Assembly (NCBI GenBank): GCA_026387335.1
Contig: JAPLLX010000004.1
Span: forward strand, 13,955-77,954
Source of the DNA: Candidatus Omnitrophota bacterium
GTDB taxonomy: Bacteria > Omnitrophota > Gorgyraeia > Gygaellales > Profunditerraquicolaceae
Direction: 5' to 3'
DNA: 64,000 nucleotides
Shown here: one piece after another, positions 1 through 64,000 of the stretch
Numbering within the stretch: the stretch's first letter is position 1
How the letters are laid out: each line of letters starts with the position of its first letter
Translations under genes and position numbers: made by a program
The notes under the pieces: model-generated
Database searches by the model: none
What the model was told of the DNA's origin: nothing
The model's input: only the letters and a program-made list of their open reading frames with translations

Positions 1-1111
1 GGTGATCCATCTCAGTATCTTGGTAAGCGGTAGCCAGATGGACCTCAGTAACAGGATGCTCATTAAGATCCTGCTCACCTTTGCTATTTAAAAGCTCTTC
101 GTCAATACGAGTGCCTTCGGGAACCGGATTACCGGCAAAAACTATAAAATATGGCTCAGGTAGAGTAGATGCGCCATGCTGGACTACTCCGGCAAGGCCA
201 TATTCTTCCCTAGCTACCTTACCTAACTCGCCTAAAGTATTAAAACCTACCTTGGCCTTGGCTAGCTTACCCTGAGCATCCCTTACGCCGCCATGCTTAG
301 TCCCGGTCTGCACAGCAATCTTGGTTATGGATTCAAGGTCAAGTCCTTCTTCTCGGCTGAGTCTTCGTAATTCAGGGTTATAACCATCCATAAAAGCCCT
401 GAGGTCTTCCACGGTGCTATTTTTCTGTTTGGCTTTATCCAAACCCATACCGATTTCGCCAATCTCACCACCTAAATTTACCACAATGCCTAATTTATCT
501 AAACCTAACCTTCTTTCTTCTTTACGTATATATCTAGTCAACTCTGCTGTTAGCTTATAGTTAAGCTCCTGTTGTTCCTTATGAGTCAACTTATTCCAGT
601 CTACTAACTGAGACAGATCCACGTCTATCTGGTAAAAACCCGCCTCTAGTGCTTCAGTAATGAGTTCCTTTTCATCCTGGATTGCCTTTTCAGGATTCTT
701 TAAATAATCCTTAAGGGCTATCTGGAAGTGATCCCCCTGTAAATACAAGGTCTGGTTATAGCCTTCTTTAATAGCTGCAGCCAGCATTGAAGTAGTAAAT
801 TCAATAGGACGTTGGCCAGTATATTTTATTTCTGATTTGGCAATTTCCAATATAACCTTAGTTACGTTATTCTTAACAGCAGACTTCAATGCTGCCCTGG
901 CAGTATCATAGGCCATACCTCTGATGTTTATAGCCGGAACAGTGTAATGTGTCGGATCTTTTGCCTTTTGTACATATAAATTATGGACAGAACCAAGATT
1001 AATCCCTAGAGAGGCGGCGATACCCTTAATCAGTTGTCGGGATTTATTAACTATCTCTTGATTCGGGTTAAAGGTGGCATCATAGACTAATTGATCAATT
1101 AATACACTTCG
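1..1111 (-). other. Class II fructose-bisphosphate aldolase-like domain of the giant ORF, partial; an estimated ~115 aa of the domain lie beyond the window
   Basis: About 45% identity over ~370 aa to the stand-alone FBA encoded at 30799..32124, for example PAINIRGMAYDTARAALKSAVKNN against PAINLRSMSYDLARAIFRVAAKNN, plus LQGDHFQ, GGEIGEIG, TVEDLRAFMDGY, QTGTKHGG and VQHGASTLPE. Confidence 0.7.
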
Positions 1112-4100
1112 TAAGGCAGGTTCATTTAATATATTATAGCCGTCAGTAGTAACTTCCACTATTCCTGTTAAGGCGGCATCAAGAGCCTTTACGTCAGCGA
1201 AGTTAAGTCGAGGTTGAGCTAAGTCTGGCAATAGAAACTCCCTACCCGAATTTGAAGTAAGAAATAGTACTGCCTCGGGGCTTGCTCTCTTTATACGATT
1301 CTGCGAAGCAATAGGATCCTTGGTCTGGAACTCTGTGCGAATTACAAAAACACTGCCATCAGGAGTAATTGTAAGTGTATTCGTAGTCACCGTTCCTGCG
1401 GCATTATTAAAAGTTACGCGTTGCATTAAATCTGAGAACGTCGGGCCAAAAAACTTCTCCGAAGCTCCGGTTACTGCTGTTATAGCAAAAGTTCCGCTTC
1501 CTTGGAAATCTGCTGAATTGTAAGTTCTTCGCTGGGCATCAGCACTATAGCCCAACGCATCAAACATTCGTAAGTCTTCTTCTGTAAAACTATCGGCGGT
1601 TTGCGGGCTCACATCTTTTGCAGTCATTTTCTCGGAAACAAACCTATGACTAAACTGCCCATTAGGAACTAATGCTGCCACAAGCTCTGCAATAGTAGCC
1701 TCAGCAGAACCGCTCCTGCCGAACACCATCATCTTATATCCATCGAGGTCTAACCCCAATGAAGCCACTGCCCGCGGAGCAAAATCACCGTCGTCAGGGG
1801 TAAGTAACTTAATCCCGGGATATTTTTCTTGCAGTTGCTTGGCATCTTCAATAATTCTTAAATGCCGGCTGTCGCCTGACTGCGTAGGTTGTTTGGCAAG
1901 ATCCTTATCGCGAGAACCTAAAGTTAAAATTACAAGATGATTCATAAAATCTGCGTAGAAGCCTGTAAAGGCAGGGTCTGTTACTTCAATCCCTTTCTGC
2001 CTGGCTAAGGCAACTGCGATTCTGCGTGTGGCAATACTCGGAAGATCAAGAGGTTGAACTCCGGCATCTCTCGGGGCATTAAAACTTACCCCTGCAATAC
2101 GGAATTTATCCCAAACCGTTCTTCTAATTCCGCCTGGCAGATCTTTGAATAAAGCAGCTAACGACCAACTGTTAGTTGCCTGCGTAGCTGCCTCTTTAAC
2201 AATAAGGCCGTTGGTATGCTCAAGCGCGTCACCGGCAAAATAATTAATATTTACGCCTATTTTGCGCAATTCATTGACTTCGGCCTCAAGGCTTTTGAAA
2301 AAGTTTTCCGGGTCAGGGTCCCAATAGCCTTTCGCGTAACCCTTCCAGTAAATACGGCCTCTTTTTAGAGAAACTGCGTCATCTCTTTCTCCCTCATCCG
2401 CAATAACAATTATAGCTTCAAGGGGGTTGGCTTCAATAAAAGAGACTAAGCTTCTTCTGCTAAACTCAACTGCATTGGCATCAGCAATATTCTTTCCCTG
2501 TTTAGTGCCCACGCCTGCATAAAGAATCGAGCCCATAGCTTGGCCGATAGAAGTCTCAATTACTGCTCTTGTAGTAGGTTGCTTTAGGACTTCTTTAGTC
2601 GGGAAATTACCTTGTAACCTTACCACTTTTATTGTACTCTTTTTAAGGCCAAAATCTGTAAGCACCTTCCCAAAAGACGCGGGGATATCTTGATTTTCTA
2701 ATTCTGTGCCTGTTTGTAAAGCTAAGTTGGCGAGTGATTCCTGCGCGGCAGCGGCTTTTCCTTCTGCGGTCATATACGGCAGATAAGACTTAAGGTACTC
2801 AACGAATTGCTGCTTAAAAGCGCTCATATCTGAAGGTTCAACATCGCCTTTCACCACTGTTGCATCCTCCCCGGTAGAAATATTACTGACTACAACACCA
2901 TCAACCGGTAAAACAAATTTATTCTTTAATTCTGGATCAGCCAATAACTTACTCGCAATCTGGACTTGAAGTTGGTCAGGCATAGAATCACCTACTTTCT
3001 TACCCTGAGCTGCCAGAAAAGCAAGCGCCATTCTACCGCCGATTATAAAGAGATCTGTTTCTTTCTTTAAGGAATCAAATAGATCAATCTTAGTGTCAAG
3101 TTTTGCTCCGGCCAAAATAACTACTAAAGGCTTCACAGGATTATTACGGAGTTGTTTTAAGTAAGTATATTCATTTGCTAAACTTAATCCTGCGAATTTC
3201 GTTCCGAGAGCAAAAAATCTGGTGATTGCCTGAACAGAAGCATGAGCACGATGGTCAACCGAAAAGGAATCGTTAACATAATATTTCGCTATTCGGCTTA
3301 ACGCTTGAGCAAAAGCCTCGTTATTTAGTTCTTCGGCTAACCTAAAGCGGAGATTCTCTAAGAAAACAACTTCTCCGTTTTTCTGAGTATTCTGGATAAA
3401 ATCTTCTACCGGCTTACCAATACAATCATCTAATTTATACACCGGTACTCCCAGAAGTCTCTGGAGCTCTTTTGCTACAGGATCAGTCCTGAGCTTCTCA
3501 TCAACCTTTCCATTTGGCCTACCTAAATGAGTAGCTACAATAAGTTTGACTTTCTTGGCTAATAATGCTTGCGCGGTAGGAAGGATTGCCCTGAGCCTAG
3601 AATTATCGGTTATATTTAAATTTGAATCTAAAGGAACATTACCGTCTATGCGTAGAAAGACGGTATCTCCTTCTTTTACATTCTGTAAGAGACTATCAAA
3701 CTGGGAAAGCTCACCTGTAACAGGATCAATTAAAACTTTGACTCCCGGCAGGTTTTCCACTCCAAATTTGAATGCCTCTAAGAATGCTCCGCCGGCCATT
3801 GAGACATAGTCAAATTGATCCCTCTCTTTTTCAGATAATGTCGCTATAGTATCGCCTCCACCTACGATTTTCTTTATTGTTTTAGGCAAACTTAAAACGT
3901 TCTTGGCCGTACCTTTTGTGCCGTAGCTTGTAGATTCTACTTCCGCTACTCCCATAGGCCCATTCCAGAGCACCGTGCCCTTATCTCCAGCAGCTGAAAA
4001 AACCTCCTGCATTCTTTTCATATCAAGCTCCACGCTTGCCGGGCCAATATCCGCAATAACCTTGCCTTTAATGTGGGAAAAGGCATTTTCATAAACTATG

Positions 4101-7100
4101 AGGTTCACCATACGATTGGAGAAACCAGTTTCATTATCATACCAAGTCTCTAACCTGATGATTGTCTGATCAAGCTCATCATCGTAATCAACAATTTCAA
4201 TAGAATTACCATCCACAATAGTAGAAGCAGGATTACCAACAATAGTGGCGGATGTAATCGGATCCTGAGTATAAGCCAAAAGGCCCGCAAATTTATTTTG
4301 GCTGGCTTTTCTAAACGCATTTTGGATCTGTTCTTTAGTCACCTTACCCTTACGTACGACTAACAAGTCAACAACCGAACCTGTAGGGTTAGGAGTACGT
4401 ATTGCCCAACCATCAGATTTTCCGGTTAAGGAAGGGAATATTTTAGCTGCGGTTTTAGCAGCTCCGGTTGAAGCAGGCTCGGCATTACCTAATGCACTCC
4501 TACCACGCACAGGCTCTTTTTTATGCAGGTCTTGCTTGGCAAAATTCTGATCCGTAGTATAACCATGCACAGTAAGCATATCCTGAGAAACAATTCTACC
4601 TTCTATAGGAAGGCCTTCCTGTTCCAATGCGGAAATTTCATTTTCAAACGGTTCATCTAAAACAGCACCTACGGGCATTAAAGCATTAGTAGTGCAGCTG
4701 GCATTATCTTTAGTGAGGGCAGCCCGGGTTGGTTCAACTACACCCAAGACAATAGATTGTCCTACTCCTTCTGCCGGCGCAGTAATAATTACTTTCCCAC
4801 CTTTAATATGCGTAAGGTGAGCCATAGCGTCATCAGCATTCTTTAAATCTCCGGAACTTTCTGCGATAATTTTTATGCCTGCTACATCCCAGGGGAGCTC
4901 TGAAACTGCTTTTCTTTCGTTAACAATCAGGACTTTCTTCCCATTTATATCTAAAACACCTACCAGACTTTTTAATAACCAGTTAATTGAACTTTGCAGC
5001 TCAGCTCGAGGCTTTCCCCATGAAACTAAGAGTTTTTCAAGATAAGGAACAAGCTCTTCTTTCTCCTGAAGCATATACAATCTCTGGGAATCGATCTGAC
5101 CGTTGATAATCCCTTTTACCTGATCTTCTGTATAATTATTTAAAAGTTGAGAGATTTCCTTCTTTAATTGCTTAGGGGTTAAAATAATCCTAGTCACCGG
5201 TTTAGGCGTGGACTGCTGGATTGAATCTGCGGCTAAAAGCCAGGATATGATTAACATGTTGCTTGGGCCATTAATCATCCTGAGGTCAACATTCGGGTCT
5301 CCCTGCATAGCCCAGGCTATGGTCCTGCCTGTTCTACCCGGCCCATTTTCTCCCACAATTGCTGACTGCATCGGCTTACCTTTATATGTAAAGCGGGGCC
5401 GGCTTTTTCCGTCAAGAGACGGAATATAGCTGGAATTAGTATCCAAAAACTTAGGCCTTATAATTTGAGATTGCGCATCTTGAGCCGCGGAAAGAACGCT
5501 TTCAATTTCTTCGGAAATGGTTTGAGAATCTTTAGAGGTAACAATAGACGCAATCTTCCCTTCTTTCATACCATCCAACATTAAAGGAAGCTGGCTTAAG
5601 GCGAAAGTCGTATCCTCGTTATGTAAAACCTGTAGATGAACCATATTTTTTCCCGTAACTTTAGTCTGTTTACCCAAAACAACAATCGGCGCCTGTTTAT
5701 AGGTATCTAAAGAAACTTTCGAGTTATCCTCGGAATAAACAAGCTTACCCCTAAGAGCGCCTTCTGCGGCATCTTTAAAGATTTTGTTTATTGAAGCAAC
5801 ATCCGTATTAGAATTTAAAACCATCTTGACATCTAATATGCAACCGAGCATCTGCGGAGCAAAATGAACCCTTCCCTTGATTCGTCCGGATAAATCAGGA
5901 GAAAACATTTTACCCACATATTCATCTATATCCCTGCTTAAGGCAGGAGCAATATTATTTCCCGAAGAACGCATAAGAACCGGGTCTGGCCCGGAATTAT
6001 CCAAGCCACGCTGTAACGATGAAGGTGGCTGAACATCTGTAAAACTAACACCCCTGATTGTTTCCTGCGGGATAAGAGACAAAACCGGCCTTAAAGCGCT
6101 GACTGCAGTTAAAGCAGGATTCGTAACAATGACAAATTGAGCGCCCTGGCTTTTATGGCTAGCAGCTAACTGAGGGTTTTGGCCTTCAATTACAGCTTGC
6201 GCATTTAATTCCTTCCAAGGAAACTCTTTGGGGTTAGAAATTGCAGAAACCTTTAAAACGAGTTTCCCGTTTCTTCCCAAGCCTTCGGGTAAAACTTGAA
6301 AATTCTTATTAAACCAGTTTCTGAACGCGGGAGTTGCAGAAAAATCTTTGGTTAAAAGATAATAAAGGTTATCGGCAGAAACGCCGTTTACTCCCACTAA
6401 TTCAACGTCTTTACTCTTACCTAAGAGCCATTCACGGATAAGTTCCCGTTCCTGCGCACCGGGATTATTTATCGCAACTTTTACCGGCGAGCTCATGCTT
6501 GCTCTTGTTAATTCGTGTGCTGTAGGAGTCCCCGATGCATCCACTAGAATTCCCTTAAGTGTAGGAAGAAGCGTATCCACTACTGTTGTTATATTGAAAG
6601 TTGCTCCCTGCATTCTCGCGTCTACTTCCAGACCTGTAAGGATTTGACCACCGCTAAAATAACTCCGGATTACCTGTCCGGTAGGAGTACGTACTGTTTC
6701 CTTAATATTATACTCGCCTTGAGCGAAGGATTTTTTATAAGCGTTAAAATAAGTAGATTTAGACCAGGCGGCGGCGGAAGTAAGGCCGGTAAGGTCTTTT
6801 CTGTCAATACGCGAAGCGTATTTACCTTCCTGACCGGTAAAATGAGACTTAAACCAGCGAGAGAGAATGATGGAATAATAGACCTGCCTTAAGGAAGCGT
6901 AACGTTTGGAAAGATTCACTTCTTTGGTTAATTTAGGGATAATTAATTCGCGGATTAACTGGGAAGAATATTCGTTTAACGCCTTAGCCCGGCTGTCTTT
7001 AAAGCTATAGGTAGCCGAATCCTTAAGAAAATCCTGCTCCAGCATGACCTTTAAGGTCGCCTTATAGATATAGGCGCTGTCGTTGGTCTGACGGACAATG

Positions 7101-7654
7101 ATTTCATTGGGGACTATCCAGGGACGGGTCAAGGTAGGAATGGTTACTTCCTGGTAGCCATAGAGTTCTTCGGCCTTCTTATAAAGCCTGTTCCAGTATT
7201 CCCGGCCTTCGGGAGTTTCGGGTGAAGTAAATTGGGCGGTATCTTTCTTTAGCTGCAGGTCTGTCTCAAGCATGATTTTGCCTACGTCAGTCCTGGCTAA
7301 GTAGTCATCTATAATGTTATCTTCGGAATCCGGGCGCAGGTTTACCCAAAACTTGTCGCTGGGAAGATTTATACCTACTAGAAAATAATTTAATAATTCC
7401 TGGGTAGCGGCGTCAAGCTGTTTTCCCTTAAGCTCCTTGATATCGCCTTTATCCAACATTACCTTAATATTATCATTCTGGCTGTCAAAGGAGAAAAAAC
7501 GGATATGTACAGGCCTAAACCTATCCTGGACAAAGCCACCGGACATCTTAGATAAATGGCCGGCCAGATTAAGTTCGGTTGCGATACTGGCGAAACCTAT
7601 CTGCTGGAAGACCAAACACAGGGAAATTAGCAGGGAAGAAATTTTACGCCACAT
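1..7654 (-). CDS. Giant secreted multi-domain protein, at least 2551 aa in the window, with its C-terminus running off the window at position 1. Order of parts: signal peptide, ~390 aa unassigned, degenerate GAPDH-like, intact GAPDH-like, circularly permuted PGK-like, GlpX-type FBPase-like, class II FBA-like (partial)
   Basis: Hand translation of the reverse strand from ATG at 7654..7652 (AGGAGG 8 nt upstream) continues without a stop to position 2. The ORF track shows no competing long ORF in 1..7650. Motifs read directly: MWRKISSLLISLCLVFQQIGFASIA; NASCTTNALMP...TVHGYTTDQ...WYDNETGFSNRMVNL (GAPDH); RIDGNVP...THLGRPNG...LENLRFR...NDSFSVDHRAHAS...GGRMALAFL and WNGPMGV...GGGDTIA...MAGGAFLE (PGK); GKNIADANAVE...IADEGERDD...DPDPEN...TPDDGDFA (GlpX); PAINIRGMAYD...LQGDHFQ...QTGTKHGG...VQHGASTLPE (class II aldolase). 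Confidence 0.8.
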   Translation of the reverse strand, partial: MWRKISSLLISLCLVFQQIGFASIATELNLAGHLSKMSGGFVQDRFRPVHIRFFSFDSQNDNIKVMLDKGDIKELKGKQLDAATQELLNYFLVGINLPSDKFWVNLRPDSEDNIIDDYLARTDVGKIMLETDLQLKKDTAQFTSPETPEGREYWNRLYKKAEELYGYQEVTIPTLTRPWIVPNEIIVRQTNDSAYIYKATLKVMLEQDFLKDSATYSFKDSRAKALNEYSSQLIRELIIPKLTKEVNLSKRYASLRQVYYSIILSRWFKSHFTGQEGKYASRIDRKDLTGLTSAAAWSKSTYFNAYKKSFAQGEYNIKETVRTPTGQVIRSYFSGGQILTGLEVDARMQGATFNITTVVDTLLPTLKGILVDASGTPTAHELTRASMSSPVKVAINNPGAQERELIREWLLGKSKDVELVGVNGVSADNLYYLLTKDFSATPAFRNWFNKNFQVLPEGLGRNGKLVLKVSAISNPKEFPWKELNAQAVIEGQNPQLAASHKSQGAQFVIVTNPALTAVSALRPVLSLIPQETIRGVSFTDVQPPSSLQRGLDNSGPDPVLMRSSGNNIAPALSRDIDEYVGKMFSPDLSGRIKGRVHFAPQMLGCILDVKMVLNSNTDVASINKIFKDAAEGALRGKLVYSEDNSKVSLDTYKQAPIVVLGKQTKVTGKNMVHLQVLHNEDTTFALSQLPLMLDGMKEGKIASIVTSKDSQTISEEIESVLSAAQDAQSQIIRPKFLDTNSSYIPSLDGKSRPRFTYKGKPMQSAIVGENGPGRTGRTIAWAMQGDPNVDLRMINGPSNMLIISWLLAADSIQQSTPKPVTRIILTPKQLKKEISQLLNNYTEDQVKGIINGQIDSQRLYMLQEKEELVPYLEKLLVSWGKPRAELQSSINWLLKSLVGVLDINGKKVLIVNERKAVSELPWDVAGIKIIAESSGDLKNADDAMAHLTHIKGGKVIITAPAEGVGQSIVLGVVEPTRAALTKDNASCTTNALMPVGAVLDEPFENEISALEQEGLPIEGRIVSQDMLTVHGYTTDQNFAKQDLHKKEPVRGRSALGNAEPASTGAAKTAAKIFPSLTGKSDGWAIRTPNPTGSVVDLLVVRKGKVTKEQIQNAFRKASQNKFAGLLAYTQDPITSATIVGNPASTIVDGNSIEIVDYDDELDQTIIRLETWYDNETGFSNRMVNLIVYENAFSHIKGKVIADIGPASVELDMKRMQEVFSAAGDKGTVLWNGPMGVAEVESTSYGTKGTAKNVLSLPKTIKKIVGGGDTIATLSEKERDQFDYVSMAGGAFLEAFKFGVENLPGVKVLIDPVTGELSQFDSLLQNVKEGDTVFLRIDGNVPLDSNLNITDNSRLRAILPTAQALLAKKVKLIVATHLGRPNGKVDEKLRTDPVAKELQRLLGVPVYKLDDCIGKPVEDFIQNTQKNGEVVFLENLRFRLAEELNNEAFAQALSRIAKYYVNDSFSVDHRAHASVQAITRFFALGTKFAGLSLANEYTYLKQLRNNPVKPLVVILAGAKLDTKIDLFDSLKKETDLFIIGGRMALAFLAAQGKKVGDSMPDQLQVQIASKLLADPELKNKFVLPVDGVVVSNISTGEDATVVKGDVEPSDMSAFKQQFVEYLKSYLPYMTAEGKAAAAQESLANLALQTGTELENQDIPASFGKVLTDFGLKKSTIKVVRLQGNFPTKEVLKQPTTRAVIETSIGQAMGSILYAGVGTKQGKNIADANAVEFSRRSLVSFIEANPLEAIIVIADEGERDDAVSLKRGRIYWKGYAKGYWDPDPENFFKSLEAEVNELRKIGVNINYFAGDALEHTNGLIVKEAATQATNSWSLAALFKDLPGGIRRTVWDKFRIAGVSFNAPRDAGVQPLDLPSIATRRIAVALARQKGIEVTDPAFTGFYADFMNHLVILTLGSRDKDLAKQPTQSGDSRHLRIIEDAKQLQEKYPGIKLLTPDDGDFAPRAVASLGLDLDGYKMMVFGRSGSAEATIAELVAALVPNGQFSHRFVSEKMTAKDVSPQTADSFTEEDLRMFDALGYSADAQRRTYNSADFQGSGTFAITAVTGASEKFFGPTFSDLMQRVTFNNAAGTVTTNTLTITPDGSVFVIRTEFQTKDPIASQNRIKRASPEAVLFLTSNSGREFLLPDLAQPRLNFADVKALDAALTGIVEVTTDGYNILNEPALRSVLIDQLVYDATFNPNQEIVNKSRQLIKGIAASLGINLGSVHNLYVQKAKDPTHYTVPAINIRGMAYDTARAALKSAVKNNVTKVILEIAKSEIKYTGQRPIEFTTSMLAAAIKEGYNQTLYLQGDHFQIALKDYLKNPEKAIQDEKELITEALEAGFYQIDVDLSQLVDWNKLTHKEQQELNYKLTAELTRYIRKEERRLGLDKLGIVVNLGGEIGEIGMGLDKAKQKNSTVEDLRAFMDGYNPELRRLSREEGLDLESITKIAVQTGTKHGGVRDAQGKLAKAKVGFNTLGELGKVAREEYGLAGVVQHGASTLPEPYFIVFAGNPVPEGTRIDEELLNSKGEQDLNEHPVTEVHLATAYQDTEMDH
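1333..2572 (-). other. GlpX-type (class II) fructose-1,6-bisphosphatase-like domain with ~45- and ~20-aa insertions
   Basis: GKNIADANAVEFSRRSL aligns to GDKNTADGAAVNAMRIML; IIVIADEGERDDAVSL to TIVIGEGEIDEAPML; YWDPDPEN to AVDPIEGT; SFNAP to FLNAP; KLLTPDDGDFAPRAVAS to VFAIPDGDVAASIL; MMVFGRSGSAEATIAELVAALVPNG to VLYGIGGAPEGVVSAAVIRALDG; GTFAITAVTGAS to VIFSATGITKG. The metal-ligand Asp and Glu positions are retained. Confidence 0.5.
2845..4066 (-). other. Phosphoglycerate kinase-like domain, circularly permuted (C-terminal third first, then the N-domain up to the permutation point)
   Basis: The first segment IADIGPASVE...LWNGPMGVAEVE...IVGGGDTIATL...MAGGAFLEAFKFGVENLPGV matches the PGK C-terminal region. 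It is followed directly by RIDGNVP...ITDNSRLRAILPT...ATHLGRPNG...VVFLENLRFRLAEE...NDSFSVDHRAHAS...ILAGAKLDTKIDL...IIGGRMALAFL...LPVDGVVV, which is the PGK N-domain and the start of the C-domain. Confidence 0.65.
4090..5365 (-). other. Intact GAPDH-like domain of the giant ORF, with a ~90-aa insertion in the NAD-binding part
   Basis: AIVGENGPGRTGR...INGKKVLIVNER...LPWDVAGIKIIAESSG...KGGKVIITAPAEG...NASCTTNALMPVGAVLDE...TVHGYTTDQ...ASTGAAKTAAKIFPSLTGK...TPNPTGSVVDLLV...WYDNETGFSNRMVNL. The catalytic Cys and His are present. Confidence 0.7.
5460..6490 (-). other. Degenerate, probably non-catalytic GAPDH-like domain of the giant ORF
   Basis: VKVAINNPGAQER replaces the Rossmann INGFGRIGR. NGKLVLKVSAISNPKEFPWKELNAQAVIEGQ...AASHKSQGAQFVIVTNPA aligns to the GAPDH NAD domain. 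TNPALTAVSALRPV sits where SCTTNCLAP would be, so there is no Cys. SFTDVQPP replaces TVHAxTATQ, so there is no His. GRIKGRVHFAPQMLGCILDVKM aligns to GKLTGMAFRVPTxNVSVVDL. This stretch was re-translated carefully (6300..5821). Confidence 0.55.
7577..7654 (-). other. Sec-type signal peptide (or N-in signal anchor) of the giant ORF
   Basis: M-W-R-K n-region, 18-residue hydrophobic core ISSLLISLCLVFQQIGFA, then SIA. Confidence 0.6.
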
Positions 7655-7728
7655 TTTTACATCCTCCTTTTTTCTGGTTCCTCATTATTAAATACTTTTT
7701 AAAATTCCTTTTAATTCCACAAAAAAGA

Positions 7729-7757
7729 AAGCCGAACTGACCCTTTCAGTTCGGCTT
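7729..7757. terminator. Perfect 12-bp stem hairpin (AAGCCGAACTGA / CCCTT / TCAGTTCGGCTT) with T-rich tracts on both sides; looks like a bidirectional intrinsic terminator, in the divergent region between the giant ORF and the ppiD-like gene
   Basis: Read directly. Flanked by aaaaaag on the 5' side and aattattttatt on the 3' side. Confidence 0.45.
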
Positions 7758-7952
7758 AATTATTTTATTACGTGGCAGATCCCCGGTCGTCCTCCGATAA
7801 CCGGAAATTTATTAAACCTTAACAAATTTGATAAAGGATAACATATCAACCTGGCCTTGTCAAGTTTTTTTTAAGTTTTTTCAAGCAAACCTACACTTTA
7901 TAGTTGCAAAATCAAAAGTTTAGACTATAATGGATAAAACGTTAACAATAAC

Positions 7953-8012
7953 TCCGCGCATAGCGCGGAGTAAACAAGCGTTAAGCGCCGGAGGCAACGC
8001 TTGTTTAAGGAG
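7953..8012 (+). promoter_or_regulatory. Two strong hairpins in the leader of the ppiD-like gene (CTCCGCGC-ATA-GCGCGGAG, and AAACAAGCGTT-13 nt-AACGCTTGTTT), followed by an AAGGAG RBS
   Basis: Perfect 8-bp and 11-bp stems read directly. The second stem ends 1 nt before the RBS. Confidence 0.4.
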
Positions 8013-8018
8013 AAACTG

Positions 8019-9401
8019 ATGCTTAAAATATTGCGCCATAAAAAGACAGCCAAAAAAGTCTGGATATTCCTGGCTTTAATCATAATACCCGCCTTTGCGC
8101 TTTGGGGTTTTGGCGGGGCATTCCGTTCTCGTGAAGAAAATATGCCCGCGGGCAAAATTTTTGGACGGGCCATATCCAAGCTTGAACTTAAGGATTCGCT
8201 GAGCGCCGCCACAACCATAGCCATTCTACAATACGGAGATAAACTCCCCGAGATACAGAAATACCTTAACCTTGAAGGTCAAGCCTGGCAGAGGCTCATT
8301 CTGCTGGAAGAAGCCAAGAGGCGCGCAATTAAAGCTAGCGACGCAGAAGTCATCCAGGCCATTGAAGCCCTTCCCTACTTTCAGTATAAAGGAGGCTTTG
8401 ACAATAAAACTTACCAACAAAACCTGCAGTATATTTTTCGCCTTAATCCGCGCCAATTTGAGGAACAGATGCGCCAAGGCATTATACTCAGTAAGCTCTA
8501 TAAGCAAGTTACCGACAACACAAAAATTGACGAAAATGCGATCGGGAAAGAGTACGAGAAGCTAAACCAGGAAATAAGCATCTACTATATCTCCAGTCTT
8601 TCTGCTGATTTTATCAAGGATATTAAGCCCAGCGCCGGCGAGCTCAATGATTATTTTAGCAAAAATAAGGATATGTTCAGAGAACCGGCTTCCTTTAATA
8701 TAGAATACCTGGTAATAAATTCTGTGGTCCAGGTCAAAGAAATCTCAGAATTATTAAACAAAAAATTCACGTTTGCAAAAATTGCCCAAGAATTAAAATT
8801 ACAACCCAAGGAAACCGGCCTCTTTATTCAGAACAGCCCTGCGCCGGGGCTGGAATGGCTGGCAGAAAACCCGGAGATAATCTCTAAACTTAAAACGGTA
8901 GAATGCAGCCCGCCGGTACAGGTAGGTGATTTGTATTACCTGTTAAAATTAAAGGAAACCAAAGAAGCGCATACTCCGGAATTTAAGGCGGTAGAACAAA
9001 AGGTCAGGCTTGCCCTGATTAATACCGGGGCCCTAAAAAAAGCTGAACAAAAAATAAACCAGTGCGCAAAAGAGCTAAAATCCCGGAAATTTAAACAAGC
9101 GGCCAAAAAATGCGGATTAAAAGTCAAGGAAACCGCCCCCTTTAAATTCGCCAGCAATATTGAAGGTATCGGCGCCGCGGATATATTTTGGAATACCGCA
9201 AAATCCTTAAAAGACACAGAGAATAGCGAAATTATCCGCTTACCTTCCGGTTTCTATATAATTAAGGTAAAGGCCATCTCTAAAATAGACCCTAAAAAAT
9301 TTGAACAGGAGAAAGCAGGGTTTGGGAACAGCTTACTTGAACAGAAAAAACAGGAGAAATTCAGGGAATTCTTGACAGGGTTGAATAAAAAAGCGCAATA
9401 G
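8019..9401 (+). CDS. Periplasmic chaperone PpiD/SurA-like protein with an N-terminal membrane anchor
   Basis: The ORF-track start (TTG 8001) is probably an extension; ATG 8019 sits 6 nt after AAGGAG. N-terminal TM segment WIFLALIIIPAFALWGF, then a SurA_N-like region. No clear parvulin motif was recognised. Confidence 0.5.
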   Translation: MLKILRHKKTAKKVWIFLALIIIPAFALWGFGGAFRSREENMPAGKIFGRAISKLELKDSLSAATTIAILQYGDKLPEIQKYLNLEGQAWQRLILLEEAKRRAIKASDAEVIQAIEALPYFQYKGGFDNKTYQQNLQYIFRLNPRQFEEQMRQGIILSKLYKQVTDNTKIDENAIGKEYEKLNQEISIYYISSLSADFIKDIKPSAGELNDYFSKNKDMFREPASFNIEYLVINSVVQVKEISELLNKKFTFAKIAQELKLQPKETGLFIQNSPAPGLEWLAENPEIISKLKTVECSPPVQVGDLYYLLKLKETKEAHTPEFKAVEQKVRLALINTGALKKAEQKINQCAKELKSRKFKQAAKKCGLKVKETAPFKFASNIEGIGAADIFWNTAKSLKDTENSEIIRLPSGFYIIKVKAISKIDPKKFEQEKAGFGNSLLEQKKQEKFREFLTGLNKKAQ

Positions 9402-9437
9402 GCTAGGAAACCTATTGCGCTTTTAAGATACTAGAGC

Positions 9438-9620
9438 TTAACCTACTTTAATGCAATTTACCGGGCAAGAATCAGCTACTTCCTGCAGGTTACAAGTCGC
9501 GCAAACCTGAGTTTTTACGTGAGCGATCCCGTCTCCCTGCACCTGAAAAACCTCCGGGCAGGATTGCTCGCATAAACCGCAACCTACGCAAGTAGAAGCA
9601 TCAATAGTAACTTTTGACAT
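9438..9620 (-). CDS. fdx: Small 4Fe-4S ferredoxin (60 aa)
   Basis: CVGCGLCEQSCP ... CATCNLQEVADSCP; matches the short archaeal/Thermotoga-type ferredoxins. Confidence 0.8.
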   Translation of the reverse strand: MSKVTIDASTCVGCGLCEQSCPEVFQVQGDGIAHVKTQVCATCNLQEVADSCPVNCIKVG

Positions 9621-9646
9621 TTATCCTCTCCTTACCCACAAGGGTA

Positions 9647-9676
9647 CACCGACGCAATTCCGATTAGCGTCGGGTG
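9647..9676. repeat. Hairpin CACCGACGC-AATTCCGATTA-GCGTCGGGTG; member of a two-copy palindromic family (second copy 40256..40285)
   Basis: Same stem (CCGACGC/GCGTCGG) and a similar 11-nt loop (AATnCCnnTTA) at both loci. Confidence 0.4.
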
Positions 9677-9678
9677 CT

Positions 9679-10158
9679 TTATCTTTCTAACAAATTCTCA
9701 AACATCTCTTCGTGATCGACTTCTTCCGACAATATATGCGTGACTAGCTGATAAGTAACATGATCCTTACCGAGAGTCTTTTTGGCGATCTTACTATAAA
9801 CCTCAATTGCCCCTGCTTCTGCCTCAGTAACAATACGGATGATCCTGTTGATATCCGCGGTATTCTTGGGAGGCATAAGGTACGGCGCGTTGGCGTTCTT
9901 CTCTAAATCCATAGGATTAGCCGTAGGAGCATCGCCTAACTTTATGATCAGATCCGCTACTTCTGTGGCATGCTCTAATTCATCCTTAGCTAATTTTTCC
10001 AGCATTTCTTTCACATCTTCATAAGCCTTGCCGGAAACAATCTGGGCCATATACCAATATAAATAATAAGCGAGCCATTCGTCGCAATACGCCTTATTTA
10101 AATCCTTGACCAGGTCTTTTAAGCTTACCTCTACAATTGCCCTTCCCTGTTTTCCCAT
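9679..10158 (-). CDS. Ferritin-like diiron protein (rubrerythrin/bacterioferritin superfamily, no rubredoxin domain)
   Basis: Diiron EXXH-type motifs DELEHATE and SEEVDHEE; 159 aa. Confidence 0.55.
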   Translation of the reverse strand: MGKQGRAIVEVSLKDLVKDLNKAYCDEWLAYYLYWYMAQIVSGKAYEDVKEMLEKLAKDELEHATEVADLIIKLGDAPTANPMDLEKNANAPYLMPPKNTADINRIIRIVTEAEAGAIEVYSKIAKKTLGKDHVTYQLVTHILSEEVDHEEMFENLLER

Positions 10159-10193
10159 TTCTTACCTCCTTGATTTTCCAGCTTAAGCTCGTT

Positions 10194-11078
10194 TTAAGCC
10201 TGCTGGGCTTCAACTTTCAATCCGTACTTTTTTATGTTATTATCCGCGATCTCCTGAATCTTCTTTAGTTCTTCAGGTTTATTCAATAAATGCTTAAACC
10301 TTCCCTGAAGCTTCAGGTATTCTTCCACCGGCTTAGGCGTAATCTGCCTGCGGTTGCTTAGTAAACCAAACTCATACTCAATCAAAGGATACAGCCCTGT
10401 CTCAACAGCCAACTTGGCTACCACAAGAGTAAGATTTGTTTCATGCCTCCAGCCTAACGGGCAAGGCACATGCACCTGTATATATTTAGGGCCTTTAATG
10501 GAAAGGGCCTTTTTTACTTTCCTCTGTAAATCCTGGGCAAATCCGCTAGAGGCCGTAGCTACATAAGGAATACCGTGGGCATTGGTAATCTCCGGCATCG
10601 GCTTTTTCGGACGAAGGTTCCCCAAGGAAGACGCGCCCGCGGGGCTGGTCGTTGTATTGGTATCAAAAGGAGTAAGCCCGCTTCTTTGCACCCCGGTATT
10701 CATATACGCTTCGTTATCATAACAGACATACAAAATATTGTGCCCGCGCTCAAGCATCCCGGAAAGGGCCTGCAGGCCTATATCCGCGCTGCTTCCGTCT
10801 CCGCCTTGCGCGATAATATTTATACTGTCAGCCTTACCTAAATATTTAATCGCTGATTCAACTCCTGAAGCGACTGCCGCGGCATTCTCAAATAACGAAT
10901 GGATAAAAGGAACTCTCCAGCTTGACTCAGGATATTTGGTCGAGAAGACCTCCAGGCACCCGGTATTATTTACGATAATAGTGTTTGGACCGGCCGCATC
11001 CAATACAAGCCGCGCTGCCATAGACTGGCCGCAACCTGCGCAGGCTGTATGCCCCGGGGCGAACAAAGTCTCAGTCAT
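10194..11078 (-). CDS. porB: Pyruvate:ferredoxin oxidoreductase beta subunit (TPP-binding)
   Basis: CAGCGQSM and GDGSSADIG TPP-fold motifs; in a porG-porD-porA-porB operon. Confidence 0.85.
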   Translation of the reverse strand: MTETLFAPGHTACAGCGQSMAARLVLDAAGPNTIIVNNTGCLEVFSTKYPESSWRVPFIHSLFENAAAVASGVESAIKYLGKADSINIIAQGGDGSSADIGLQALSGMLERGHNILYVCYDNEAYMNTGVQRSGLTPFDTNTTTSPAGASSLGNLRPKKPMPEITNAHGIPYVATASSGFAQDLQRKVKKALSIKGPKYIQVHVPCPLGWRHETNLTLVVAKLAVETGLYPLIEYEFGLLSNRRQITPKPVEEYLKLQGRFKHLLNKPEELKKIQEIADNNIKKYGLKVEAQQA

Positions 11079-11125
11079 CCCGCGACTCCCTTCGATAGCT
11101 GGGGATTTCTAGAGACACAAAATGA

Positions 11126-12307
11126 TTAGTCATAGTTCTCCTTTAAAAGCTCTGGCTTTAAATCTATAAACTCAATCCCCTTCTCCTTGCCGTTCATCAG
11201 CCGGAATATTTCTTTTATAGAATCCTTAGTGATATCGCGTCCGCCTAAACCTACCACAAAACTGTTTATACTTTGAGGTTTCTTCGTCTTGCCGGAAAAT
11301 ACAGCCTTAACTTCCACGTGAAGAGGAGCAAATGACCCTAAAGAGAGGGCCCGATCAATAACCGCGACTTTAGGGATATTTTTTAAAGCAGTGTATATCT
11401 CATCAACTGGAAAAGGCCTTAAAGATGTAACCTTAAGTAAACCCACTTTTTTACCCTTGACCCTTAATTCATCAATGACCTCTTTTATTGTACCGCAGAC
11501 TGAGCCCATAGCCACAATCACTTTTTCAGCATCCTTAAGCTGATAACCCTCAACTAAGCCATTATAAGTCCTGCCGAACACTTTTGAAAATTCCGCAGTA
11601 AGTTTAGGGATAAGAGCTAAAGCTTCTTTATGTGTTTCATTAAGGGCATAGCGAGCCTCCATATAATATTCAGGGTCAACTAACGGACCCAAGGTCAGAG
11701 GATTCTCTACATCTAATTTATAAGGGGGCTTATAAGGCGGTAAAAATTTATCTACCTGTTCCTGCGTGGGCATATCTACTGTCTCTAACCCGTGAGTAAG
11801 AATAAAACCATCCATACAGACCATCACCGGAAGCATTATGGATTTATCTTCGCCTAATTTGTAAGCGATAAGATGTAGATCCACTACTTCCTGTATATCT
11901 TCGGCATGGAACTGAATCCAGCCTGAATCGCGCAGGGAGACCGCATCCTGATGGTCGTTCCAGATATTTATGGGAGCGGATATCGCCCGGGCAGCAGTAG
12001 TCATAATTACAGGTAAACGCATGCCGGCAATATTATAAAGGACTTCGGCCATATAAAACAACCCTTGAGAACTGGTAGCGGTATAAGCGCGCACCCCTGT
12101 TGCCACTGCGCCTAAAACTACGGAGGCCGCGGAATGTTCGCTTTCTACATTAACAAATTGGGCATTCAGCTGGCCGTCAGCGACTATCTGGGCAAGTCCT
12201 TCCACAATATGAGTCTGAGGAGTAATGGGGTAGGCGGAGATTACTCCGGGCTTACAGCGCTTGATAATCTCAGCTACCGCCATTGAACCTTCTAATAATT
12301 CTTTCAT
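11126..12307 (-). CDS. porA: Pyruvate:ferredoxin oxidoreductase alpha subunit
   Basis: 393 aa; typical PorA N-terminus (MAVAEIIKRCKPGVISAYPITPQTHIVE). Confidence 0.85.
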   Translation of the reverse strand: MKELLEGSMAVAEIIKRCKPGVISAYPITPQTHIVEGLAQIVADGQLNAQFVNVESEHSAASVVLGAVATGVRAYTATSSQGLFYMAEVLYNIAGMRLPVIMTTAARAISAPINIWNDHQDAVSLRDSGWIQFHAEDIQEVVDLHLIAYKLGEDKSIMLPVMVCMDGFILTHGLETVDMPTQEQVDKFLPPYKPPYKLDVENPLTLGPLVDPEYYMEARYALNETHKEALALIPKLTAEFSKVFGRTYNGLVEGYQLKDAEKVIVAMGSVCGTIKEVIDELRVKGKKVGLLKVTSLRPFPVDEIYTALKNIPKVAVIDRALSLGSFAPLHVEVKAVFSGKTKKPQSINSFVVGLGGRDITKDSIKEIFRLMNGKEKGIEFIDLKPELLKENYD

Positions 12308-12308
12308 A

Positions 12309-12572
12309 TTATCCTTGTGAGTCTTCTTTAATCATCTCTATATCCTGCTTAGGGCAGACTGCCGCGCAGTTTCCGCAGCCCTTGCAGTAATCAGGATTAA
12401 AGTCATAAGTATTCTTACCCTGGCCGCTGATACAGGCCTCCGGACAGATGAGGAGACACATATTACAGGCAATACAGTTTTTCTTTAAGAATTTGGGCCT
12501 TAACTCAGTCCTCCACGGACCGGTCTTATTATTCTTACTTGAACCCGGTTTAGAAATCAACGGACCAAACAT
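12309..12572 (-). CDS. porD: Pyruvate:ferredoxin oxidoreductase delta subunit (2x[4Fe-4S] ferredoxin)
   Basis: CIACNMCLLICPE and CKGCGNCAAVCP. Confidence 0.8.
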   Translation of the reverse strand: MFGPLISKPGSSKNNKTGPWRTELRPKFLKKNCIACNMCLLICPEACISGQGKNTYDFNPDYCKGCGNCAAVCPKQDIEMIKEDSQG

Positions 12573-12583
12573 TAACGAACTCC

Positions 12584-13135
12584 CTATTTATTGCCGCGGG
12601 TTACAAAATCAAAACCTTCCTGCGCGGCTTTAATATTAGCTTCCTGAAGCTTGGCGGCGAATCTGTGTTTAATAGCCGCGATTAATTCATCTAAAGTCAA
12701 TTCTTGCGTAGCCGCGCAGAAAGCGCCTAAAAGCGCGGTGTTGCCTAAGGGCCTACCTATATGTTTTAGGGCGATATCGTTTGCCGGAACCAGGAAAACT
12801 TTCTGTTTAGGCTTGACCTTAGGCATCTGCACAGAATCTTCCTTGCCGCTAATAATAGCTATGCCATCCTCTTTAAGCCCGGAAAAACAATTATACCCGC
12901 GCATAAGAGTATGGTCGGCGATAATAACGTAATCCGGCTCGTATATCTGGCTGCGCAAGCGTACCGGCTTAGAGTCAACGCGCACAAACGCGTTCATGGG
13001 AGCTCCCATACGGGCAGCGCCAAAACTGGGGAAGGCGTAAGGGCATAAACCTTTTAAAAAGTAGGCATAACCTAATAACGTGGCAGTAGTAATTGCGCCC
13101 TGGCCTGCGCGGGCGTGGATCCTGATTTCTTTCAT
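12584..13135 (-). CDS. porG: Pyruvate:ferredoxin oxidoreductase gamma subunit
   Basis: IRIHARAGQGAITTATLL N-terminus, characteristic of PorG. Confidence 0.8.
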   Translation of the reverse strand: MKEIRIHARAGQGAITTATLLGYAYFLKGLCPYAFPSFGAARMGAPMNAFVRVDSKPVRLRSQIYEPDYVIIADHTLMRGYNCFSGLKEDGIAIISGKEDSVQMPKVKPKQKVFLVPANDIALKHIGRPLGNTALLGAFCAATQELTLDELIAAIKHRFAAKLQEANIKAAQEGFDFVTRGNK

Positions 13136-13198
13136 TTTCTCCTTAGCCGTTACAAAGTTTGTTAATTATATATTCTTTGCGCTGGTTTGTCAAATCTT

Positions 13199-13828
13199 TT
13201 ATTCAACAGTGTTATTTGCCTCAACTTTTTCTCCTTTAGGGCCTAATCTGGCCTGCCTGGCCTTAAGGAAATCCTTGGCTTCAGTAGCATCTATTACCCC
13301 ATCGCCATTTTTATCAAATTTAGCCTCTTCCGGGGTGTCCACGATTGAACGGGCCTGTATTTTTTCCTGTTCGTCGACTACACCATCCTTGTTCGTATCC
13401 AGCCGGGCTTTCCTTCTTTCTCTGAATTGATTGGCTTCTGTTTCGTCAACTACGCCATCATTATTCGTATCCATCCTTGCTTCTTTAGGAGTGTTTACTC
13501 TGGCTTTTTCTTCCTGATTAGCTTGCGTAGCCTCCACTTTATCCACCCTACCATCATTATTCGTATCCATCCTCGCTTCTTTAGGAGTGTTTACCTGTGC
13601 GCGGGCTTGATTAGCTTCTACTCTGCCCACTCTACCGTCATTATTCGTATCCATCCTCGCTTCTTTCGGGGTATTTACCACTGAACGCTGTTTAACCTCC
13701 CCGCCCTTGTTTCTATCGGCGGGTTGAGCTTTTTGCTGCATTGCCGGTTTAGCCGGTTTAGCCGGCTGAGCATAGGCAATAGAAACAAAAAATGCCATGA
13801 CCAAAACCAACCCTAAGCTTTTAAACAT
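13199..13828 (-). CDS. Secreted protein with five EF-hand-like calcium-binding loops in tandem repeats
   Basis: Signal peptide MFKSLGLVLVMAFFVSIAYA. Loops DTNNDGRVGRVE, DTNNDGRVDKVE, DTNNDGVVDETE, DTNKDGVVDEQE and DKNGDGVIDATE each fit the DxNxDGxIxxxE pattern. Repeated unit VNTPKEARMDTNNDG. Confidence 0.6.
   Translation of the reverse strand: MFKSLGLVLVMAFFVSIAYAQPAKPAKPAMQQKAQPADRNKGGEVKQRSVVNTPKEARMDTNNDGRVGRVEANQARAQVNTPKEARMDTNNDGRVDKVEATQANQEEKARVNTPKEARMDTNNDGVVDETEANQFRERRKARLDTNKDGVVDEQEKIQARSIVDTPEEAKFDKNGDGVIDATEAKDFLKARQARLGPKGEKVEANNTVE
13440..13690. repeat. About three ~87-bp near-identical tandem DNA repeats inside the EF-hand gene (core attattcgtatccatcctcgcttctttaggagtgtttac)
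   Basis: Near-identical 40-mers at ~13470, ~13552 and ~13636, read directly. Confidence 0.7.
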
Positions 13829-13859
13829 ATCTCCTCCTTTATTAATAATCCCGCTAAAA

Positions 13860-14894
13860 TTAAAAATTATCCTTTATATAAAGCGAGGTAGCGCGTAAAA
13901 GATGGTATATCTCTTCAGATTCGCTTATCTTTAGCGTACCTAAGCCGCAGGAAGGGCTGATAAACATCTGACTCCTAAGTAAAGAACCTTCCAGCCCCTT
14001 ATTAACTAACGCCTCAATACAGCTCTTAATCTTATTAACCAAAGAAACAGGACTGTCTTCTATTCTACCACTTTGGGTAGGCACAATACCCCAACAGATG
14101 ATTCCCCCTCTTTTTAAGAACCCTTTCAGGTTTTGGGCGTAGAGGACGAATCTCTCCTGGAAATTATATGCGTCAAAGTTAATAATGTCAATAGCCGGGA
14201 TATCCGTAAATAAAGACCAATCGGTATTGCCGCAGCAATGTAGCCCCAAAAACAGGTCTTTACTCTTTACGCTTTCAGAGAACTCGGCTAGACCCTGGAC
14301 TACATCTTCCCTGTTGAGCGAAGTATAGGCTGAGCCAAAAGTACCCAGGTATGGCTCGTCGATAAAAGCAATGATGGGCCTGGCGAATTTCTTAAATAAA
14401 TCTATCTGCCAGCGTAACTTCATACTCAAGGCTTTGAAGATAGCCTGTTTAAATACCGGATCATGCAAAAGCATGACTCCCTTTTCGTCGTTTATGCCGG
14501 CCAGAAAAGTAAAGGGACCGGTAACCTGAATCTTGATAAAATCTATTCTCCCTAAATCCACGTTACTAAGCCGCTCATAAAATTTATGCAGGCCTAAAGC
14601 AAAACTAGCGCTTAGCTTAAAATAATCCAGATCATCGTTAATAATTTTCTCATAAAATACCTCCAGCTTCTTCTCTTTATTTTCAGGGTTAAAGACTAAA
14701 CCATTGCCTTTAATTTCAAGGCAGGGGATGTTTTCGCTAAATTGGGCCAGCATCCCTTCGCGAAAATCCCTCTTGGGAAACTGCGGCCAAAAAGGGATGT
14801 TGGGCACAAATTTAAAGATTAAATCCAAAGCCTTATCCGCGTCCAGATGCGGAAGACTTCCTACTCCCGTAGCTAAACCTCTTATTCCGCTCAT
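13860..14894 (-). CDS. Uroporphyrinogen-decarboxylase-fold protein (MetE C-terminal / MtaA-CmuA-like methyltransferase family)
   Basis: 344 aa; HCCG motif (GLHCCGNTDW), consistent with the Zn-binding H-x-C-G of URO-D-like methyltransferases. Assignment is tentative. Confidence 0.35.
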   Translation of the reverse strand: MSGIRGLATGVGSLPHLDADKALDLIFKFVPNIPFWPQFPKRDFREGMLAQFSENIPCLEIKGNGLVFNPENKEKKLEVFYEKIINDDLDYFKLSASFALGLHKFYERLSNVDLGRIDFIKIQVTGPFTFLAGINDEKGVMLLHDPVFKQAIFKALSMKLRWQIDLFKKFARPIIAFIDEPYLGTFGSAYTSLNREDVVQGLAEFSESVKSKDLFLGLHCCGNTDWSLFTDIPAIDIINFDAYNFQERFVLYAQNLKGFLKRGGIICWGIVPTQSGRIEDSPVSLVNKIKSCIEALVNKGLEGSLLRSQMFISPSCGLGTLKISESEEIYHLLRATSLYIKDNF

Positions 14895-15352
14895 ACCTTT
14901 TCTCTTTTTAAAATACCGCTAGAGACCATTTCCACTATTTCTTCAATTTTTACCTTAAAGATAACGAAGTTCTCCGACATATTCAATTCAAAATCCTCAT
15001 GAGCCTTGCCCCTGGTAACTCCTTCTACAATACGCCGGGCAGACAAATCAACCTCTCTTTGCAATAAGTCTTTGACTAAAAGATCGTATTCCGGACCGCT
15101 TTCTATAATCTTAACCAGGCCATTTAACTGATAGCCCACAAGGCTGTGGGTATCCATAAAAGATATGGAAATCTTAGGGTTAAGGCTAAGATTGTGGAAT
15201 GTCGTTCCGATAATATAATCTACCAGATAGACAACATTATCTTCTATTTTAAGCAGAAATTTAGGAGCGGCATTAGGCCGGCCGTTAAAATCGCAGGTAG
15301 CTACACTAACAAATTCCCGAAACTTCAGAAGCTCGGCTATTCTCTTATTCAT
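14891..15352 (-). CDS. Pyridoxamine 5'-phosphate oxidase family (FMN-binding split-barrel) protein
   Basis: 153 aa; overlaps the upstream gene by 4 nt (ATGA). Confidence 0.4.
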   Translation of the reverse strand: MNKRIAELLKFREFVSVATCDFNGRPNAAPKFLLKIEDNVVYLVDYIIGTTFHNLSLNPKISISFMDTHSLVGYQLNGLVKIIESGPEYDLLVKDLLQREVDLSARRIVEGVTRGKAHEDFELNMSENFVIFKVKIEEIVEMVSSGILKREKV

Positions 15353-15363
15353 CTTTCTTTACT

Positions 15364-15861
15364 TTAAGGCTGTTTAGCGGATATTTTATTAATCAGCTCC
15401 TCAGGGAATTGATTACCTGAAGAAACTATCTTCCCGGAGATATTTATCACAAAATAAGTCGGGACCCCCATAAGCTCATAGGCCTCGGCGACATAGCTAT
15501 CTCTATCCAAAAGGACCTCCAAGTTCAGCGAGTATTTTTTCATAAAATTCGCCACCTTATCCTTAGGCTCGCCTACATTTATGGCTAATACTTCAATAGA
15601 TTCTTTTGCTAATTCCGCATATCTTGCATTCAACTTCTGAAGTTGATCCCGGCAATAAGGGCACCAAGTCGTCCAAAAAACCAGTAGCACTGTTTTCCTG
15701 CCTAGATAATTGCTTAAGGAAACCGGTTGATCATTTAAGTTGGTTAGTTGGAAAAGGGGCGCGGGGGCAGGATTATTTTCATAATCCTGAGCGGCAAAAC
15801 AGCTCAAAACAAAAGAAATAAAAAATATAAGTATAAATATAAATCTTAAACTTTTCTTCAC
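15364..15861 (-). CDS. tlpA: TlpA/ResA-family thiol-disulfide oxidoreductase (periplasmic thioredoxin-like)
   Basis: WCPYC active site; N-terminal signal/anchor; adjacent to ccdA. Confidence 0.8.
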   Translation of the reverse strand: MKKSLRFIFILIFFISFVLSCFAAQDYENNPAPAPLFQLTNLNDQPVSLSNYLGRKTVLLVFWTTWCPYCRDQLQKLNARYAELAKESIEVLAINVGEPKDKVANFMKKYSLNLEVLLDRDSYVAEAYELMGVPTYFVINISGKIVSSGNQFPEELINKISAKQP

Positions 15862-16527
15862 TTAAAATCCCCTTAGGCCCCGGTAAATAAAATACAGGCC
15901 TAAAACTATAATGATTAAAGCGCCAGCCTTCTTAACATAAGACATCCACCTGCCGGATTTAGGAAGATTTATTAATATACTGCTAAAGGTCCCGGCCAGT
16001 ATAAAGATCAAGCCCATACCGTAAGCAAAAACCACTAAGAGGCTCATTCCGTAGAAAATATTCTTTTGGGCTGATAAGTAGGCCAGGATGGAAGCCAATG
16101 CCGGCGTAAGGCAGGGAGACGCGATTAACCCGGAACTTGCCCCCAGGAAAAAGGTAGAAAGGTATCCTTTTTTATTAGTATCCACTTTCGGGGCCGGCCA
16201 GTATATGCTAAAAAAATCCGTCAGCATGCTCGCTCCAAATAAAATAATAATGACTCCTACCGCTATTAATGTAAACGGATGGCTGCTTATTTTACCAAAG
16301 ATCATCCCGCCCAGAGAAGCAATCAGGCCCAGGATAGAATAGGTAACTGCTATGCCGGAAACATAAATCAGGCTTAAAACGAAACTCCTTATCTTTGACC
16401 TGCCGCTCTTTGCGCTTATATAGATTACGCTGACCGGAATAAGCGGATAAACGCAGGGAGTAAAACTCACTAATACTCCGCCTAAAAAAGCAAAAATATA
16501 ATCAATCGGGCTACCTGAGGGATTCAT
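15862..16527 (-). CDS. ccdA: Cytochrome c-type biogenesis / disulfide-reductant transporter CcdA (DsbD transmembrane domain)
   Basis: Polytopic membrane protein; Cys in TM1 (SFTPCVYPLIP) and TM4 (IASPCLTPAL). Confidence 0.8.
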   Translation of the reverse strand: MNPSGSPIDYIFAFLGGVLVSFTPCVYPLIPVSVIYISAKSGRSKIRSFVLSLIYVSGIAVTYSILGLIASLGGMIFGKISSHPFTLIAVGVIIILFGASMLTDFFSIYWPAPKVDTNKKGYLSTFFLGASSGLIASPCLTPALASILAYLSAQKNIFYGMSLLVVFAYGMGLIFILAGTFSSILINLPKSGRWMSYVKKAGALIIIVLGLYFIYRGLRGF

Positions 16528-16822
16528 CTATCCATTTAAGATACGGTTTAAAACCGCTGACTATCGGAAGAGCGATTATTTCCGGGACCGCATAACTATG
16601 AGCTGATTTAACTAACTTAACAATCTTATTAAACTTATCTTTCCTGGATTTAACCATCAGGAGTGTTTCTTTTGCCCGCTCGACCTTGCCTTTCCAGGAA
16701 AAAATAGACTCTAAGCCGCTTATAATATTGACACAGGCAGCCAGTTTATTTTTTATCAGTAATTTAGAGATTTTACCGGCTTGGGATTTATCCTTGGCCG
16801 TAATCAGTATTATGATGTGCAT
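16511..16822 (-). CDS. cutA: Divalent-cation tolerance protein CutA
   Basis: 103 aa; typical CutA1 length and sequence. Confidence 0.7.
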   Translation of the reverse strand: MHIIILITAKDKSQAGKISKLLIKNKLAACVNIISGLESIFSWKGKVERAKETLLMVKSRKDKFNKIVKLVKSAHSYAVPEIIALPIVSGFKPYLKWIDESLR

Positions 16823-17286
16823 TTTTTAACAAGCTTGGCAAACCTTGAACCCATCCTTAAACATTCTTTCGTGGACCGGGAATCCGGAGAATCTATCGCC
16901 ACCGGACCGTAATGATCGCCCTGCCAATCACCTTGGATAATCATACCATGTATGAGCATAGCATTCAATATATCCAGAATCGTAGTCTCATTTCCGCCGG
17001 CGATATTGCGGCTGGAAGAAAACGCCGCGCCGACTTTACCATCCAGTTTTCCGTGGAACTTGACCGAATCATCAAAGAGTTTTTTGATTTCACCAGACAT
17101 GCTTCCGTAATATGTCGGCGAACCGATGATTAAACCGTCATATTTTAGTAAGTCGTCGGCGAGCGTATCCTTAACATCCTTAAGCGTTACCTCAAGGCCT
17201 TCATTCTCTACGCCTTGCGCGATTAATTCAGCCATTTTTTTAGTGTTTCCGCTGCGCGAATAATAAACTACCAGGGCTTTGGGCAT
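16810..17286 (-). CDS. Flavodoxin-family protein
   Basis: ALVVYYSRSGNTKKMAE FMN-binding N-terminus. Confidence 0.75.
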   Translation of the reverse strand: MPKALVVYYSRSGNTKKMAELIAQGVENEGLEVTLKDVKDTLADDLLKYDGLIIGSPTYYGSMSGEIKKLFDDSVKFHGKLDGKVGAAFSSSRNIAGGNETTILDILNAMLIHGMIIQGDWQGDHYGPVAIDSPDSRSTKECLRMGSRFAKLVKKCTS

Positions 17287-17287
17287 A

Positions 17288-17536
17288 TTATTTGCCTCCT
17301 TCGTCTTCCACCTTGACCGACCTTATCCTGCCGAATTGAGAGCAGACATCAAAAACAATAGTGGGATCTTCAGTAGCAATATTTATCTTAAAATTTTTGC
17401 CTTTCTGCCCGACGTCAACAACCTCCGCGATATCCAGTTTCTCTCCAAATTCCGCCAGCGAAGACTTAACCGCTTCTAAGGTAGTATTGTAGGTGTGTAA
17501 AATAAAACCCAGCTTGAATTTTGGTATGCGGATCAT
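17288..17536 (-). CDS. Small hypothetical protein (82 aa)
   Basis: No family recognised; ORF only. Confidence 0.3.
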   Translation of the reverse strand: MIRIPKFKLGFILHTYNTTLEAVKSSLAEFGEKLDIAEVVDVGQKGKNFKINIATEDPTIVFDVCSQFGRIRSVKVEDEGGK

Positions 17537-18276
17537 TTGATCATTATAACCGAAAGAGACCTTCCGGTATCCTTGCCTTCCCTGCGGAATGAAAAGAAAT
17601 CTTCGCTATCACAATGCGTGCAAAGGCCTGTTTCGGATATATTCTCTTCTTTTAAGCCCGAGGCGATCAATTGCCTTTTATTTACCAGGGCCAGATCTAA
17701 GTAAAAGCGCCCTGACTTTTCAGTTAATTCCGACGGGAAATAGCCCCTGAATTCGCCTGAAACTTCGTAACAGCAACTCCTTATGGACGGGCCGAACCCG
17801 GCGATCAATCCTTCGGGCCGAGAATTAAATTTACTCCGCATCAATTCAACCGCCTGGCCTAAAATGTTTCCTTTTGAACTGCGCCAGCCGGCGTGAATTA
17901 ATCCTATCGCGGGTTTACGCGGATCATATAAAAATACACAGGGGCAGTCAGCGGTAAACATCGCCAGCGGTAAATTCCTGACATCGGTTATGAACCCGTC
18001 AGTGTTCGGAATCGAATTATCATAAACCAGCGCTCCGCTGCTTTCATCAGTTTGATTTACATATCTAACATTAGTCCCGTGCACCTGCTCGGCGCAGACT
18101 AAAGCAATATAATCAATTCCTAAATTACTCAAGAATTTCCTGCGGTTATCTAAAACGCCCCTGGAATTACCGTAAGATAAAGACATATTCCCGCAGGCGC
18201 GAGTGCTAAAAGAACAGGTTATCCGGCCTTCTGTCCGGCCTTCTAAAGGATTATTATTTTTAAGTAATTTCAACAA
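17533..18276 (-). CDS. pgeF: YfiH/PgeF-family purine nucleoside phosphorylase / peptidoglycan editing factor (DUF152)
   Basis: CAEQVHG...ADCPCV motifs of the laccase-domain/YfiH family. Confidence 0.7.
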   Translation of the reverse strand: MLKLLKNNNPLEGRTEGRITCSFSTRACGNMSLSYGNSRGVLDNRRKFLSNLGIDYIALVCAEQVHGTNVRYVNQTDESSGALVYDNSIPNTDGFITDVRNLPLAMFTADCPCVFLYDPRKPAIGLIHAGWRSSKGNILGQAVELMRSKFNSRPEGLIAGFGPSIRSCCYEVSGEFRGYFPSELTEKSGRFYLDLALVNKRQLIASGLKEENISETGLCTHCDSEDFFSFRREGKDTGRSLSVIMIK

Positions 18277-18475
18277 GTTTATTCCTGGATTTATCGCCTT
18301 TAATAATCTTGATCTGGTATTTTTTTATCTTTAGGTGTTCCGCTAAGAGGCTGATAAGCTGGCTATTGGCAAGCCCCTCCTGAGCGGGTTTAGTCAGATA
18401 AACCTTAAACCCTTTTCCCTCTTCTTTAACCAGATTTCTGCTTGCCTTGGGGACTACCCTGACCGTAAAGGCCAT
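18260..18475 (-). CDS. YggU/DUF167 family protein
   Basis: 71 aa; VRVVPKASRN...VYLTKPAQEGLAN pattern. Confidence 0.55.
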   Translation of the reverse strand: MAFTVRVVPKASRNLVKEEGKGFKVYLTKPAQEGLANSQLISLLAEHLKIKKYQIKIIKGDKSRNKLVEIT

Positions 18476-18484
18476 TATTAAAAA

Positions 18485-19417
18485 CTATTTTTTCTCAATT
18501 TGCCTGGCATCCTGAATATTAACCAGCTTATCACTGACTTTATCCAGCCTTTTTTGCGAATCCTCATATTTGGTATTGGCATTAATCAGGTGGCTTCCCA
18601 GGATATTAAATTCTTCTTTGAATTTATCTATTTCGATCTCTAAAGCGCTTAAAGATTTTAATATGGACTTGGCGTTCTCTTCTACTTTTAAGCCTTTTAA
18701 TCCCAGACAGATAACCTGCAGGTAAGCGTAAAATGTGTTCGGTGAGACCGGAATGACCTTTTTAGACATACTGTAAGAAAAAATGTCTTCTTTAATGACC
18801 ACTTCGTAATAAACATTCTCCGCCGGTATATACATCAGCGCGAAATCATAGGTGTTCTCCTGCGGAAGGATATATTTTGAAGAGACTTCATCAATGCGGT
18901 TTTTTACGTCCTGGATAAATTTCTTACGCAAGTTATTTTTTAGCTGCTCATCTTGCGCCTCCAGCATCTTCTGAAAATTCTCCAGGCTAAACTTCGCATC
19001 CACCGGCACAATACGCTCGCCAAGTTTAATAATGGCATCCACCGCCTCCCCGGACTTAAACCGGTATTGTGTGGCGTAATGATCTTTGGGTAATACTTGG
19101 GATAATAAATTCTCCAGAAGCACTTCGCCCATCGCCCCGCGGAATTTAGGCGCGCGTAAAAGCTCCTGCAGGCTGGAAATATCCTTACTGATAGTAACAA
19201 TCTGCTTGTTAGTCTCTTCCAGCCTACCTAATTGCTCCTTAACGTTGCCAAATACGTTGGTGGCGCTGCCGAGGTTTGAGCCGATAATCTTATTGGCCTC
19301 CTGGAGCGACTGGTTCATCTGATTTAACCGCTCATTGACCTGCGAAGAGAGCTTAAAAACCAGCACGGTGATAACCGTCAGTAAAACCAAAAATGATAAT
19401 CCGATCATCCAAATCAT
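18485..19417 (-). CDS. rmuC: DNA recombination protein RmuC
   Basis: N-terminal TM, coiled-coil, and the RmuC C-terminal region (PNTFYAYLQ). Confidence 0.7.
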   Translation of the reverse strand: MIWMIGLSFLVLLTVITVLVFKLSSQVNERLNQMNQSLQEANKIIGSNLGSATNVFGNVKEQLGRLEETNKQIVTISKDISSLQELLRAPKFRGAMGEVLLENLLSQVLPKDHYATQYRFKSGEAVDAIIKLGERIVPVDAKFSLENFQKMLEAQDEQLKNNLRKKFIQDVKNRIDEVSSKYILPQENTYDFALMYIPAENVYYEVVIKEDIFSYSMSKKVIPVSPNTFYAYLQVICLGLKGLKVEENAKSILKSLSALEIEIDKFKEEFNILGSHLINANTKYEDSQKRLDKVSDKLVNIQDARQIEKK

Positions 19418-19447
19418 AAGTTTATTATACCACTCTCCTCTATTTTC

Positions 19448-20167
19448 TTACAGCAAATAATCTTTCTTTATGCGCCGGACACTTCTAAAGATATTCTTTT
19501 TTATTTCCGGACAGGTCTTTTTTAAATCCTGGATAATTTTACCCATCTTTGCGCGGTTAGAGGTAACCGAATTTGGGCAAACGCAGGTATCGTGGGGGAT
19601 CTTTTCTTCTTTAGCAAAGCGTTTAATCATATATTCTTCAACATAGGCCAGCGGCCTGATCAGGGTGATCTTACCCTTAAATAATTCCTGCTTCGGCTTC
19701 ATTGCCGAGATTTCTCCCTGAAAGAATAGATTTAATAAAATCGTCTCAATGATATCATCCATATGGTGGCCCAGGGCAACTTTAGTGCACTTAAGCCGGT
19801 CAGCCACTTCAAATAGGGCCTTTCTTCTATTCCAGGAACACCAGAAACAATTTATATCTTTCTTCTTGGTTTTACGCAAGGTATCGACTTTTTCAATATG
19901 GTATTCAACATTCGCCTGCTTAAAATACCTTTCCAGCTTTTTAGATATTGATTTAGGATAACCCATATCAATATGCACCGCCACTAAATTGTATTTTAAC
20001 GGGACAAACGCGCGCCTATCGTTTAAGATACGCAGGAGTGTCAGGCTATCCTTGCCGCCGGATACGGCCACGGCAATCTTATCGCCCTCAGAGAGCATAT
20101 TATAATCTATGATTGCCCTGCCTATGCGTTTGGAGATATAAAATTCCGGTCCCTGTAAGATTCCCAT
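19448..20167 (-). CDS. ttcA: PP-loop ATPase, tRNA 2-thiocytidine synthase TtcA-like
   Basis: SGGKDS PP-loop and CxxC pairs. Confidence 0.7.
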   Translation of the reverse strand: MGILQGPEFYISKRIGRAIIDYNMLSEGDKIAVAVSGGKDSLTLLRILNDRRAFVPLKYNLVAVHIDMGYPKSISKKLERYFKQANVEYHIEKVDTLRKTKKKDINCFWCSWNRRKALFEVADRLKCTKVALGHHMDDIIETILLNLFFQGEISAMKPKQELFKGKITLIRPLAYVEEYMIKRFAKEEKIPHDTCVCPNSVTSNRAKMGKIIQDLKKTCPEIKKNIFRSVRRIKKDYLL

Positions 20168-20526
20168 TATTTGGCAAAGATTGTATAGAGCGCAATGATT
20201 AATAAAAATATTCCAAAGGCTTTTCTTAAAACAAGGTTGGAAAGCATTTCCGCCATATTGGCTCCCAGAAGCCCGCCGATCAAGAACCCGATACAGATAA
20301 ACGCGGCGATATAAAAATGCACGTGTCCACTATGATAATACTTCATTACCGCCAGAAGCCCTATCGGTAGGAGCATGATCGCCAGAGTGGTCCCCTGCGC
20401 CTCATGCTGCGACAAACCTACCAAAAAAACCAAAGCCGGAATAAGTATCGTCCCCCCGCCTATCCCGAACATTCCGGAAAGTGTGCCCGCCGTCAACCCT
20501 AAAACAAGATACAAAATTTCTTTCAT
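20167..20526 (-). CDS. TSUP (TauE/SafE) family membrane transporter, half-size
   Basis: GxGGG motif (FGIGGGTILIPAL); 119 aa with 4 TM segments. Confidence 0.6.
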   Translation of the reverse strand: MKEILYLVLGLTAGTLSGMFGIGGGTILIPALVFLVGLSQHEAQGTTLAIMLLPIGLLAVMKYYHSGHVHFYIAAFICIGFLIGGLLGANMAEMLSNLVLRKAFGIFLLIIALYTIFAK

Positions 20527-20547
20527 AATTTATCCTTTCCGCTCATT

Positions 20548-20765
20548 TATTCTATAGCTATTTCGCTCTCAGGGTATTGTTCGCGTGCGAAATTTTTCGC
20601 CGTGTGCTACGGTTTACGACTCCTTCCGGCAGCGCAGTGTTCCTCACGCATAAGGGTATTGCCTATACTCGCCGTAAAGCCTTGCACACACGTAGCTAAT
20701 AGCTTGGCCGAAAAATTTCTAATTGCCCGCTTACAATACCCTTCGGCAAAATATCTATAGAATAC
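20548..20765. repeat. Long imperfect inverted repeat (~55-bp arms, ~85% identical, ~100-bp centre); looks like a MITE or a long RNA hairpin
   Basis: Left arm tattctatagctatttcgctctcagggtattgttcgcgtgcgaaatttttcgcc aligned by eye to the reverse complement of the right arm, tattctatagatattttgccgaagggtattgtaagcgggcaattagaaatttttcggcc. Confidence 0.55.
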
Positions 20766-20766
20766 A

Positions 20767-20932
20767 TTAGCGGATGGATTGGCTTGTTCCGGAGCAGGAC
20801 GTAACGCAGGCGAAGCGGGCAGGGTTGCCTACAATATAAGTCCCGGCAGAGCGAAGCCGAGTAGCCGAGCGGGATTTTCCACGCTGGGGAAAATCACGCG
20901 TTCCTGCGAGGAACAAGACAAACCAGACGCTA
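20767..20932 (+). ncRNA. Copy 1 of a ~165-nt conserved structured element (candidate sRNA or repeat element); copy 2 at 45341..45505
   Basis: About 90% identical to copy 2. An internal perfect hairpin GATTTTCC-acgct-GGGGAAAATC is conserved. Terminal stems show compensatory changes between copies (cttgttcc/ggaacaag against cttgtttc/gaaacaaa; gga..tcc against ggg..ccc). Confidence 0.45.
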
Positions 20933-20936
20933 TGAA

Positions 20937-22742
20937 TTATATTCTTCTGGAATCAGCGACCAGTTTGCGTATTTCTTTAGTGACCGGATGCTTCATTAAA
21001 TCTTCAAGGGAAAGCGGGATTTTGAGCGACCAGTTCTTGTCGCTTATTGTACCGGGGGTATTGAATCTATATTGATACGCGTCACCGGACAAAACATCAT
21101 CCAGATACAAAAGGTCAATTATTGTATTTATACAGAATAGGGAACTCGATTCCAGGTTTAATTTTAAGACAGCCCGGAATATTTCTTTATCACATTTCTC
21201 ACGCATCGGGCCGAGCAGACCCAAATGCTTCCAGAGTTTTTCTTTCTCCCCGCATGTATTCTCATATAAACCCATTAAGACGTGCAACCTATCTTTAGGG
21301 ACAGTCCCCTGCGGGGACAGTCCCTTGATTAACTTATCAACCGAATCAATTCCTTCTTTCCAGCGCAATCTCCCATGCTGAGAACGGACCGCGTCAAAAA
21401 GCTCAAGTTTTACCCGGTCAAAATCAATCCCCGCTTCAACGCACTTTCTGCGGAATAGATCCTCATCCACTGTCCCAGCCTCATTCTCCCACCAGGCAGG
21501 CCAGTTAGTCGTATCATGCGTGGAAAGCATAGCGACAGAAAACTTACGATACTCCTCGGGTTTTAAGAAATCGCGCTTAATCTTCCAATCCTTAACCCAA
21601 CGCTGCACGTCATTACCCGGTATCTTTAATTTTTCTAAAGTTTCGGTGCAGGCCTTAGGGATTACCCCTAAATCTTCGGCGCACAAAAACATTTTTGTGC
21701 TCTCAAGCATAACCTCTAATATCTTCTGGCCATGCGCCTGCCACTCGGATTCATTGACCGGATCAAAAAATCCGTTTAAGCCCTGATTTTCAATAGGTTC
21801 GTTATAAGGAATACTCCAGATACGAAATAAACCGACTACATGATCAATCCTGATGATATCGTAAAAATTCTCGGCGAATTTTAATTTCTCTTTTAAGTAT
21901 TTGTATCCATCAGCCGCGATTTTTCCCCAATTATAGGTAGGCATTCCCCAGCGTTGGCCGCGGGCAGCATACATATCCGGCGGCGCGCCGGCGGCAAATT
22001 CCAATTTGAAAAATTCCGGATGGCTCCAGACATCGCTTGAGTCGCGGGAGACCAAGATAGGCAGGTCTCCGTTGATAAAAACTTTCTTCTGCCGGGCGTA
22101 ATCCTTAACAGCCTTAAATTGTTCAAAGAGCTTCCATTGTACCCACTCTTGAAATTTAATTTCCTGGGCATTAGTTTTACGGAAATTTTCTAAGGCCGCC
22201 TTATCCCGGTTTCTAAACTCTACCGGCCAATCATACCAAGCCCTATTTTCCCATTTTGCTTTAAGAGTTTTAAACAAAGCGTAATCTAAGAGCCAATAAC
22301 TGTTCTCGCTCCTGAAACGGCTAAAAAGTTCCGGACTAGCGGCGGCGTCCAATAAGAAAATTTCCCGCAATATGCGTATTTTTTCATTCTTCATCCCGTA
22401 ATCCACATATCGCTTATCCGTTTTTAAGTTTTTACGCAAGGCTTCGATTTGCCTTTTAATGGATTTGTTTTTAGGCAGGGGTAAATGGCTAAGAGAAATA
22501 TAAAGCGGCTCGAGCGCGTTCGCGCTTAAAGCGTCATACGGACAGAATAAGCCTCCCATATCATTCATCGGTAAAAGCTGGATAATGGAATTGCCCGTAG
22601 GAGTTGCCCAATCAATGACTGATCTTAAATCATTCAGGTCACCTGCGCCAAAACTATTTTTTGAATAGACTGCGAATAACGGGACTAATACCCCTGAACT
22701 TTTCTTAGTTAGAAAAGATTGCGGCTGGTTTGACTGCGGCAT
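20937..22742 (-). CDS. malQ: 4-alpha-glucanotransferase (amylomaltase, GH77)
   Basis: 601 aa; GVLVPLFAVYS...GDL N-terminus typical of GH77. Confidence 0.75.
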   Translation of the reverse strand: MPQSNQPQSFLTKKSSGVLVPLFAVYSKNSFGAGDLNDLRSVIDWATPTGNSIIQLLPMNDMGGLFCPYDALSANALEPLYISLSHLPLPKNKSIKRQIEALRKNLKTDKRYVDYGMKNEKIRILREIFLLDAAASPELFSRFRSENSYWLLDYALFKTLKAKWENRAWYDWPVEFRNRDKAALENFRKTNAQEIKFQEWVQWKLFEQFKAVKDYARQKKVFINGDLPILVSRDSSDVWSHPEFFKLEFAAGAPPDMYAARGQRWGMPTYNWGKIAADGYKYLKEKLKFAENFYDIIRIDHVVGLFRIWSIPYNEPIENQGLNGFFDPVNESEWQAHGQKILEVMLESTKMFLCAEDLGVIPKACTETLEKLKIPGNDVQRWVKDWKIKRDFLKPEEYRKFSVAMLSTHDTTNWPAWWENEAGTVDEDLFRRKCVEAGIDFDRVKLELFDAVRSQHGRLRWKEGIDSVDKLIKGLSPQGTVPKDRLHVLMGLYENTCGEKEKLWKHLGLLGPMREKCDKEIFRAVLKLNLESSSLFCINTIIDLLYLDDVLSGDAYQYRFNTPGTISDKNWSLKIPLSLEDLMKHPVTKEIRKLVADSRRI

Positions 22743-22751
22743 ATTGCCTTT

Positions 22752-23558
22752 TTAAGGAATTATAAGATGTAATATCTTATCCGACCAAAATATGGAAATC
22801 AACGCTGCTAAGGATAAAAACGGGCCATACGGTATAGTATGGTCTTTTTTAGTAATCAGGATGATTATACCCAGAAGCGCGCCAAAGAACGGAGCGATAA
22901 AAAAAGTAAGCAGCGCCCTAGGAGCGCCTAAAAATGCTCCGATCATGGCTAAAAGTTTGACATCTCCTCCGCCCATTGACTCAGTCTCGCCGTTTATGGG
23001 ATGGTTTTTAAGGATTTTAAAATAAACCAGGTCAAATAACCAGCCGGTAAGATAAATCACGCCGCCGCCGATTATGATGCCGAATAATGAACTGAGCATC
23101 GGCCGGAAACTAAAGGCCAGGGGATTTAAGTTAACACCCCTGATCGAACTCAAAATAAACCCGACAATAAGCCCGCCTATAGAGATCTCATCGGGAATAA
23201 TCCTGTGCTGGATATCCACAAAAGTGGCGATAATCAGGGCCGCGGCGAGGACAAAATAAAAGAAGAAATTATAACTTAACCCGTAACGCAAAAAGAAAGC
23301 CAGAAACAACAAACCGCTTATAAGCTCCACTAAAGGGTAGCGCAGCGATATTCTTTCTTTACAGAAACGGCACCTTCCTTTTAAAAGAATAAAGCTTATG
23401 AAGGGTATATTGTCGTAACCGGGGATCCTTTTCTTACACTTAGGGCAATGTGAACGGGGCCAGACAACTGATTCGGATTCGGGCATGCGATGTATGCAAA
23501 CATTTAAAAAACTTCCTATTACAGAACCAAAAATAAAGACTATTACTTGGCCGATCAT
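22752..23558 (-). CDS. pilD: Type IV prepilin leader peptidase (A24 family) with N-terminal zinc-binding CxxC pairs
   Basis: HCPKCKKRI...CRFCKERI, then polytopic membrane domain with GGGDVKLLAMIGA. Confidence 0.75.
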   Translation of the reverse strand: MIGQVIVFIFGSVIGSFLNVCIHRMPESESVVWPRSHCPKCKKRIPGYDNIPFISFILLKGRCRFCKERISLRYPLVELISGLLFLAFFLRYGLSYNFFFYFVLAAALIIATFVDIQHRIIPDEISIGGLIVGFILSSIRGVNLNPLAFSFRPMLSSLFGIIIGGGVIYLTGWLFDLVYFKILKNHPINGETESMGGGDVKLLAMIGAFLGAPRALLTFFIAPFFGALLGIIILITKKDHTIPYGPFLSLAALISIFWSDKILHLIIP

Positions 23559-24403
23559 AATTTCTTCACTCCTTTTTCTAGAGCCCTGCGCATCACTTCC
23601 ACAGGCGCTTTTTTAGGGCTTATCCATAAGTTCAACGCCTCTACCCCCTGGTAAAGAAGCATTCCTAAGCCATTTGAAAATGCCAGATTTTTCTCCTGCG
23701 CCAGTTTTAGCAGCTTGGTCTGGACAGGGTTATAGATTAAATCATAGATAAATAATCCGGAGTGTAACCAAGTGGGGTCTACCAAAAGAGGATCGTCTGC
23801 TTTCATCCCGACTGAGGAGGCGTTAATCAAGATATCTTTCTCCTTTAATTTTAAAGCTTCAATACTTTCAGCCGCCAGGAACCTGGTATGCGGAAATATC
23901 TGGTTAAACCTTTCCATAATTGAGAGGCTGCGAAATTTATCAATATCATAAATATCGACTTCCCGCGTCTTTCTCTTCCCAAGAGCGAAACAGATCGCCC
24001 GGGCCGCGCCTCCGGCTCCGATGATAGCGGCTTTCTTAGGGTTGACTTTTAATTCCTTAAGATGCTGAATAAACCCGAGATAATCGGTATTAAATAATTT
24101 AAACTTATTATTTTTATCTATAGCTATAGTATTGGCTGCCCCGATTGCCCTGACGGCGCTGGAACAGTAACCCTCTATAAGACCAAGGACCTTCTCTTTG
24201 TAGGGAATCGTTACATTCAGGCCGCGGATGTTTTTCTTATTCAGGCTGGATAAAAAAACTTTTAGTTCCCTATCTCCCAAAGGAAAGAGTTTATATCTGG
24301 CTTTAATTTTAAGGCGAGAGAACGCCGCGTTATGCATTAACGGCGAGAGGCTATGCTTGATGGGATTGCCGATTAAACCGTAAGTACGGCCGCCTTTACT
24401 CAT
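23555..24403 (-). CDS. aroE: Shikimate dehydrogenase
   Basis: YGLIGNPIKHSLSPLMHNAAF. Confidence 0.85.
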   Translation of the reverse strand: MSKGGRTYGLIGNPIKHSLSPLMHNAAFSRLKIKARYKLFPLGDRELKVFLSSLNKKNIRGLNVTIPYKEKVLGLIEGYCSSAVRAIGAANTIAIDKNNKFKLFNTDYLGFIQHLKELKVNPKKAAIIGAGGAARAICFALGKRKTREVDIYDIDKFRSLSIMERFNQIFPHTRFLAAESIEALKLKEKDILINASSVGMKADDPLLVDPTWLHSGLFIYDLIYNPVQTKLLKLAQEKNLAFSNGLGMLLYQGVEALNLWISPKKAPVEVMRRALEKGVKKL

Positions 24404-25920
24404 TTAACCTCTAACTTATTGACGGCGTCCAAATATGCCTTGATAGCGGCTTCAATGATATCGGTGCTCGCGCCGCGGCCGCTGATGACGGAATTATTAA
24501 TTTTTAGCTTAAGACTGACTTGGCCCAAGGCGTCTTTACCTGAAGTAACCGCTTCCAGGCGAAAATCATCCAGTTTCGCCTTATAACCGGTAATTTTATC
24601 TATGGCCTTAAAACAGGCGTCCACCGGTCCGTCGCCGGAAGATGCGCCGCAGATGTTCTTAGCTTTTTTGATTAAAACAACCTCTGCCTCCGGCTTAATC
24701 CTGGTGCCGGAAGTAACTTTAAAACTATACAACCGCCAAAGAGGCTTGGTTACGCGGATCTCATCTTCAACGATAATCCTCAAATCATCGTCAAAGATAT
24801 CTTTCTTCTTATCCGCGACTTCTTTAAAGCGCTTAAACGCTTTATTTAATTCTTCTTCGTTAAGATGGAATCCGAGTGATTTTAACCTATCCCGAAAAGC
24901 GTGCCTTCCGGAATGCTTTCCCAGAATAAGCTGACTTTTAGCTAACCCCACATCTTTAGGATCCATAATTTCGTAGGTAGTCCTGTTCTTTAAAATCGCG
25001 TCCTGATGAATGCCGGATTCATGGGCAAAGGCGTTCCTTCCGACAATTGCCTTATTAGGGGGAACAACGAAATTCGTCAGGTTGCTGACCAGCCGCGAGG
25101 TGCGGAATATTTCTTTAGTATTTATACCCATATAAAATCCGCCGAAGATATCTTTACGCGTCTTAATCGCCATAACCACTTCTTCCAAAGAGGCGTTTCC
25201 GGCGCGCTCGCCGATACCGTTAATAGTACAATGGATCTGCCGCGCCCCGGCCAAAACCGCGGAGATAGAATTAGCCGAAGCCAATCCTAAATCATCGTGG
25301 CAATGTATAGCAATGACTGCTTTATTAATATTAGGGACATTGTTCTTAATATCCTCGATCAGCGAGTATATCTCCTGAGGATAACTATAGCCTACCGTAT
25401 CCGGGATATTTATGGTTTGCGCGCCTTCATTTATGGCGGTTTCAATTACTTTAAAAAGAAAACCTCTTTCTGAGCGCGTGGCGTCCTCAGGCGAAAATTC
25501 AATATCATCGCAGAGCCGGCGGGTAAGCTTTACCGCGCCTTGAGCAATAGCCAAAATCTCATCTTCGGCCTTCTTGAACTTATACTGCAGATGGATTTTA
25601 GAAGTAGCCAGGAACAAATGAACGCGCGGATGCTTGGCTCTTTTAACCGCATCACTTGCGGATTCGATATCCAGCTTAAGGCAACGGGCTAAACCACAGA
25701 CAGCGCTTTTTTTAATCGCCTTAGAGATTTCAGTTACGGCCTTAAAATCTCCCGGAGAAGCGATCGGAAAACCTGCTTCAATTATATCCACACCCAGCTT
25801 CTCAAGCTGAAAAGCTACCTCCAGCTTTTGCTGGTGAGTCAAAGACGCTCCCGGCGCCTGCTCTCCATCACGCAAAGTTGTATCAAATATGATTATCTTT
25901 TCCATTATTTCTTCATCCAA
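24400..25920 (-). CDS. leuA: 2-isopropylmalate synthase / citramalate synthase family
   Basis: IFDTTLRDGEQAPG; HxH metal motif (IHCHDDLG); C-terminal LeuA dimerisation domain. Confidence 0.8.
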   Translation of the reverse strand: MDEEIMEKIIIFDTTLRDGEQAPGASLTHQQKLEVAFQLEKLGVDIIEAGFPIASPGDFKAVTEISKAIKKSAVCGLARCLKLDIESASDAVKRAKHPRVHLFLATSKIHLQYKFKKAEDEILAIAQGAVKLTRRLCDDIEFSPEDATRSERGFLFKVIETAINEGAQTINIPDTVGYSYPQEIYSLIEDIKNNVPNINKAVIAIHCHDDLGLASANSISAVLAGARQIHCTINGIGERAGNASLEEVVMAIKTRKDIFGGFYMGINTKEIFRTSRLVSNLTNFVVPPNKAIVGRNAFAHESGIHQDAILKNRTTYEIMDPKDVGLAKSQLILGKHSGRHAFRDRLKSLGFHLNEEELNKAFKRFKEVADKKKDIFDDDLRIIVEDEIRVTKPLWRLYSFKVTSGTRIKPEAEVVLIKKAKNICGASSGDGPVDACFKAIDKITGYKAKLDDFRLEAVTSGKDALGQVSLKLKINNSVISGRGASTDIIEAAIKAYLDAVNKLEVK

Positions 25921-25989
25921 GGCATTGAATTAGGCGTGCCTCTGGCGTTTACGCCTAATTCATACTTGCCACCGGCAAGTATATTTCTC

Positions 25990-26982
25990 TTACTTCTTCA
26001 TCCACGGCATCATATTCCGTAGATCTTTTCCCACCTTCTCAATCAAATGATTATCGCCTTCGGAAATCAGCTTATTGAAATTCGGCCGGCCTAGTTCATT
26101 TTCTTTAATCCATTCGCGGGCAAATTTTCCCGATTTAATCTCTTTGAGCATCTTTTTCATCTCTTTACGCGTCTTAGCCGTGATGATCCTGGGGCCGCGG
26201 GTTAAATCACCGTAGCAAGCGGTATTAGAAACTCCCCGGCGCATACCGGAAATTCCCCGTTCCTGAATAAGGTCAGTGATTAATTTTAATTCGTGTAAAA
26301 CTTCAAAATAGGCGATCTCCGGCTGGTATCCTGCTTCAATCAAAGTATCAAAACCCGCTTTGATTAACTCCGTGACTCCGCAGCAAAGCACTGCCTGTTC
26401 GCCGAAAAGATCAGTCTCGGTCTCTTCTTCAAAAGTCGTCTCAATAACGCCGGCGGTAGTGGCCTTGATGGCTTTAGCGTAAGCCAACGCTAAATCTTTA
26501 GCCTGGCCGCTGGCGTCCTGATAAATCGCGATTAATGAAGGTACGCCTTTGCCTTCTTCGTACATCTTTCTGACCAATGCTCCCGGTCCTTTCGGCGCCA
26601 CCATAAATACATCCACATTCTTCGGAGGCTTGATCTGTTTAAAGCGGATATTAAAACCGTGCGAAAAACAAAGCGCCTTGCCTTTTTTTAAGTTCGGCTT
26701 TATCGCCTCTTTATAAACCTTGGCCTGGACATGGTCCTGGGTTAAAATCTGGATAATATCCGCAGCCTTGGCTGCCTCAGCCGCATCTACCGGGGTAAAC
26801 CCATCGGTTTTAGCCTGTTCAAAATTGGCAGTCCCCGGCATCTCTGAAACAATCACGCGTATCCCGGAGTCCCTTAAACATAAAGACTGGCCGCGCCCCT
26901 GAATACCATATCCGATGATCGCGATAGTCTTATTTTTAAGTAAATTTAAATCCGCGTCCTGGTCATAATAAATCTTCGCCAT
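25990..26982 (-). CDS. ilvC: Ketol-acid reductoisomerase
   Basis: [21 protein letters not shown]. Confidence 0.9.
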
Positions 26983-27000
26983 TTTTTTACTCCTCCCTTT

Positions 27001-27474
27001 CTATCCGCTGATCGCTAATTTTCCTGTCCTGACTAATTCTTTAATCCCGAATTTATTCAATTCTTCCAACAGCAATTTAATCTGCTCCAAGTTTCCTACC
27101 GCCTCAATAATCGCGGTATCTCCTTTACGCTGAATTACCTTACCTACAAATTTAGCGCAGATATTCTCCAGCCTAGATTTATCTTTCGCGCAATAACTTA
27201 CCTTGGCCAAAATAAGCTCGCGGTCCACATGCTCTTTCTTGGTAAAATCAGTAACGGTGATAACATCAATAAGCTTATTCAGCTGCTTCTTTATCTGTTC
27301 AAGTATCTTTTCATCTTTAGCTTCTACGACAATAGTCATATAAGAGATATCCGGGTCAAGTGTCTCGGAAACCGCTAAAGAAGCAATATTATAGCCGCGG
27401 GCGCTAAATAATCCGGCTATCCGCGCCAAGACACCAAACTTATTCTCTACTAAAAGTGCAATAGTATGTTTCAT
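27001..27474 (-). CDS. ilvN: Acetolactate synthase small (regulatory) subunit
   Basis: ACT domain; ALLVENKFGVLARIAGLFSARGYNI. Confidence 0.85.
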   Translation of the reverse strand: MKHTIALLVENKFGVLARIAGLFSARGYNIASLAVSETLDPDISYMTIVVEAKDEKILEQIKKQLNKLIDVITVTDFTKKEHVDRELILAKVSYCAKDKSRLENICAKFVGKVIQRKGDTAIIEAVGNLEQIKLLLEELNKFGIKELVRTGKLAISG

Positions 27475-27475
27475 A

Positions 27476-29140
27476 TTAGGCTAACCCGCCGATAAACTGG
27501 TTTATGGCTTGTCCCGCCGGAACCATCGGAAAGACGTTCTCCTCCGGCTCTATCTTAAAATCGATTAAAACGGTGTTATCTATCGCGACTGCCTTTTCCA
27601 GCGCAGCCCGGACCTCTTCTTTTTTAGTGACGCGTATGCCGACCGCTCCGTAACTCTCCGCTAATTTTACAAAATCCGGGCTAGTTATCTCAACTTGAGA
27701 ATAGCGCCGCTTATAAAAAAGCTCCTGCCACTGCCGCACCATTCCTAAATAGCCGTTATTTAAAATCGCGACCTTTACATTTATTTTATTGGCAATACAG
27801 GTCCCTAATTCCTGGATATTCATTTGTATTGAACCGTCTCCGGCAATATCAAATACGGTCTTACCCGGGCAACCCACTTTTACGCCCATTGCCGCCGGCA
27901 AGCCAAATCCCATGGTCCCTAATCCGCCTGATGAAATAAATGTGCGGGGAGCCGTATATTTGTACCATTGCGCCGCCCACATCTGATTCTGCCCTACTTC
28001 GGTAGTAATAATCGCGTCGCCTTCAGTCACCTCGTAAATCTGCTCCACCACATATTGCGGCCGCAGCTTATTATCGTTTTCATAGACTAAAGGATATTTT
28101 TTCTTCCAACCCTCAACTGTTTTCAGCCACTCTAGCGTATTAGGCGTCTTTTTAATTTCTTTCAATAATTCGGTTAAAATACTTTTTGCGTCCCCCACTA
28201 TCGGAATATGCACATTTACATTCTTGCTGATAGAAGAAGGATCAACATCAATATGAATTACCTTAGCGTTCGGAGCAAAAGCGTCCAGCCGTCCGGTCAC
28301 CCGGTCATCAAAACGCGCGCCTACCGCAATAATAAGGTCAGACTCCATAATAGCGTGGTTGGCGTAGGCAGTCCCGTGCATACCCAGCATACCTAAAGAC
28401 AATTCATGGGTCGCCGGAAATCCTCCTATGCCCATCAGGGTCCAGGTCAAAGGAGCGCTGATTTTTTCCGCTAACATCTTTAATTCTTTATGCGCGCCGG
28501 AAGTAATTACTCCGCCTCCGGCATAAATTATCGGCTTCTTGGAAGTAGCGATGAGTTTAGCCGCTTTTTTAATCTGTCCGGGGTGTCCCAAAAGAGTCGG
28601 ATTATAACTGCGTATCTGGACCTTCTTGGGCCAATCGAATTCCGTATCCATCATCTGGATATCCGAAGGGATATCTATTAATACCGGTCCGGGCCTACCC
28701 GTCGAAGCGATATAAAAAGCTTCGGCAATAGTCCGCGCCAAGTCTTTAACGTCCTTAACTAAAAAATTATGCTTAGTGATGGGCCGGGTGATACCGGTAA
28801 CATCGGCTTCCTGAAAAGCGTCATTACCGATTAAGAAACTCTTCACCTGGCCGGTGATGGCGACCATAGGAATAGAATCCATATAGGCATTGGCAATCCC
28901 CGTCACTAAATTCGTAGCGCCCGGGCCAGAAGTTGCCAGGCAGACCCCTACTTTTCCGGTTGCGCGGGCATAGCCGTCGGCAGCATGTGCTGCTCCCTGT
29001 TCATGGCGGGTCAGGATAAAACGTATATCCGAATCATAGATACTGTCAAATATAGGCAGTACCTGGCCTCCGGGGTAGCCAAACATTACTTCTACCCCTT
29101 CGCGCTTCAAAGACTCTAATAATATCTGTGATCCCTTCAC
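27476..29140 (-). CDS. ilvB: Acetolactate synthase large subunit
   Basis: TPP enzyme; 554 aa; [12 protein letters not shown]. Confidence 0.9.
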
Positions 29141-30789
29141 CTTAATATCGCTCCCTTATCCGCCGAAGTAACCAACCTGGAATACCTGGACAAATATCCT
29201 GTCCTGATTTTAGGCGCTACAGGTTTCCAATTTTTAAATCTTTTCTTGATCTCTTCTTTAGTCAATTTTGCTTCTATTTTTCTATTAGGGATATCTATTG
29301 TAATTGTATCACCATCTTTTAGAATTGCAATCGGCCCGCCGCTGGAGGCTTCCGGAGAGATATGGCCGATGCAGGGGCCTTTTGTCCCGCCGGAAAAACG
29401 GCCGTCCGTAATAAGCGCTACTGAATCCGCTAACCCTAAGCCCACAATCGCGGCAGTCGGCGCAAGCATCTCGCGCATACCTGGTCCGCCGGCCGGACCT
29501 TCGTAACGAATAACAATACAATCGCCTTTTTTGATCTTATTGTTCATGATCGCCTGCATTGCCTCTTCCTCGCGGTTAAATACGCGGCTGCGTCCTGTGA
29601 ACTTCATCATCTTAGCGCTTACCCCGCTTTGTTTAACCACTGCTCCGGCGGGAGCAATGTTTCCAGACAACACAGCAATGCCGCCCTGTTTATGATAAGC
29701 CTTATTCAGGGGCCGGATTACCTCCTCATCAAATATTCTGGCCTTATCGGCGATCTCAAAAGTTTTTTCTCCGCTGACATTTAAAACATTATTCAATTTA
29801 GACTTCAACCTCTTTAAAACCGCAGGGATCCCTCCGGCATATTCTAAATCTTCCATAAAATGCGGGCCTGACGGTTCTAAACTGGTAATATGCGGCACGG
29901 ATTTACTGATTTTGTCAAAAGTTTTTAAATCTAACCCGATTCCGGCTTCGTGAGCGATTGCCATAAGATGCAAGACCGTATTACTTGAACCGCCTAAAGC
30001 CATATCCACCACAATGGAATTCTCCAGGGATTTCTTAGTAATAATATCCCGCGGCTGGATATTCTTTCTTACCAGCTCCACGATCCGCTCGCCGCTGGCT
30101 TCGGCGATCCTGCGCTTCTTGGCGGACGCTGATAAAGCTGTGCCGCAACCCGGAATTGACATCCCCATAGCCTCGGTAAGGCAGGCCATGGTATTCGCCG
30201 TATATAAACCCTGACATGAACCACTTCCGGGGCAAGCCTCCATCTCTAAACAGGATAATTCCTCCTGGGAAATATCGCCTTTTTTCGCCCGGGCCATTCC
30301 CTCGTAAGTATCGTGCACAAAAGCCAGCTTACGTTGGTTGAAACGCCCGGAGAGCATTGGCCCGGCAGTCACGATAATTGCCGGGATATTTAGACGCGCG
30401 ACACCCATCAGCATACCGGGAGTAATTTTATCGCAGTTAGTCAAACAAATGATCCCGTCTAATTGATGGGCATTGCATACTGTTTCAATTGTATCGGCGA
30501 CAATCTCGCGTAAGGCTAATGGATAGCACATCCCCAAATGCCCCATCGCGATTCCGTCGCAGATTCCCGGCACTCCGAATAAAAACGGAACACCCTGGCC
30601 ATAACAAATTCCGCGTTCAATAAAACGCTCTAAATCGCGCATGCCGATATGTCCGGGAATAAGATCGGTAAAAGAAGTAGCGATGCCGATAAACGGCCTA
30701 GCCAAATCTTTTCTGGATAAGCCTGTCGCGTGTAAAAGCGCGCGGTGCGGGACCCTCTCTAAACCTTTCTTGATTATATCGGATCTCAT
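29137..30789 (-). CDS. ilvD: Dihydroxy-acid dehydratase
   Basis: CDGIAMGH and [16 protein letters not shown] motifs. Confidence 0.9.
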
Positions 30790-30798
30790 TCTGGCCTC

Positions 30799-32124
30799 CT
30801 AGTCTGCCCCTTCTCCGTCGTGAACGACCTCATTCGCTGCTTTACGCGGCCGGACAATCACGCGTTTTAAAGTTACATATTTATTAGCCAATTCCCGGTT
30901 GTTAACCGAGCTTAACTGCTTGAAAAGAAAATCGAACTTGCTTTCAATCTCCGCGGCGATTTTAGCGCGCGTATCCTCAGGTAACCCCATAATATCTTTT
31001 TTGAACGGGCCAAGCGCTTTTTTGCGCGCCTTATAGAAAAACTGTTCGTCGCTCTCACCCTGCTTTCTTTCGCTGGCGGCATTAACTATCAACCAATCAT
31101 ACATCTTTTTCTTTAGGTCCGCGGGAAAATTCTGGCTTTCCAACATCATATTCTGAAAACCCGTTGCTAAATGCACTTCTATCGTATTATGCTCCGGAAA
31201 TTTATGGAACATATCTTCGGGTAAGGTTGACGCCCCGTGCTGTACCGCTCCTCCCAGGCCAAACTCTTTCTGGGCAATACCGGAAAGAGTCTTAAGGGTA
31301 CCAAAATCCAGCTTTACTTCAGCAATTGACCCGTCAGCCTTAACCACACCGCCATGAGAAGTTCCGGTCTGTATAGAGATCTTGCTGATTCCGGTTAAAC
31401 CCTTGCGTAATTTTTCGCGGTATCCTCCCATAAACGCGCGCAGGTCTTCCGGGGTGGAATTCTGATGCCCTACCTCGCCTATCTCGCCGCCTACCGAAAC
31501 AGTAATGCCTTTTGGTTCTATTCTACGGATAAACTGCGTAAGCTTCGCGCAAACTTCATAATTATTTTTCTGCTGCTTTTTGATATCCGTTTTGGATAAA
31601 TCCACCAGAGTCGATGAATCAATATCAATATTATAAAAACCGGCACTTATTGCGTCGGCAATCAGGTCCTGCAACGCCTGCAATTCCTTATCCGGATCCT
31701 CCTGAAACTTTTTGGCATTTACCTGCACATGGTCCGCTTGGATAAATACCGGGCCTTTATAACCTTCTTTAATCGCGGCTCCCAGGACAACGCTGACGAA
31801 TTCAACAGGAGCCTGAGCAGTATAACCCATTTCAGATTTGGCGATTTCAAAGATGAACGCCCCGCAATTATTTTTAGCGGCGACCCTGAATATCGCGCGG
31901 GCCAAATCATAACTCATACTCCGTAAATTTATCGCCGGCACGGTAAAACCGCTGAATTCTTGCCTACCGGCAGCCATATAAAAATCATGAATGCTCGCCG
32001 GGTAAATCCCCTTTTTATAGGCTAGGCCTAATATTTTTTTAGCTAATGCCTTTTTTGCCGCAACAGCGTCGTTAAATATTAAATCCTTAACAATTTTATC
32101 AATACTTAAGGCCTTCCTTCCCAT
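30799..32124 (-). CDS. fba: Class II fructose-bisphosphate aldolase (long form, 441 aa)
   Basis: IQADHVQ, GGEIGEVG, QTGTSHGG and VQHGASTLPE zinc-aldolase motifs. Confidence 0.8.
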   Translation of the reverse strand: MGRKALSIDKIVKDLIFNDAVAAKKALAKKILGLAYKKGIYPASIHDFYMAAGRQEFSGFTVPAINLRSMSYDLARAIFRVAAKNNCGAFIFEIAKSEMGYTAQAPVEFVSVVLGAAIKEGYKGPVFIQADHVQVNAKKFQEDPDKELQALQDLIADAISAGFYNIDIDSSTLVDLSKTDIKKQQKNNYEVCAKLTQFIRRIEPKGITVSVGGEIGEVGHQNSTPEDLRAFMGGYREKLRKGLTGISKISIQTGTSHGGVVKADGSIAEVKLDFGTLKTLSGIAQKEFGLGGAVQHGASTLPEDMFHKFPEHNTIEVHLATGFQNMMLESQNFPADLKKKMYDWLIVNAASERKQGESDEQFFYKARKKALGPFKKDIMGLPEDTRAKIAAEIESKFDFLFKQLSSVNNRELANKYVTLKRVIVRPRKAANEVVHDGEGAD

Positions 32125-32150
32125 AGCAAGTAACTTCTCCTTCCATTTCA

Positions 32151-32223
32151 GGGACGGTTCTCAAGCCAATCTTAAAGTGTCCCCTTAGTAGGGACACTTT
32201 TGCTTTGAGTTGAGAACCGTCCC
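32151..32223. repeat. Nested palindromic element between pfkA and fba: outer GGGACGGTTCTCAA / TTGAGAACCGTCCC, inner AAAGTGTCCCC-TTAGTA-GGGACACTTT
   Basis: Perfect 14-bp and 10-bp inverted repeats read directly. The GGGACGGTTCTCAA 14-mer recurs at 47596..47609. Confidence 0.6.
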
Positions 32224-32225
32224 TA

Positions 32226-33203
32226 CTAGGTTAAAGTTTTAATTAATTTTAATATATTTTCTACGTTGAGCTCTTTTTTCTTAATCGCTGTTTCAAAATC
32301 TACGCTGACTATTTTGCCTGCGCTAAAACCTAGCGCTTTATCTTTTTCGCCCCGCATCAGCGCCTCAACCGCAGCTTTACCTAAATTTAAAGCCAAGTCC
32401 CTGGATAATGCCGTAGGCCTGCCGCCGCGTTGAATATGCCCAAGCGTAATAGCGCGGGTCTCCAGGCTGGTTATTTCGGTTATCTTTTTGGCGATGTCAT
32501 TAGCCTTACCCGCTCCTTCAGCCACCACAATAATCCAGCTTACTTTACCGATAAGATTACCATGGACAATATCGTGGCAAGATGCCTCTAAGTCAACCGG
32601 CCTTTCCGGGATAAAAACATCTTCACATCCTCCGGCAAGAGCTACGGCCAGCGCGATAAAACCGCAGTCGCGGCCCATTACCTCCACCACAAAAATCCGC
32701 TCCATACTGGTTGCGGTATCCCGGATATTATCAATCGCGCAAAGCCCGGTATTGATGGCCGTATCAGCGCCTATAGTATAATCTATACCGTTTATATCGT
32801 TATCAATAGACGCGGCTATTCCTATACAAGGAACATTATACTTACTTCCGAATTTATGCGCGGCAGAAAAGCTGCCGTTACCACCAATCACTACCAGGCC
32901 GTCAATGGCGAATTTCTTAACCGTATTAAATGCCCGTTCCTGCCCCTCTTCGGTCTTAAACTCAGGACAACGCGCGGTTTTTAAGACTGTGCCTCCCTGA
33001 CTGATTATACCGGAAACAGAACGATGATCCAGAAGCTTAAGGTCTCCATTAATTAGACCCCACCATCCCCGGAATACTCCCATTACCTCTAGCTTATTAG
33101 CAACACCGCAGCGCACTACCGCCCGTATTGCCGGATTCATTCCCGGAGCATCCCCTCCGGTAGTCAAGACCGCTATTCTTTTTATCAAGTACCCATCTCC
33201 CAA
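32226..33203 (-). CDS. pfkA: 6-phosphofructokinase
   Basis: [12 protein letters not shown] and [10 protein letters not shown] motifs. Confidence 0.85.
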
Positions 33204-34441
33204 CTGCTTAAATATTTCTTTTGTTCTTTAGTCAAGGTATCTATCTTTATCCCTAAAGATCTTAATTTTAAACTGGCTATCTTGCTATCAATATCTTCAG
33301 GGACCTTATATACCTGGTTTTTTAACCTCTTATAATTCTTCGCCATATACTCAGCGCAAAGAGCCTGATTGGCAAAAGACATATCCATGACAGACGCCGG
33401 ATGCCCCTCGGCAGCTGCCAGGTTTATAAGGCGGCCTTCTCCCAAAAGATAGAGCTTACGGCCGTCCTTTAAAATATATTCTTCCACAAAATCCCGTATG
33501 ATTTTTTTTCTTATACTTAATTTCTTTAATCCCGCTATATCTAACTCCACGTTAAAATGCCCGGAATTGCAGACTATCGCGCCATCTTGCATAATCTTAA
33601 AATGCTCTTTTCTTATAACATTTATATCTCCGGTAACAGTGACAAAAATATCCCCTATTCTAGCAGCTTCTTTTATCGGCATAACCCGGAATCCATCCAT
33701 ACTTGCTTCTAACGCCCGCAAAGGATCGACTTCTACGACAATCACTTTAGCGCCTAAACCATCAGCGCGTAAGCCAGCTCCCTTACCGCACCAACCATAG
33801 CCGCAAACCACAAAATTTGATCCGGCCAATAATTTATTAGTTGCCCGGATTATTCCGTCTATTGTAGATTGGCCTGTTCCGTAGCGGTTATCAAATAAAT
33901 GCTTGGTCAGCGCGTCGTTAACCGCGACTATCGGATAGCGCAATTTGCCGGCTTTAGCCAAGGCCCTTAAACGTATTACACCCGTGGTTGTCTCTTCAGT
34001 CCCGCCGATAATATTACTGTGCGCGCTAGCCGGACCGCTATGAATAGTGCTTACCAGATCCGCTCCGTCGTCCATAGTTATATCCGGAGAAGCTGCCAAA
34101 ACAGCCTTAATGTGCTTATAGTAAGTTTTGGTATCTTCGCCCTTAATCGCAAAAACCGAAATTTTAGAATCTTTAACTAATGCAGCGGCTACATCATCCT
34201 GAGTGGATAGCGGATTGGAGGCGGCGATGAAAACCTGCGCGCCACCGGCTTTTAAAACACTACCCAAAACACCTGTTTCGGTTGTAACGTGAAGACAGGC
34301 GGCGATCTTTAATCCTTTTAAGGGTTTTTCTTTTGCAAATCTCTGTTTAATCAGATTTAAAACAGGCATATTATTGCTTGCCCACTCAATACGCAAGCTG
34401 CCTTTTTTAGCCAAGTTTATATTCTTGATATCATATTTCAT
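33185..34441 (-). CDS. ahcY: Adenosylhomocysteinase
   Basis: 418 aa; NAD-binding [11 protein letters not shown]. Confidence 0.85.
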
Positions 34442-35610
34442 ATTTTCCCTGCCTGTTTCTTTAAGGTTGCCGCCTTATCCGTGCTCTCCCAGCTAAACTC
34501 AGGTTCAGTCCTGCCAAAATGGCCGTAACAAGCGGTCTTTCTGTATATCGGGCGCAAAAGATCCAGGGCCTTAATCATCCCCTGCGGAGTAAGCTCAAAG
34601 TTTGCCCTGATCAATTTTATAAATTGGGTTTCCGTTAGCTTTCCCGTTCCAGAGGTATCCACCATAATCGCCAAAGGATCGGCTTTACCAATAACATAAG
34701 CAAGATGAATAAGGCATTTATCCGCTAAGCCCGCAGCGACAATGTTCTTGGCGATGTAACGGGCCATATAAGCTGCCGAACGGTCAACCTTGGTCGGGTC
34801 CTTTCCGGAAAAAGCGCCTCCGCCGGGAGCGGCTGCTCCGCCGTAGGTATCTACGACAATCTTTCTTCCGGTCATGCCGGTATCGGATTGCGGGCCCCCG
34901 ATAACGAATTTACCTGTCTCATTGATAAAATATTTTGTATCCTTATCTAAGTATTCCTTTAAAACAGGCTTGGCAATCACATCAATAAATTCTTGACGGG
35001 CTGCTTTAGTAATCTTTTCTTTAGTGGAATCCAGGATCTCTTCAGTATGCTGACAAGCCAACACGACAGAATCTACTCTCTTAGGATGGCCATCATGATA
35101 TTCAACGGAGACCTGAGATTTGCAGTCAGGGCCTAAATATTTTAAAATCCCCTTTCTCCTTACCTCAGCCATCCGGCGGACCAATTTCTGGGAGAGCATA
35201 AGCGGTAAAGGCATAAGTTCTTCGGTTTCCCGGCAGGCAAAACCGACCATAAAACCCTGGTCTCCCGCGCCTCCCGTATTTACACCCTGGGCTATATCCG
35301 GAGACTGACTGTTAATTGTATTAATGATAGCGCAGGTATGATAATCAAACCCGTATTTAGGATGCGTATAACCTATCTCTTTAATGATTCCGCGGCTCAA
35401 TTTCTGGATATCAACATAAGCGGTTGTCGTAATCTCCCCGCCTACGATCAAAAGCCCCATAGTTACAAAAGTTTCGCAGGCGACCCTGCCGTAAGGATCC
35501 TGCTTTAAAACCTCATCCAATACACCGTCGGATATCTGATCGCAAACCTTATCCGGATGCCCCTCACCTACCGACTCAGAAGTAAAATAGTGCTTACGCC
35601 CTGCTGTCAT
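34438..35610 (-). CDS. metK: S-adenosylmethionine synthetase
   Basis: [20 protein letters not shown]; [19 protein letters not shown]. Confidence 0.9.
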
Positions 35611-35624
35611 GACTCCTCCCTTTA

Positions 35625-36359
35625 TTAAGCAAAATTATTCTTTGCTGCGTTTAAATATTTAAAATCCCCGATATCATACCAAGAACCCTGGAATACAAAT
35701 CCGTAAGTCTTTACTTTATCTTTAAGCCAATCTATATAGTTACCCGTAGCATCAGCCCTTTTATTAATCTGCATATATTCTTTAATCAGGCCTAAGCATT
35801 CAAAAGGTATATAATAAAGGCACATTGCCACTAGCTTGGATTTTGGGTGTTTGGGTTTCTCTTCAAAATAAACAACCCGCTTATTCTTATCTAACTTAGC
35901 TACGCCATACCTGGATGCGTCCTTCAGGGATTTTAACTCATAAAGGCCGATAGTTGCCGCGGGTTTTTTCTTATCAGCGAACTTTAAAAATCTTTTTAAG
36001 GTCCCGCTAAACAGGTTGTCCCCGCCGATTACCAAAACATCTTCTTGGATACGCTTTTTATTTATGACAAAATTAACGTCGCCTATGGCCCCCAGCCTAT
36101 CGCTGTTACTTTGGGTCCGGTCATCCACTAATGTCAGGAGCTTCCTTACGTGAGCCGATCTTCTCCATTGGCGGAATTTAGAAATAAATTTGCTGTTGGT
36201 TACTATGAATATTTCGCTAACCTTATCCGCGGCTTCCAGCTTTTCAATAATATACTCAAGGATCGGTTTATCCCTGACCTTAAGCAAAGGTTTAGGGTAT
36301 TCTTTGGTTAAAGGATATAACCGCGTGGCGTACCCCGCGGCTAAAATCAGGGCTTTTAT
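35625..36359 (-). CDS. Sugar-phosphate nucleotidyltransferase (glucose-1-P thymidylyl/uridylyl-transferase-like); apparent non-ATG (ATA) start overlapping the ptsI stop
   Basis: The ORF track begins at TTG 36287, but the in-frame upstream sequence encodes (I)[25 protein letters not shown], the canonical NTP-transferase N-terminus. The only candidate initiators are ATA 36359..36357, CTG or ATT; there is no ATG, GTG or TTG. Confidence 0.55.
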
Positions 36360-38086
36360 TTTAGTATCTCCCTTAACTTGGCCTGGGCAAATTCTTCTAC
36401 CTGAACGCCCGTAGAAAATGTTAATGCCTCTTGGGCTATCTCCTGGGCCTGTTTCAAAGTAACCGAACGAATCAAATATTTTAATTCCGGGATGACCTGC
36501 GGAGGCATACTGAATTCATCCAGCCCCAGCCCTAAGAGTATCAAGGCCAGGCTGGGCTCTCCGGCCATTTCTCCGCACATGCCGACATTAATATCAGCTT
36601 TGTGCGCTGAATCAATAATATTCTTAACCAAACGCAAAACCGCCGGATGCGCCGGCTCATAAAGATAAGCCACTTTCTCATTCGCGCGGTCAACAGCCAG
36701 AGAATATTGAATAAGGTCATTGCTGCCTATACTAAAGAAATCCGCCTCCTGGGCTAATATATCCGCGGTCAATGCCGCCGAGGGGACTTCAATCATCGCG
36801 CCTACCTGGATATCCTCATCAAAAGGCTGGCTCTTCTTCTTAAGTTCTTCCTTTGCCTCTTCCAATATTTTATTCGCCTGCCTTAACTCCTCTACACCTG
36901 AGATCATCGGATACATAAGTTTTAAGTTCCCGTGCACCGAAGCCCTAAGAATTGCTTTTAGCTGTAACCTGAATATATCCGGCCGGGCCAGGCAAAATCT
37001 GATCGCCCGCCAGCCTAAGAACGGATGCATTTCATGAGGAAGCTGAAATTGCGACAAAAATTTATCCCCGCCTAAATCCAGCGTGCGGATAATCACCGGA
37101 TACGGGTTCATTTCTTCAGCCACATATTTATAGGCCTGATAATGCTCCTCTTCCGTAGGCAGGTCTTTTCTGTTCATATAAAAGAACTCGGTGCGGTAAA
37201 GACCGATGCCTTCTCCTCCGTGTAATTTTACCGCCGGGACCTCCTCAGGGAATTCAATATTGGCATTGATCTCTATTTTATTTCCGTCAAGGGTGAGAGC
37301 AGGCAGATCCTTGGTCGAAAGAAACTTCTCAGTTACTCCTTTTAATCTTAATTCCGCGTTACGATACGACTCCAGTGTTTCTTCGTCCGGATCTACAATA
37401 ACAATGCCCAGCTGACCGTCTACGATCAGCATATCGCCCTGATTGATCTTCAGGATAGCTTCCTCAACACCCACTACGGCAGGTATCTCTAAGGACTTAG
37501 CCATAATCGCGGTATGCGAAGTCTTGCCTCCGACATCCGTAACGAATCCGGAAACGTTCTTCTTATGCATTGCCGCGGTATCCGAAGGCGAAAGATCATG
37601 CGCGACTATAATGACCCTATCCTTTAAATTTCCCAGGCCCCGTTTCTCTTTGCCTAAAAGGTTACGCAGTATTCTTTTGCCCACATCGTTTATATCGGCG
37701 ATGCGCTCTTTAAGATACTCATCTTCTATTTTAGCGAAAACAGAGACATATTTCTTCAAAACCTCCTGGAAGATGAACGCTACGTTTTGCTTATCCTTTT
37801 TAAGCCTGGAGATCACTTCTTCAATAAGCATCCGGTCTTCCAGGACCAATAGATGCGCGTCAAAAATTTGCGCCTCTTCCTGGCCCATATCCGCGCTTAT
37901 TCTCTTTTGTAGCTCAATAATCTCCCGGCGCGTTTTAATTAAGGCTTCCTCAAAAAGCTGTATCTGAAGAGGGATCTCTTGCTCGCTGATAATCTGCTTG
38001 GTGATAATAAACTCTTCTTTGCCTATCTTATAAGCCGAGCCTATACTTATCCCGCCGGCAGCAGCTATACCTTTAATCTGGATCAT
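36356..38086 (-). CDS. ptsI: Phosphoenolpyruvate-protein phosphotransferase (PTS enzyme I)
   Basis: 576 aa; GGKTSHTAIMAKSLEIPAVVG, with the catalytic His. Confidence 0.9.
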   Translation of the reverse strand: MIQIKGIAAAGGISIGSAYKIGKEEFIITKQIISEQEIPLQIQLFEEALIKTRREIIELQKRISADMGQEEAQIFDAHLLVLEDRMLIEEVISRLKKDKQNVAFIFQEVLKKYVSVFAKIEDEYLKERIADINDVGKRILRNLLGKEKRGLGNLKDRVIIVAHDLSPSDTAAMHKKNVSGFVTDVGGKTSHTAIMAKSLEIPAVVGVEEAILKINQGDMLIVDGQLGIVIVDPDEETLESYRNAELRLKGVTEKFLSTKDLPALTLDGNKIEINANIEFPEEVPAVKLHGGEGIGLYRTEFFYMNRKDLPTEEEHYQAYKYVAEEMNPYPVIIRTLDLGGDKFLSQFQLPHEMHPFLGWRAIRFCLARPDIFRLQLKAILRASVHGNLKLMYPMISGVEELRQANKILEEAKEELKKKSQPFDEDIQVGAMIEVPSAALTADILAQEADFFSIGSNDLIQYSLAVDRANEKVAYLYEPAHPAVLRLVKNIIDSAHKADINVGMCGEMAGEPSLALILLGLGLDEFSMPPQVIPELKYLIRSVTLKQAQEIAQEALTFSTGVQVEEFAQAKLREILK

Positions 38087-38352
38087 TTGTCTTCCTCATT
38101 AGAAATAATTTTCCCTAATTCTTCTAACGCTTCCTGCGCGTCCTCTCCGTCAGCCTCAATGATAATAACGCTATCCTTTTCCGCGCCAAGCATAAGGATA
38201 CCCATAATCGACTTGCCGTTGACTACCTCAGCATCCCGTTTAACGGTTATACGGGATTCAAATTTATTCGCCACCTGCACAAATAATGCCGCGGGACGGG
38301 CGTGCAGTCCGGATTTATTCTTCACTATTAATTGTTTCTTGACTAAGCTCAT
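38083..38352 (-). CDS. ptsH: Phosphocarrier protein HPr
   Basis: GLHARPA, with the His15 equivalent. Confidence 0.85.
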   Translation of the reverse strand: MSLVKKQLIVKNKSGLHARPAALFVQVANKFESRITVKRDAEVVNGKSIMGILMLGAEKDSVIIIEADGEDAQEALEELGKIISNEEDK

Positions 38353-38359
38353 GGAATAA

Positions 38360-39601
38360 TTATATCTCCTCGATCAAACCTAAAATAATTTTAGCCAATT
38401 TTTGAGCGTCATGCCGGATTACGCCGTTTTCAATAATAACAAAATCATCTTCAATAACGCGGCAGCCCATCTCTTCAATTTTCTTCCGGTCATGAACGAC
38501 TAAAGACGAACCCTGTAGAGAGTAACGCTTAAGAATACCCGGGGGCACTTCGCCTGTGTTAACCACGCAATAATCAATAATCCGCGGGTGAGAATGAGCG
38601 GTTAACACCTTAATATGCTCTGAAGCGTCGAAGCTGTCGGTCTCCCCCGGCTGGGTCATGGCGTTACAGACATAGACCTTTAACGCCTGCGAAGAAACAA
38701 CGGCCTCGGTAATCTCGCCGATCAACAGATTAGGAATAATACTTGTATACAATGAACCCGGCCCCAAGACTATAACCTGGGCTTCTTCTATTGCCTTTAT
38801 CGCATCGGGTGTCGCCAGCGATAACTCCGGGTTCAAATACACTCTTTTTATAGAGCGCTGCGTTTTAGGGATCTTATTTTCGCCTACCGTAGTTGTTCCA
38901 TCCTTATGCTCGGCCACCAAAACGACTTTATTCAAAGTTGACGGGATGACTTGCCCCCTTAAAGCCAATACCTTGCTGGTCTCCTTAATGGCCTTCTCAA
39001 AATCTCCGGTCAATTGCGTCATTACTGTTATAAAAAGATTCCCGAAACTATGCCCCGATAACGCGGATTTTGTATCAAAGCGAAACTGAAACAGGTCGCG
39101 CATCAACGTAGGCGCATCGGCTAAAGCCACCAGGCAGTTACGTATATCTCCCGGGGGCAGCATTCCGAATTCCTCGCGGATCCTTCCGCTTGACCCGCCG
39201 TCATCGGCAACAGTAACAATGGCTGAAAGATTGGTAGTAAACTGTTTTAATCCGCTCAATAAAACCGACAGCCCTGTCCCGCCTCCGATAACCACAACTT
39301 TCGGGCCCCGCGATAATTGCTTATTTTGATAAATGATGTCAAAAAGTTCACTCCCCTTGGAAGAAGGTATAAACGCGGCGATAAAAGAACGCATCATCCG
39401 CTTTATTCCTAATATTAATATTATAATACCGGAAAACAGGATTATGGAATCTAATATCTGGATACCCAAAAACTCATCCGAACGCAGGTGGCCGGTAGCA
39501 AAAATCAAGAGCAGCACTCCAAAGACGCCTAAACCGATCCAGCGCTTAAGCCCTATGCCGGGATAAAACCATTTAAGTGCATTATGAATTTTATTAGTCA
39601 T
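38360..39601 (-). CDS. YvcK/CofD-family gluconeogenesis factor-like protein with an N-terminal membrane extension
   Basis: UPF0052-like core (VVIGGGTGLSVLLSGLK) preceded by ~80 aa containing 2 TM segments. Confidence 0.65.
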   Translation of the reverse strand: MTNKIHNALKWFYPGIGLKRWIGLGVFGVLLLIFATGHLRSDEFLGIQILDSIILFSGIIILILGIKRMMRSFIAAFIPSSKGSELFDIIYQNKQLSRGPKVVVIGGGTGLSVLLSGLKQFTTNLSAIVTVADDGGSSGRIREEFGMLPPGDIRNCLVALADAPTLMRDLFQFRFDTKSALSGHSFGNLFITVMTQLTGDFEKAIKETSKVLALRGQVIPSTLNKVVLVAEHKDGTTTVGENKIPKTQRSIKRVYLNPELSLATPDAIKAIEEAQVIVLGPGSLYTSIIPNLLIGEITEAVVSSQALKVYVCNAMTQPGETDSFDASEHIKVLTAHSHPRIIDYCVVNTGEVPPGILKRYSLQGSSLVVHDRKKIEEMGCRVIEDDFVIIENGVIRHDAQKLAKIILGLIEEI

Positions 39602-39633
39602 CTTAATACTTCTTTTTTAGGACGAAAGACTGG

Positions 39634-40104
39634 TTAAACTTTCTTTTCGTCTTCCTGAGATATAATTTTAGTTACAGCTTTATCGTCTTCGCAAGCGCGC
39701 AAAGTATCGCGGAAGTATTTGTCTTTAAGGAGCCTGGAGATGCGGGCCAGGGCTTTTAAATGCGGGCCGGCAGAATCCTGAGGAGCGACTAAAAGAAAGA
39801 AGATATAAGCTAGTTCTCCGTCTAACGAATCAAAATCCACGCCTTTCTTGGAAAGTCCGAATGCCGCGACCAATTTTTCTACGCAGTCAGATTTGGCGTG
39901 CGGTATGGCTATCCCCTGGCCGATGGCCGTAGAACCCAGGGCCTCCCTGGCCATAAGCGATTCAATAAGCTTATTCCGGCTGCGTTTTTCAATATCGCCG
40001 GCAGTAATAAGGGTATCGACCAGTTCTTTTATAACATCCTCTTTCTTGGTGGATTTTATATCGGTGATAATAGCTTTCTTGGATAAGAAATCCATAATCT
40101 GCAT
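39634..40104 (-). CDS. ptsN: PTS IIA-like nitrogen-regulatory protein PtsN (EIIA-Ntr)
   Basis: GIAIPHAK, with the His phosphorylation site. Confidence 0.75.
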   Translation of the reverse strand: MQIMDFLSKKAIITDIKSTKKEDVIKELVDTLITAGDIEKRSRNKLIESLMAREALGSTAIGQGIAIPHAKSDCVEKLVAAFGLSKKGVDFDSLDGELAYIFFLLVAPQDSAGPHLKALARISRLLKDKYFRDTLRACEDDKAVTKIISQEDEKKV

Positions 40105-40142
40105 ATTGGTTCTCCTTTCAATGTTTGGGCAATATTCTTGGA

Positions 40143-40215
40143 GCGGGAGGCGGGATTCGAACCCGTGACATCAACCTTGGCAAGGTTGCGCTCTACCAGC
40201 TGAGCTACTCCCGCG
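40143..40215 (-). tRNA. tRNA-Gly (GCC)
   Basis: Cloverleaf read on the reverse strand: GCGGGAG acceptor, anticodon loop CUUGCCAAG, TPsiC arm GGGTTCGAATCCC. CCA is not encoded. Confidence 0.85.
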
Positions 40216-40224
40216 TTACCTAAC

Positions 40225-40287
40225 GCGCACCGACGCAATTAGCGCACAAGCGCACGCCGACGCAATACCTGTTAGCGTCGGGCGCTC
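40225..40287. repeat. CCGACGC hairpin family, second locus: CGCCGACGC-AATACCTGTTA-GCGTCGGGCG at 40256..40285, plus a partial copy GCGCACCGACGCAATTAGCGC at 40225..40245, between tRNA-Gly and tRNA-Leu
   Basis: Same stem and loop architecture as 9647..9676. Confidence 0.4.
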
Positions 40288-40334
40288 CTATTAACTGCCG
40301 GGTACTGCTTGAATACTTTATCGAAAAATTTAAG

Positions 40335-40416
40335 TGGGCGGAAGAGGATTTGAACCTCCAAGGGTTGCCCCAATAGCTCCTAAGGCTATCGCGTATGCCA
40401 ATTCCGCCATCCGCCC
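40335..40416 (-). tRNA. tRNA-Leu (TAG)
   Basis: 82 nt with a long variable arm; anticodon loop CUUAGGA; GGTTCAAATCC T-arm. CCA is not encoded. Confidence 0.8.
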
Positions 40417-40450
40417 TCACAACCTCTTACCGCTTTTTAAAAAAATCAAG

Positions 40451-40523
40451 TGAGCCTCCCGAGACTCGAACTCGGCACACGCGGCTTAAAAAGCCGCTGC
40501 TCTACCAGATGAGCTAGAGGCCC
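40451..40523 (-). tRNA. tRNA-Lys (TTT)
   Basis: GGGCCTC acceptor with a G-U pair; anticodon loop CUUUUUAAG; GAGTTCGAGTCTC T-arm. Confidence 0.85.
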
Positions 40524-40528
40524 GAAAT

Positions 40529-41089
40529 CTAGAATTCCAAAACTTCTTTTTCTTTATTCTTTAAAATTTCGTCAACCTTGGCGATATATTTATCCACCGA
40601 TTTCTGCAGTTCATCTAAAGCGCGGAATTTATCGTCTTCGGAAACAATTTTATCTTTTTCCAGCTTCTCAATATGCTCTTTGGCGTCACGCCTTATGGTC
40701 CTTAAAGACACCCTGCCTTCTTCGGACATCTTATGAATCATCTTAGCCAGTTCCTGGCGCCTTTCTTTGGATAACTCCGGAAACAATAATCGGATTATTT
40801 TCCCGTCATTAGAAGGGTTAACCCCTAAATTAGATTTTAAGATCGCCTTTTCAATTTCGGCGATAGCGGATATATCCCAGGGCTGGAGAGTTAACATATG
40901 CGCGCCGGTAGTTGAAATAGAAGCCAGTTGTTTTAATAATGTAGGCGTTCCGTAATAATCAACGTGTATGCCCTCAACCAGCGTAGGGCTGGCCCGGCCG
41001 GTGCGGATTTCGCCGAATTGTCTGGTCACTGACTCAATGGCCTTTTTCATTTTTTCTTCGGTATCATGTAAGATTTCTTTGGCAGTCAT
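40529..41089 (-). CDS. frr: Ribosome recycling factor
   Basis: 186 aa; typical Frr. Confidence 0.9.
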   Translation of the reverse strand: MTAKEILHDTEEKMKKAIESVTRQFGEIRTGRASPTLVEGIHVDYYGTPTLLKQLASISTTGAHMLTLQPWDISAIAEIEKAILKSNLGVNPSNDGKIIRLLFPELSKERRQELAKMIHKMSEEGRVSLRTIRRDAKEHIEKLEKDKIVSEDDKFRALDELQKSVDKYIAKVDEILKNKEKEVLEF

Positions 41090-41109
41090 AGGTAAGTCTC
41101 CTTAAAAGG

Positions 41110-41832
41110 TTAACACTGAACCACTGTCCCTATCTTTTCGCCCAACACTACCCGCTTAATATTGCCTTTTTTGCCGAGGTCAAAGACTACTATCGGAAGT
41201 TTATTATCCATACAAAGGCTGACCGCGGTAGCGTCCATAACTTTTAAACCTTTCTTTAATACATCGATATATTTTAAATGCGTAAATTTCCGGGCGCCTT
41301 TAACTTTTAAGGGGTCTGCCGAATAAACTCCGTCTACCTGGGTAGCTTTAAGTATAGCGTCGGCATTAATCTCCATCGCCCGCAGCGCGGCTGCCGTATC
41401 CGTGGTAAAATACGGATTACCGGTACCGGCGACAAATATGACCACCCTTCCCTTTTCCAAATGGCGTATGGCCCGCCTTCTAATATAAGGTTCGGCGATC
41501 CGCTCCATATCTATCGCGGTCATAACTCTGGTCGGCACTCCTGCTTTTTCCAGAGAATCCTGCAAGGCCAAACCGTTAATTACGGTAGCCAGCATTCCCA
41601 TATAATCGGCTACGGACCTATCCATGTCCAGGCCGCGCGAACCGGTATTTTCCTGACCCCGAAAAATATTCCCCGCGCCTAAAACTATTGCCACATCCAC
41701 CTTTAAATCACGGATTTCTTTTATCTGGCGGGAGATAGATATCAAGACTGCCTGGTCTATCCCGTGGGATTTCCTTCCCTGGAGGGCTTCGCCGCTTAAC
41801 TTAAGGACTATTCTTTTATATACTGAACCCAT
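41110..41832 (-). CDS. pyrH: UMP kinase
   Basis: [11 protein letters not shown]... Confidence 0.9.
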
Positions 41833-41837
41833 TGGTA

Positions 41838-42371
41838 TTATTCGCCGACTTTAAAACGGCTGAACCTACGCACCACGATATTCTCGCCGATCTTGGCGAC
41901 AACGCTACCTAAATAATCTTTAACAGTCATGGAAGGGTCTTTAACAAAAGACTGCTCCATTAAACAGTGGTTTTTGTAAAAATCATCTTTATTTTTTTCG
42001 TGTTCGACAACTTCCGCCGGAACATCTTCTTTCTTTATGTATAACGGGCTGGTCGCGGTTATCTGCATAGCCAGGTCTTTGGTAAACCGGGCAAATTCTT
42101 CGTTCTTAGCTACAAAATCCGATTCGCAGTCAACTTCCAGCAATACTCCGACCTTATTCCCATGATGCACGTAAGCTTCTATTCTTCCATCCTTGGCTGC
42201 CCGGGATTGTTTCTTGGCGGCAATCTCTAAGCCCTGCCTGCGTAATAGCTCGGCGGCCTTCTTAATATCCCCTTTTGTCTCCTCAAGGGCTTTCTTACAG
42301 TGAGCTACACTGGAAGAAGTCATCTCCCTTAATTCTTTGATTAATTCTATGGCTATACTCATTTTACTCAT
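41838..42371 (-). CDS. tsf: Elongation factor Ts (short, 177 aa)
   Basis: [11 protein letters not shown]...[18 protein letters not shown]-terminus. Confidence 0.8.
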
Positions 42372-43267
42372 ATCTTTCTTTTACCCTTTCCTTTCGCGTC
42401 TATCGCCGGCTTAACATGTCCCTTCTTAATAAGTTTGGCATCTTCATTAATAGGCTCGATGGTTTCTGCTATCTCCTCAATCTCTTTTATCTTGATCTCT
42501 TCTTCGGGTAACAATACTACCTCTGCGTCTATCTTAGCCGGTTCCTCTTTAATCTTTACGCCTTCCTGAGACATATAAGAGAGGAATTTCTTCCTGCCTT
42601 CAATAATCGTATCGGTGATGATGTTGGCCACCGCCTTGATAGACTTGGTAGCGTCGTCATTACCGGGGATAGGATAGTCAATTAAATCGGGGTTAGAGTT
42701 GGTATCAATAAGGGCTATAATAGGTATATTCAGGCGCCTGGCTTCTTTTACCGCGGTATCTTCCTTGCTTGTGTCCACCACAAACATTGCCTTAGGCATA
42801 CGCTCCATAGGGACAATCCCGGAGAAATTCTTATTCAATTTAGCTAATTCTTTCTCAAGGCCCGCCACTTCCTTTTTAGTAAGCTTGGCGAATGTCCCAT
42901 CTACGCGCATCTTCTCTATATCTTTCAGGCGGTTGATGCTCTTCTTTATAGTAGAAAAATTTGTTAAAAGCCCGCCCGGCCAGCGGTCAGTCACGTAATA
43001 CATGCCGGATCGCTGCGCTTCCGCAAGCATTACCTCCTGCGCCTGCTTCTTAGTCCCCACAAAAAGCACATATTCGCCTTTTGAGGTTATATCCGACAGG
43101 AAATCCCTGGCCTTGTTTATACATTCTTCGGTCTTCTCAAGGTCAATAATATAGATACCGCTCCTTGAACCGAAGATAAATTTCTTCATTTTCGGGTTCC
43201 AGCGCTTAGTCTGATGCCCAAAATGCACCCCTGCTTCCAGTAATTGCTTGATTAAATCTGATGGCAC
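42368..43267 (-). CDS. rpsB: 30S ribosomal protein S2 with a ~60-aa K/E-rich C-terminal extension
   Basis: [19 protein letters not shown]. Confidence 0.9.
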
Positions 43268-43368
43268 TTTACTATTCCCCCTTTTAGATTGTTAATATGT
43301 ACTGCCCCCGAAGCCTCCCGGGAACAGTTTAATTCTATTATTATACTCAAATTTCCTCGGATTTGCAA

Positions 43369-45159
43369 CTATTTTCGTAACTCTTGCATTGAATAAAGCC
43401 GCTTATATAAACCATCCCTCTTTAAAAGCTCTTCATGGGGCCCGGATTCGGCAATAGCGCCTTTGTCCAAGACCACAATTTTATTCGCGCTTCTGACTGT
43501 AGAAAGCCTGTGGGCGATGACAAATACCGTACGACCCTGAATAAGCCTGTCTAAAGCGTCCTGGACTATCCGTTCTGACTCCGAATCCAGCTGGGAAGTA
43601 GCCTCATCCAGGATTAAAATAGGCGGATTCTTAAGCAGGGCCCGGGCTATAGCGATCCTCTGGCGTTCGCCTCCTGAAATACGCATACCCCTATCCCCGA
43701 TAACCGTAGCATAGCCTTGGGGCAGGTGACTGATAAAATCATGGGCATTAGCCTGCAGCGCTGCCTGTTTAATCTCTTCATCTGTCGCCCCGGGTTTACC
43801 GTAAGCGATATTCGCCTTAATGGTATCATTAAAAAGTATGGTCTCCTGGGTAACAATCCCGACGAGTTGGCGTAACGACTTTAGGCTAACATCTTTTATA
43901 TCCGTACCATCAATTAAAACCCTCCCCTTTTTAGGGTCATAGAAACGCGGGATTAAATCCAAAAGCGTGGTCTTGCCTGTCCCGCTGGGCCCGACGATAG
44001 CCAGGACTGAACCATACGGGACATCTAAACTTACCCCTTTAAGAACCTGATTATCGCCATAACTAAACCAGACATTCTCAAAGACAACATTATTTTTAAA
44101 TCCTTTTAATTCTTTAACCGTAAGGGATTCCACTACGCTGGGCTCTGTTTCCAAGACTTCATAGATGCGCTCGCTGGCGGCTACCGCCTGCTGATTTAAA
44201 GAATTTACCTGGCTTAATTTCTTAAAAGGCCGGATAGTGGATAGAAGCGCGCCGAGGAATAATCCAAAGACGCCGAAAGAGATTTTTCCGGAGATGACTT
44301 CCCTCCCCCCTAAGAAGAATATAATTACGCCCGCTATACAGCCTAAGATCTCGGTTGCCGGGCTTAAAAGCAGCATACGTTTAATAGATTTCATGGAAAC
44401 ACGGTAATAATCATTATTTACCTTATTGAATTTCTTTATTTCGTAATCCTCCATATTAAAACCTTTAACAATACGCGCGCCGATAATCGTCTCGTAAAGT
44501 ATGGAGTTTGTATCCGCCATCTTCTCCTGCGAAGTCCTGGATAACTTTCTAAGTTTCTTGCCTACGACAGCGATTAAGTAGCCCAGGATCGCCAAAGGAG
44601 GAACGATAAAAATAACGAATTTGGCGTAAATAAACATGGTCAGCGAGAAGAATATGACTACCTGCGCCCCCTGATATACGATATCGGTTGAGCCATAAGA
44701 AACAGCGTTCTCTACCAGCTTGACGTCATTAGTGATGCGCGAAATCATCTCTCCGCCGCGTTTATGGGTAAAATAATCCAAAGAAAGCGACTGGAATTTA
44801 GCGTAAAGCCTGGCCTTTATATCCCTTACAATACGCTGGCCAATATCCGACATAAGATAGCTCTGCAGGAAGTTAAAAAACCCTTTAAGCACAAAGAGCA
44901 ATACAATGCCTACGGCCATATAGTTCAAAAGCACTACCGGTTCAATACTATTGAGCTTATCCACAAAATTAGCTAAAAACGCAGGTAGTTTGGCGGGTAT
45001 GATGATTTTTCTATTGGTAAGGACCTTATCCGCCAGCGGGACCATCATAGCTAAAGAAACCCCGTCAAATATGGCGGAAAAGACCATACAAACGGTAGCC
45101 AGGGAAAACATCCCTAAATATGGCTTAATAAATCGCAGTAACTTCAAGTAATCACGCAT
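43369..45159 (-). CDS. msbA: ABC transporter permease/ATPase, MsbA-like lipid exporter
   Basis: 6-TM domain plus Walker A GPSGTGKTT, LSGGERQR signature and Walker B ILILDEAT. ATG 45159 with a GGAGGAG RBS is preferred over the track start at 45294, which would read through a repeat element. Confidence 0.8.
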   Translation of the reverse strand: MRDYLKLLRFIKPYLGMFSLATVCMVFSAIFDGVSLAMMVPLADKVLTNRKIIIPAKLPAFLANFVDKLNSIEPVVLLNYMAVGIVLLFVLKGFFNFLQSYLMSDIGQRIVRDIKARLYAKFQSLSLDYFTHKRGGEMISRITNDVKLVENAVSYGSTDIVYQGAQVVIFFSLTMFIYAKFVIFIVPPLAILGYLIAVVGKKLRKLSRTSQEKMADTNSILYETIIGARIVKGFNMEDYEIKKFNKVNNDYYRVSMKSIKRMLLLSPATEILGCIAGVIIFFLGGREVISGKISFGVFGLFLGALLSTIRPFKKLSQVNSLNQQAVAASERIYEVLETEPSVVESLTVKELKGFKNNVVFENVWFSYGDNQVLKGVSLDVPYGSVLAIVGPSGTGKTTLLDLIPRFYDPKKGRVLIDGTDIKDVSLKSLRQLVGIVTQETILFNDTIKANIAYGKPGATDEEIKQAALQANAHDFISHLPQGYATVIGDRGMRISGGERQRIAIARALLKNPPILILDEATSQLDSESERIVQDALDRLIQGRTVFVIAHRLSTVRSANKIVVLDKGAIAESGPHEELLKRDGLYKRLYSMQELRK

Positions 45160-45229
45160 TTTTCGCTCCTCCTCAAAAGGAAAAGTATTGTAGCATATCT
45201 TCCCACCCCAAGCAACTTTTTTATTGCCT

Positions 45230-45324
45230 AATAAATGACACTGGCAAGTTTCCCGCTCAGGTCGGTTTTTTAACGCCATGGCTAAAACCTCCATTCGCGG
45301 ATAAACTTGCCAGTGTCATTTATT
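45230..45324. repeat. Perfect 22-bp inverted repeat (AATAAATGACACTGGCAAGTTT / AAACTTGCCAGTGTCATTTATT) with a 51-nt spacer that holds a nested GGTTTT..GCCATGGC..AAAACC palindrome
   Basis: Read directly. In the divergent msbA | Gfo-lpxB promoter region, immediately upstream of copy 2 of the 165-nt element. Confidence 0.7.
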
Positions 45325-45340
45325 ATAAGTATAAGTATCA

Positions 45341-45505
45341 TAGCGGATGACTTGGCTTGTTTCGGAGCAGGGCGTAACGCAGGCGGAGCGGGCAGGGTTG
45401 CCCACAATAAATGTCCCGGCAGAGCGCAGCCGAGTAGCCGAGCGGGATTTTCCACGCTGGGGAAAATCGTGCGGCCCTGCGAGAAACAAAACAAGGCAGG
45501 CGCTA
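45341..45505 (+). ncRNA. Copy 2 of the ~165-nt conserved structured element
   Basis: See 20767..20932. Lies 50 nt upstream of the Gfo/Idh/MocA start. Confidence 0.45.
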
Positions 45506-45556
45506 CTAAAGAAGATTATAGTTGCAATAAAGCAGGCGGTTTGCTATTATTCCCTT

Positions 45557-46483
45557 ATGGATAAATTAAAAGTGGCGGTGATTGGAGTAGGTCATTTGGG
45601 CAGTATTCATGCCAAAATATACCAGGAACTCCCCAATTGTTCACTTGTTGCTGTCTGCGATACGGATAGGGCTCGGCTGGATGCGGTCAGCAAAAGCTTA
45701 AATGTAACCGGATACCGGGATTACCGCGAAATCTTCGGCAAAGTAGATGCCGTAAGCGTAGCTACTCCCACAAAATCACATTACGCTGTCGCCAGCGAAT
45801 GCTTAAAGCATAATCTACACGCCTTAGTCGAGAAACCCTTTACTCCTACCCTTAAAGAAGCTGACGATCTGATAAAAATAGCCGGAGATAATAATTTAAT
45901 CCTACAGGTTGGGCATATTGAACGGTTTAATTCCGCTTTTAGCGCTACGCAAAAAATAATCAGGAACCCAAAGTTTATTGAATGCCACCGCCTCTCTTCT
46001 TTTCCCAACCGCTCGCTGGATGTAGGCGTGGTTTTAGACATCATGATCCATGATATTGATATAATCTTAGGCTTGGTAGACTCGCCCGTAGAGCGGATCG
46101 AATCCGTAGGCATAAATGTGCTTACGCATTTCGAAGATATTGCTAACGCCAGGATCACCTTTAAGAACGGCTGCGTAGCTAACCTTACGGCTAGCCGCAT
46201 TTCCGACGAAACCATGCGCAAGATCCGTATCTTTCAGGAGAATACCTATATTTCGCTGGATTATAAAAACGCCGAAGCCTGGGTCTATCGCAAAGGCCTC
46301 CTGAAAATTTCAAAAGAAATCCTGCCGATTGAAAAAGAACAACCCCTGCAAAAAGAACTCCAGGCATTTGTCAACTGCGTAATAGATAAAAAAGAGCCTC
46401 TTGTATCGGGCGTTGTCGCCCGCCAAGCCTTAAAAGTAGCGTTGGAAATCCAAGATCAGATATGGCAAAAAAACAAATCCTGA
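45557..46483 (+). CDS. Gfo/Idh/MocA-family NAD(P)-dependent oxidoreductase (possibly UDP-GlcNAc 3-dehydrogenase GnnA-like, given the lpxB context)
   Basis: MDKLKVAVIGVGHLGSIHAKIY Rossmann N-terminus. The track start at 45347 is an extension across the repeat. Confidence 0.65.
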   Translation: MDKLKVAVIGVGHLGSIHAKIYQELPNCSLVAVCDTDRARLDAVSKSLNVTGYRDYREIFGKVDAVSVATPTKSHYAVASECLKHNLHALVEKPFTPTLKEADDLIKIAGDNNLILQVGHIERFNSAFSATQKIIRNPKFIECHRLSSFPNRSLDVGVVLDIMIHDIDIILGLVDSPVERIESVGINVLTHFEDIANARITFKNGCVANLTASRISDETMRKIRIFQENTYISLDYKNAEAWVYRKGLLKISKEILPIEKEQPLQKELQAFVNCVIDKKEPLVSGVVARQALKVALEIQDQIWQKNKS

Positions 46484-47595
46484 TTATCTGCGGCGAGCCT
46501 TCCGGCGAACTGCACGCCAGTTTGCTCGCCACTGAAATAAAAAAATTAAGCCCGGAAATCAAGATTTCCGGCGTCGGAAGTTCGCTGCTGGCCCAGGCAG
46601 GAGCCGAAATAATCTTTGATACAAAAGACTTAAGTGTCATGGGCCTTTTTGATGTCCTGAAAAAACTTCCTAAATTTATATTATTAAAGCAACTGATCCT
46701 GGATAAAATAAAACAGGGTAAGTTTGACGCGGTAATATTCGTGGATTTCTCCGGATTTAATTTAAGACTGGCTCGAGCCATCAATAACAGCCTACCCACT
46801 ATTTATTACGTAAGCCCCCAGGTCTGGGCCTCACGAGCCAAAAGGATCGCCGTAATAAAAAAATACATCCGCAAAATGATTGTGCTTTTTGAATTTGAAA
46901 AAGAATTTTATATGAAACATGGCTTGGAGGCGGATTGCGTAGGGCATGCGCTTCTGGATGTCGTCAAGCCGAGTATAGGGAAAGATGAACTATTGCATAA
47001 ATTAAGCCTGGCAAATGACAAAACAACTATAGCCCTCCTACCGGGGTCAAGAAAACAGGAGATAAATAAAATCCTGCCCATAATGCTTAAAACAGCGCAA
47101 TTAATAAACCAGAAAATCAACGCGCAGTTTGTAATCGCCAAGCCCAAACAAACCGATTGGGGAATTTATGACCGGATAACCGCTAAATTCAAGATTGAAG
47201 TCAAGTTTGTGGAAGGAAATACCTATGACGCCCTAAATATCGCGGATTTTGCCCTAGTCTGTTCAGGGACAGCGACGCTGGAAACCGCTATAATGGAGAA
47301 ACCTTTCCTGATAATTTATAAAATGGGCCTGCTTAATTACCTGCTCTACCGGCCGCAGGTAAAAATCCCTTTTATCGGGATAGTCAATATCGTGGCCGGC
47401 AGAAAAATTATCCCGGAATATATACAGTTCGGGGCAGCACCGGCAAAAATAGCCGCCAACGCCTTGGAACTACTGGATAATCGCATTAAGCTGGAGAATA
47501 TGCGGGTCGAACTGGCCGCAGTCAAATCTTTATTAGGCCAACCCGGGGCAGCTCACCGCGCCGCCAAAATCATAGTCGACTTCCTAAAAAATTAG
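46462..47595 (+). CDS. lpxB: Lipid-A-disaccharide synthase
   Basis: ILIICGEPSGELHAS...; 377 aa; 22-nt overlap with the upstream gene. Confidence 0.85.
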   Translation: MAKKQILIICGEPSGELHASLLATEIKKLSPEIKISGVGSSLLAQAGAEIIFDTKDLSVMGLFDVLKKLPKFILLKQLILDKIKQGKFDAVIFVDFSGFNLRLARAINNSLPTIYYVSPQVWASRAKRIAVIKKYIRKMIVLFEFEKEFYMKHGLEADCVGHALLDVVKPSIGKDELLHKLSLANDKTTIALLPGSRKQEINKILPIMLKTAQLINQKINAQFVIAKPKQTDWGIYDRITAKFKIEVKFVEGNTYDALNIADFALVCSGTATLETAIMEKPFLIIYKMGLLNYLLYRPQVKIPFIGIVNIVAGRKIIPEYIQFGAAPAKIAANALELLDNRIKLENMRVELAAVKSLLGQPGAAHRAAKIIVDFLKN

Positions 47596-47628
47596 GGACG
47601 GTTCTCAAAACAAAGCAAAACTGTCCCC
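47593..47628. terminator. TAGGGACGGTTCTCAA...CTGTCCCC palindromic element between the convergent lpxB and M48 peptidase genes (probable bidirectional terminator; same family as 32151..32223)
   Basis: Shares the 14-mer GGGACGGTTCTCAA with the pfkA-fba element. Confidence 0.45.
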
Positions 47629-47632
47629 AATA

Positions 47633-48721
47633 CTAAAACGATTTGGCCATTTTGATGCGCTCATCAATCGGCGGATGGTCAAAGAAGAAAAATTTGATTA
47701 GCGGGTGAGGGGACCTATCGGAAAGGTTTTGCTGGGCGAGTTTATCCATCGTTGAAATAAAGGCGTCTTTTAAACCGGTAGTTTCTAACGCCAGGCTATC
47801 CGCGCTTCTCTCAAAGCTTCTGCTGATAAAAGCCTCCAGCGGCTGGGTAATTATGCCAAACGCAATAAAATAAATTAAAATTACCGGCAACGCCGCGACT
47901 TCATTCAAAGAGTATAAACCGAATAAACGCAAAGTATAAGGGTTGGTCCTAAAAATCAGGTAAAAAATTATTAATGTGGTTAAGGAATTTACCACAATCA
48001 ATTTGAGCAGGTGTTTTAACTGATAGTGCGCGAATTCATGCGCCAGGATCACCTCAATCTCAGCGTAGGTATATTTATCTTTTAAGGTATCCGCTAGAAT
48101 CACCCTGCGCGTATTTCCTATTCCCACAAAAGCGGCGTTAGCTTTTAAGGTCTTTTTGCTAAAGTCGATTTCAAAACAATCCAATAGCTTAACCTTCATT
48201 TTAGCCGCTAACTTCATAATCCGAACGCGCAAATTTTCATCGCTCAGCTTTTTATATTTAAAAAAGAGCGGAATAATCAGCACCGGCATAAGCTTAGCCA
48301 AAACAACGCTAAAGAATATCCAAAATATGGAAACCAAGAGCCACCAGTTGCCGGGATTATGTTCCAGGATAAAATAGAACACTGTGATCAATATTAAAAT
48401 AATCAAATAAGAAACTCCGCCGGCCTTAAGCTGGTCTTTAAACCAATCCCGCAGCCCTTGAGTAGATAAAGAAAATTTGTGCTCCAAAATATACGCTTGA
48501 TAAAAATTAAGCGGGAAGTCTAACAAATAGTAGCCCAGGGATATTATAAGCAAGTATAAAGGAATGACTAAAAAAGTTAAGGAGTGTTTGCTTAGGGCGA
48601 GGACGAGTTTTTGGGATAAACCTGATCTCAGGAATAAAATAACGAGAATAAGGGTATAGATTATACCCACAATTTCCAATATATACTTAATGTTGGAATA
48701 CTGCTTGGCCCTATCTTGCAT
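47633..48721 (-). CDS. M48-family zinc metalloprotease (Ste24/HtpX-like) with an N-terminal polytopic membrane domain
   Basis: HEFAHYQLKH (HExxH); 362 aa. Confidence 0.7.
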   Translation of the reverse strand: MQDRAKQYSNIKYILEIVGIIYTLILVILFLRSGLSQKLVLALSKHSLTFLVIPLYLLIISLGYYLLDFPLNFYQAYILEHKFSLSTQGLRDWFKDQLKAGGVSYLIILILITVFYFILEHNPGNWWLLVSIFWIFFSVVLAKLMPVLIIPLFFKYKKLSDENLRVRIMKLAAKMKVKLLDCFEIDFSKKTLKANAAFVGIGNTRRVILADTLKDKYTYAEIEVILAHEFAHYQLKHLLKLIVVNSLTTLIIFYLIFRTNPYTLRLFGLYSLNEVAALPVILIYFIAFGIITQPLEAFISRSFERSADSLALETTGLKDAFISTMDKLAQQNLSDRSPHPLIKFFFFDHPPIDERIKMAKSF

Positions 48722-48735
48722 GAACCAAAAAGCGC

Positions 48736-48981
48736 TTATTTAGCCTTCTTCTGGACTGGCTTGACATTCACAAAGGTGCGCACCTTGCCGTGGCTAGTCT
48801 TCTGCTTGGTAAAATAAACCTTACCCGCGCACCGGGCAAATAACGTACCTAAGCCTTTTACATTAATCCCGGACTTATAACTATCCACTCCTCTTATTAA
48901 AATCTGGCCGGTTGAAACGAGCATACCTTCGGAAACTTTATTCGCTTTGTCTTTCTTGGGGGTTGAAAATCCACCTGTCAT
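48736..48981 (-). CDS. rpmA: 50S ribosomal protein L27-like
   Basis: GQILIRGVDSYKSGINVKGLGTLFARCAGKVYF aligns to the L27 core GSIIxRQRGTKxHxGxNVGxGxDxTLFAxxDGxVKF. Not next to rplU. Confidence 0.55.
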   Translation of the reverse strand: MTGGFSTPKKDKANKVSEGMLVSTGQILIRGVDSYKSGINVKGLGTLFARCAGKVYFTKQKTSHGKVRTFVNVKPVQKKAK

Positions 48982-49030
48982 TTTAATCTCCTTGTTAAAT
49001 TAATTTATTAAGCATATTACCACATAATCC

Positions 49031-50425
49031 CTACTCAAGCAACACTTCTTCATCTTTTGACGGGATATAGGCGTTAAGGCCTTGCTGAGTAAGCGTAGTA
49101 AGGAGAGCCTGAGCCTGCTCCTCTTCCCCATGGACTAAGAAAATACGTTTTAAGGGAAGACACCCTGATATGAATTTCATCAGCTCATCCTTATCCGCAT
49201 GGCCCGATAGGGCGTTAATGATGACGACTTCGGCGTTAAGTTCATATTCTATCCCGAATATACGCACAATTTTTTGCTTATCCACTATTCTCCGGCCTAA
49301 GGTATCGCGGGCCATGTAGCCTACCACCAGAATCATATTCCTGGAGTCTTCAATATTATTCTGCAGGTGATGGAGTATCCTGCCGGACTCGCACATCCCG
49401 GAACCAGCAATGATGATCATCGGCCGTTTATCCGCGTTTAAGGCTTTGGACTCTCTCTGTTCACGGATAAACCTTAAGTTTAAAAACGCGAACGGACTCT
49501 CTCCCCTGGCGATTGCCTGACGGGTCTCCTCATCCAGATAATCAGGATGGGCCTCAAAAACTTCGGTTATTTCGGTGGCCAACGGGCTATCCACATATAT
49601 GGGGACATTGGGGATCAGTTTTTCTTTTAATAATTCATTCAGAAAATAAACTATCTCCTGAGTGCGCTCTAATGTAAAAGAAGGGATAAGCACTTTGCCT
49701 CCCCGGCGCAAAGTCCGGGATATCGCCTCTCTTAATTTAGATTGCGCTTCTTCAATCGGGGCATGCGTTCGTCCACCGTAAGTGCTCTCTATAATCAGAT
49801 AATCCAGGCCCTTAGGAATGACCGGGTCATTAAGTAACGGCAGGTTCTCTCTCCCTAAATCCACAGCGTAGCCAACGCGCATACTGCGGTTATCATCTTT
49901 GATATCCAGCACAATTACGGCTGAGCCCAATATATGCCCGGCGTCAATAAGTGTCGCCGAGACTCCCTGAGCTATGCAGAACTTCTGATTATAGGAGATT
50001 GGCCGGAATATTTTTGTAGCCTTGGCCGCTTCTTTTTTGGTATAGAGCGGTTTTCTTTCAGGCAGGCCTATCCTTTTATTTATTTTATTAACGTAATTTA
50101 CATCTTCTTCCTGGATCTTACCGGAATCTTCCAGCATAAGCTGAGCCAGGGCTTTTGTGGCCAGGGTCGTATAAATCTTACAGCGCAGGCCTTTTTTTAT
50201 TAATCTGGGGATGTTCCCGCAGTGGTCAATATGCGCGTGCGAAAGCACGAGCGCGTTGATTGAGCGCGGATTAAAACTAAAAGTCGTATTTATTTTATAA
50301 GACTCATCCCGGTGCCCCTGAAAGAGTCCGGCGTCCAGCAAGACCTCGGTCTTACCAACTGTTAAAAGATGGCTGGAACCGGTAACGGTCTTAACCCCTC
50401 CTAAGAATTTTAATTTTATCGCCAT
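49031..50425 (-). CDS. MBL-fold beta-CASP ribonuclease (RNase J / CPSF73-like)
   Basis: HAHIDHCG (HxHxDH), beta-CASP region and C-terminal RNA-metabolising domain; 464 aa. Confidence 0.65.
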   Translation of the reverse strand: MAIKLKFLGGVKTVTGSSHLLTVGKTEVLLDAGLFQGHRDESYKINTTFSFNPRSINALVLSHAHIDHCGNIPRLIKKGLRCKIYTTLATKALAQLMLEDSGKIQEEDVNYVNKINKRIGLPERKPLYTKKEAAKATKIFRPISYNQKFCIAQGVSATLIDAGHILGSAVIVLDIKDDNRSMRVGYAVDLGRENLPLLNDPVIPKGLDYLIIESTYGGRTHAPIEEAQSKLREAISRTLRRGGKVLIPSFTLERTQEIVYFLNELLKEKLIPNVPIYVDSPLATEITEVFEAHPDYLDEETRQAIARGESPFAFLNLRFIREQRESKALNADKRPMIIIAGSGMCESGRILHHLQNNIEDSRNMILVVGYMARDTLGRRIVDKQKIVRIFGIEYELNAEVVIINALSGHADKDELMKFISGCLPLKRIFLVHGEEEQAQALLTTLTQQGLNAYIPSKDEEVLLE

Positions 50426-50430
50426 AAAAA

Positions 50431-51954
50431 TTAGGTAACAAAAAGATTATGCGAAGAGAATTTACCGTCGGTGGTCATATTTACTCCCAGCCTTTTTAAA
50501 CCGACTTCGTCTCCGGGAGTAGGGATATGTGTCATATGTACTTCACATCCTTTTAATTCTACTAATCTTTGCATAGCCAGCTCCGCGGTGTGATTAGTGG
50601 TCGCGCTTATGGCCAACGCTATTAATGTTTCCTCTAAATCCAGGCTCTCGGACTCCGCGTCCAGTATCCCTTCTTTTAATTTACCGATTTGAGCAATGAT
50701 ATGCGGAGAAAGAAGCAAGATCGCATCGGGTATATTCGCCAAAACTTTTACTGAATTTAAAATCAGGCTGGACGCCGCGTGCATCAATTTGGAATTCTTG
50801 CCGGTAACAATCCGGCCGTCGTTTAATTGAATAGCCGCCCCGCAATATATGCCGTCATTGCCCTTACCTTTGCTTTCCGCCTCTTCCGCGGTCTTTCTGG
50901 CTATGCCCACCACTGTCCGGTCAAGCAGCTTAACCCCCAGTTCTTCCATAAGCAGGCTGACCCTCTCTGCCGTCTCTTTCCTCTCTACGCCTAAAACATA
51001 TTCGGCATTATACCGGAAATACCTACGGATCAATTCCTGTTTAGCCGCCTCCTGAACTATTCTGTCATCCACAATCCCAAAACCCGCGCGGTTAACGCCC
51101 ATATCAGTCGGAGAATTGTACATCGGCAGATTCACACTTTTGTCAAAAATCCGGCTGAGGATCAACTTTAAAATCGGGAAACTTTCTACATCGCGGTTAT
51201 AATTTATAGAGGTCTTATTGTATTTACCCAGATGAAACGGGTCAACCAGGTTAAAATCCTGTATATCAGCGGTGGCCGCTTCATAGGCCACGTTCACCGG
51301 ATGTTTTAAAGGCAGGTTCCAGATGGGGAATGTCTCAAACTTGGCATAACCGGCATTTACCCCGCGCTTATGCTCCTGATACAACTGAGATAAACAAACC
51401 GCCAGCTTCCCGCTGTTCGGCCCGGGAGCAGTCACCACGCACATCGGGTTTTTAGTCTCTATAAACTCGTTCTTCCCGAAACCTTTGTCGCTTACGATAG
51501 CGTCCACGTTAGAAGGGTAACCCTCTATCGGATAATGTAAATAGACCTTGACCCCGCGGCGTTCCAGTTTATTTTTGAAGATTACCGCCGAAGACTGGTT
51601 ATTAAAACGGGTGATGACTACGGCCAGGATATCCAGGCCCCATTTACGCAGGTCATCTATCAATTTTAAGGTCGCGACATCATAAGTAATGCCAAAATCG
51701 CCGCGGACCCTTCCTTTTTCAATATCCCCGGAATAGATAGCCAAAACAATATCTATTTTATCTTTTAAGGATTGTAAGAGCCTTATTTTTACATTGGGGT
51801 CATACCCGGGCAGGACGCGGGCGGCGTGATAATCAAAACAAAGCTTTCCGCCGAATTCCAAATACAGCTTATTATCAAATTTCTTCACCCGCTCGATTAT
51901 CGCCTGAGTCTGTTCTTTCAGGTATTTTTCGTTATCAAAACCGGCTTTAGACAT
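50431..51954 (-). CDS. DUF1846/UPF0371-family protein
   Basis: 507 aa; N-terminus MSKAGFDNEKYLKEQ resembles the UPF0371 family. Assignment is from memory of that family. Confidence 0.45.
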   Translation of the reverse strand: MSKAGFDNEKYLKEQTQAIIERVKKFDNKLYLEFGGKLCFDYHAARVLPGYDPNVKIRLLQSLKDKIDIVLAIYSGDIEKGRVRGDFGITYDVATLKLIDDLRKWGLDILAVVITRFNNQSSAVIFKNKLERRGVKVYLHYPIEGYPSNVDAIVSDKGFGKNEFIETKNPMCVVTAPGPNSGKLAVCLSQLYQEHKRGVNAGYAKFETFPIWNLPLKHPVNVAYEAATADIQDFNLVDPFHLGKYNKTSINYNRDVESFPILKLILSRIFDKSVNLPMYNSPTDMGVNRAGFGIVDDRIVQEAAKQELIRRYFRYNAEYVLGVERKETAERVSLLMEELGVKLLDRTVVGIARKTAEEAESKGKGNDGIYCGAAIQLNDGRIVTGKNSKLMHAASSLILNSVKVLANIPDAILLLSPHIIAQIGKLKEGILDAESESLDLEETLIALAISATTNHTAELAMQRLVELKGCEVHMTHIPTPGDEVGLKRLGVNMTTDGKFSSHNLFVT

Positions 51955-52105
51955 ATATTCTCCTCTGCTTAATTTTTAAGCACATTATAGTATCTAATCG
52001 CCCCTTTGTAAAGAGAAGCCGCAAGTAGAGTAAACAAAAAAACGTTTCTAGGCACTCGCGGGGGGGTTCGCCTAAAAACGCCCTGGTTAGATTTTATAGT
52101 TCTTC

Positions 52106-53446
52106 TTAAATCAAATGCAGAAATTCTTTCCCCTCGCTCCAGGGGCTTAAGTAACGCTCTATTTTAAGGGTATCCTTAACCTGTTTAAGGTTAATTATCT
52201 CCTGGGAATTCTGGGGAGAAATTATCTTAACCAGCGGGAGGAACATGTTATCTTCGTTCTCCCCTACGACTACCCCTACCCGCTTATCGCTTAAAGAAAC
52301 AATTGAACCTAGAGGCCAGACACCGATCGCCTTGAAAAAAACAGCTAATAATCCCGGGTCAAAGGTCGAGCCGCTGCCGCGCATCATTAAATTATGAATC
52401 ATATCCGGGGGATAATCCGTTTTATAACTTCTCCTCTGCGCTAGCGCGTCATAAACATCACAGATGGAGACAATGGCTGAGGCAATATGCTGCTTATTCT
52501 TGAAAGGGACCCGGGGGTAGCCGCTTAAATCATATTTTAAATGGTGCTCAAAACAAACTACCACCGGAGTTATCCCTATTGAGTCCACATATTGCATCAG
52601 GAGTTTGGCTCCCAAAACAGTATGGCTCTCCATCTGGGAAAACTCCTGGGCGCTGAGTTGTCCTGGCTTACGGATAGTTTTACGCGAAATATGCAGCTTT
52701 CCGATATCATGGAACAACGCGGATAACCCTATGTCCATGACCGCGTCCTTAGTAAACCCGAGCTTGGAAGAAAAATACATGCTTAATATGGAGACATTTA
52801 AAAGATGGGTGAAAGTCCCGGTGTCATATCTTTTTAAAGTAGCCAGCTTAAACAACTGCTCAAAATAAGAACCTAAATTATTGACAATATTGCCTATCGC
52901 CAGCTTCAAACTAACCTCATCCACGGCTTCCTTATTCATTATTTTAGTCAACGGATGCGCGATGTTACTCAAGGCCGCCTGATAGAAATTTAATAAATCC
53001 GGGATCTGCTCCTTAGCGCTTGCACCCGGCACAGCCTTGACCTTACCTATAGCTATATTTCTTACTCCGGTTAACTTTAAGAATTCCGCAGGATCGTCTT
53101 TTATCGCCTCTTTAGGCAAAGTTAAGAATTCAATAAACTTGTTCAGTTCATCCAGTTCCAGAGCGCGGTTAAAAGCAATCCTCTCTATCCCTCTATCTTT
53201 AAGGTAAAGGATCGTCTGCCTTAAGAATTTGCTTAAATCAAAGAATATCTCTTTCTCAAAAGCAAGCTCTTCTCCAATTATTCCAATAACCAGTTCGCCC
53301 TTATCCGTTAACGCCTCCTGTAGGCTAAGGTAAGCCTTTTCCACGGATTTCCTAGTAATAGGATGGTCCGGGCCATAAAGCTTGGCTGTTTGCAGGGAAG
53401 CTAGCAAATCCTTAAAAGAATCTTCTATTTTTCCGGTCATTTCCAC
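52106..53446 (-). CDS. HD-GYP domain protein (probable c-di-GMP phosphodiesterase or sensor)
   Basis: HDIGK ... EHHLKYDLSGYP. Confidence 0.7.
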   Translation of the reverse strand: MEMTGKIEDSFKDLLASLQTAKLYGPDHPITRKSVEKAYLSLQEALTDKGELVIGIIGEELAFEKEIFFDLSKFLRQTILYLKDRGIERIAFNRALELDELNKFIEFLTLPKEAIKDDPAEFLKLTGVRNIAIGKVKAVPGASAKEQIPDLLNFYQAALSNIAHPLTKIMNKEAVDEVSLKLAIGNIVNNLGSYFEQLFKLATLKRYDTGTFTHLLNVSILSMYFSSKLGFTKDAVMDIGLSALFHDIGKLHISRKTIRKPGQLSAQEFSQMESHTVLGAKLLMQYVDSIGITPVVVCFEHHLKYDLSGYPRVPFKNKQHIASAIVSICDVYDALAQRRSYKTDYPPDMIHNLMMRGSGSTFDPGLLAVFFKAIGVWPLGSIVSLSDKRVGVVVGENEDNMFLPLVKIISPQNSQEIINLKQVKDTLKIERYLSPWSEGKEFLHLI

Positions 53447-55353
53447 TTCTCCAGGACTTTAAGCGCCGCATTCCTTAATTGCCTGTTCCAGAAGAATTTC
53501 TTTTGGCTAAAAGAAAGCATATAGCTGCTGGCTACATTTACGTTTAATTCCTCAATAATCATAATATTTTCTAAAATCAGCTTATTTCTTCTGCCCCACG
53601 GGCTCTTGATGCCTAAAAGTATATCTATAGCCCTTTGCTGAGTAACGCTGTCTCTAAGCAGGACGGCTAAGGCCTCTTTCTTTAAAATCCGGCTTTTTCC
53701 TTTAAGGAGCGAAAATAGGAAATCCGGGTCAAATTCTTTTGCGGACCGCATTGCTTTAAGCGTTTCAATTTTAACCAGCTCATTGCCAAGAGAGAATATT
53801 GCTTTCAAAACAGCCGCGGCAACCGGCAGGTCAATAAGCGCCAGGGCCTCTATAATCTGGCTCAAGAATTCTAAGTCCGAAAGTTCCTGCTTAAGGTGCT
53901 CATAGAAGATATTCAGCTGGGAAGGGAAGAGTCTTAAGAATAATTTTAATCCCGGCGGACTAAGTTTTTTCTCCTGGAATATCTTATCCAAGTAGAAAGA
54001 CGCCGCGGAATAGCTTTTCTCCAAAGAATCGGCTAGACAAGTTAGGTCTAAAGAAGGGTTCTCCACCCATATATTATTCTCAACTATCAAGGTAATCTGC
54101 TTTTCGATAGTCTCCAATGAATCCGGGGAGAGCCTTTCTTTTTTTTGTTTCAATGTATCCAAGAGATACTTAAGGAAGCGGTAATCTTTTTCCTCGGTTA
54201 TATTCTCCCATTCTTTACTTAACCTGCTCAACAGTAAATCCAAGCCGCTTGTATTATCTTCCTGGGCTAATAAATTAAGGATAATCATATGGTAATTAGA
54301 GCGTAGTTGTTCGCGCTCAAATGAAAGGATTTCCGCAGAAGAAATATTCTTAAGCAAGGCGCTCAGGGCTCTACGGTATACGGGAGAAACAGTCGTATTA
54401 TCAGGGTCAGATAAGAGGTCTTTGATCTTCTTAAGTAAAACTGTTTTATTTTTTAAGCCGGCCTTTACGCTAACTCTGCCTTCCAGGCCTGAAGCAATCT
54501 TATCCGCCCTATCCTCTCCCGCCAGACGGGAGAATAACTCCAGGCTTAAAGGATTTAAGGCTTTCTCATCAGCTAACCGGGATAACAGGATATCCGAGAA
54601 ATCATTATTATCCAGGTCCTGAAATACCTCCTTTAATCTTCCTATGCTATCAGCGCTAAACGGATCCCCCGAAGATATTATGAGGCTGGAGAGTTCCTGG
54701 GAGCATTTAGCGAAGTTCTCATTTTTTGTCTCTTTTAAATAACGCAGGAAATTGCGCAAATCCTCCCTTAATTTATCGTCTTCAATGACCTTCTTCACGT
54801 TTAGATTGTTTATCCCTTTTGAGAAATTAGCCGCTAATTCATTAATTTTGCGGGCATTTTGGCTTTCTATCGTGTCCTTAAATAGATACATCCAGACATC
54901 TTTGGCCTCTTGGCCTTGCGAGCCCAATAACCCGGAATAATCCAGGTCTTCCGCGCGGATGTGCCGGATCCCGGCTTCGATCAAGAGGCGCGCCAAGCCG
55001 CCGTTTTTAATGATTTCTTTTGGCTGCCTGGATAATACGCTTAAGAAATCAGCCAATTCGCCCGCGGTTAATCCGGACCTGAATTCCACGCTTTTTATTT
55101 TGCGCTGATGTAAAATATTAGCCAGTTCCGGCACAAAGGCTAACTTTTGGCAGTCTTTACCGTCCAGCAATAACGACTTAGGCATAACGTTGACTTTTAT
55201 GGGGTCGAGGAAATTGAATAGACTCTCTATTTTTTCTTGGAATTCTTGAGCGGATTTGAGGAAATAAGGGTGCTGGCGGGAATAAGCGAGAGAATTATTA
55301 ATGGCAATGCGTAACCCTTTTAAAAACTCGATTAAGGCCTCTTCTTTAACCAT
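53437..55353 (-). CDS. Large alpha-helical repeat (HEAT/ARM-like) hypothetical protein, translationally coupled to the HD-GYP gene
   Basis: 638 aa; 10-nt overlap with the downstream HD-GYP ORF; no catalytic motif recognised. Confidence 0.4.
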   Translation of the reverse strand: MVKEEALIEFLKGLRIAINNSLAYSRQHPYFLKSAQEFQEKIESLFNFLDPIKVNVMPKSLLLDGKDCQKLAFVPELANILHQRKIKSVEFRSGLTAGELADFLSVLSRQPKEIIKNGGLARLLIEAGIRHIRAEDLDYSGLLGSQGQEAKDVWMYLFKDTIESQNARKINELAANFSKGINNLNVKKVIEDDKLREDLRNFLRYLKETKNENFAKCSQELSSLIISSGDPFSADSIGRLKEVFQDLDNNDFSDILLSRLADEKALNPLSLELFSRLAGEDRADKIASGLEGRVSVKAGLKNKTVLLKKIKDLLSDPDNTTVSPVYRRALSALLKNISSAEILSFEREQLRSNYHMIILNLLAQEDNTSGLDLLLSRLSKEWENITEEKDYRFLKYLLDTLKQKKERLSPDSLETIEKQITLIVENNIWVENPSLDLTCLADSLEKSYSAASFYLDKIFQEKKLSPPGLKLFLRLFPSQLNIFYEHLKQELSDLEFLSQIIEALALIDLPVAAAVLKAIFSLGNELVKIETLKAMRSAKEFDPDFLFSLLKGKSRILKKEALAVLLRDSVTQQRAIDILLGIKSPWGRRNKLILENIMIIEELNVNVASSYMLSFSQKKFFWNRQLRNAALKVLEKWK

Positions 55354-55376
55354 CGGATTTTTATTTTACTCCCGCC

Positions 55377-57898
<2,522 letters not shown>

Positions 57899-57902
<4 letters not shown>

Positions 57903-59428
57903 AATTTATTTTCTCTTATAAACCCGGATTTGAAAGCGGCTATTGCCGTATCCAGGCGTAGCATGAGGGCATTACTTAGTTCTTTTTTGGCTTCTATCTC
58001 AGCGGCAATATCCGGATGGTACTTATCCATATATTTAAAGAATTCTCCCTCAAATTTTTTGATTATTCCTACCGCCAGGTCATCCAGAAATCCCCGCGTG
58101 CCGCAATAAATAATCAGCACCTGTTTAGAAATAGGCAGCGGGCTATACTGCTCTTGCTTTAAGATCTCTACCATTCTCTCGCCGCGGATAAGTTGCGCCT
58201 GGGTGGCCTTATCTAACTCTGTGCCGAATTGGGTAAAGGCGACTAATTCGCGGTATTGCGCCAGGTCAAGCCTGAGCCTGCTGGCAACTTGGCGCATAGC
58301 TTTTACCTGGGCCTTACCGCCGACTCGGGAGACTGATAAACCCACGTTTATCGCCGGACGCACGCCGGCGTAAAAAAGGTCATTCTCCAGATAGATCTGT
58401 CCGTCGGTAATTGAGATTACATTTGTAGGGATATAACTGGTAATATCTCCGGCTTGAGTTTCAATTATGGGTATCGCGGTAAGCGAGCCGGCTCCCAGGG
58501 CGTTATTAAGCTTGGCCGCTCTCTCTAATAATCTAGAGTGTAAATAGAAGACATCTCCGGGATACGCCTCTCTTCCCGGAGGCCTTCTTAAAAGCAGGGA
58601 AAGCTGCCGGTAGGCCTGGGCATGTTTAGTCAGGTCATCATAAATCACCAATACGTGCTTTCCGGAATAAAGCAGCTCTTCTCCTATCGCGCAACCCGAA
58701 TAAGGAGCCAGATATTGTAAAGACGCTGACGCGCGGCTGGAAGCGCTGACAATAGTGGTATACTCCATTGCTCCGTATTTCTGCAAGATTTCCGAAATCG
58801 TAACGATGCTGGAAAGTTTTTGGCCGATCGCCACATAAATACAATATACTCCTTTGCCTTTTTGGTTAATAATTGTATCAATAGTGATCGCGGTCTTGCC
58901 GGTCTGGCGGTCAGCTATAATTAATTCCCGCTGCCCGCGGCCGATAGGCGTAAGGGCGTCAATAGCTTTAATACCCGTCTCAAGAGATTCGGTTACCGGC
59001 TGGCGCTCCACCACATTAGGCGCCTTGGATTCTATTGGCCGGAATTTATTGGTGTCTAGCGGTCCCTTCCCGTCAATGGGCTTACCTAAAGCATTGACTA
59101 CCCGGCCGATGAGCTCCTCTCCTACCGGAACCTCTACTATTTTTCCCGTCCTCTTGACAATATCGCCTTCTTTAATATCTTTATCGGGATTATCCGTGCC
59201 AAAGATGACTACGCCGACGCTCTCTTCTTCCAGATTTAAAACCATACCCATAACCTTCTCTGAAAATTGGACTAGCTCGCCTACCATTACATCGTCCAAA
59301 CCGTGGATCCTGGCAATTGTGTCCCCGACCTGGATAACCGTACCGATAGACTCCGAACGCATGCGAGTCTTGTACCTTTCCAGTTCCTGCCGGATAACCG
59401 AACTTATTTCTTCTGGCCTTAGTGGCAT
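57899..59428 (-). CDS. atpA: F-type ATP synthase alpha subunit
   Basis: GDRQTGKTA Walker A. Confidence 0.95.
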
Positions 59429-59429
59429 A

Positions 59430-59972
59430 TTATACCTTTAATGATAATAGTTTTTCTTTAAGGTCGCTTAAACGCCGACGCACCGTTCCATCAATAATGG
59501 TATTGCCTATGATCACCTGCACGCCCCCCAGCATACTTCCATCCAGATTTATGTAAAACCTGAACCGGCGGTTAAATTTCTTCTCTAGTCTATCTTTTAT
59601 CTCCCGCACCAAATCTAAATCTAAAGGAAAACTTGTTCTTAATATTGCCTCCGTCTCTCCCAGGTGCGCGTAAGCCACCCTTACATAATCAGCAATATCA
59701 ACAATCTTATCAATGCGCTGCTTTTCTAAAAGAAGTTTTAAGAACTGCCGGAATTCTTGGGAGAAATCCGCGCCTAAAACCTTATCTATAAAATCTTCCT
59801 TTTCAGTCAGCGCTACATCCAGGCTGCTGAGGATCTCCTGGAATCCCGGATTTTCCTGCATAAGAAGTTTCAAGCCTTTAAAATCCTGGGCCGCCCGCTC
59901 TAACCCCACGGTTTCTTTTGAAAAATCCATAAATGCCTCGGCGTACCTCTTGACTACCAGCCTTTCTTTCAT
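59430..59972 (-). CDS. atpH: F-type ATP synthase delta subunit
   Basis: 180 aa; operon position. Confidence 0.75.
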
Positions 59973-60466
59973 TAAAGCTTATCTACCCCTTCCAGAAATT
60001 CCCTGACCAGCTTTTTGTCCCCTTCCTGGTTAAGTTTTTCTTTTATCACGTTTTCGGTGGCCTTCAGAGTTAAATCAATGATCTCGTTTTTAAGCTCATC
60101 TTTGGCCTTGGCCAATTCGTATTTAACGCCGGCCTTGGCGTTATCGATAATCCCCTGAGCCTGTATATGCGCTGCTTTACGCGCGTCCTCTAAAATTATT
60201 TTTGACTCAAGCGAGGCCGCGTGCATTTTATCTTTAGCCGCCTCTTCAATTGACCCGAGTTTAGCATTATAATCCGTTTTTAGTTTTTCAATATCCGCTC
60301 TAGTTTCTTCTATTTTCTTAAACTCCTGGGCAATGCGCTCTTTGCGCTTATCTAAAACTCCCAACACCCTCTTCCAGGCAAAAACCCTCAGCAGGGTCAA
60401 CAAGATAAGGAACCCCAAGACCTGGGCGATAATCTCATTAGTACTTAAGAGTTTAAGTAATTCCAT
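59972..60466 (-). CDS. atpF: F-type ATP synthase subunit b
   Basis: N-terminal TM segment plus long coiled coil. Confidence 0.8.
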   Translation of the reverse strand: MELLKLLSTNEIIAQVLGFLILLTLLRVFAWKRVLGVLDKRKERIAQEFKKIEETRADIEKLKTDYNAKLGSIEEAAKDKMHAASLESKIILEDARKAAHIQAQGIIDNAKAGVKYELAKAKDELKNEIIDLTLKATENVIKEKLNQEGDKKLVREFLEGVDKL

Positions 60467-60473
60467 TTTTTAT

Positions 60474-60531
60474 TAGGGACAGCGACTATTTTTCCCATTA
60501 TTTTACTTAGGAAAAATGGTCGCTGTCCCTA
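60474..60531 (-). terminator. Long nested hairpin between atpE and atpF (TAGGGACAGCGACTA / TGGTCGCTGTCCCTA outer stem, TTTTTCC..GGAAAAA inner stem)
   Basis: Read directly. Belongs to the TAGGGAC...GTCCCTA family. Confidence 0.5.
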
Positions 60532-60538
60532 TTTAAAT

Positions 60539-60769
60539 TTATAATTTACCCGCTAACACAAACGCGAAGACCAACGCGTAAATCGTCAACGCTTCAATAA
60601 AAGCGCAACCTGTCGCCATATTGATTAATATCTTATTTGCCGCTTCCGGTTGCCTGCCTGTCGCTTCCATTGCCGAAGAAACGGCTTTACCTAAGGCCAG
60701 CGCGGAACCGACCGCGACTATGCCTAATCCTAACGGAATAGCCAGCGCCAACATTACTTTATAATCCAT
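60539..60769 (-). CDS. atpE: F-type ATP synthase subunit c
   Basis: 76-aa two-helix proteolipid. Confidence 0.9.
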   Translation of the reverse strand: MDYKVMLALAIPLGLGIVAVGSALALGKAVSSAMEATGRQPEAANKILINMATGCAFIEALTIYALVFAFVLAGKL

Positions 60770-60771
60770 CT

Positions 60772-61524
60772 TTACACCTCCTCGTGGGTTAAGACCAGTG
60801 AAAAATATATTGTTGTTAAAAGGCTAAAGACTACCGCCTGGACTACCGCGGCTAAGATTGCCAGTAACATGCTAAATACCAAAAGCGGAATACCCGCGGG
60901 GCCAAAGCCGGCCAGAACAGCCAAAAGCAGATCATCGCCCCAGATATTGCTGCGTAAACGCAAAGACAAGCTTAGCGGCCGGACTAATTCCGAAACAATA
61001 TGCAGGATAAACATCATCAGCGGAATAAACACGGAAAAAGCCAGGATCCCCCGCGGTTTACCCAGCATATGGTCTAAATAACCTAAGAAACCCAATTCTT
61101 TAAAAGCGGCGTATTGCACGTAAACAAAAACGCAAAAGGCCAACCCCAGGGTCGTTGACCAACTGGCTGTCGGAGATTTCAGAAAAGGGATTATTCCGGA
61201 TAAATTCATGAAAAGTATGTAGATAAAAAGCGTGCCGATAAAAGGGGTATACCTTCTGCCCTGCTTGCCTAATATCCCGCAGACAAAATCATCCAGACCT
61301 CCCACTACTAACTCTATTGCGTTCTGCAGCTTTCCGGGGATCATCTTCGGCTTACGGGAGGCTAGATACGCGATCAAAGAAATAATAAAAACGATAAGGA
61401 GGGAAAAGATGACATTTTGCCACAAGATTACCTGTTCGCCTAAATGGGTGGACTTGCCGACTGCCTCGGCTAAAAACGAAACTAAATTCGGCAGTTCAGA
61501 TTGGGTTTGGTGCGCTTCGACCAT
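60772..61524 (-). CDS. atpB: F-type ATP synthase subunit a
   Basis: 250 aa; conserved Arg in RPLSLSLRL. Confidence 0.85.
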   Translation of the reverse strand: MVEAHQTQSELPNLVSFLAEAVGKSTHLGEQVILWQNVIFSLLIVFIISLIAYLASRKPKMIPGKLQNAIELVVGGLDDFVCGILGKQGRRYTPFIGTLFIYILFMNLSGIIPFLKSPTASWSTTLGLAFCVFVYVQYAAFKELGFLGYLDHMLGKPRGILAFSVFIPLMMFILHIVSELVRPLSLSLRLRSNIWGDDLLLAVLAGFGPAGIPLLVFSMLLAILAAVVQAVVFSLLTTIYFSLVLTHEEV

Positions 61525-61781
61525 ATGCTTAATACTCCTAAAACTAATAAAATCGAAGACATGCCTAAAAGCAAACTTACAGCGGGAAAAATCTTTAAAG
61601 CCAGTATTAAAAATCCTAATAAATATAATACTGGAAATTTTACCAAAAGCAATAGCAAAAGCTTCTGTTTTGGCCTTCTAAGTATGGCGATCTCCAGTAA
61701 ATTAAGGGTAAACAAAAAACTGGCCATTAACCAGCTGGCTCCGACTAAAATACCCGCGCCGTAAATTAAATACTCCCGCAT
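61482..61781 (-). CDS. atpI: ATP synthase protein I-like small membrane protein
   Basis: Position upstream of atpB; hydrophobic. Confidence 0.45.
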   Translation of the reverse strand: MREYLIYGAGILVGASWLMASFLFTLNLLEIAILRRPKQKLLLLLLVKFPVLYLLGFLILALKIFPAVSLLLGMSSILLVLGVLSIWSKRTKPNLNCRI

Positions 61782-61783
61782 CT

Positions 61784-62047
61784 TTAGACCTTTTTATCTA
61801 TTCTTAAAACTAACCTGAGTATCCTTACTGATTCCCTTATCCCTAAGACAACTCCCGCCGCGGCGCAAATAACCATAAAATAAAAAGACAGATGGAATTT
61901 TTTTTGTAGATAATCGCCTAGGAAAAAACCGGCTAAAGAAGAAGTGGCTAAGATTATCGGGATATATGAAACTAACCCAGCGATCTTAATCCTTTTATAG
62001 AGCTCTTCTTTATCGGCCACTCTAGACCCTGATTGGCAATATAACAA
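61784..62047 (-). CDS. atpZ: AtpZ-like small membrane protein
   Basis: 87 aa; two hydrophobic helices; first gene of the atp cluster. Confidence 0.4.
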   Translation of the reverse strand: MLYCQSGSRVADKEELYKRIKIAGLVSYIPIILATSSLAGFFLGDYLQKKFHLSFYFMVICAAAGVVLGIRESVRILRLVLRIDKKV

Positions 62048-64000
62048 AAGGGATACCTTCGCGGTATAATTTCTTCTGCATCGCGAAAACCGTATAGTTA
62101 TGCAGGAACCTTATGGCAAATGAATCTTGGGGAAAAATAAGCTGGCCGCCGAAGAATACCGAATTTGGAAAACGTTTAAGAACGCGGGGCGCGATATTGC
62201 TTACCTCTTCCACCACATCTGTGCCTACCTCGAATATCCCTTCGGCGTAAAACCCCTGCTTATTCATAAATTTAACGTAACGGGTAATATCAGTCTTGAC
62301 TTCGGCTTCTACCCTTCCCACTTCATCCCTACCCTTAAAATTACCGGCGTCAACTATTCCGATCTGGACAAAAACAAAATTCTTGAACACCCCTCCGAAT
62401 AGTCTTATGATTCCAAAGAGCGTATGTAAACCAATACCATTAAAACCACTTACCAATAAAACCGCGGTCTTGGCTTTAGGATCAGGCTTAATATCCTGCG
62501 CAACATTCGACATAGGATTTAACAATGTATCTTCCGCTGATTCGGCGACGGTAACCAGATTATTTAACCTATGCAGGAGTTTTGCGGTTTGATAATAATG
62601 CCTTTTTATTAAGAGAGCTACCGCAATTAAGGCGCCGGTAATAAACAAAGTAATCCAGCCGCCCTCGTTTAGTTTCATCACAATCATGGATACAAGTATA
62701 AAAGCGCTTAAGGAGAGGCCCAAGCCGTTTATGAATAATTTCTTAAACCAACCCTTGATTTTAGAACGCATCTGCCACCAATGGCGGACCATACCTGCCT
62801 GAGACAAACAGAAGGTAATAAAAACGTTAATACTGTATAAAACCACCAGGAACCTGACTGAGCCGCCGGTAACGCTCATAAGTATCAAAGCCAAAACGCC
62901 CATAATCAAGATGCCGTTTTGCGTCACCAACCTATCGCTTAAAGTTGAAAACTTGGTAGGAAACCAGCGGTCATTGGCCATATTCGCCAAAACCCGCGGG
63001 CCGTCAAGAAAACCGGTCTGAGCGGCAACAAAAAGCAGCGTGGCTTCCGAAAGCAGGATTATAAGGACAAAAATAAATCCCGACTTGCCCCAACCGGAGG
63101 TGACTTGTTCAAAAAGAATCGCGTTTAAAGTCTTTCCGGTTTGAATGTGGACATTATAAAACAAGTAGGCTACCATTAAACCCAAAACCACAAAAGAGAG
63201 CGAAAAGGCCATATAGCGCATAGTATGCCGGGCGGTCTGAACCTTTGGCTCGCGCAGGACCGGCACACCATTACTGACAGCTTCAATTCCGGTATAAGTT
63301 CCCGCTCCCATGCTATACGCCTTAAGGACTAAAAAGATAGTCCCCCATATACCGATTTGCGAAACCGTGTTATGTAAATCACCCGCGGTGGAGGCGCTTA
63401 ACTGCCCGAAGTTAGAAGAATTCTTGCAAAAAGCGTAAATGATAATAAAAATATGCGTAATCAAAAAGACGATAAAAATAGGGGTAAGCGCTAAAACTGA
63501 TTCTTTGACTCCGCGCATATTCAACACCATAAGCGCCATAAGCACCACGATAGCAAAACCCAGCCTATACGCGTGCCACTGTATAGGTAAAAGGCTAAAG
63601 AGCGCGTCGGCGCCGCTGGCGATGGATACCGTAATAGTCAACACATAATCAATGAGTAAGGCGCAACCAGAAACCATCCCCAGGGTAGGCGACAAAAGTT
63701 TACTGGCGACCAGGTATCCGCCGCCACCTCCGGGGAAGAGTTCAACTATTTGAGAATAGCTGTTGCTGATGATAAAAATGGTCAGCACTGTTCCTAAAGC
63801 GACAAAAATACTTAAGTAGGTGTGCGCCCCTAGGGCGAGAAATGCTTCTTGCGGGCCGTAACATGACGAAGATAAACCATCAGCCCCTAAGCCTATCCAG
63901 GCAAAGAAAGCTATCAGCGATATTTTATGGAAAATCGCGGAGTCCTGAGGATTCCGCGATTTCCCTATAACTAAATTTTTTATCCGTTGGATAATGGACA
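62022..64000 (-). CDS. APC-superfamily amino-acid permease with a C-terminal soluble domain; N-terminus lies beyond the window end
   Basis: The frame stays open upstream of the first Met (..YGPQEAFLALGAHTYLSIFVALGTVLTIFII..). Multiple TM segments with a GGGGY motif. Confidence 0.7.
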   Translation of the reverse strand, partial: SIIQRIKNLVIGKSRNPQDSAIFHKISLIAFFAWIGLGADGLSSSCYGPQEAFLALGAHTYLSIFVALGTVLTIFIISNSYSQIVELFPGGGGGYLVASKLLSPTLGMVSGCALLIDYVLTITVSIASGADALFSLLPIQWHAYRLGFAIVVLMALMVLNMRGVKESVLALTPIFIVFLITHIFIIIYAFCKNSSNFGQLSASTAGDLHNTVSQIGIWGTIFLVLKAYSMGAGTYTGIEAVSNGVPVLREPKVQTARHTMRYMAFSLSFVVLGLMVAYLFYNVHIQTGKTLNAILFEQVTSGWGKSGFIFVLIILLSEATLLFVAAQTGFLDGPRVLANMANDRWFPTKFSTLSDRLVTQNGILIMGVLALILMSVTGGSVRFLVVLYSINVFITFCLSQAGMVRHWWQMRSKIKGWFKKLFINGLGLSLSAFILVSMIVMKLNEGGWITLFITGALIAVALLIKRHYYQTAKLLHRLNNLVTVAESAEDTLLNPMSNVAQDIKPDPKAKTAVLLVSGFNGIGLHTLFGIIRLFGGVFKNFVFVQIGIVDAGNFKGRDEVGRVEAEVKTDITRYVKFMNKQGFYAEGIFEVGTDVVEEVSNIAPRVLKRFPNSVFFGGQLIFPQDSFAIRFLHNYTVFAMQKKLYREGIPFVILPIRV

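What the first reader, a model, noticed from the sequence alone, without database searches (positions are those of the whole stretch)
1..7654. Giant secreted ORF built from a chain of glycolytic/gluconeogenic enzyme domains (GAPDH x2, PGK, GlpX FBPase, class II FBA)
A single uninterrupted reading frame of at least 2551 codons begins with a textbook signal peptide and contains, in order, homologues of GAPDH (a dead copy then an intact copy), PGK, fructose-1,6-bisphosphatase (GlpX type) and class II aldolase. These are consecutive steps of lower gluconeogenesis; only triose-phosphate isomerase is not recognisable. It is not an operon read-through: there are no stops, RBSs or start codons at the junctions, one domain is circularly permuted, and one is degenerate. 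I know of no described megaprotein with this architecture. Possible roles are a substrate-channelling metabolon, or a surface-displayed moonlighting adhesin scaffold; GAPDH, PGK and FBA are classic moonlighting surface proteins.
Basis: partly seen in the sequence, partly recalled or inferred. Interest (0 to 1): 0.95.

Follow-up and report, generated by a model that had tools for sequence, protein, structure and literature searches.

The report
Capped multi-enzyme glycolysis protein of Omnitrophota
One real gene in an uncultured Omnitrophota bacterium strings seven sugar-metabolism enzyme domains into a 3,600-residue protein behind an export-type signal, and it belongs to a very large, apparently undescribed family in which conserved head and tail modules bracket swappable enzyme cassettes.

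Summary
Window 7654->1 (minus strand) is one open frame of 2,551 codons with no stop; the other five frames have 91-254. It has its own Shine-Dalgarno site and an upstream terminator.

- a dead GAPDH, then an intact GAPDH
- a truly circularly permuted PGK
- a class II aldolase

The full protein is 3,600 aa. TIM and enolase lie just beyond the window edge.

New context: the organism is Candidatus Omnitrophota. The first ~336 aa (Sec-like signal plus a domain with no known fold) and the last ~120 aa are conserved caps. The N-cap family has more than 7,400 protein clusters with very diverse, mostly cytoplasm-type enzyme cargo. Modules are joined by an enriched ASS(P/A) linker.

A close relative has, at the same syntenic locus, near-identical caps plus TIM-enolase but a different central cassette (PGK ... 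FBP aldolase/phosphatase). The DNA homology ends exactly at the linker.

The window also holds ordinary stand-alone PFK and FBA genes, so the aldolase domain of the giant at least is an extra copy. Catalysis is inferred from conserved residues. Where the protein acts is unresolved.

The parts
7720..7755 (-). Intrinsic terminator-like hairpin (GCCGAACTGAAAGGGTCAGTTCGGC followed by a T-run) ending the upstream transcription unit
   Evidence: Read directly from the sequence. It implies the giant gene is transcribed on its own.
7663..7668 (-). Shine-Dalgarno AGGAGG, 8 nt upstream of the ATG at 7654
7589..7654 (-). Sec-type signal-like peptide, aa 1-22: MWRK / ISSLLISLCLVF / QQIGFA
   Evidence: This is the only strongly hydrophobic segment at the N-terminus. 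The family consensus is M.RKI.SL.LS..LLFQQ.GFAQ, with Q18 invariant and F21 and A22 at least 90% conserved. AlphaFold predicts a helix followed by a low-confidence linker at residues 20-42. No signal-peptide predictor was available.
6647..7588 (-). N-cap domain, aa 23-336: conserved, family-defining, with an orphan fold
6485..6505 (-). Linker motif ASMSSPV (aa 384-390). The cassette breakpoint lies at nt 6483.
   Evidence: The motif [AGST]SS[PA][VLIAM] occurs 463 times against about 20 expected in 213 family proteins. DNA homology to the syntenic locus L043 is 94.7% over 11.3 kb and ends at window 6483. At protein level the homology ends at '...ASMSSPV|'.
5555..6484 (-). Pseudo-GAPDH (GAPDH#1), aa 391-~700
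   Evidence: Gp_dh_N and Gp_dh_C hits. The catalytic Cys is replaced by Leu (NPALT) and the His by Gln (DVQPP). The GxGxxG motif is lost. The same substitutions are found in P0002, P0003 and P0004, at 53-60% identity.
4085..5356 (-). Catalytically intact GAPDH (GAPDH#2), aa 767-1190, with an ~80-aa insert (aa ~822-899, nt 4958-5191) in the NAD-binding domain
   Evidence: E 7e-48 to T. aquaticus GAPDH 1cer. GENGPGRTGR, NASCTTN, TVHGYT, TGAAK and IRTP are all conserved. The insert is conserved in the three homologues P0002, P0003 and P0004.
3725..4069 (-). Circularly permuted PGK, leading piece, aa 1196-1310. It corresponds to the C-terminal part of canonical PGK (DIGP, WNGPMGV, GGGD, LPGV).
   Evidence: Pfam PGK profile positions 283-376. 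It aligns to PDB 7zy7 residues 318-408.
2840..3703 (-). Circularly permuted PGK, main piece, aa 1318-1605. It corresponds to the canonical N-domain plus the first half of the C-domain.
   Evidence: Pfam PGK profile positions 7-277, E 3e-78. RIDGNVP, HLGRP, ENLRF and HRAHAS are conserved. P0002, P0003 and P0004 share the same permuted order, whereas P0013 and P0023 have the canonical order.
1235..2707 (-). GlpX-type (class II) fructose-1,6-bisphosphatase-fold domain, aa ~1650-2140
1..1030 (-). Class II fructose-bisphosphate aldolase-like TIM barrel, aa 2209-2551. It continues to about aa 2630 beyond the window edge.
   Evidence: PF08013 at 26.9 bits and TIGR00167 at E 3e-9. It is 45% identical over its full length to the stand-alone FBA at 30799-32124, which matches PF01116. 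The DH, GGEIGE, QTGT.HGG and QHGASTLP motifs are shared.

Best explanation
This is a genuine single gene. The window holds 2,551 of its 3,600 codons. It comes from a Candidatus Omnitrophota bacterium and encodes a modular multi-enzyme protein.

Architecture (shown):
- a Sec-type signal-like peptide
- a ~310-aa N-cap domain of unknown fold
- an ASSP linker
- a block of [pseudo-GAPDH, GAPDH, circularly permuted PGK, GlpX-type FBPase, class II FBA]
- an ASSA linker, TIM, an ASSA linker, enolase, an ASS(A/P) linker
- a ~120-aa C-cap

Family (shown). It belongs to a very large Omnitrophota-specific family in which the two caps are conserved. The cargo between them is a mosaic of mostly cytoplasm-type enzymes. 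Cargo is exchanged as cassettes at the linkers.

Mechanism (inferred). The caps determine where the protein goes or what it assembles with, most likely Sec-dependent targeting to the cell envelope. The cargo acts as a covalently linked metabolon for the 3-carbon/6-carbon segment of glycolysis or gluconeogenesis (PEP/2PG ... 3PG <-> 1,3BPG <-> GAP <-> DHAP -> FBP -> F6P). The conserved dead GAPDH probably serves as the obligatory partner subunit of the live one.
For: Real gene.
- There are no stops in 2,551 codons, against 91-254 in the other frames, and the gene has its own SD site and an upstream terminator.
- Most domain junctions are supported by independent assemblies: N|G1, G1|G2, G2|PGK, within PGK, GlpX|FBA, TIM|ENO and ENO|C-cap.

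Enzymes look active.
- GAPDH#2, PGK, FBA and enolase keep their catalytic or metal motifs.
- TIM matches the full Pfam profile at E 1.6e-75.

Pathway-level selection.
- The sister allele P0006 replaces GlpX+FBA with the bifunctional FBP aldolase/phosphatase and carries its own PGK.
- P0002 links PFK-FBA-pseudoGAPDH-GAPDH-cpPGK, and P0003 links pseudoGAPDH-GAPDH-cpPGK-enolase.

Caps.
- 211/213 sampled proteins have the N-cap and 181 also have the C-cap. Each occurs once, at the extreme termini.
- The exhaustive search found 7,417 N-cap cluster representatives.
- All 42 genome loci are in Omnitrophota MAGs or bins labelled only 'bacterium' or Planctomycetales, with several loci per genome and one tandem array.

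Cassette exchange.
- The syntenic locus L043 is 94.7% identical over 11.3 kb, up to window 6483 (codon 391, just after ASMSSPV). Nothing downstream in the window matches.
- Protein identity resumes at 98% exactly at ASSAAV.
- The linker motif is about 23-fold enriched.

Extra copy.
- Stand-alone FBA and PFK genes without a signal lie in the same window.

Pseudo-GAPDH is maintained.
- It is 53-60% identical across four homologues with the same substitutions.
Against: - There is no expression, proteomic, localisation or activity evidence.
- A Sec-type signal with a positively charged n-region predicts export of the bulk of the protein. NAD+, ATP/ADP and sugar phosphates are not expected outside the cytoplasm, so catalysis and export are hard to reconcile.
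- The function of both caps is unknown. The N-cap fold has no relative, and no signal-peptide or topology predictor could be run.
- Two junctions, PGK|GlpX and FBA|TIM, have no independent assembly spanning them by my criterion.
- The 3' part of P0001 is 98% identical to P0006 while the 5' cap is 92% identical. A co-assembly chimera at the conserved linker, outside the window, therefore cannot be excluded without reads.
- No phosphoglycerate mutase domain was identified, so the chain from enolase to PGK is not continuous.
Confidence: 0.55

Rival explanations
1. Relocated pathway or metabolic effector. The caps are a dedicated export or targeting system. The cytoplasm-type enzymes work outside the producer's cytoplasm, either in a specialised envelope compartment or inside an attached host or prey cell. 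This fits the proposed epibiotic or predatory lifestyle of many Omnitrophota.
For: - The N-terminus looks like a textbook Sec signal and is conserved family-wide.
- The aldolase domain of the giant at least duplicates a stand-alone housekeeping gene in the same window, and a stand-alone PFK lies beside it.
- Cargo across the family is a broad set of ATP- and NAD-dependent enzymes.
- A preprint reports that 94% of Omnitrophota proteins of at least 10,000 aa, including the multi-enzyme ones, are predicted to carry a signal peptide or TM helices, and that they are flanked by secretion or pilus genes.
- A predatory or host-dependent lifestyle has been proposed for the phylum.
Against: - There is no evidence for delivery machinery at this locus. 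The neighbours are the POR operon, ferritin, a SurA-like chaperone and HisG.
- The caps resemble no known secretion signal or translocator.
- Nothing shows that this particular lineage has a host.
Confidence: 0.2
2. Polyprotein precursor. The ASS(P/A) linkers are processing sites, and the chain is cut into the N-cap, the five-domain block, TIM, enolase and the C-cap.
For: - The linker motif is about 23-fold enriched and sits at module boundaries.
- West-Roberts et al. proposed post-translational cleavage of Omnitrophota giant proteins.
Against: - This protein has no protease domain.
- Inside the central block the domains are fused without linkers. GAPDH#2 runs straight into the PGK piece, and the PGK permutation makes sense only as one chain.
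- The motif is equally well explained as a flexible linker or a recombination junction.
Confidence: 0.12
3. Non-catalytic surface scaffold or adhesin that re-uses glycolytic folds as binding modules (moonlighting).
For: - Signal-like N-terminus.
- One domain is a conserved pseudo-enzyme.
- From general knowledge, GAPDH, PGK, FBA and enolase are classic surface moonlighters in other bacteria.
Against: - Catalytic and metal-binding residues are retained in six of the seven domains.
- The sister allele swaps in non-homologous enzymes with the same reactions, which points to selection on chemistry and not on surface shape.
- No adhesin-type repeats or dockerins are present.
Confidence: 0.08
4. Assembly artefact: a chimeric contig stitching several genes or paralogues into one frame.
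For: - The source is a metagenome-assembled genome.
- The family has conserved caps and linkers that could mislead assemblers.
- Two junctions lack independent support.
Against: - 7.6 kb has no stop, and codon composition is uniform across the cargo.
- P0002, P0003, P0004 and P0005, from other assemblies, are colinear across most junctions.
- P0006, with the same overall design, was recovered identically from ENA, JGI and Logan assemblies.
- The shared DNA at the left breakpoint is only a ~12-nt linker core, too short to cause a k-mer mis-join.
Confidence: 0.05

Closest known systems
Omnitrophota 'multi-enzyme metabolic cluster' giant proteins (bioRxiv 10.64898/2026.06.07.730766) and Archaeovorins (West-Roberts et al., bioRxiv 10.1101/2023.11.21.568195)
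   Same: Same phylum. Many distinct metabolic enzyme Pfams tile one polypeptide. An N-terminal signal peptide or TM helices are predicted. The same paradox arises: cytoplasm-type enzymes are predicted to be exported.
   Different: Those catalogues cover proteins of at least 10,000 aa, with many TM helices, HEAT or dockerin scaffolds and C39/S8 peptidases. This protein is 3,600 aa with one hydrophobic segment, no dockerin and no peptidase. It belongs to a family defined by a conserved N-cap and C-cap with ASS(P/A) linkers. I did not find that architecture mentioned in either text.
Natural fusions of glycolytic enzymes, e.g. the bifunctional PGK/TIM of Thermotoga (NCBIfam NF010569) and the TPI-GAPDH fusions of stramenopile mitochondria (the latter from my own knowledge)
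   Same: Covalent linkage of consecutive glycolytic enzymes. NF010569 is the top NCBIfam hit for the PGK part.
   Different: Those fuse two enzymes in canonical order, are cytosolic or organellar, and have no caps. This protein has seven domains, one dead and one circularly permuted, behind a signal. It scores 304 bits against a cut-off of 883, so it is not that family.
Engineered circularly permuted yeast PGK (PDB 1fw8)
   Same: It shows that PGK tolerates circular permutation. 1fw8 appears among the PDB hits with two matched stretches.
   Different: 1fw8 is a laboratory construct with a different breakpoint. Here the permutation is natural, breaks just before the DIGP motif, and is conserved in at least four proteins.
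Polymorphic cassette systems with conserved ends, such as Rhs/CDI toxins (from general knowledge)
   Same: Strongly conserved terminal trafficking modules combined with rapidly exchanged internal or terminal cargo. A cassette is replaced between close relatives at a fixed junction motif.
   Different: In those systems the cargo is a C-terminal toxin with an adjacent immunity gene. Here both ends are conserved, the cargo is central-metabolism enzymes, and no immunity-like gene is present.
E. coli GlpX class II FBPase (PDB 1ni9)
   Different: Only 18% identity and no Pfam PF03320 hit. The domain has about 200 extra residues as insertions and is embedded in a megaprotein.

Membership tests
Type I GAPDH (TIGR01534 / PF00044+PF02800) | NAD-binding GxGxxG, catalytic Cys149 and His176, and the family score threshold | tested here: inconclusive
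   GAPDH#2 has GENGPGRTGR, the SCTTN Cys and the TVHGYT His. Gp_dh_C scores above its Pfam cut-off, at 104.7 bits for this copy alone. Gp_dh_N for this copy is below its cut-off (19-20 bits against 31.7). TIGR01534 scores 252 against a cut-off of 367, because of an 80-aa insert. GAPDH#1 fails all three catalytic and cofactor features and is a pseudo-enzyme.
Phosphoglycerate kinase (PF00162) | Full-length colinear match to the PGK profile with the substrate and nucleotide motifs | tested here: not met
   The score is 325 bits against a cut-off of 27 and all motifs are present. However, the order is permuted, with profile 283-376 before 7-277. It is homologous to PGK and probably active, but it is a circular permutant and not a canonical member.
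GlpX class II FBPase (PF03320) | Match to the family HMM | tested here: not met
   No Pfam or NCBIfam hit on the whole protein at E <= 0.01, and no Pfam hit on the segments at E <= 1. A PDB profile search was also negative. hhalign to the GlpX-containing P0037 gave only 56% probability.
GlpX class II FBPase (PF03320) | GlpX fold | tested here: met
GlpX class II FBPase (PF03320) | Metal-binding acidic residues and FBPase activity | not testable with these tools
   Acidic motifs are invariant or nearly invariant in five homologues. Equating them with the GlpX ligands rests on my memory of the E. coli enzyme. Activity needs an assay.
Class II fructose-bisphosphate aldolase (PF01116 / TIGR00167) | Family HMM match and the Zn-ligand His residues | tested here: inconclusive
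   PF01116 was not reported for the giant. PF08013 scores 26.9 against a cut-off of 26.7, and TIGR00167 scores 36.5 against 215.6. The domain is nevertheless 45% identical to the window's stand-alone FBA, which passes PF01116 at 61 bits. The DH, GT.HG and QHGAS motifs are shared.
Omnitrophota multi-enzyme giant proteins (2026 preprint, class 1) | Omnitrophota origin, with many distinct enzyme Pfams tiling one polypeptide | tested here: met
Omnitrophota multi-enzyme giant proteins (2026 preprint, class 1) | Length of at least 10,000 aa with multiple TM helices | tested here: not met
   The protein is 3,600 aa. The only strongly hydrophobic N-terminal segment is aa 5-23, and the one other borderline Kyte-Doolittle segment lies inside GAPDH#2.
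Archaeovorin / dockerin-type giants (West-Roberts 2023) | Dockerin or TSP3 repeats, and C39/S8 peptidase near the N-terminus | tested here: not met
   None of these Pfams is found in P0001.
Sec-dependent secreted protein | Cleavable n/h/c-region signal peptide | tested here: inconclusive
   The n-region is MWRK, there is a 12-residue hydrophobic core, and GFA occupies positions -3 to -1. A22 is at least 90% conserved across the family. No SignalP or DeepTMHMM was available, and cleavage and export are untested.
Autotransporter / T1SS adhesin-type carriers | C-terminal beta-barrel translocator, or RTX repeats with a T1SS signal | tested here: not met
   The C-cap is only about 120 aa and has no Pfam or NCBIfam hit. 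No autotransporter or RTX Pfam is found anywhere in P0001. The C-cap structure was not predicted.

The most novel reading that the evidence does not exclude
The N-cap and C-cap constitute a previously unrecognised, phylum-specific carrier system. It takes whole blocks of cytoplasm-type metabolism (here most of the triose and hexose-bisphosphate part of glycolysis or gluconeogenesis) out of the producer's cytoplasm, to an envelope compartment or into an attached host or prey cell. Cargo cassettes are shuffled between strains at short ASS(P/A) linkers. In effect this would be a bacterial 'relocated glycolysis', or a metabolic effector repertoire.
Probability: 0.22. Interest if true: 0.95.

Novelty: new variant of a known kind. 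Interest (0 to 1): 0.8.

Why it matters
Omnitrophota are abundant, uncultured, ultra-small bacteria. Their enormous multi-enzyme proteins are an open puzzle, because they look like cytoplasmic metabolism yet carry export signals.

This locus offers a small, tractable version of that puzzle. It is a 3.6-kAA protein with defined caps and seven recognisable enzymes, including a natural circular permutant of PGK and a maintained pseudo-GAPDH. A natural 'experiment' is also available: a sister strain has exchanged the central cassette for a different set of enzymes that includes the same FBP aldolase and phosphatase reactions.

The finding gives:
(i) a family definition (N-cap, linker, C-cap) that can be used to mine and classify thousands of proteins;
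(ii) direct evidence that cargo evolves by cassette replacement at the linkers;
(iii) concrete constructs for testing localisation, processing and substrate channelling.

If the enzymes really act outside the cytoplasm, that would be a new mode of bacterial metabolism or of host exploitation.

Tried and rejected
- A second homologue search with the GlpX segment returned just 2 proteins.
- The exact-sequence lookup of P0001 found no contig, so I could not extend this window's own contig. I used the P0001 protein sequence and the syntenic P0006 locus instead.
- I looked for a second N- or C-cap in the window and found none. I looked for internal copies of the caps in 213 family proteins and found none. 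That argues against these proteins being read-through tandem arrays.
- I considered that the low GC3 of the central cassette marks it as horizontally acquired. I rejected that as specific evidence, because the sister allele shows the same pattern: caps near 0.5 and all cargo at 0.34-0.46.
- I considered that this might be the genome's only glycolytic enzyme set. For aldolase this is rejected by the stand-alone FBA, which lies next to a stand-alone PFK. It is untested for GAPDH, PGK, TIM and enolase, because only 64 kb of the genome is available.
- Literature searches for Omnitrophota plus glycolytic plus fusion returned nothing. The Omnitrophota papers I read do not mention the caps.

Full report
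**1.

Translating window 7654->1 gives 2,551 codons with no stop and runs off the window start. The other five frames of the same stretch contain 91-254 stops.

The ATG at 7654 is preceded by AAGGAGG. A GC-rich hairpin followed by a T-run lies about 70-100 nt upstream. The gene therefore has its own translation start and follows a terminator. The only in-frame SD-like site plus start inside the gene is at codons 1600-1601, inside PGK and not at a domain boundary. The region is not a run of separate genes.

**2. Every domain call was checked**

- **Profile hits.** Pfam and NCBIfam find two GAPDH units and PGK above threshold, plus a weak class II aldolase signal.
- **GAPDH#1 (aa 391-~700)** aligns to solved GAPDHs. 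Leu replaces the catalytic Cys (NPALT), Gln replaces the His (DVQPP), and the GxGxxG motif is gone.
- **GAPDH#2 (aa 767-1190)** keeps GENGPGRTGR, NASCTTN, TVHGYT, TGAAK and IRTP. It carries an ~80-aa insert in the NAD-binding domain.
- **PGK** is a clean circular permutant.
  - The piece holding DIGP, WNGPMGV, GGGD and LPGV (profile 283-376) comes first.
  - A linker of about 8 residues joins the old C-terminus to the old N-terminus.
  - Profile 7-277 follows, with RIDGNVP, HLGRP, ENLRF and HRAHAS intact.
- **The 'GlpX' stretch (aa ~1650-2140)** has no sequence-profile hit at all.
  - An AlphaFold model built from five homologues has pLDDT 79 and pTM 0.78.
- **The aldolase domain** is 45% identical over its full length to a stand-alone class II FBA elsewhere in the window. 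It shares the DH, GGEIGE, QTGT.HGG and QHGASTLP motifs.

**3. The window holds only part of the protein**

An identical 3,600-aa protein, P0001, is in NCBI from a Candidatus Omnitrophica MAG. Its contig is 328 kb and the protein is named only 'triose-phosphate isomerase'.

After the aldolase come TIM, which matches the full Pfam profile at E 1.6e-75, and a divergent enolase. The enolase keeps the aligned Glu, Asp, Glu, Asp, Lys and His catalytic and metal positions. So TIM is not missing. The chain has seven enzyme-type domains. No phosphoglycerate mutase was recognised.

**4. The larger finding: a capped family**

- **Shared N-cap.** Hundreds of other Omnitrophota proteins of 1,400-4,400 aa share only about 13% of the query. 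This is always the first ~336 residues, at 60-86% identity.
- **Shared C-cap.** The last ~120 residues of P0001 (GGIDFR..PMGNF..LP.LS..PSGERIKE..KEALV) are likewise conserved at the extreme C-terminus of the family.
- **Co-occurrence.** With local HMMs, 211 of 213 sampled proteins have the N-cap and 181 also have the C-cap. Each occurs once. The N-cap is at the start in 210 cases, and the C-cap is within 25 aa of the end in 152. Those lacking a C-cap are mostly short, probably truncated ORFs.
- **Size of the family.** An exhaustive phmmer search of 1.84 billion cluster representatives with the N-cap gave 7,417 hits at E <= 1e-3 and 5,495 at E <= 1e-30. Host proteins range from about 400 to 7,391 aa.
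- **Taxonomic range.** A scan of one genome per species found 42 loci. All were in Omnitrophota MAGs, apart from one bin labelled only 'bacterium' (five loci) and one labelled Planctomycetales.
  - Several genomes had more than one locus, and one contig had three family genes in tandem.
  - A second tier has N-caps at only about 30% identity and no detectable C-cap.
- **Cargo.** From the precomputed Pfam annotations, the cargo between the caps includes:
  - glycolysis, gluconeogenesis and pentose-phosphate enzymes;
  - PGM/PMM, PPDK and PEP synthase;
  - nucleotide kinases and NUDIX;
  - protein kinases and GGDEF;
  - radical SAM and glycosyltransferases;
  - M48 and M23 peptidases, HEAT repeats and others.

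**5. What the caps are**

The N-terminus has a basic n-region, a 12-residue hydrophobic core, and GFA at positions -3 to -1. That is a textbook Sec-type signal, but its sequence is unusually conserved (LxFQQxGFAQ).

**6. Linkers and cassette exchange**

- **Linker motif.** The short motif [AGST]-S-S-[PA]-[VLIAM] occurs 463 times in the 213 proteins, against about 20 expected from shuffles. In P0001 it sits at the N-cap|cargo, FBA|TIM, TIM|enolase and enolase|C-cap boundaries. It does not occur inside the block from pseudo-GAPDH to FBA.
- **A sister protein with a different centre.** P0006 (3,652 aa) was recovered identically from ENA, JGI and Logan assemblies.
  - It is 92% identical to P0001 over aa 1-398 and 98% identical over aa 2630-3600. 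It is unrelated in between.
  - The homology ends at '...ASMSSPV|' and resumes at '|ASSAAVQVRR...'.
- **Same locus.** The P0006 gene lies at the same syntenic locus as ours: DsbD, AhpC, PNPOx, a 344-aa ORF, an EF-hand protein, the POR operon, ferritin, a divergent SurA, then the giant gene.
- **Nucleotide-level breakpoint.** Window 17738..6483 matches that locus at 94.7% over 11.3 kb. The match stops at nt 6483, which is codon 391, and nothing downstream in the window matches. This is a cassette replacement between close relatives at an orthologous locus, with breakpoints at the linkers.
- **Replacement cargo.** The replacement cassette carries a canonical-order PGK and the bifunctional FBP aldolase/phosphatase (FBPase_3). 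That supplies the same chemistry as GlpX plus FBA using different proteins.
- **Other relatives.** P0002 links PFK-FBA-pseudoGAPDH-GAPDH-cpPGK behind a different N-terminus. P0003 links N-cap-pseudoGAPDH-GAPDH-cpPGK-enolase-C-cap.
- **A conserved sub-block.** The pseudoGAPDH-GAPDH-cpPGK trio is conserved. The pseudo-enzyme is as well conserved as the active domains, at 53-60% identity.

**7. Chimera check**

Independent assemblies span these junctions: N-cap|G1 (4 proteins), G1|G2 (3), G2|PGK (3), the PGK permutation point (3), GlpX|FBA (3 proteins), TIM|ENO (2) and ENO|C-cap (7).

PGK|GlpX and FBA|TIM have no such support. The latter lies at a conserved linker outside the window. Without reads, a co-assembly chimera there cannot be fully excluded. 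At the left breakpoint the shared DNA is only a ~12-nt linker core, too short to mislead an assembler.

**8. How it probably works**

*Shown.* The architecture, the caps, the linkers, the cassette exchange, and the retention of catalytic motifs in six of seven domains. Also shown: the same window encodes ordinary stand-alone FBA and PFK genes without a signal, so at least the aldolase domain of the giant is an extra copy and not the housekeeping one.

*Inferred.* The cargo is catalytically active and works as a covalently tethered metabolon for the triose and hexose-bisphosphate segment. The pseudo-GAPDH supplies the partner subunit for the active one, since GAPDH is an obligate oligomer (general knowledge). 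The caps set location or assembly.

*Unresolved.* Location is the weak point. The signal predicts export, yet the chemistry needs NAD+, ATP/ADP and sugar phosphates. Two readings remain:
- the N-terminus tethers the protein at the membrane;
- the pathway really is relocated, to an envelope compartment or to an attached host or prey cell.

Processing at the linkers, and a purely structural or adhesive role, are lesser rivals.

**9. Relation to what is known**

Two preprints describe Omnitrophota giant proteins of at least 10,000 aa that tile many metabolic enzyme domains. About 94% of them are predicted to carry signal peptides or TM helices, and the authors note the same paradox. Neither text mentions conserved N/C caps, the linker motif or cassette replacement. 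A full-text search for Omnitrophota plus glycolytic plus fusion found nothing.

Known glycolytic fusions such as PGK/TIM (NF010569) involve two enzymes. An engineered circularly permuted PGK exists in the PDB as 1fw8.

I therefore rate this a new variant of a known kind. It shows the same phenomenon as the Omnitrophota multi-enzyme giants, in a smaller, sharply defined and apparently undescribed family with a demonstrable mode of evolution.

**10. Verdict**

The functional interpretation remains open.

| Score | Value |
|---|---|
| Interest | 0.8 |
| Confidence in the best explanation as a whole | 0.55 |
| - architecture, family and cassette exchange | about 0.9 |
| - tethered catalytic metabolon at the envelope | about 0.45 |

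Noticed in passing
window 30799-33203 (minus strand): Ordinary stand-alone glycolytic genes sit side by side: a 441-aa class II FBA (30799-32124, PF01116) and a 325-aa ATP-PFK (32226-33203). The FBA is 45% identical to the giant's aldolase domain and has no hydrophobic N-terminus.
   Followed up: yes
window 1-7654; L043 10001-20959: GC3 steps down from about 0.5 in the N-cap (and the C-cap in L043) to 0.31-0.46 in all cargo. The median GC3 of 25 host genes in the window is 0.49. Both alleles show the same pattern, so it is a cap-versus-cargo property and not evidence that one cassette is foreign. The cause is unknown.
   Followed up: partly
window 6476-6505; linkers in L001-L023 and L043: The ASS(P/A) linkers also show a DNA-level signature. 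The Ser-Ser pair is encoded AGY-TCG in 21/58 linkers, against 14/254 other Ser-Ser dipeptides (odds ratio 9.7, P = 5e-9). The core is AGC-TCG-(G/C)CG-G. It may be a recombination junction or the result of shared descent.
   Followed up: partly
L008 (SCRK01000074.1), 199-15907: Three capped family genes lie in tandem. Each C-cap is followed 35-50 nt later by the next N-cap.
   Followed up: partly
L024-L039: A second, divergent tier of N-cap-like domains (~30% identity) occurs in other Omnitrophota MAGs, at the start of ORFs of 1,000 to more than 3,600 aa. My C-cap HMM detects no C-cap in them.
   Followed up: partly
window 4958-5191 (aa ~822-899): An ~80-residue insert, helical-looking by sequence, interrupts the NAD-binding domain of the active GAPDH. 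It is conserved at 50-62% identity in P0002, P0003 and P0004. Its function is unknown.
   Followed up: partly
window 8001-9401 (plus strand): A SurA-like periplasmic chaperone/PPIase gene lies divergently next to the giant gene. It keeps that position in the syntenic locus L043/L044/L045. This could be coincidence, or it could relate to export of the giant protein.
   Followed up: no
window 13199-13828 (minus strand): A small 209-aa protein with EF-hand, Excalibur and dockerin-like calcium-binding repeats. blastn shows internal DNA repeats around 13551-13687.
   Followed up: no
P0002 (2,485 aa, Logan assembly): The block FBA-pseudoGAPDH-GAPDH-cpPGK also occurs behind a different hydrophobic N-terminus, without the N-cap, and is preceded by a PFK domain. 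Cargo blocks therefore move between different carriers.
   Followed up: partly
window 2852-2857 (codons 1600-1601): The only in-frame SD-like motif (GGGGAGGA) followed by GTG inside the gene. It lies near the end of the PGK main piece and is probably chance.
   Followed up: no
window 40139-40523 (minus strand): A cluster of three tRNA genes: Gly-GCC, Leu-TAG and Lys-TTT.
   Followed up: no
window 24400-30789 and 33185-39601 (minus strand): Ordinary biosynthetic genes of normal size surround the locus: LeuA-like, KARI, acetolactate synthase, IlvD, SAH hydrolase, SAM synthetase, a PTS enzyme I-like protein and CofD. Gene fusion is therefore not a genome-wide habit.
   Followed up: no

Follow-up and report, generated by a model that had tools for sequence, protein, structure and literature searches.

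Megaprotein architecture and resident aldolase gene

The window, meaning the whole stretch of 64,000 nucleotides analysed here, opens inside a long reading frame of the reverse strand that encodes a multi-enzyme megaprotein (Table 1). The original prediction held that the aldolase domain of this protein is cut by the window edge and that the protein is longer than 2551 aa, and an identical database protein from a Candidatus Omnitrophota MAG, MCX5695737.1 (P0121), bears this out with a full length of 3600 aa. The same record shows the domain to be internal instead of C-terminal, as had been proposed: it spans aa ~2151–2631, with the last ~80 aa outside the window, and is followed by TIM (2643–2905), enolase (~3000–3400), and a conserved C-terminal module. 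Its start was likewise placed too far downstream, at position 1111, and lies at about window position 1204 (aa 2151).

From the N-terminus, the megaprotein consists of a signal-like helix and the N-module, a first cargo unit made up of a GAPDH-like domain, GAPDH, permuted PGK, the weakly GlpX-like domain, and the aldolase, and then TIM, enolase, and the C-module. The signal-like helix and a conserved module of ~340 aa make up the extreme N-terminus (aa 1–388), and a hydropathy scan of the protein finds a single strongly hydrophobic segment at aa 5–26, which is signal- or anchor-like. Short (A)SS(A/P)-hydrophobic linkers occur between the units at aa 388, 2632, 2907, and 3470. Only the linker at aa 388 is inside the window, and the C-module is outside it. 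The permutation of PGK is seen in the order of both motifs and HSPs, as the C-terminal piece (WNGP/GGGD) comes before the N-domain (HLGRP).

The unannotated domain of ~525 aa in front of the aldolase has no match in Pfam, and none in the PDB by sequence with either a single or a profile query. Nor does it resemble the class I FBPase encoded in front of a clade of 481-aa stand-alone aldolases. Its homologues occur only in other giant proteins. An hhalign comparison with the GlpX-like region of one of them (P0157) gave a probability of 66% and E 5.8e-5, and the domain could thus, as a weak hypothesis, be GlpX-like (class II FBPase-like).

Natural glycolytic fusions include the PGK-TIM protein of Thermotoga (NCBIfam NF010569, which is also the best NCBIfam match of the PGK part of the megaprotein) and the TIM-GAPDH protein of stramenopile mitochondria. 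These resemble the megaprotein in having consecutive glycolytic enzymes on one polypeptide. In contrast, they comprise two enzymes and are cytosolic or organellar, whereas the megaprotein has six or seven enzyme domains in a non-pathway order. Its export-type N-terminus and family-specific terminal modules set it further apart.

When the window was searched for stand-alone relatives of the megaprotein domains, the aldolase gene fba was the only match.

Table 1. Features of the megaprotein, its aldolase domain, and the stand-alone aldolase gene, in window coordinates.
Feature	Position	Strand	Evidence or remark
Megaprotein open frame	7654 (start codon ATG) to 2	-	2551 aa, without stop
Conserved N-terminal module, aa 1–388	6491..7654	-	Ends in linker ASMSSPV
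GAPDH-like domain 1, degenerate	5375..6490	-	22% identity to a GAPDH; SCTTN motif absent
GAPDH domain 2	4070..5374	-	Catalytic motifs SCTTN (aa 986) and TVHGYT (aa 1028)
Phosphoglycerate kinase domain, circularly permuted	2780..4069	-	Pfam PGK 325 bits
Unannotated ~525-aa domain, aa 1626–2150	1205..2779	-	Directly N-terminal to aldolase; DDGDF and GRSGSAEA motifs
Class II-type aldolase domain, aa 2151–2551 of 3600	2..1204	-	BLASTP to fba E 2e-96; AF2; Foldseek; PF08013
Asp2308-His2309 (GDHFQ), general-acid Asp and first metal-ligand His	728..733	-	Invariant 41/41; aligns with GatZ GGDH (2fiq)
His2454 (GTKHGG), second metal-ligand His	293..295	-	Invariant in 41-sequence alignment; aligns with KbaY GTAHG (8q57)
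His2493 (QHGAST), third metal-ligand His	176..178	-	Invariant in 41-sequence alignment; aligns with KbaY LHGGSG (8q57)
His2539 in EVHLAT, replacing Asn of the class II N-x-D-T DHAP-binding motif	38..40	-	KbaY KVNVDTE aligns with EVHLATA
Strain-specific cargo block	1..6482	-	blastn: no match to syntenic sister-strain locus (L088)
Stand-alone aldolase fba, 441 aa, MCX5695766.1	30799..32124	-	PF01116 61.2 bits (cut-off 25.5); exact database match
pfkA (ATP-phosphofructokinase)	32226..33203	-	PF00365 334.5 bits; immediately upstream of stand-alone aldolase, same strand

Fold, active site, and predicted activity

The AF2 model of the fused domain (pLDDT 91.6, pTM 0.92) consists of a helical N-terminal extension of ~85 aa, a (beta/alpha)8 barrel, and a C-terminal helical region of ~90 aa. 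Foldseek matches it with probability 1.00 to 7ncc, 1dos, 3ekl, and 2fiq, and the leading PDB folds belong to class II FBAs (7ncc, 1dos, and the M. tuberculosis enzyme) and GatZ. The barrel of the class II aldolase superfamily is therefore present by model and fold search.

Sequence models are less specific. The fused domain has no match to Pfam PF01116, and the only Pfam model it passes is PF08013 (GatZ_KbaZ-like; 30.3 bits, cut-off 26.7), of which positions 29–179 of 420 are covered, short of a full-length GatZ/KbaZ match. All its NCBIfam matches, such as TIGR00167 (41.7, cut-off 215.6) and TIGR02810 (26, cut-off 568.8), are far below the cut-offs. Since the stand-alone gene also scores far below the equivalog cut-offs, FBA is used here as an inferred name for both. 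Among PDB sequences, the fused domain alone retrieves GatZ only (E 0.005), and the closest matches of the family profile have E 4e-5 (KbaY) and 1.5e-4; matches as weak as these provide no closer anchoring to a characterised FBA by sequence. To our knowledge and in the searches described here, no enzyme of the ~450–480-aa family has been characterised or solved.

The motifs DHFQ, KHGG, and QHGAS, originally listed as retained, are all present and fall in invariant columns of a 41-sequence alignment of the family. The Asp-His pair and the two further His residues, which we take to be Zn-ligand positions on the model of the AgaY and FbaA structures, are retained in the fused domain; the motifs were aligned to KbaY (tagatose-bisphosphate aldolase, 8q57) and GatZ (2fiq) with the family profile. 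Invariant across the 41 members are 72 columns, among them D-H, H, H, and the GGEIGE loop; the fused domain, as one of the 41, keeps all of them by definition. The conserved GGEIGEIG aligns with KbaY GEIGKIGG. In class II FBAs, the catalytic Glu is on the mobile loop that follows the GE(I/L)G strand; here the loop (aa ~2400–2415) has lower pLDDT, and the equivalent Glu is not confidently assignable.

The canonical DHAP-binding residues of class II aldolases are an Asn and an Asp, N286 and D288 in E. coli. Both are absent from the fused domain, and His and Ala are found family-wide instead: the Ala of EVHLAT sits where the Asp of N-x-D-T would be, and both subfamilies have the H, A, and T without exception. 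As H-x-A replaces N-x-D throughout the family, the chemistry could differ from that of a canonical class II aldolase.

Class II FBAs (PF01116; E. coli FbaA 1DOS, B. methanolicus FBAP 7NCC) have the (beta/alpha)8 fold and the Asp-His and two His residues in common with the fused domain. The motifs PAxN, xDxS, and GEIG and the genomic association with PFK, FBPase, and TIM are also common to both. In contrast, the identity is only 14–17%, class II FBAs have 280–360 aa and the fused domain ~480 aa with its N- and C-terminal helical regions, N-x-D-T stands against H-L-A-T, and the fused domain is under the PF01116 threshold.

The altered motif, together with GatZ_KbaZ-like as the sole Pfam model passed, would be compatible with the fused domain being another class II aldolase-superfamily enzyme, such as a tagatose-bisphosphate aldolase or a sugar-phosphate 4-epimerase, or a non-catalytic GatZ-like subunit. 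Foldseek also matches two proteins of similar length, tagatose 4-epimerase 9lhw and UxaE 6il9, and class II FBAs are able to epimerise sugar phosphates at C4 (PMC5434028). However, by TM-score normalised to the target the best match is a true FBA (7ncc, 0.72), the epimerases reach only 0.41–0.48, and the GatZ equivalog models give 22–26 bits against cut-offs >560. Moreover, it is PFK, FBPase, TIM, and GAPDH that recur as neighbours or fusion partners, with no tagatose or galactitol genes among them, and a sister strain substitutes an FBP aldolase/phosphatase for the domain. A role other than that of an FBP aldolase is accordingly regarded as quite improbable.

The gene and fusion context is as follows. 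The resident fba adjoins pfkA, and the genes of the 481-aa relatives immediately follow class I FBPase in gluconeogenic clusters. Of 77 loci of the ~450-aa family in other phyla, 31 have class I FBPase upstream in the same orientation at ≤500 bp, and 8 have PFK within 500 bp. In the megaprotein, the aldolase directly precedes TIM, and in another giant protein (P0122) it stands between PFK and GAPDH. Fold, conserved residues, and this context point to FBP-aldolase function. The aldolase would then interconvert FBP with DHAP and GAP right beside TIM, and probably an FBPase-like domain adjoins it on the other side. The trunk of glycolysis or gluconeogenesis, in whichever direction the flux would run, would thereby be co-localised on one polypeptide.

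With the data on descent and cassette exchange below, we consider it probable that the domain encoded by window 2..1204 is an FBP aldolase of the metal-dependent class II type, internal to its protein and probably catalytically competent, which is a cargo of a modular 3600-aa protein, does not come from the resident fba, and moves in linker-bounded cassettes. The domain is part of a widespread branch of ~450–480-aa class II aldolases in which the substrate-binding motif is altered, and this branch seems to be a source of FBA activity in many anaerobic phyla.

Two aldolase subfamilies

The fused domain and the resident fba are homologous and anciently diverged. In a BLASTP alignment of window 2–1111 on the reverse strand with the 441-aa ORF, 156 of 370 positions are identical (42%), with 60% positives and E 2e-96. 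The identity had been put at about 45%, and the measured values are slightly lower, namely the 42% of BLASTP, 44% in an alignment with trimmed columns, and 39% over 447 aa for the domain in its full length. The DNA similarity is as low as was first claimed, with one 116-nt patch at 71% and otherwise chance-level fragments. With so little DNA similarity, the two aldolase genes are neither recent duplicates nor products of gene conversion. The fused domain also has clade-specific insertions in the BLASTP alignment with fba, e.g., around GMGLDKAKQK and FAGNPVPEGTRIDEELLNSKGEQDL.

The nearest relatives of the fused domain are found elsewhere. It is 61–70% identical to the aldolase domains in other Omnitrophota giant ORFs and 55–59% identical to the ~481-aa stand-alone clade, but only 44% to the fba of its own genome, and the comparison is therefore one between two subfamilies. 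Of the proposal that the domain is a paralogue of the stand-alone fba, the homology holds, and an origin within this genome is not supported. The ~450-aa proteins named 'class II fructose-bisphosphate aldolase' by NCBI (Syntrophales, Nitrospirota, Chloroflexota, Brocadia, and others), which include the window's fba, belong to the same family with the same 72 invariant columns and length class, and often have FBPase or PFK neighbours. They differ in forming a sister subfamily at 44–48% identity and in being stand-alone, whereas the fused domain resides inside a giant protein. The resident fba is 52–60% identical to this ~450-aa family in Syntrophales, Nitrospirota, Chloroflexota, and others, compared to 44–48% for the fused domain, which places the split before or outside the diversification of the ~450-aa proteins.

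The grouping of the fused domains with the 481-aa clade has a bootstrap of 83/100 in a tree built by neighbour-joining only and with very distant outgroups. One 481-aa host contig (L001) encodes an RF-1 with 83% identity to a protein of Candidatus Nealsonbacteria, and the RF-1 of another host (L003) is only 60–65% identical to named CPR proteins; by this marker, the Patescibacteria assignment of the 481-aa hosts is firm for the first contig only. The fused domain would thus descend not from the pfkA-linked fba of its genome but from a sister subfamily common to Omnitrophota giants and small stand-alone genes, and the stand-alone side of this subfamily would include at least one Patescibacteria-like lineage. 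The relation to the resident fba would be that of two subfamilies, with horizontal transfer possibly involved.

Alternatively, an old duplicate of the Omnitrophota fba may have been captured by a giant gene and then evolved faster, the similarity to Patescibacteria being due to transfer out of Omnitrophota. The fused forms are in fact paraphyletic in the neighbour-joining tree, where the 481-aa clade (100/100) is nested alongside, they are monophyletic in merely 61/100 replicates, and the H-L-A-T motif and the 72 invariant columns are common to both subfamilies. In contrast, a captured duplicate would not readily explain why the fused domain is no nearer to the fba of its own genome (44%) than to ~450-aa proteins of unrelated phyla (45–48%), nor the 52–60% identity of the resident gene to the latter. 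Such a capture seems unlikely, although it has the most weight among the alternatives considered here, and descent from a separate sister subfamily is preferred. Paralogy in itself is ordinary, and it is the setting in a multi-enzyme megaprotein that is unusual.

Cassette exchange and the giant-protein family

The sister-strain locus (L088) is syntenic and has 94.7% DNA identity to window 6483..17738 by blastn. The megaprotein is 92.5% identical to the sister protein (P0126) over aa 1–398 and 97.6% over aa 2630–3600, and the interior between these ends, a cargo block of 6.7 kb, is exchanged. In the sister strain, the whole block including the aldolase is replaced, as the sequence comparison indicates. 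The breakpoints coincide with the linkers ASMSSPV and ASSAAVQV, so that the block has ASSA/SSPV motifs at its ends. ASSA occurs 113 times compared to 8.4 +/- 2.7 in shuffles, a 13-fold enrichment, and in the giant protein of another contig (L008) the aldolase has an ASSA linker on each side. Recombination at the linkers would underlie the exchange, and the aldolase domain would move between giant genes within linker-bounded cassettes.

The slot before TIM is occupied in the sister protein by FBPase_3, an FBP aldolase/phosphatase (136 bits; PF01950, FBPase class V). This enzyme combines aldolase and phosphatase chemistry, as is proposed for the GlpX-like domain and aldolase together, but its fold and sequence are unrelated to those of the fused domain, and it is a functional analogue and not a homologue. 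Modular evolution is thus visible between two strains, with protein ends that are 92–98% identical at a syntenic locus and swapped blocks that carry a class II aldolase in one and an unrelated FBP aldolase/phosphatase in the other.

A mis-assembly in which paralogous giant genes were joined through their conserved N-modules could also produce such a pattern, given that the N-modules of paralogues are 55–93% identical and that the megaprotein (P0121) is known from one contig. However, the frame is open throughout 3600 codons, the sequence shared at the junctions is merely ~20–30 nt, and the flanks rejoin one syntenic locus on both sides, as DNA on one and as protein on the other, so that a chimera would need two compensating mis-joins. 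Moreover, combinations of aldolase, GAPDH/PGK, and TIM occur independently in other giants, and the sister protein is found on five contigs from different assemblies. An assembly artefact is very improbable on this evidence, and replacement of a genuine cassette is the reading adopted.

The terminal modules define a large protein family. The N-module is common to 119 of 120 giants, and its profile retrieves 7,671 cluster representatives (clustered at 50% identity), in which it is always N-terminal. The C-module (~130–180 aa) is present in 107 of the 120 and reaches the C-terminus. The N-module has no Pfam match, and its moderate-confidence model retrieves nothing better than E 0.47 among PDB folds.

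The signal-like N-terminal helix suggests that the megaprotein may be exported. If so, GAPDH and PGK would be located outside the cytoplasm without NAD+ and ADP, which fits poorly with a simple 'metabolon'. A more elaborate scenario is that the exported protein is tethered, or processed at its linkers as a 'polyprotein', and provides a near-complete trunk of glycolysis or gluconeogenesis (FBPase-like, aldolase, TIM, GAPDH, PGK, and enolase) outside the cytoplasm of an ultra-small, host-dependent bacterium, possibly where it is in contact with prey cytoplasm. The family would then diversify by cassette exchange at ASSA/SSPV linkers, with the aldolase shared with Patescibacteria. This scenario is speculative and, on the present evidence, doubtful. 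A literature search for glycolytic fusion proteins of Velamenicoccus yielded no usable description. In Omnitrophota, enzymes of central metabolism recur behind a signal of the export type, in a large unannotated family of >7,600 clusters, and whether this reflects extracellular glycolysis or wrong topology predictions bears on the livelihood of ultra-small, host-dependent bacteria.

Other giant proteins of this phylum are described in two preprints, as Archaeovorins (West-Roberts et al. 2023, bioRxiv 10.1101/2023.11.21.568195) and as a 'multi-enzyme metabolic' class (2026 preprint 10.64898/2026.06.07.730766). According to the available passages of both, TIM, FBPase, PGM, and FBA domains, glycolytic ones as in the megaprotein, occur in proteins of great length that begin with a signal or TM segment, and the same puzzle of extracellular localisation arises. 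Those passages contain no mention of shared N- and C-modules, ASSA linkers, or a strain-level cassette swap. The giants described there have at least 10,000–30,000 aa, many TM helices, and SecA-like domains, and Archaeovorins in particular are delimited by a length of 30,000 aa or more, numerous transmembrane regions, and SecA DEAD-like domains. The megaprotein lies outside these limits, with its 3600 aa, its one hydrophobic segment, and no Pfam match to a SecA domain.

Architecture of the megaprotein

The minus-strand frame at the start of the window opens with the ATG at 7654 and reaches window position 2 without a stop, giving 2551 aa. The protein was predicted to be longer, and an identical full-length database protein of 3600 aa from a 328-kb contig (P0121, MCX5695737.1) confirms this. 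In NCBI it is labelled "triose-phosphate isomerase", with a Candidatus Omnitrophica/Omnitrophota MAG as its source. Its domain order was obtained from Pfam, NCBIfam, and motif checks. The aldolase, originally described as C-terminal, is an internal domain of P0121 because TIM, enolase, and the C-terminal module come after it.

Features of the megaprotein P0121 and of the stand-alone aldolase gene
Feature	Residues (aa)	Window (strand)	Remarks
Sole strongly hydrophobic segment	5-26		
Conserved N-module	up to 388	6491..7654 (-)	
Degenerate GAPDH-like domain	~390-686	5375..6490 (-)	22% identity to a GAPDH, without catalytic SCTTN
Second GAPDH	761-1195		SCTTN and TVHGYT kept
PGK, apparently circularly permuted	1196-1625	2780..4069 (-)	from motif order
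Unannotated ~525-aa domain	1626-2150	1205..2779 (-)	DGD and SAEA motifs kept
Aldolase	2151-2631	2..1204 (-), up to aa 2551	
TIM	2643-2905		NWK, GHSE, EPVWAIGTG intact
Divergent enolase	~3000-3400		
C-terminal module	last ~130-180		
Resident fba		30799..32124 (-)	441-aa ORF

The GAPDHs are in tandem, and the second copy has an insertion in its NAD-binding part. The PGK appears to be circularly permuted, as WNGP (aa 1230) and GGGD (aa 1265) of the C-terminal segment stand ahead of HLGRP (aa 1376) of the N-domain. A two-stretch Pfam PGK pattern is also seen in P0122, another giant Omnitrophota protein, and the PGK of the sister strain is in canonical order. The ~525-aa domain has no match in Pfam or in PDB sequences, and its homologues occur solely in other giants (P0125, P0129, P0041). 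The megaprotein gene has as neighbours a SurA-like gene for a periplasmic chaperone/PPIase, in divergent orientation, a gene for a ferritin-like protein, and pyruvate:ferredoxin oxidoreductase (POR) subunits (window 8001..9401 (+), 9679..12307 (-)), an arrangement shared by the sister strain. The position of a periplasmic chaperone beside a giant with a signal could carry meaning or be a coincidence.

Relationship of the fused domain to the resident fba

The 370 aa ending the minus-strand frame (window 2-1111) align with the resident fba, with 42% of the residues identical and 60% positive (E 2e-96), far beyond chance, and the proposed homology of the two aldolases therefore holds. The identity, put at about 45%, is 39-44% by the extent aligned: 44% on trimmed alignment columns and 39% when the entire domain is aligned, over 447 aa. 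The DNA identity is low as proposed, with one alignable patch of 116 nt at 71%.

Nearer relatives speak against the fused domain being a copy of the resident fba. Searches with the fused domain return three tiers: fragments of other fused proteins at 70-73% identity, a tight clade of ~481-aa stand-alone proteins at ~60%, and a large ~450-aa family at 45-47% named class II FBA by NCBI. Among GTDB species representatives, only three loci reach at least 62% identity, all on Candidatus Omnitrophota contigs, with the aldolase embedded in giant ORFs whose lengths are at least 1788, 1980, and 1192 aa. The resident fba shares 52-60% identity with the ~450-aa family and 44% with the fused domain. In a neighbor-joining tree, the fused and 481-aa sequences form a clade in 83 of 100 replicates, and the 481-aa clade is monophyletic in all 100. 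Judged by sequence, the fused domain is thus a sister subfamily found both in Omnitrophota giants and in one or more Patescibacteria-like lineages, possibly through horizontal transfer in either direction.

The 481-aa genes lie directly downstream of class I FBPase and cluster with PPDK-like, GAPDH, and enolase genes. The RF-1 of one of their contigs (L001) shares 83% identity with a Candidatus Nealsonbacteria protein and 71-77% with proteins that carry Paceibacterota or Patescibacteria names. On a second contig RF-1 is only 60-65% identical, and the lineage is less clear. Truncated aldolase-domain genes from other metagenomes, P0001 and P0041 (L004 392..1360, L005 632..895), adjoin transposase genes (DDE_Tnp_1, HTH_Tnp_1), and an overlapping ORF follows P0041, suggesting that these copies may be IS-disrupted or frameshifted.

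Fold, motifs, and probable function

The three proposed motifs are present in the fused domain as GDHFQ (window 733..728), KHGG (295..293), and QHGAST (178..176). The family alignment of 41 sequences has 72 invariant columns, including D-H, both later His, PAxNxR, DxDxS, and GGEIGE. Its profile matches the tagatose-bisphosphate aldolase KbaY (8q57, E 4e-5), placing GGEIGEvG, GTxHGG, and QHGaStLP opposite GEIGKIGG, GTAHG, and LHGGSGVP. It also matches GatZ (2fiq), with GDH opposite GGDH. The His positions aligned with KbaY and GatZ correspond to those that bind Zn in the AgaY and FbaA structures.

The AlphaFold2 model of aa 2151-2645 has a pLDDT of 91.6 and a pTM of 0.92. Foldseek against the PDB retrieves class II FBAs (7ncc, TM 0.72 per target; 1dos; the M. 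tuberculosis and Candida enzymes) and GatZ, and more distantly both a ~490-aa tagatose 4-epimerase and UxaE. In the Pfam scan the fused domain is below the PF01116 threshold and passes only GatZ_KbaZ-like (30.3 against a cut-off of 26.7), and every NCBIfam match is far under its cut-off. H-L-A-T replaces the canonical N-x-D-T strand in every family member, the resident fba included, and by its sequence the family is atypical. The fused domain is of class II aldolase type, conserved and well-folding, and forms part of a linker-delimited multi-enzyme protein with an N-terminal hydrophobic helix.

Gene context indirectly links the family to FBP metabolism. The gene just upstream of the resident fba is pfkA. 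The 77 loci of the ~450-aa family examined in other phyla (L011-L087) include 31 with a class I FBPase gene on the same strand no more than 500 bp upstream and 8 with a PFK gene no more than 500 bp away; an FBPase-aldolase gene pair is thus conserved in an uncharacterised aldolase family. Fusion orders are PFK-aldolase-GAPDH-PGK in P0122 and aldolase-TIM in P0121. In another giant, P0157, a canonical class II FBA is immediately preceded by a GlpX-like domain (PF03320, 37.5 bits), and the ~525-aa domain preceding the fused aldolase aligns weakly with this GlpX-like FBPase region (hhalign probability 66%, E 5.8e-5). From the fold, ligands, gene and fusion context, and displacement by an FBP aldolase/phosphatase in the sister strain, we infer that the fused domain is active as an FBP aldolase. 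Since the FBPase and aldolase pairing recurs, the evidence suggests a unit able to work in the gluconeogenic direction. The fused aldolase would act on FBP, with the adjacent TIM and the GAPDH and PGK of the same polypeptide handling products or substrates.

The N-terminus of P0121 (MWRK, a hydrophobic stretch, GFAS) resembles a Sec signal, and a hydropathy scan finds no other TM segment. West-Roberts et al. (10.1101/2023.11.21.568195) likewise obtained an extracellular prediction for FBA, TIM, FBPase, and PGM domains in giant Omnitrophota proteins and cautioned that this topology could be wrong; a 2026 preprint (10.64898/2026.06.07.730766) reports signal peptides or TM helices in 94% of long Omnitrophota proteins. 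If NAD+- and ADP-dependent enzymes lay outside the cytoplasm, this would have to be accounted for, for instance by contact with prey cytoplasm; the alternative would be an N-terminal anchor with a different topology. Both preprints already note glycolytic domains in these giants. Relative to their available text, the apparently new points are this aldolase lineage and how it relates to the resident fba and to genes of Patescibacteria, an H-x-A motif throughout the family, the existence and size of the N-/C-module family, linkers of the ASSA/SSPV type, and the strain-level cassette replacement.

Cassette replacement, modules, and linkers

P0126 (3652 aa) is the sister-strain counterpart of P0121; its source contigs also carry a copy of the resident fba at least 90% identical. 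The two loci are syntenic and share the SurA-like, ferritin, and POR genes on the upstream side. Window 17738..6483 matches it at 94.7% DNA identity, and window 6482..1 has no DNA match there. Correspondingly, aa 1-398 and 2630-3600 of P0121 are 92.5% and 97.6% identical to P0126, and the 2,230 aa between are unrelated; the breakpoints coincide with two linkers. The block missing from the sister strain comprises both GAPDHs, PGK, the weakly GlpX-like ~525-aa domain, and the aldolase, with a G+C of 0.42-0.43, slightly lower than the about 0.45 further along the window. P0126 instead has a canonical-order PGK and FBPase_3 (FBP aldolase/phosphatase, 136 bits) directly before TIM, so that a non-homologous domain takes over the aldolase function in that slot. 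A mis-assembly is improbable because it needs two compensating mis-joins through junctions sharing only ~20-30 nt, and P0126 is present on five contigs.

The N-module is N-terminal in 119 of the 120 top matches to the megaprotein and the C-module C-terminal in 107, with variable enzymes between them (PPDK, PGM/PMM, transketolase, enolase, kinases, phosphoesterases, and others). The N-module consists of a signal-like helix and a ~340-aa domain without a match in the Pfam scan. Its profile retrieves at least 7,671 cluster representatives (clusters at 50% identity), of which 6,364 have E <= 1e-30; all matches are N-terminal, in proteins of 410-7,391 aa. The AlphaFold2 model has a pLDDT of 71 overall and roughly 75-93 over most of the core, and a PDB fold search with this moderate-confidence model gave no match. 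The signal-like region is unusually conserved (FQQxGFAQ).

Linkers of the form (A)SS(A/P) followed by V, I, L, or M lie exactly at the junctions of P0121: ASMSSPV (aa 388) between N-module and cargo, AQASSAAV (2632) between aldolase and TIM, SASSAVF (2907) between TIM and enolase, and SASSALK (3470) between enolase and C-module. Only the first is inside the window (~6485..6500). ASSA occurs 113 times in 120 giants against 8.4 +/- 2.7 in shuffles, a 13-fold enrichment, and V, I, L, or M follows in 102. At the Omnitrophota locus L008 the aldolase is its own unit with an ASSA linker on each side, followed by the C-module. The motif resembles an Ala-X-Ala peptidase site, and the linker may serve for processing or be a hotspot of recombination. 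In another giant, P0136, the contexts SSPVSAPQES (aa 389/1691) and LRELGQASSA (1060/2362) recur ~1,300 aa apart, which would point to duplication of a complete cargo unit within that protein.

What the first reader, a model, noticed from the sequence alone, without database searches (positions are those of the whole stretch)
2845..4066. Circularly permuted phosphoglycerate kinase domain
The PGK C-terminal segment (DIGP ... WNGPxGV ... GGGDT ... GGGAxLE) comes before the PGK N-domain (RIDGNVP ... HLGRP ... LENLRF ... HRAH ... GGAK ... GGRMAxxFL ... LPVDGVV). The chain ends exactly where the first segment begins in canonical PGK. This is a clean circular permutation, as expected after tandem duplication followed by terminal truncation. 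Permuted PGK has not, to my knowledge, been described.
Basis: partly seen in the sequence, partly recalled or inferred. Interest (0 to 1): 0.75.

Follow-up and report, generated by a model that had tools for sequence, protein, structure and literature searches.

The report
Natural circularly permuted phosphoglycerate kinase
Inside a 3,600-residue protein of an uncultured Omnitrophota bacterium that strings most glycolytic enzymes together, the phosphoglycerate kinase unit has its last quarter placed in front of its first three quarters, an arrangement conserved in related bacteria and apparently not reported before for a natural PGK.

Summary
On the minus strand, window 2825-4057 encodes a complete PGK whose C-terminal ~105 residues (HMM positions 291-393) come before its N-terminal ~285 residues (HMM 12-293). 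An 18-residue linker joins the old termini. The two ends abut to within 2-3 residues. Re-permuting it in silico turns two out-of-order matches into one collinear match to all 45 solved PGK sequences that passed the cut-off. It is not an artefact. An exhaustive search of 1.84 billion proteins found the same permuted unit, as one collinear stretch (49-58% identity), in three further protein clusters from independent Omnitrophota assemblies. The four form one clade. It always follows a GAPDH domain directly. It keeps 57 of the 60 near-universal PGK core residues, within the canonical range, so a working kinase is likely but untested. The host gene is GenBank MCX5695737.1, misnamed "triose-phosphate isomerase". 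Its order is signal peptide, novel N-domain, pseudo-GAPDH, GAPDH, cpPGK, unknown, class II aldolase-like, TIM, enolase-like, conserved C-domain. The cargo is swapped between strains that are 95% identical in flanking DNA. Tandem PGK-PGK ORFs exist elsewhere, so a duplication origin is plausible but not shown. No structure prediction covered the whole permuted fold. Only engineered PGK permutants turned up in the literature I searched.

The parts
2..7654 (-). First 2,551 codons of a 3,600-aa polyprotein gene (P0241 = GenBank MCX5695737.1). The gene runs off the window start.
   Evidence: Open frame found. The window translation is identical to P0241 aa 1-2551. Accession and source name.
7577..7654 (-). 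N-terminal signal peptide or signal anchor (MWRK + hydrophobic stretch + ASIA). It is the only strongly hydrophobic segment of the protein.
   Evidence: Kyte-Doolittle scan of the full protein; AF2 models a helix at aa 2-27. Cleavage is inferred from the sequence pattern only.
6620..7576 (-). Conserved Omnitrophota N-domain (~320 aa) that heads many large proteins and also occurs in proteins of only 330-600 aa.
5585..6484 (-). GAPDH-like domain 1, a probable pseudo-enzyme: the catalytic Cys is replaced by Leu (NPALTAV).
   Evidence: Weak Gp_dh_N/Gp_dh_C Pfam hits. The motif was read in P0241, P0242 and P0245.
4085..5368 (-). GAPDH domain 2, with the catalytic SCTTN Cys and an ~80-aa insertion in the NAD domain. 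It sits directly upstream of the permuted PGK.
   Evidence: NCBIfam TIGR01534, 8.1e-75, aa 900-1183; Pfam; motif read in the sequence.
4058..4084 (-). 9-residue junction (AFSHIKGKV) between the end of GAPDH and the first PGK residue.
   Evidence: Alignment of the four cpPGK proteins shows a conserved junction, WYDNE.GFSNR.VNL...KG..ADIGP.
3731..4057 (-). cpPGK segment 1 = canonical PGK C-terminal part (DIGP, WNGPMGV.E, GGGDT, AGGAFLE, LPGV); aa 1200-1308.
3677..3730 (-). 18-residue linker (IDPVTGELSQFDSLLQNV) joining the old C-terminus to the old N-terminus. It resembles a native C-tail plus a native N-tail.
   Evidence: This stretch is unaligned to PDB PGKs. It is conserved as LIDP.TG in the cp clade. 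Junctions of tandem PGK-PGK ORFs are available for comparison.
2825..3676 (-). cpPGK segment 2 = the canonical PGK N-domain plus the first two thirds of the nucleotide-binding domain (R.D.NVP, HLGRP, LENLRF, HRAHAS, AGAK..K, GGRMA, LPVD ... VEPSDM); aa 1327-1610.
   Evidence: AF2 pLDDT is mostly 75-97 (block means) for this part, and Foldseek matches PGK structures.
2735..2824 (-). Conserved tail after the PGK end (SAFKQQFVEYLKSYL..TAEGKAAAA), present in all four cpPGK proteins. Its function is unknown.
   Evidence: Alignment.
1316..2734 (-). Region with no detectable family (aa 1641-2113).
   Evidence: No Pfam, NCBIfam or PDB sequence hit. About 30% identity to part of L051.
2..1315 (-). Class II aldolase-like module (aa 2114 onward). 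TIM, an enolase-like domain and the C-terminal domain follow outside the window.
   Evidence: TIGR00167 cbbA 3.3e-9; GatZ_KbaZ-like; module 55% identical to P0242 aa 423-965; TIM 1.6e-75 and Enolase_C in the full protein.

Best explanation
Window 2825-4057 (minus strand) encodes a naturally circularly permuted, probably catalytically competent phosphoglycerate kinase (cpPGK). The chain starts at the DIGP segment of the nucleotide-binding domain and runs through the last quarter of canonical PGK. It crosses back to the substrate-binding N-domain through the old C-terminal helix. An 18-residue linker then continues it directly into the old N-terminus. It runs through the N-domain and the first two thirds of the nucleotide-binding domain and stops at the residues that canonically precede DIGP. 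Both inter-domain crossings should therefore be preserved, and the new termini should lie side by side on the nucleotide-binding domain (inferred from canonical PGK topology, not modelled here). The unit is fixed in a ~1,250-aa supermodule, pseudo-GAPDH + GAPDH + cpPGK. That supermodule is shuffled among large, signal-peptide-bearing, multi-glycolytic-enzyme proteins of Omnitrophota. Here it sits in a 3,600-aa chain that also carries aldolase-like, TIM and enolase-like domains. SHOWN: the permutation, its exact break, its conservation in four protein clusters from independent assemblies, a single origin, retention of the universal PGK core, and the covalent link to GAPDH. INFERRED: that the two segments fold into one PGK fold and catalyse 1,3-bisphosphoglycerate + ADP <-> 3-phosphoglycerate + ATP next to the GAPDH that makes or uses 1,3-BPG; and that the permutation arose from an in-frame tandem PGK-PGK intermediate, either by loss of the outer parts or by capture of one repeat period out of register during module shuffling.
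For: Swapped order. A single collinear match after re-permutation, with 2 surplus residues at the break. In-silico-permuted canonical PGKs align end to end with the native window sequence at 39-43% identity. Exhaustive phmmer over 1.84e9 representatives finds P0241 (self, 3,600 aa) plus P0242 (58%), P0243 (57%) and P0245 (49%), each as ONE stretch covering query residues 1-416. Nearly all the other top-150 hits are canonical PGKs with 2 stretches; eight have 3-5 stretches or an out-of-register stretch (tandem or internally repeated PGKs). Independent sources are JGI 3300009538, JGI 3300035208, JGI 3300029288, Logan SRR22315506/08 and SRR8542065, and NCBI GCA_028716705.1. The four proteins share the same break, the same GAPDH junction, and a conserved linker and tail. 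The four cpPGKs are monophyletic in an NJ tree with 124 other PGK sequences (120 canonical PGKs plus the four tandem-copy halves). Core conservation: of 60 columns >=90% conserved in 124 diverse canonical PGKs, the window keeps 57 and the clade keeps 54-59 (canonical median 58, minimum 52), in both segments. The canonical-order PGK-like domains of other Omnitrophota large proteins keep only 34-51. All classical motifs are present. Alleles of the P0242-type gene differ by 13 synonymous and 1 non-synonymous change, none non-synonymous in cpPGK. The supermodule is 53-60% identical over ~1,250 aa and sits in a different module order in P0242. Feasibility: an engineered yeast PGK permutant was crystallised (1FW8). 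Continuous tandem PGK-PGK ORFs exist (P0244, P0246).
Against: No structure model of the whole permuted fold was obtained. There is no activity, expression or processing data. The protein carries a signal peptide, and exported GAPDH and PGK would lack NAD+ and ADP unless the topology or target compartment is unusual. A few conserved positions are altered: GGGMA->GGRMA/GGKMA across the clade, and WNGPMGVFE->...VAE and GGAK->AGAK in the window protein. The tandem PGK-PGK ORFs are unrelated to the cp clade, and no tandem PGK was seen in Omnitrophota, so the intermediate is hypothetical. The four cp clusters are few. The top-150 display limit may hide more distant ones.
Confidence: 0.8

Rival explanations
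1. The permuted PGK folds like PGK but is a pseudo-enzyme. It would act as a ligand-binding, scaffolding or surface-adhesion module in an exported, strain-variable protein, not as a kinase.
For: N-terminal signal peptide with no other hydrophobic segment. The cargo is completely replaced between strains with 95% identical flanks, which is typical of surface or host-interaction proteins. The neighbouring GAPDH-like 1 has lost its catalytic Cys. PGK-like domains in sister proteins have lost many core residues. The preprints predict that most Omnitrophota long proteins are exported or membrane-anchored.
Against: The cp clade keeps 54-59 of 60 universal PGK residues, including all substrate- and nucleotide-binding motifs, in both segments. 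That is as many as bona fide enzymes keep. GAPDH2 keeps SCTTN, and TIM scores 1.6e-75. In the P0242-type locus the next gene is a PPDK-containing protein, which suggests a real pathway.
Confidence: 0.14
2. The permutation did not arise by tandem duplication followed by loss of the ends. It arose by gene fission and re-fusion, or by a single recombination that inserted a PGK unit broken at an internal site during cassette shuffling.
For: Modules are demonstrably reshuffled among these proteins: the aldolase-like module lies before or after the GAPDH-cpPGK block, and cargo is swapped after aa 391. No tandem PGK was found in Omnitrophota loci. No DNA repeats are left at the borders.
Against: The old C-tail and old N-tail are both retained and joined in frame by only a few extra residues, as in continuous tandem PGK-PGK ORFs. 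A one-step insertion would still need an in-frame head-to-tail PGK donor.
Confidence: 0.3
3. The two pieces are leftovers of two different truncated PGK copies that do not fold together, i.e. decaying fragments.
For: By sequence alone, a C-fragment followed by an N-fragment is what two truncated neighbouring copies would look like.
Against: The fragments are exactly complementary (2-3 residue overlap). Both keep the near-invariant residues (18/19 and 39/41). The arrangement is conserved at 49-58% identity across four clusters.
Confidence: 0.03
4. Assembly or frameshift artefact in a metagenome-assembled genome.
For: The window comes from a MAG. Its own strain is not among the assemblies that could be looked up.
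Against: The same permuted order occurs in assemblies from at least seven independent samples and three pipelines. The frame is uninterrupted, composition is uniform, and there are no repeats at the junctions.
Confidence: 0.01

Closest known systems
Canonical phosphoglycerate kinase (Pfam PF00162; e.g. PDB 1PHP, 1VPE, 3PGK, 7ZY7)
   Same: Same family. 39-47% identity, all classical substrate- and nucleotide-binding motifs, and 57 of 60 near-universal residues.
   Different: The chain order is rotated: canonical residues ~291-end come first, then residues 1-~293. It is embedded in a polyprotein rather than being a ~400-aa monomer. GGGMA is GGRMA.
Engineered circularly permuted yeast PGK (PDB 1FW8; Tougard et al. 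2002, Acta Cryst D 58:2018, cited in PMC7761438; listed in PMC2395249)
   Same: The native N- and C-termini are joined and new termini are opened elsewhere. The engineered protein was crystallised, so PGK tolerates this kind of rearrangement.
   Different: It is man-made, with the break at residue 72 in the N-domain. Here the permutation is natural and the break is in the nucleotide-binding domain, just before DIGP. That corresponds to about yeast W308-L311; the numbering is from my own knowledge of the yeast sequence and was not computed here.
Bifunctional PGK-triosephosphate isomerase fusion (NCBIfam NF010569, Thermotoga type)
   Same: PGK is covalently fused to another glycolytic enzyme. 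The window protein matches this model over its PGK part.
   Different: That fusion keeps canonical PGK order and joins TIM at the PGK C-terminus. Here GAPDH is fused upstream of a permuted PGK, and TIM lies ~1,000 residues further on.
Omnitrophota long 'multi-enzyme metabolic cluster' proteins / Archaeovorins (bioRxiv 10.64898/2026.06.07.730766; 10.1101/2023.11.21.568195)
   Same: Same phylum. These are also long proteins tiled with sugar-metabolism enzyme domains (TIM, FBPase, aldolase, PGM and others) and are mostly predicted to carry a signal peptide and/or TM helices.
   Different: Those papers treat proteins of >=10,000 aa and do not mention PGK permutation, the GAPDH-cpPGK block, or the N-domain/C-domain frame described here. 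This protein is 3,600 aa with a single hydrophobic segment.
Tandem PGK-PGK open reading frames (P0244, 795 aa, cluster with a Bacteroidales MAG; P0246, 797 aa)
   Same: Two complete PGK units joined head to tail in one frame. This is the intermediate that the duplication model requires. Their C-tail/N-tail junctions resemble the cpPGK linker.
   Different: They are independent duplications not related to the cp clade, and nothing is truncated. For P0244, NCBI lists a 400-aa product in the same cluster, so it may be read as two genes.

Membership tests
Phosphoglycerate kinase (PF00162) | Significant match to the family profile over both domains | tested here: met
   Pfam 6e-97 in 2 stretches. 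Custom HMM: 2.6e-90 and 3.4e-19. Matches to 45 PDB PGKs.
Phosphoglycerate kinase (PF00162) | Conserved 3-PG/1,3-BPG-binding motifs of the N-domain (R.D.NVP, D..R, HLGRP, LEN.RF, HRAH) | tested here: met
   All present in the alignment to 120 canonical PGKs. 39 of 41 near-universal N-part columns are kept.
Phosphoglycerate kinase (PF00162) | Conserved nucleotide-binding and catalytic motifs (G.K...K, GGGMA, WNGP.GV.E, GGGDT, GGGA.LE) | tested here: met
   Present with substitutions AGAK, GGRMA..VAE and AGGAFLE. 18 of 19 near-universal C-part columns are kept.
Phosphoglycerate kinase (PF00162) | Canonical collinear order N-domain -> C-domain -> C-terminal helix | tested here: not met
   Order is rotated at HMM position ~291-293. 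This is the finding itself.
Phosphoglycerate kinase (PF00162) | Kinase activity (1,3-BPG + ADP <-> 3-PG + ATP) | not testable with these tools
   Requires a biochemical assay or complementation.
Circular permutant of a known fold | Two segments that together cover the whole parent sequence, in swapped order, without loss or duplication | tested here: met
   HMM 291-393 then 12-293. The rejoined sequence aligns as one stretch to 7zy7 23-408 of 411, with 2 surplus residues.
Circular permutant of a known fold | Old termini joined by a short linker | tested here: met
   18 residues, IDPVTGELSQFDSLLQNV, lie between the last and first residues aligned to PDB PGKs.
Circular permutant of a known fold | Segments assemble into one parent-like three-dimensional fold | tested here: inconclusive
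   AF2 with the only admissible alignment modelled segment 2 well (block-mean pLDDT mostly 75-97; Foldseek PGK hits with TM 0.5-0.6) but left segment 1 at pLDDT <40.
Circular permutant of a known fold | Heritable arrangement (present in homologues), not a one-off or an artefact | tested here: met
   P0242, P0243 and P0245 share it. They come from independent assemblies and form one clade.
Omnitrophota 'N-domain ... cargo ... C-domain' large proteins (family defined here) | Signal peptide plus conserved ~340-aa N-domain at the start | tested here: met
   28-86% identity to 47 Omnitrophota loci and 326 database homologues.
Omnitrophota 'N-domain ... cargo ... C-domain' large proteins (family defined here) | Conserved ~130-aa domain at the extreme C-terminus | tested here: met
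   The last 150 aa of P0241 (outside the window) match the C-terminal ends of 24 reading frames at 21 of the fetched loci, 29-74% identity.
Archaeovorin / giant (>=10 kaa) Omnitrophota proteins | Extreme length with dockerin, peptidase or TM-rich architecture as described in the preprints | tested here: not met
   3,600 aa, one hydrophobic segment, and no dockerin or peptidase Pfam hits. It resembles their 'multi-enzyme' class only in domain content.

The most novel reading that the evidence does not exclude
The permutation is adaptive rather than a tolerated accident. Moving both chain ends onto the nucleotide-binding domain would let PGK keep its hinge-closing catalytic cycle while tethered on both sides inside a polyprotein, and would hold it next to GAPDH so that labile 1,3-bisphosphoglycerate passes directly between them. 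On this reading, these signal-peptide-bearing, strain-variable glycolytic mega-proteins work outside the Omnitrophota cytoplasm, for example at or in a host cell, as ATP-yielding or metabolite-siphoning machines. One hint: within this protein family, the only embedded PGK domains that keep a full catalytic core are the permuted ones.
Probability: 0.15. Interest if true: 0.85.

Novelty: new variant of a known kind. Interest (0 to 1): 0.62.

Why it matters
PGK is a universal, textbook two-domain hinge-bending enzyme, and engineered circular permutants of it were made to study folding. A natural, conserved permutant shows that evolution has used the same route. It gives a ready-made system for asking how chain connectivity affects hinge closure. 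It is also covalently fused to GAPDH, the enzyme that shares the unstable intermediate 1,3-BPG with PGK. That makes the long-debated GAPDH-PGK channelling question testable with a natural fusion. The host protein belongs to a poorly understood class of Omnitrophota proteins that combine a secretion-type leader with almost a whole glycolytic pathway and swap cargo between near-identical strains. Where these enzymes act bears on how these ultra-small, probably host-dependent bacteria feed. On the practical side, collinear domain annotation mislabels such proteins: GenBank calls this one 'triose-phosphate isomerase'.

Tried and rejected
1. The first word-indexed protein search with the permuted domain returned only canonical ~400-aa PGKs and not even the query's own protein. 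I first read this as 'singleton'. I then saw that no protein longer than 603 aa ever appears in that tool's output, although P0241 is in the collection. That negative was therefore discarded, and the exhaustive search replaced it.

2. A metagenome scan with a junction-spanning peptide found only canonical PGK N-termini. The pattern method reaches only very close relatives.

3. I looked for the window's own contig through neighbouring proteins. The rubrerythrin led to a 95%-identical sister strain (L001) whose gene has different cargo. Two other neighbours and P0241 itself are not on record.

4. I tried three alignments to give AF2 coverage of both segments. With C-terminal fragments added to full-length PGKs, MAFFT put the fragments on the canonical C-termini. 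With N- and C-fragments, it mis-joined the GGGDT half onto GGAK. The fallback model is uninformative for segment 1.

5. My by-eye impression that aa ~1690-2100 is a GlpX-type FBPase is not supported by Pfam, NCBIfam or PDB sequence searches, so I dropped it.

7. DNA repeats at the PGK borders that might mark a recent rearrangement: none were meaningful.

8. dN/dS on close alleles: only 14 differences in the whole gene, so it is supportive but weak. Between clusters, synonymous sites are saturated, so it was not attempted.

9. Rfam on the gene's leader hairpin: nothing reached a family's gathering score.
Full report
WHAT IS THERE. The flagged coordinates lie on the minus strand inside one uninterrupted reading frame, running from an ATG at window 7654 off the window start. 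The frame's first 2,551 codons are identical to P0241, a 3,600-aa protein recovered later from the 15-billion-protein collection. P0241 is GenBank MCX5695737.1, 'MAG: triose-phosphate isomerase [Candidatus Omnitrophica bacterium]', on a 328-kb contig.

The domain order is as follows:
- signal peptide or anchor, aa 1-26;
- a conserved N-domain, aa 27-345;
- a GAPDH-like domain whose catalytic Cys is Leu, aa ~391-690;
- a GAPDH with the SCTTN cysteine, aa ~763-1190;
- the PGK unit, aa 1200-1610;
- a conserved 30-aa tail;
- ~470 aa with no detectable family;
- a class II aldolase-like module, from aa 2114;
- TIM, aa 2643-2905 (E 1.6e-75);
- an enolase-like domain;
- a ~130-aa C-terminal domain.

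Against PDB sequences, the region gives two matches per PGK chain in reversed order. Query aa 22-112 aligns to residues 318-408 of 7zy7, and query aa 131-397 aligns to residues 23-288. A profile of 120 canonical PGKs places HMM 291-393 (3.4e-19) upstream of HMM 12-293 (2.6e-90). The chain therefore ends within 2-3 residues of where it begins.

I cut the sequence at the linker and rejoined it in canonical order. It then matches all 45 PDB PGKs that passed the cut-off as a single stretch over almost their full length, including yeast 3pgk residues 17-412 of 416. Only two surplus residues sit at the rejoined site. Conversely, canonical PGKs permuted in silico align end to end with the native sequence at 39-43% identity.

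The break falls between the canonical '...IP.(D/G)W' strand and '(G/A)LDIGP' in the nucleotide-binding domain. The old termini are connected by 18 residues, IDPVTGELSQFDSLLQNV. These look like a native C-tail followed by a native N-tail.

IT IS REAL AND INHERITED. The first, word-indexed search found only canonical PGKs. That index evidently omits long proteins, so I set the result aside.

The exhaustive HMMER search of 1.84 billion representatives found the query's own protein and three more clusters. In each, the whole 416-residue query aligns as one collinear stretch:
- P0242: 2,485 aa, 58% identity;
- P0243: 1,072 aa, N-truncated, 57% identity;
- P0245: 2,437 aa, 49% identity.

These come from independent JGI, Logan and NCBI assemblies, and their named cluster members are Omnitrophota. 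All four proteins share the same break and the same junction to the preceding GAPDH (WYDNE.GFSNR.VNL...KG..ADIGP). They also share a conserved linker (LIDP.TG) and tail (VEPSDM..F..QF..YLK.Y...AEGKA.AA). In a neighbour-joining tree with 124 other PGK sequences (120 canonical PGKs plus the four tandem-copy halves) the four form an exclusive clade, which indicates one origin. None of the canonical-order PGK-like domains found in 8 other Omnitrophota large proteins is permuted.

IS IT AN ENZYME? I took 124 diverse canonical PGK representatives as an independent yardstick. Among them, 60 alignment columns are at least 90% conserved. The window's cpPGK keeps 57 of these: 39 of 41 in the N-part and 18 of 19 in the C-part. 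The cp clade keeps 54-59, while canonical PGKs range from 52 to a median of 58.

All classical motifs are present: R.D.NVP, HLGRP, LENLRF, HRAHAS, AGAK..K, GGRMA, LPVD, DIGP, WNGPMGV.E, GGGDT and AGGAFLE. By contrast, the canonical-order PGK-like domains that sit right after the N-domain in sister proteins keep only 34-51. Near-identical alleles of the P0242-type gene differ by 13 synonymous and 1 non-synonymous substitution.

I therefore consider a catalytically competent PGK the most likely reading. This is inference; no activity or full-fold model is available. AF2 could only be given an alignment covering segment 2. That part was modelled confidently and matches PGK structures, while segment 1 stayed at pLDDT <40.

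That PGK tolerates joining of its termini is known from the engineered yeast permutant 1FW8. That the C-terminal helix packs back on the N-domain, so that the termini lie close together, is established structural knowledge of PGK and was not computed here.

HOW IT PROBABLY WORKS. In the permuted chain both inter-domain crossings are retained: the long helix after the N-domain and the old C-terminal helix. Hinge closure remains possible in principle. Both new ends lie next to each other on the nucleotide-binding domain. PGK is thus plugged into the polyprotein through one surface patch, nine residues after the end of a Cys-bearing GAPDH.

GAPDH and PGK share 1,3-bisphosphoglycerate, so a covalent pair could hand it over directly; this is inferred. 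The preceding Cys-less GAPDH-like domain may serve as a built-in partner subunit for GAPDH2; this is speculation.

The block pseudo-GAPDH + GAPDH + cpPGK (~1,250 aa) is 53-60% identical among P0241, P0242 and P0245. It sits in different module orders. In P0242 it follows PFK and the aldolase-like module, whereas in P0241 the aldolase-like module follows it. In the P0242-type locus the next gene encodes a 1,895-aa PPDK-containing protein.

ORIGIN. Continuous tandem PGK-PGK frames exist: P0244 (795 aa), P0246 (797 aa), and truncated or longer arrays (P0248, P0376, P0271, P0357). Their copy-to-copy junctions resemble the cp linker. This makes the classical route, duplication followed by loss of the outer parts, plausible. 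A variant of it is capture of one repeat period out of register during the evident module shuffling. However, the tandems are independent duplications outside the cp clade. No Omnitrophota tandem was seen, and no DNA-level trace remains. The route is therefore not shown.

The sister strain in L001 is 95% identical in DNA from window 6483 to 20110. That similarity stops abruptly at codon 391. Beyond it, L001 has a different cargo: a degenerate canonical-order PGK-like domain, then FBPase_3, TIM and enolase.

Two preprints already describe long Omnitrophota proteins tiled with sugar-metabolism domains and mostly predicted to be exported or membrane-anchored. They do not mention PGK permutation. 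Where this protein acts is unresolved. A Sec-type leader on a chain of NAD- and ATP-dependent enzymes is the main unexplained point.

VERDICT. The finding is a genuine, conserved, natural circular permutation of PGK. It is fused to GAPDH inside a glycolytic polyprotein of Omnitrophota. It is a new variant of a known kind. Only engineered PGK permutants turned up in the library I searched, and that library does not cover all subscription journals. Interest is moderate to high for protein evolution and enzymology. It would be higher if the permutation proves functionally important or the protein proves to work outside the cell.

Noticed in passing
window 6483 (codon 391 of the giant gene); L001 773-13632: DNA identity to a sister strain (ENA ERZ27250635 k141_943217) is 95% from window 6483 to 20110. 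It drops to nothing exactly at the end of the N-domain, so the whole enzyme cargo has been exchanged between near-identical genomes.
   Followed up: partly
[not shown]
   Followed up: partly
P0241 aa ~3470-3600 (outside the window); C-termini of the L005-L030 reading frames: A ~130-aa cysteine-containing domain sits at the extreme C-terminus of 24 otherwise unrelated reading frames that start with (or belong to loci found through) the same N-domain. This gives a fixed head-cargo-tail frame. It has no Pfam or NCBIfam hit.
   Followed up: partly
window 5585-6484: The first GAPDH-like domain has Leu in place of the catalytic Cys (NPALTAV) in P0241, P0242 and P0245. It is always followed by a Cys-bearing GAPDH, so it may be a built-in pseudo-subunit.
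   Followed up: partly
P0241 aa 2114-2677 versus P0242 aa 423-965: The aldolase-like module (55% identical) lies after the GAPDH-cpPGK block in one protein and before it in the other. This is direct evidence of module reshuffling within these polyproteins.
   Followed up: partly
L001, L005-L010 (aa ~400-850 of their large ORFs): PGK-like domains in canonical order sit directly after the N-domain in several sister proteins but have lost many core residues (34-51 of 60). They may be pseudo-enzymes.
   Followed up: partly
window 7655-7870, minus strand: The gene's leader contains a promoter-like site (7863-7835) and a 12-bp hairpin with a U-run (7757-7729). The hairpin lies ~75 nt before a strong Shine-Dalgarno sequence and the ATG at 7654. 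This could be an attenuator or a small RNA; nothing reached an Rfam gathering score.
   Followed up: partly
window 1316-2734: About 470 residues between the cpPGK tail and the aldolase-like module match no Pfam, NCBIfam or PDB sequence. They are ~30% identical to part of another Omnitrophota large protein (L051).
   Followed up: partly
L063/L064 8504-9503: The gene after the PFK-aldolase-GAPDH-cpPGK polyprotein (P0242 type) encodes a 1,895-aa protein with pyruvate phosphate dikinase domains. Successive glycolytic steps are therefore spread over adjacent giant genes.
   Followed up: no
P0244, P0246, P0248, P0376, P0271, P0357: Open reading frames with two or more complete PGK units in tandem exist in unrelated organisms (one cluster includes a Bacteroidales MAG). 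P0357 has at least four units.
   Followed up: partly
tool behaviour: The word-indexed protein search never returned a protein longer than 603 aa and missed the query's own 3,600-aa protein, although that protein is in the collection. Negative results from it for long proteins are unreliable.
   Followed up: yes
GenBank MCX5695737.1 (= window gene): The 3,600-aa multi-enzyme protein is named 'triose-phosphate isomerase' in GenBank. The related MDD4939506.1 is named 'phosphoglycerate kinase'. Both names hide the architecture.
   Followed up: no
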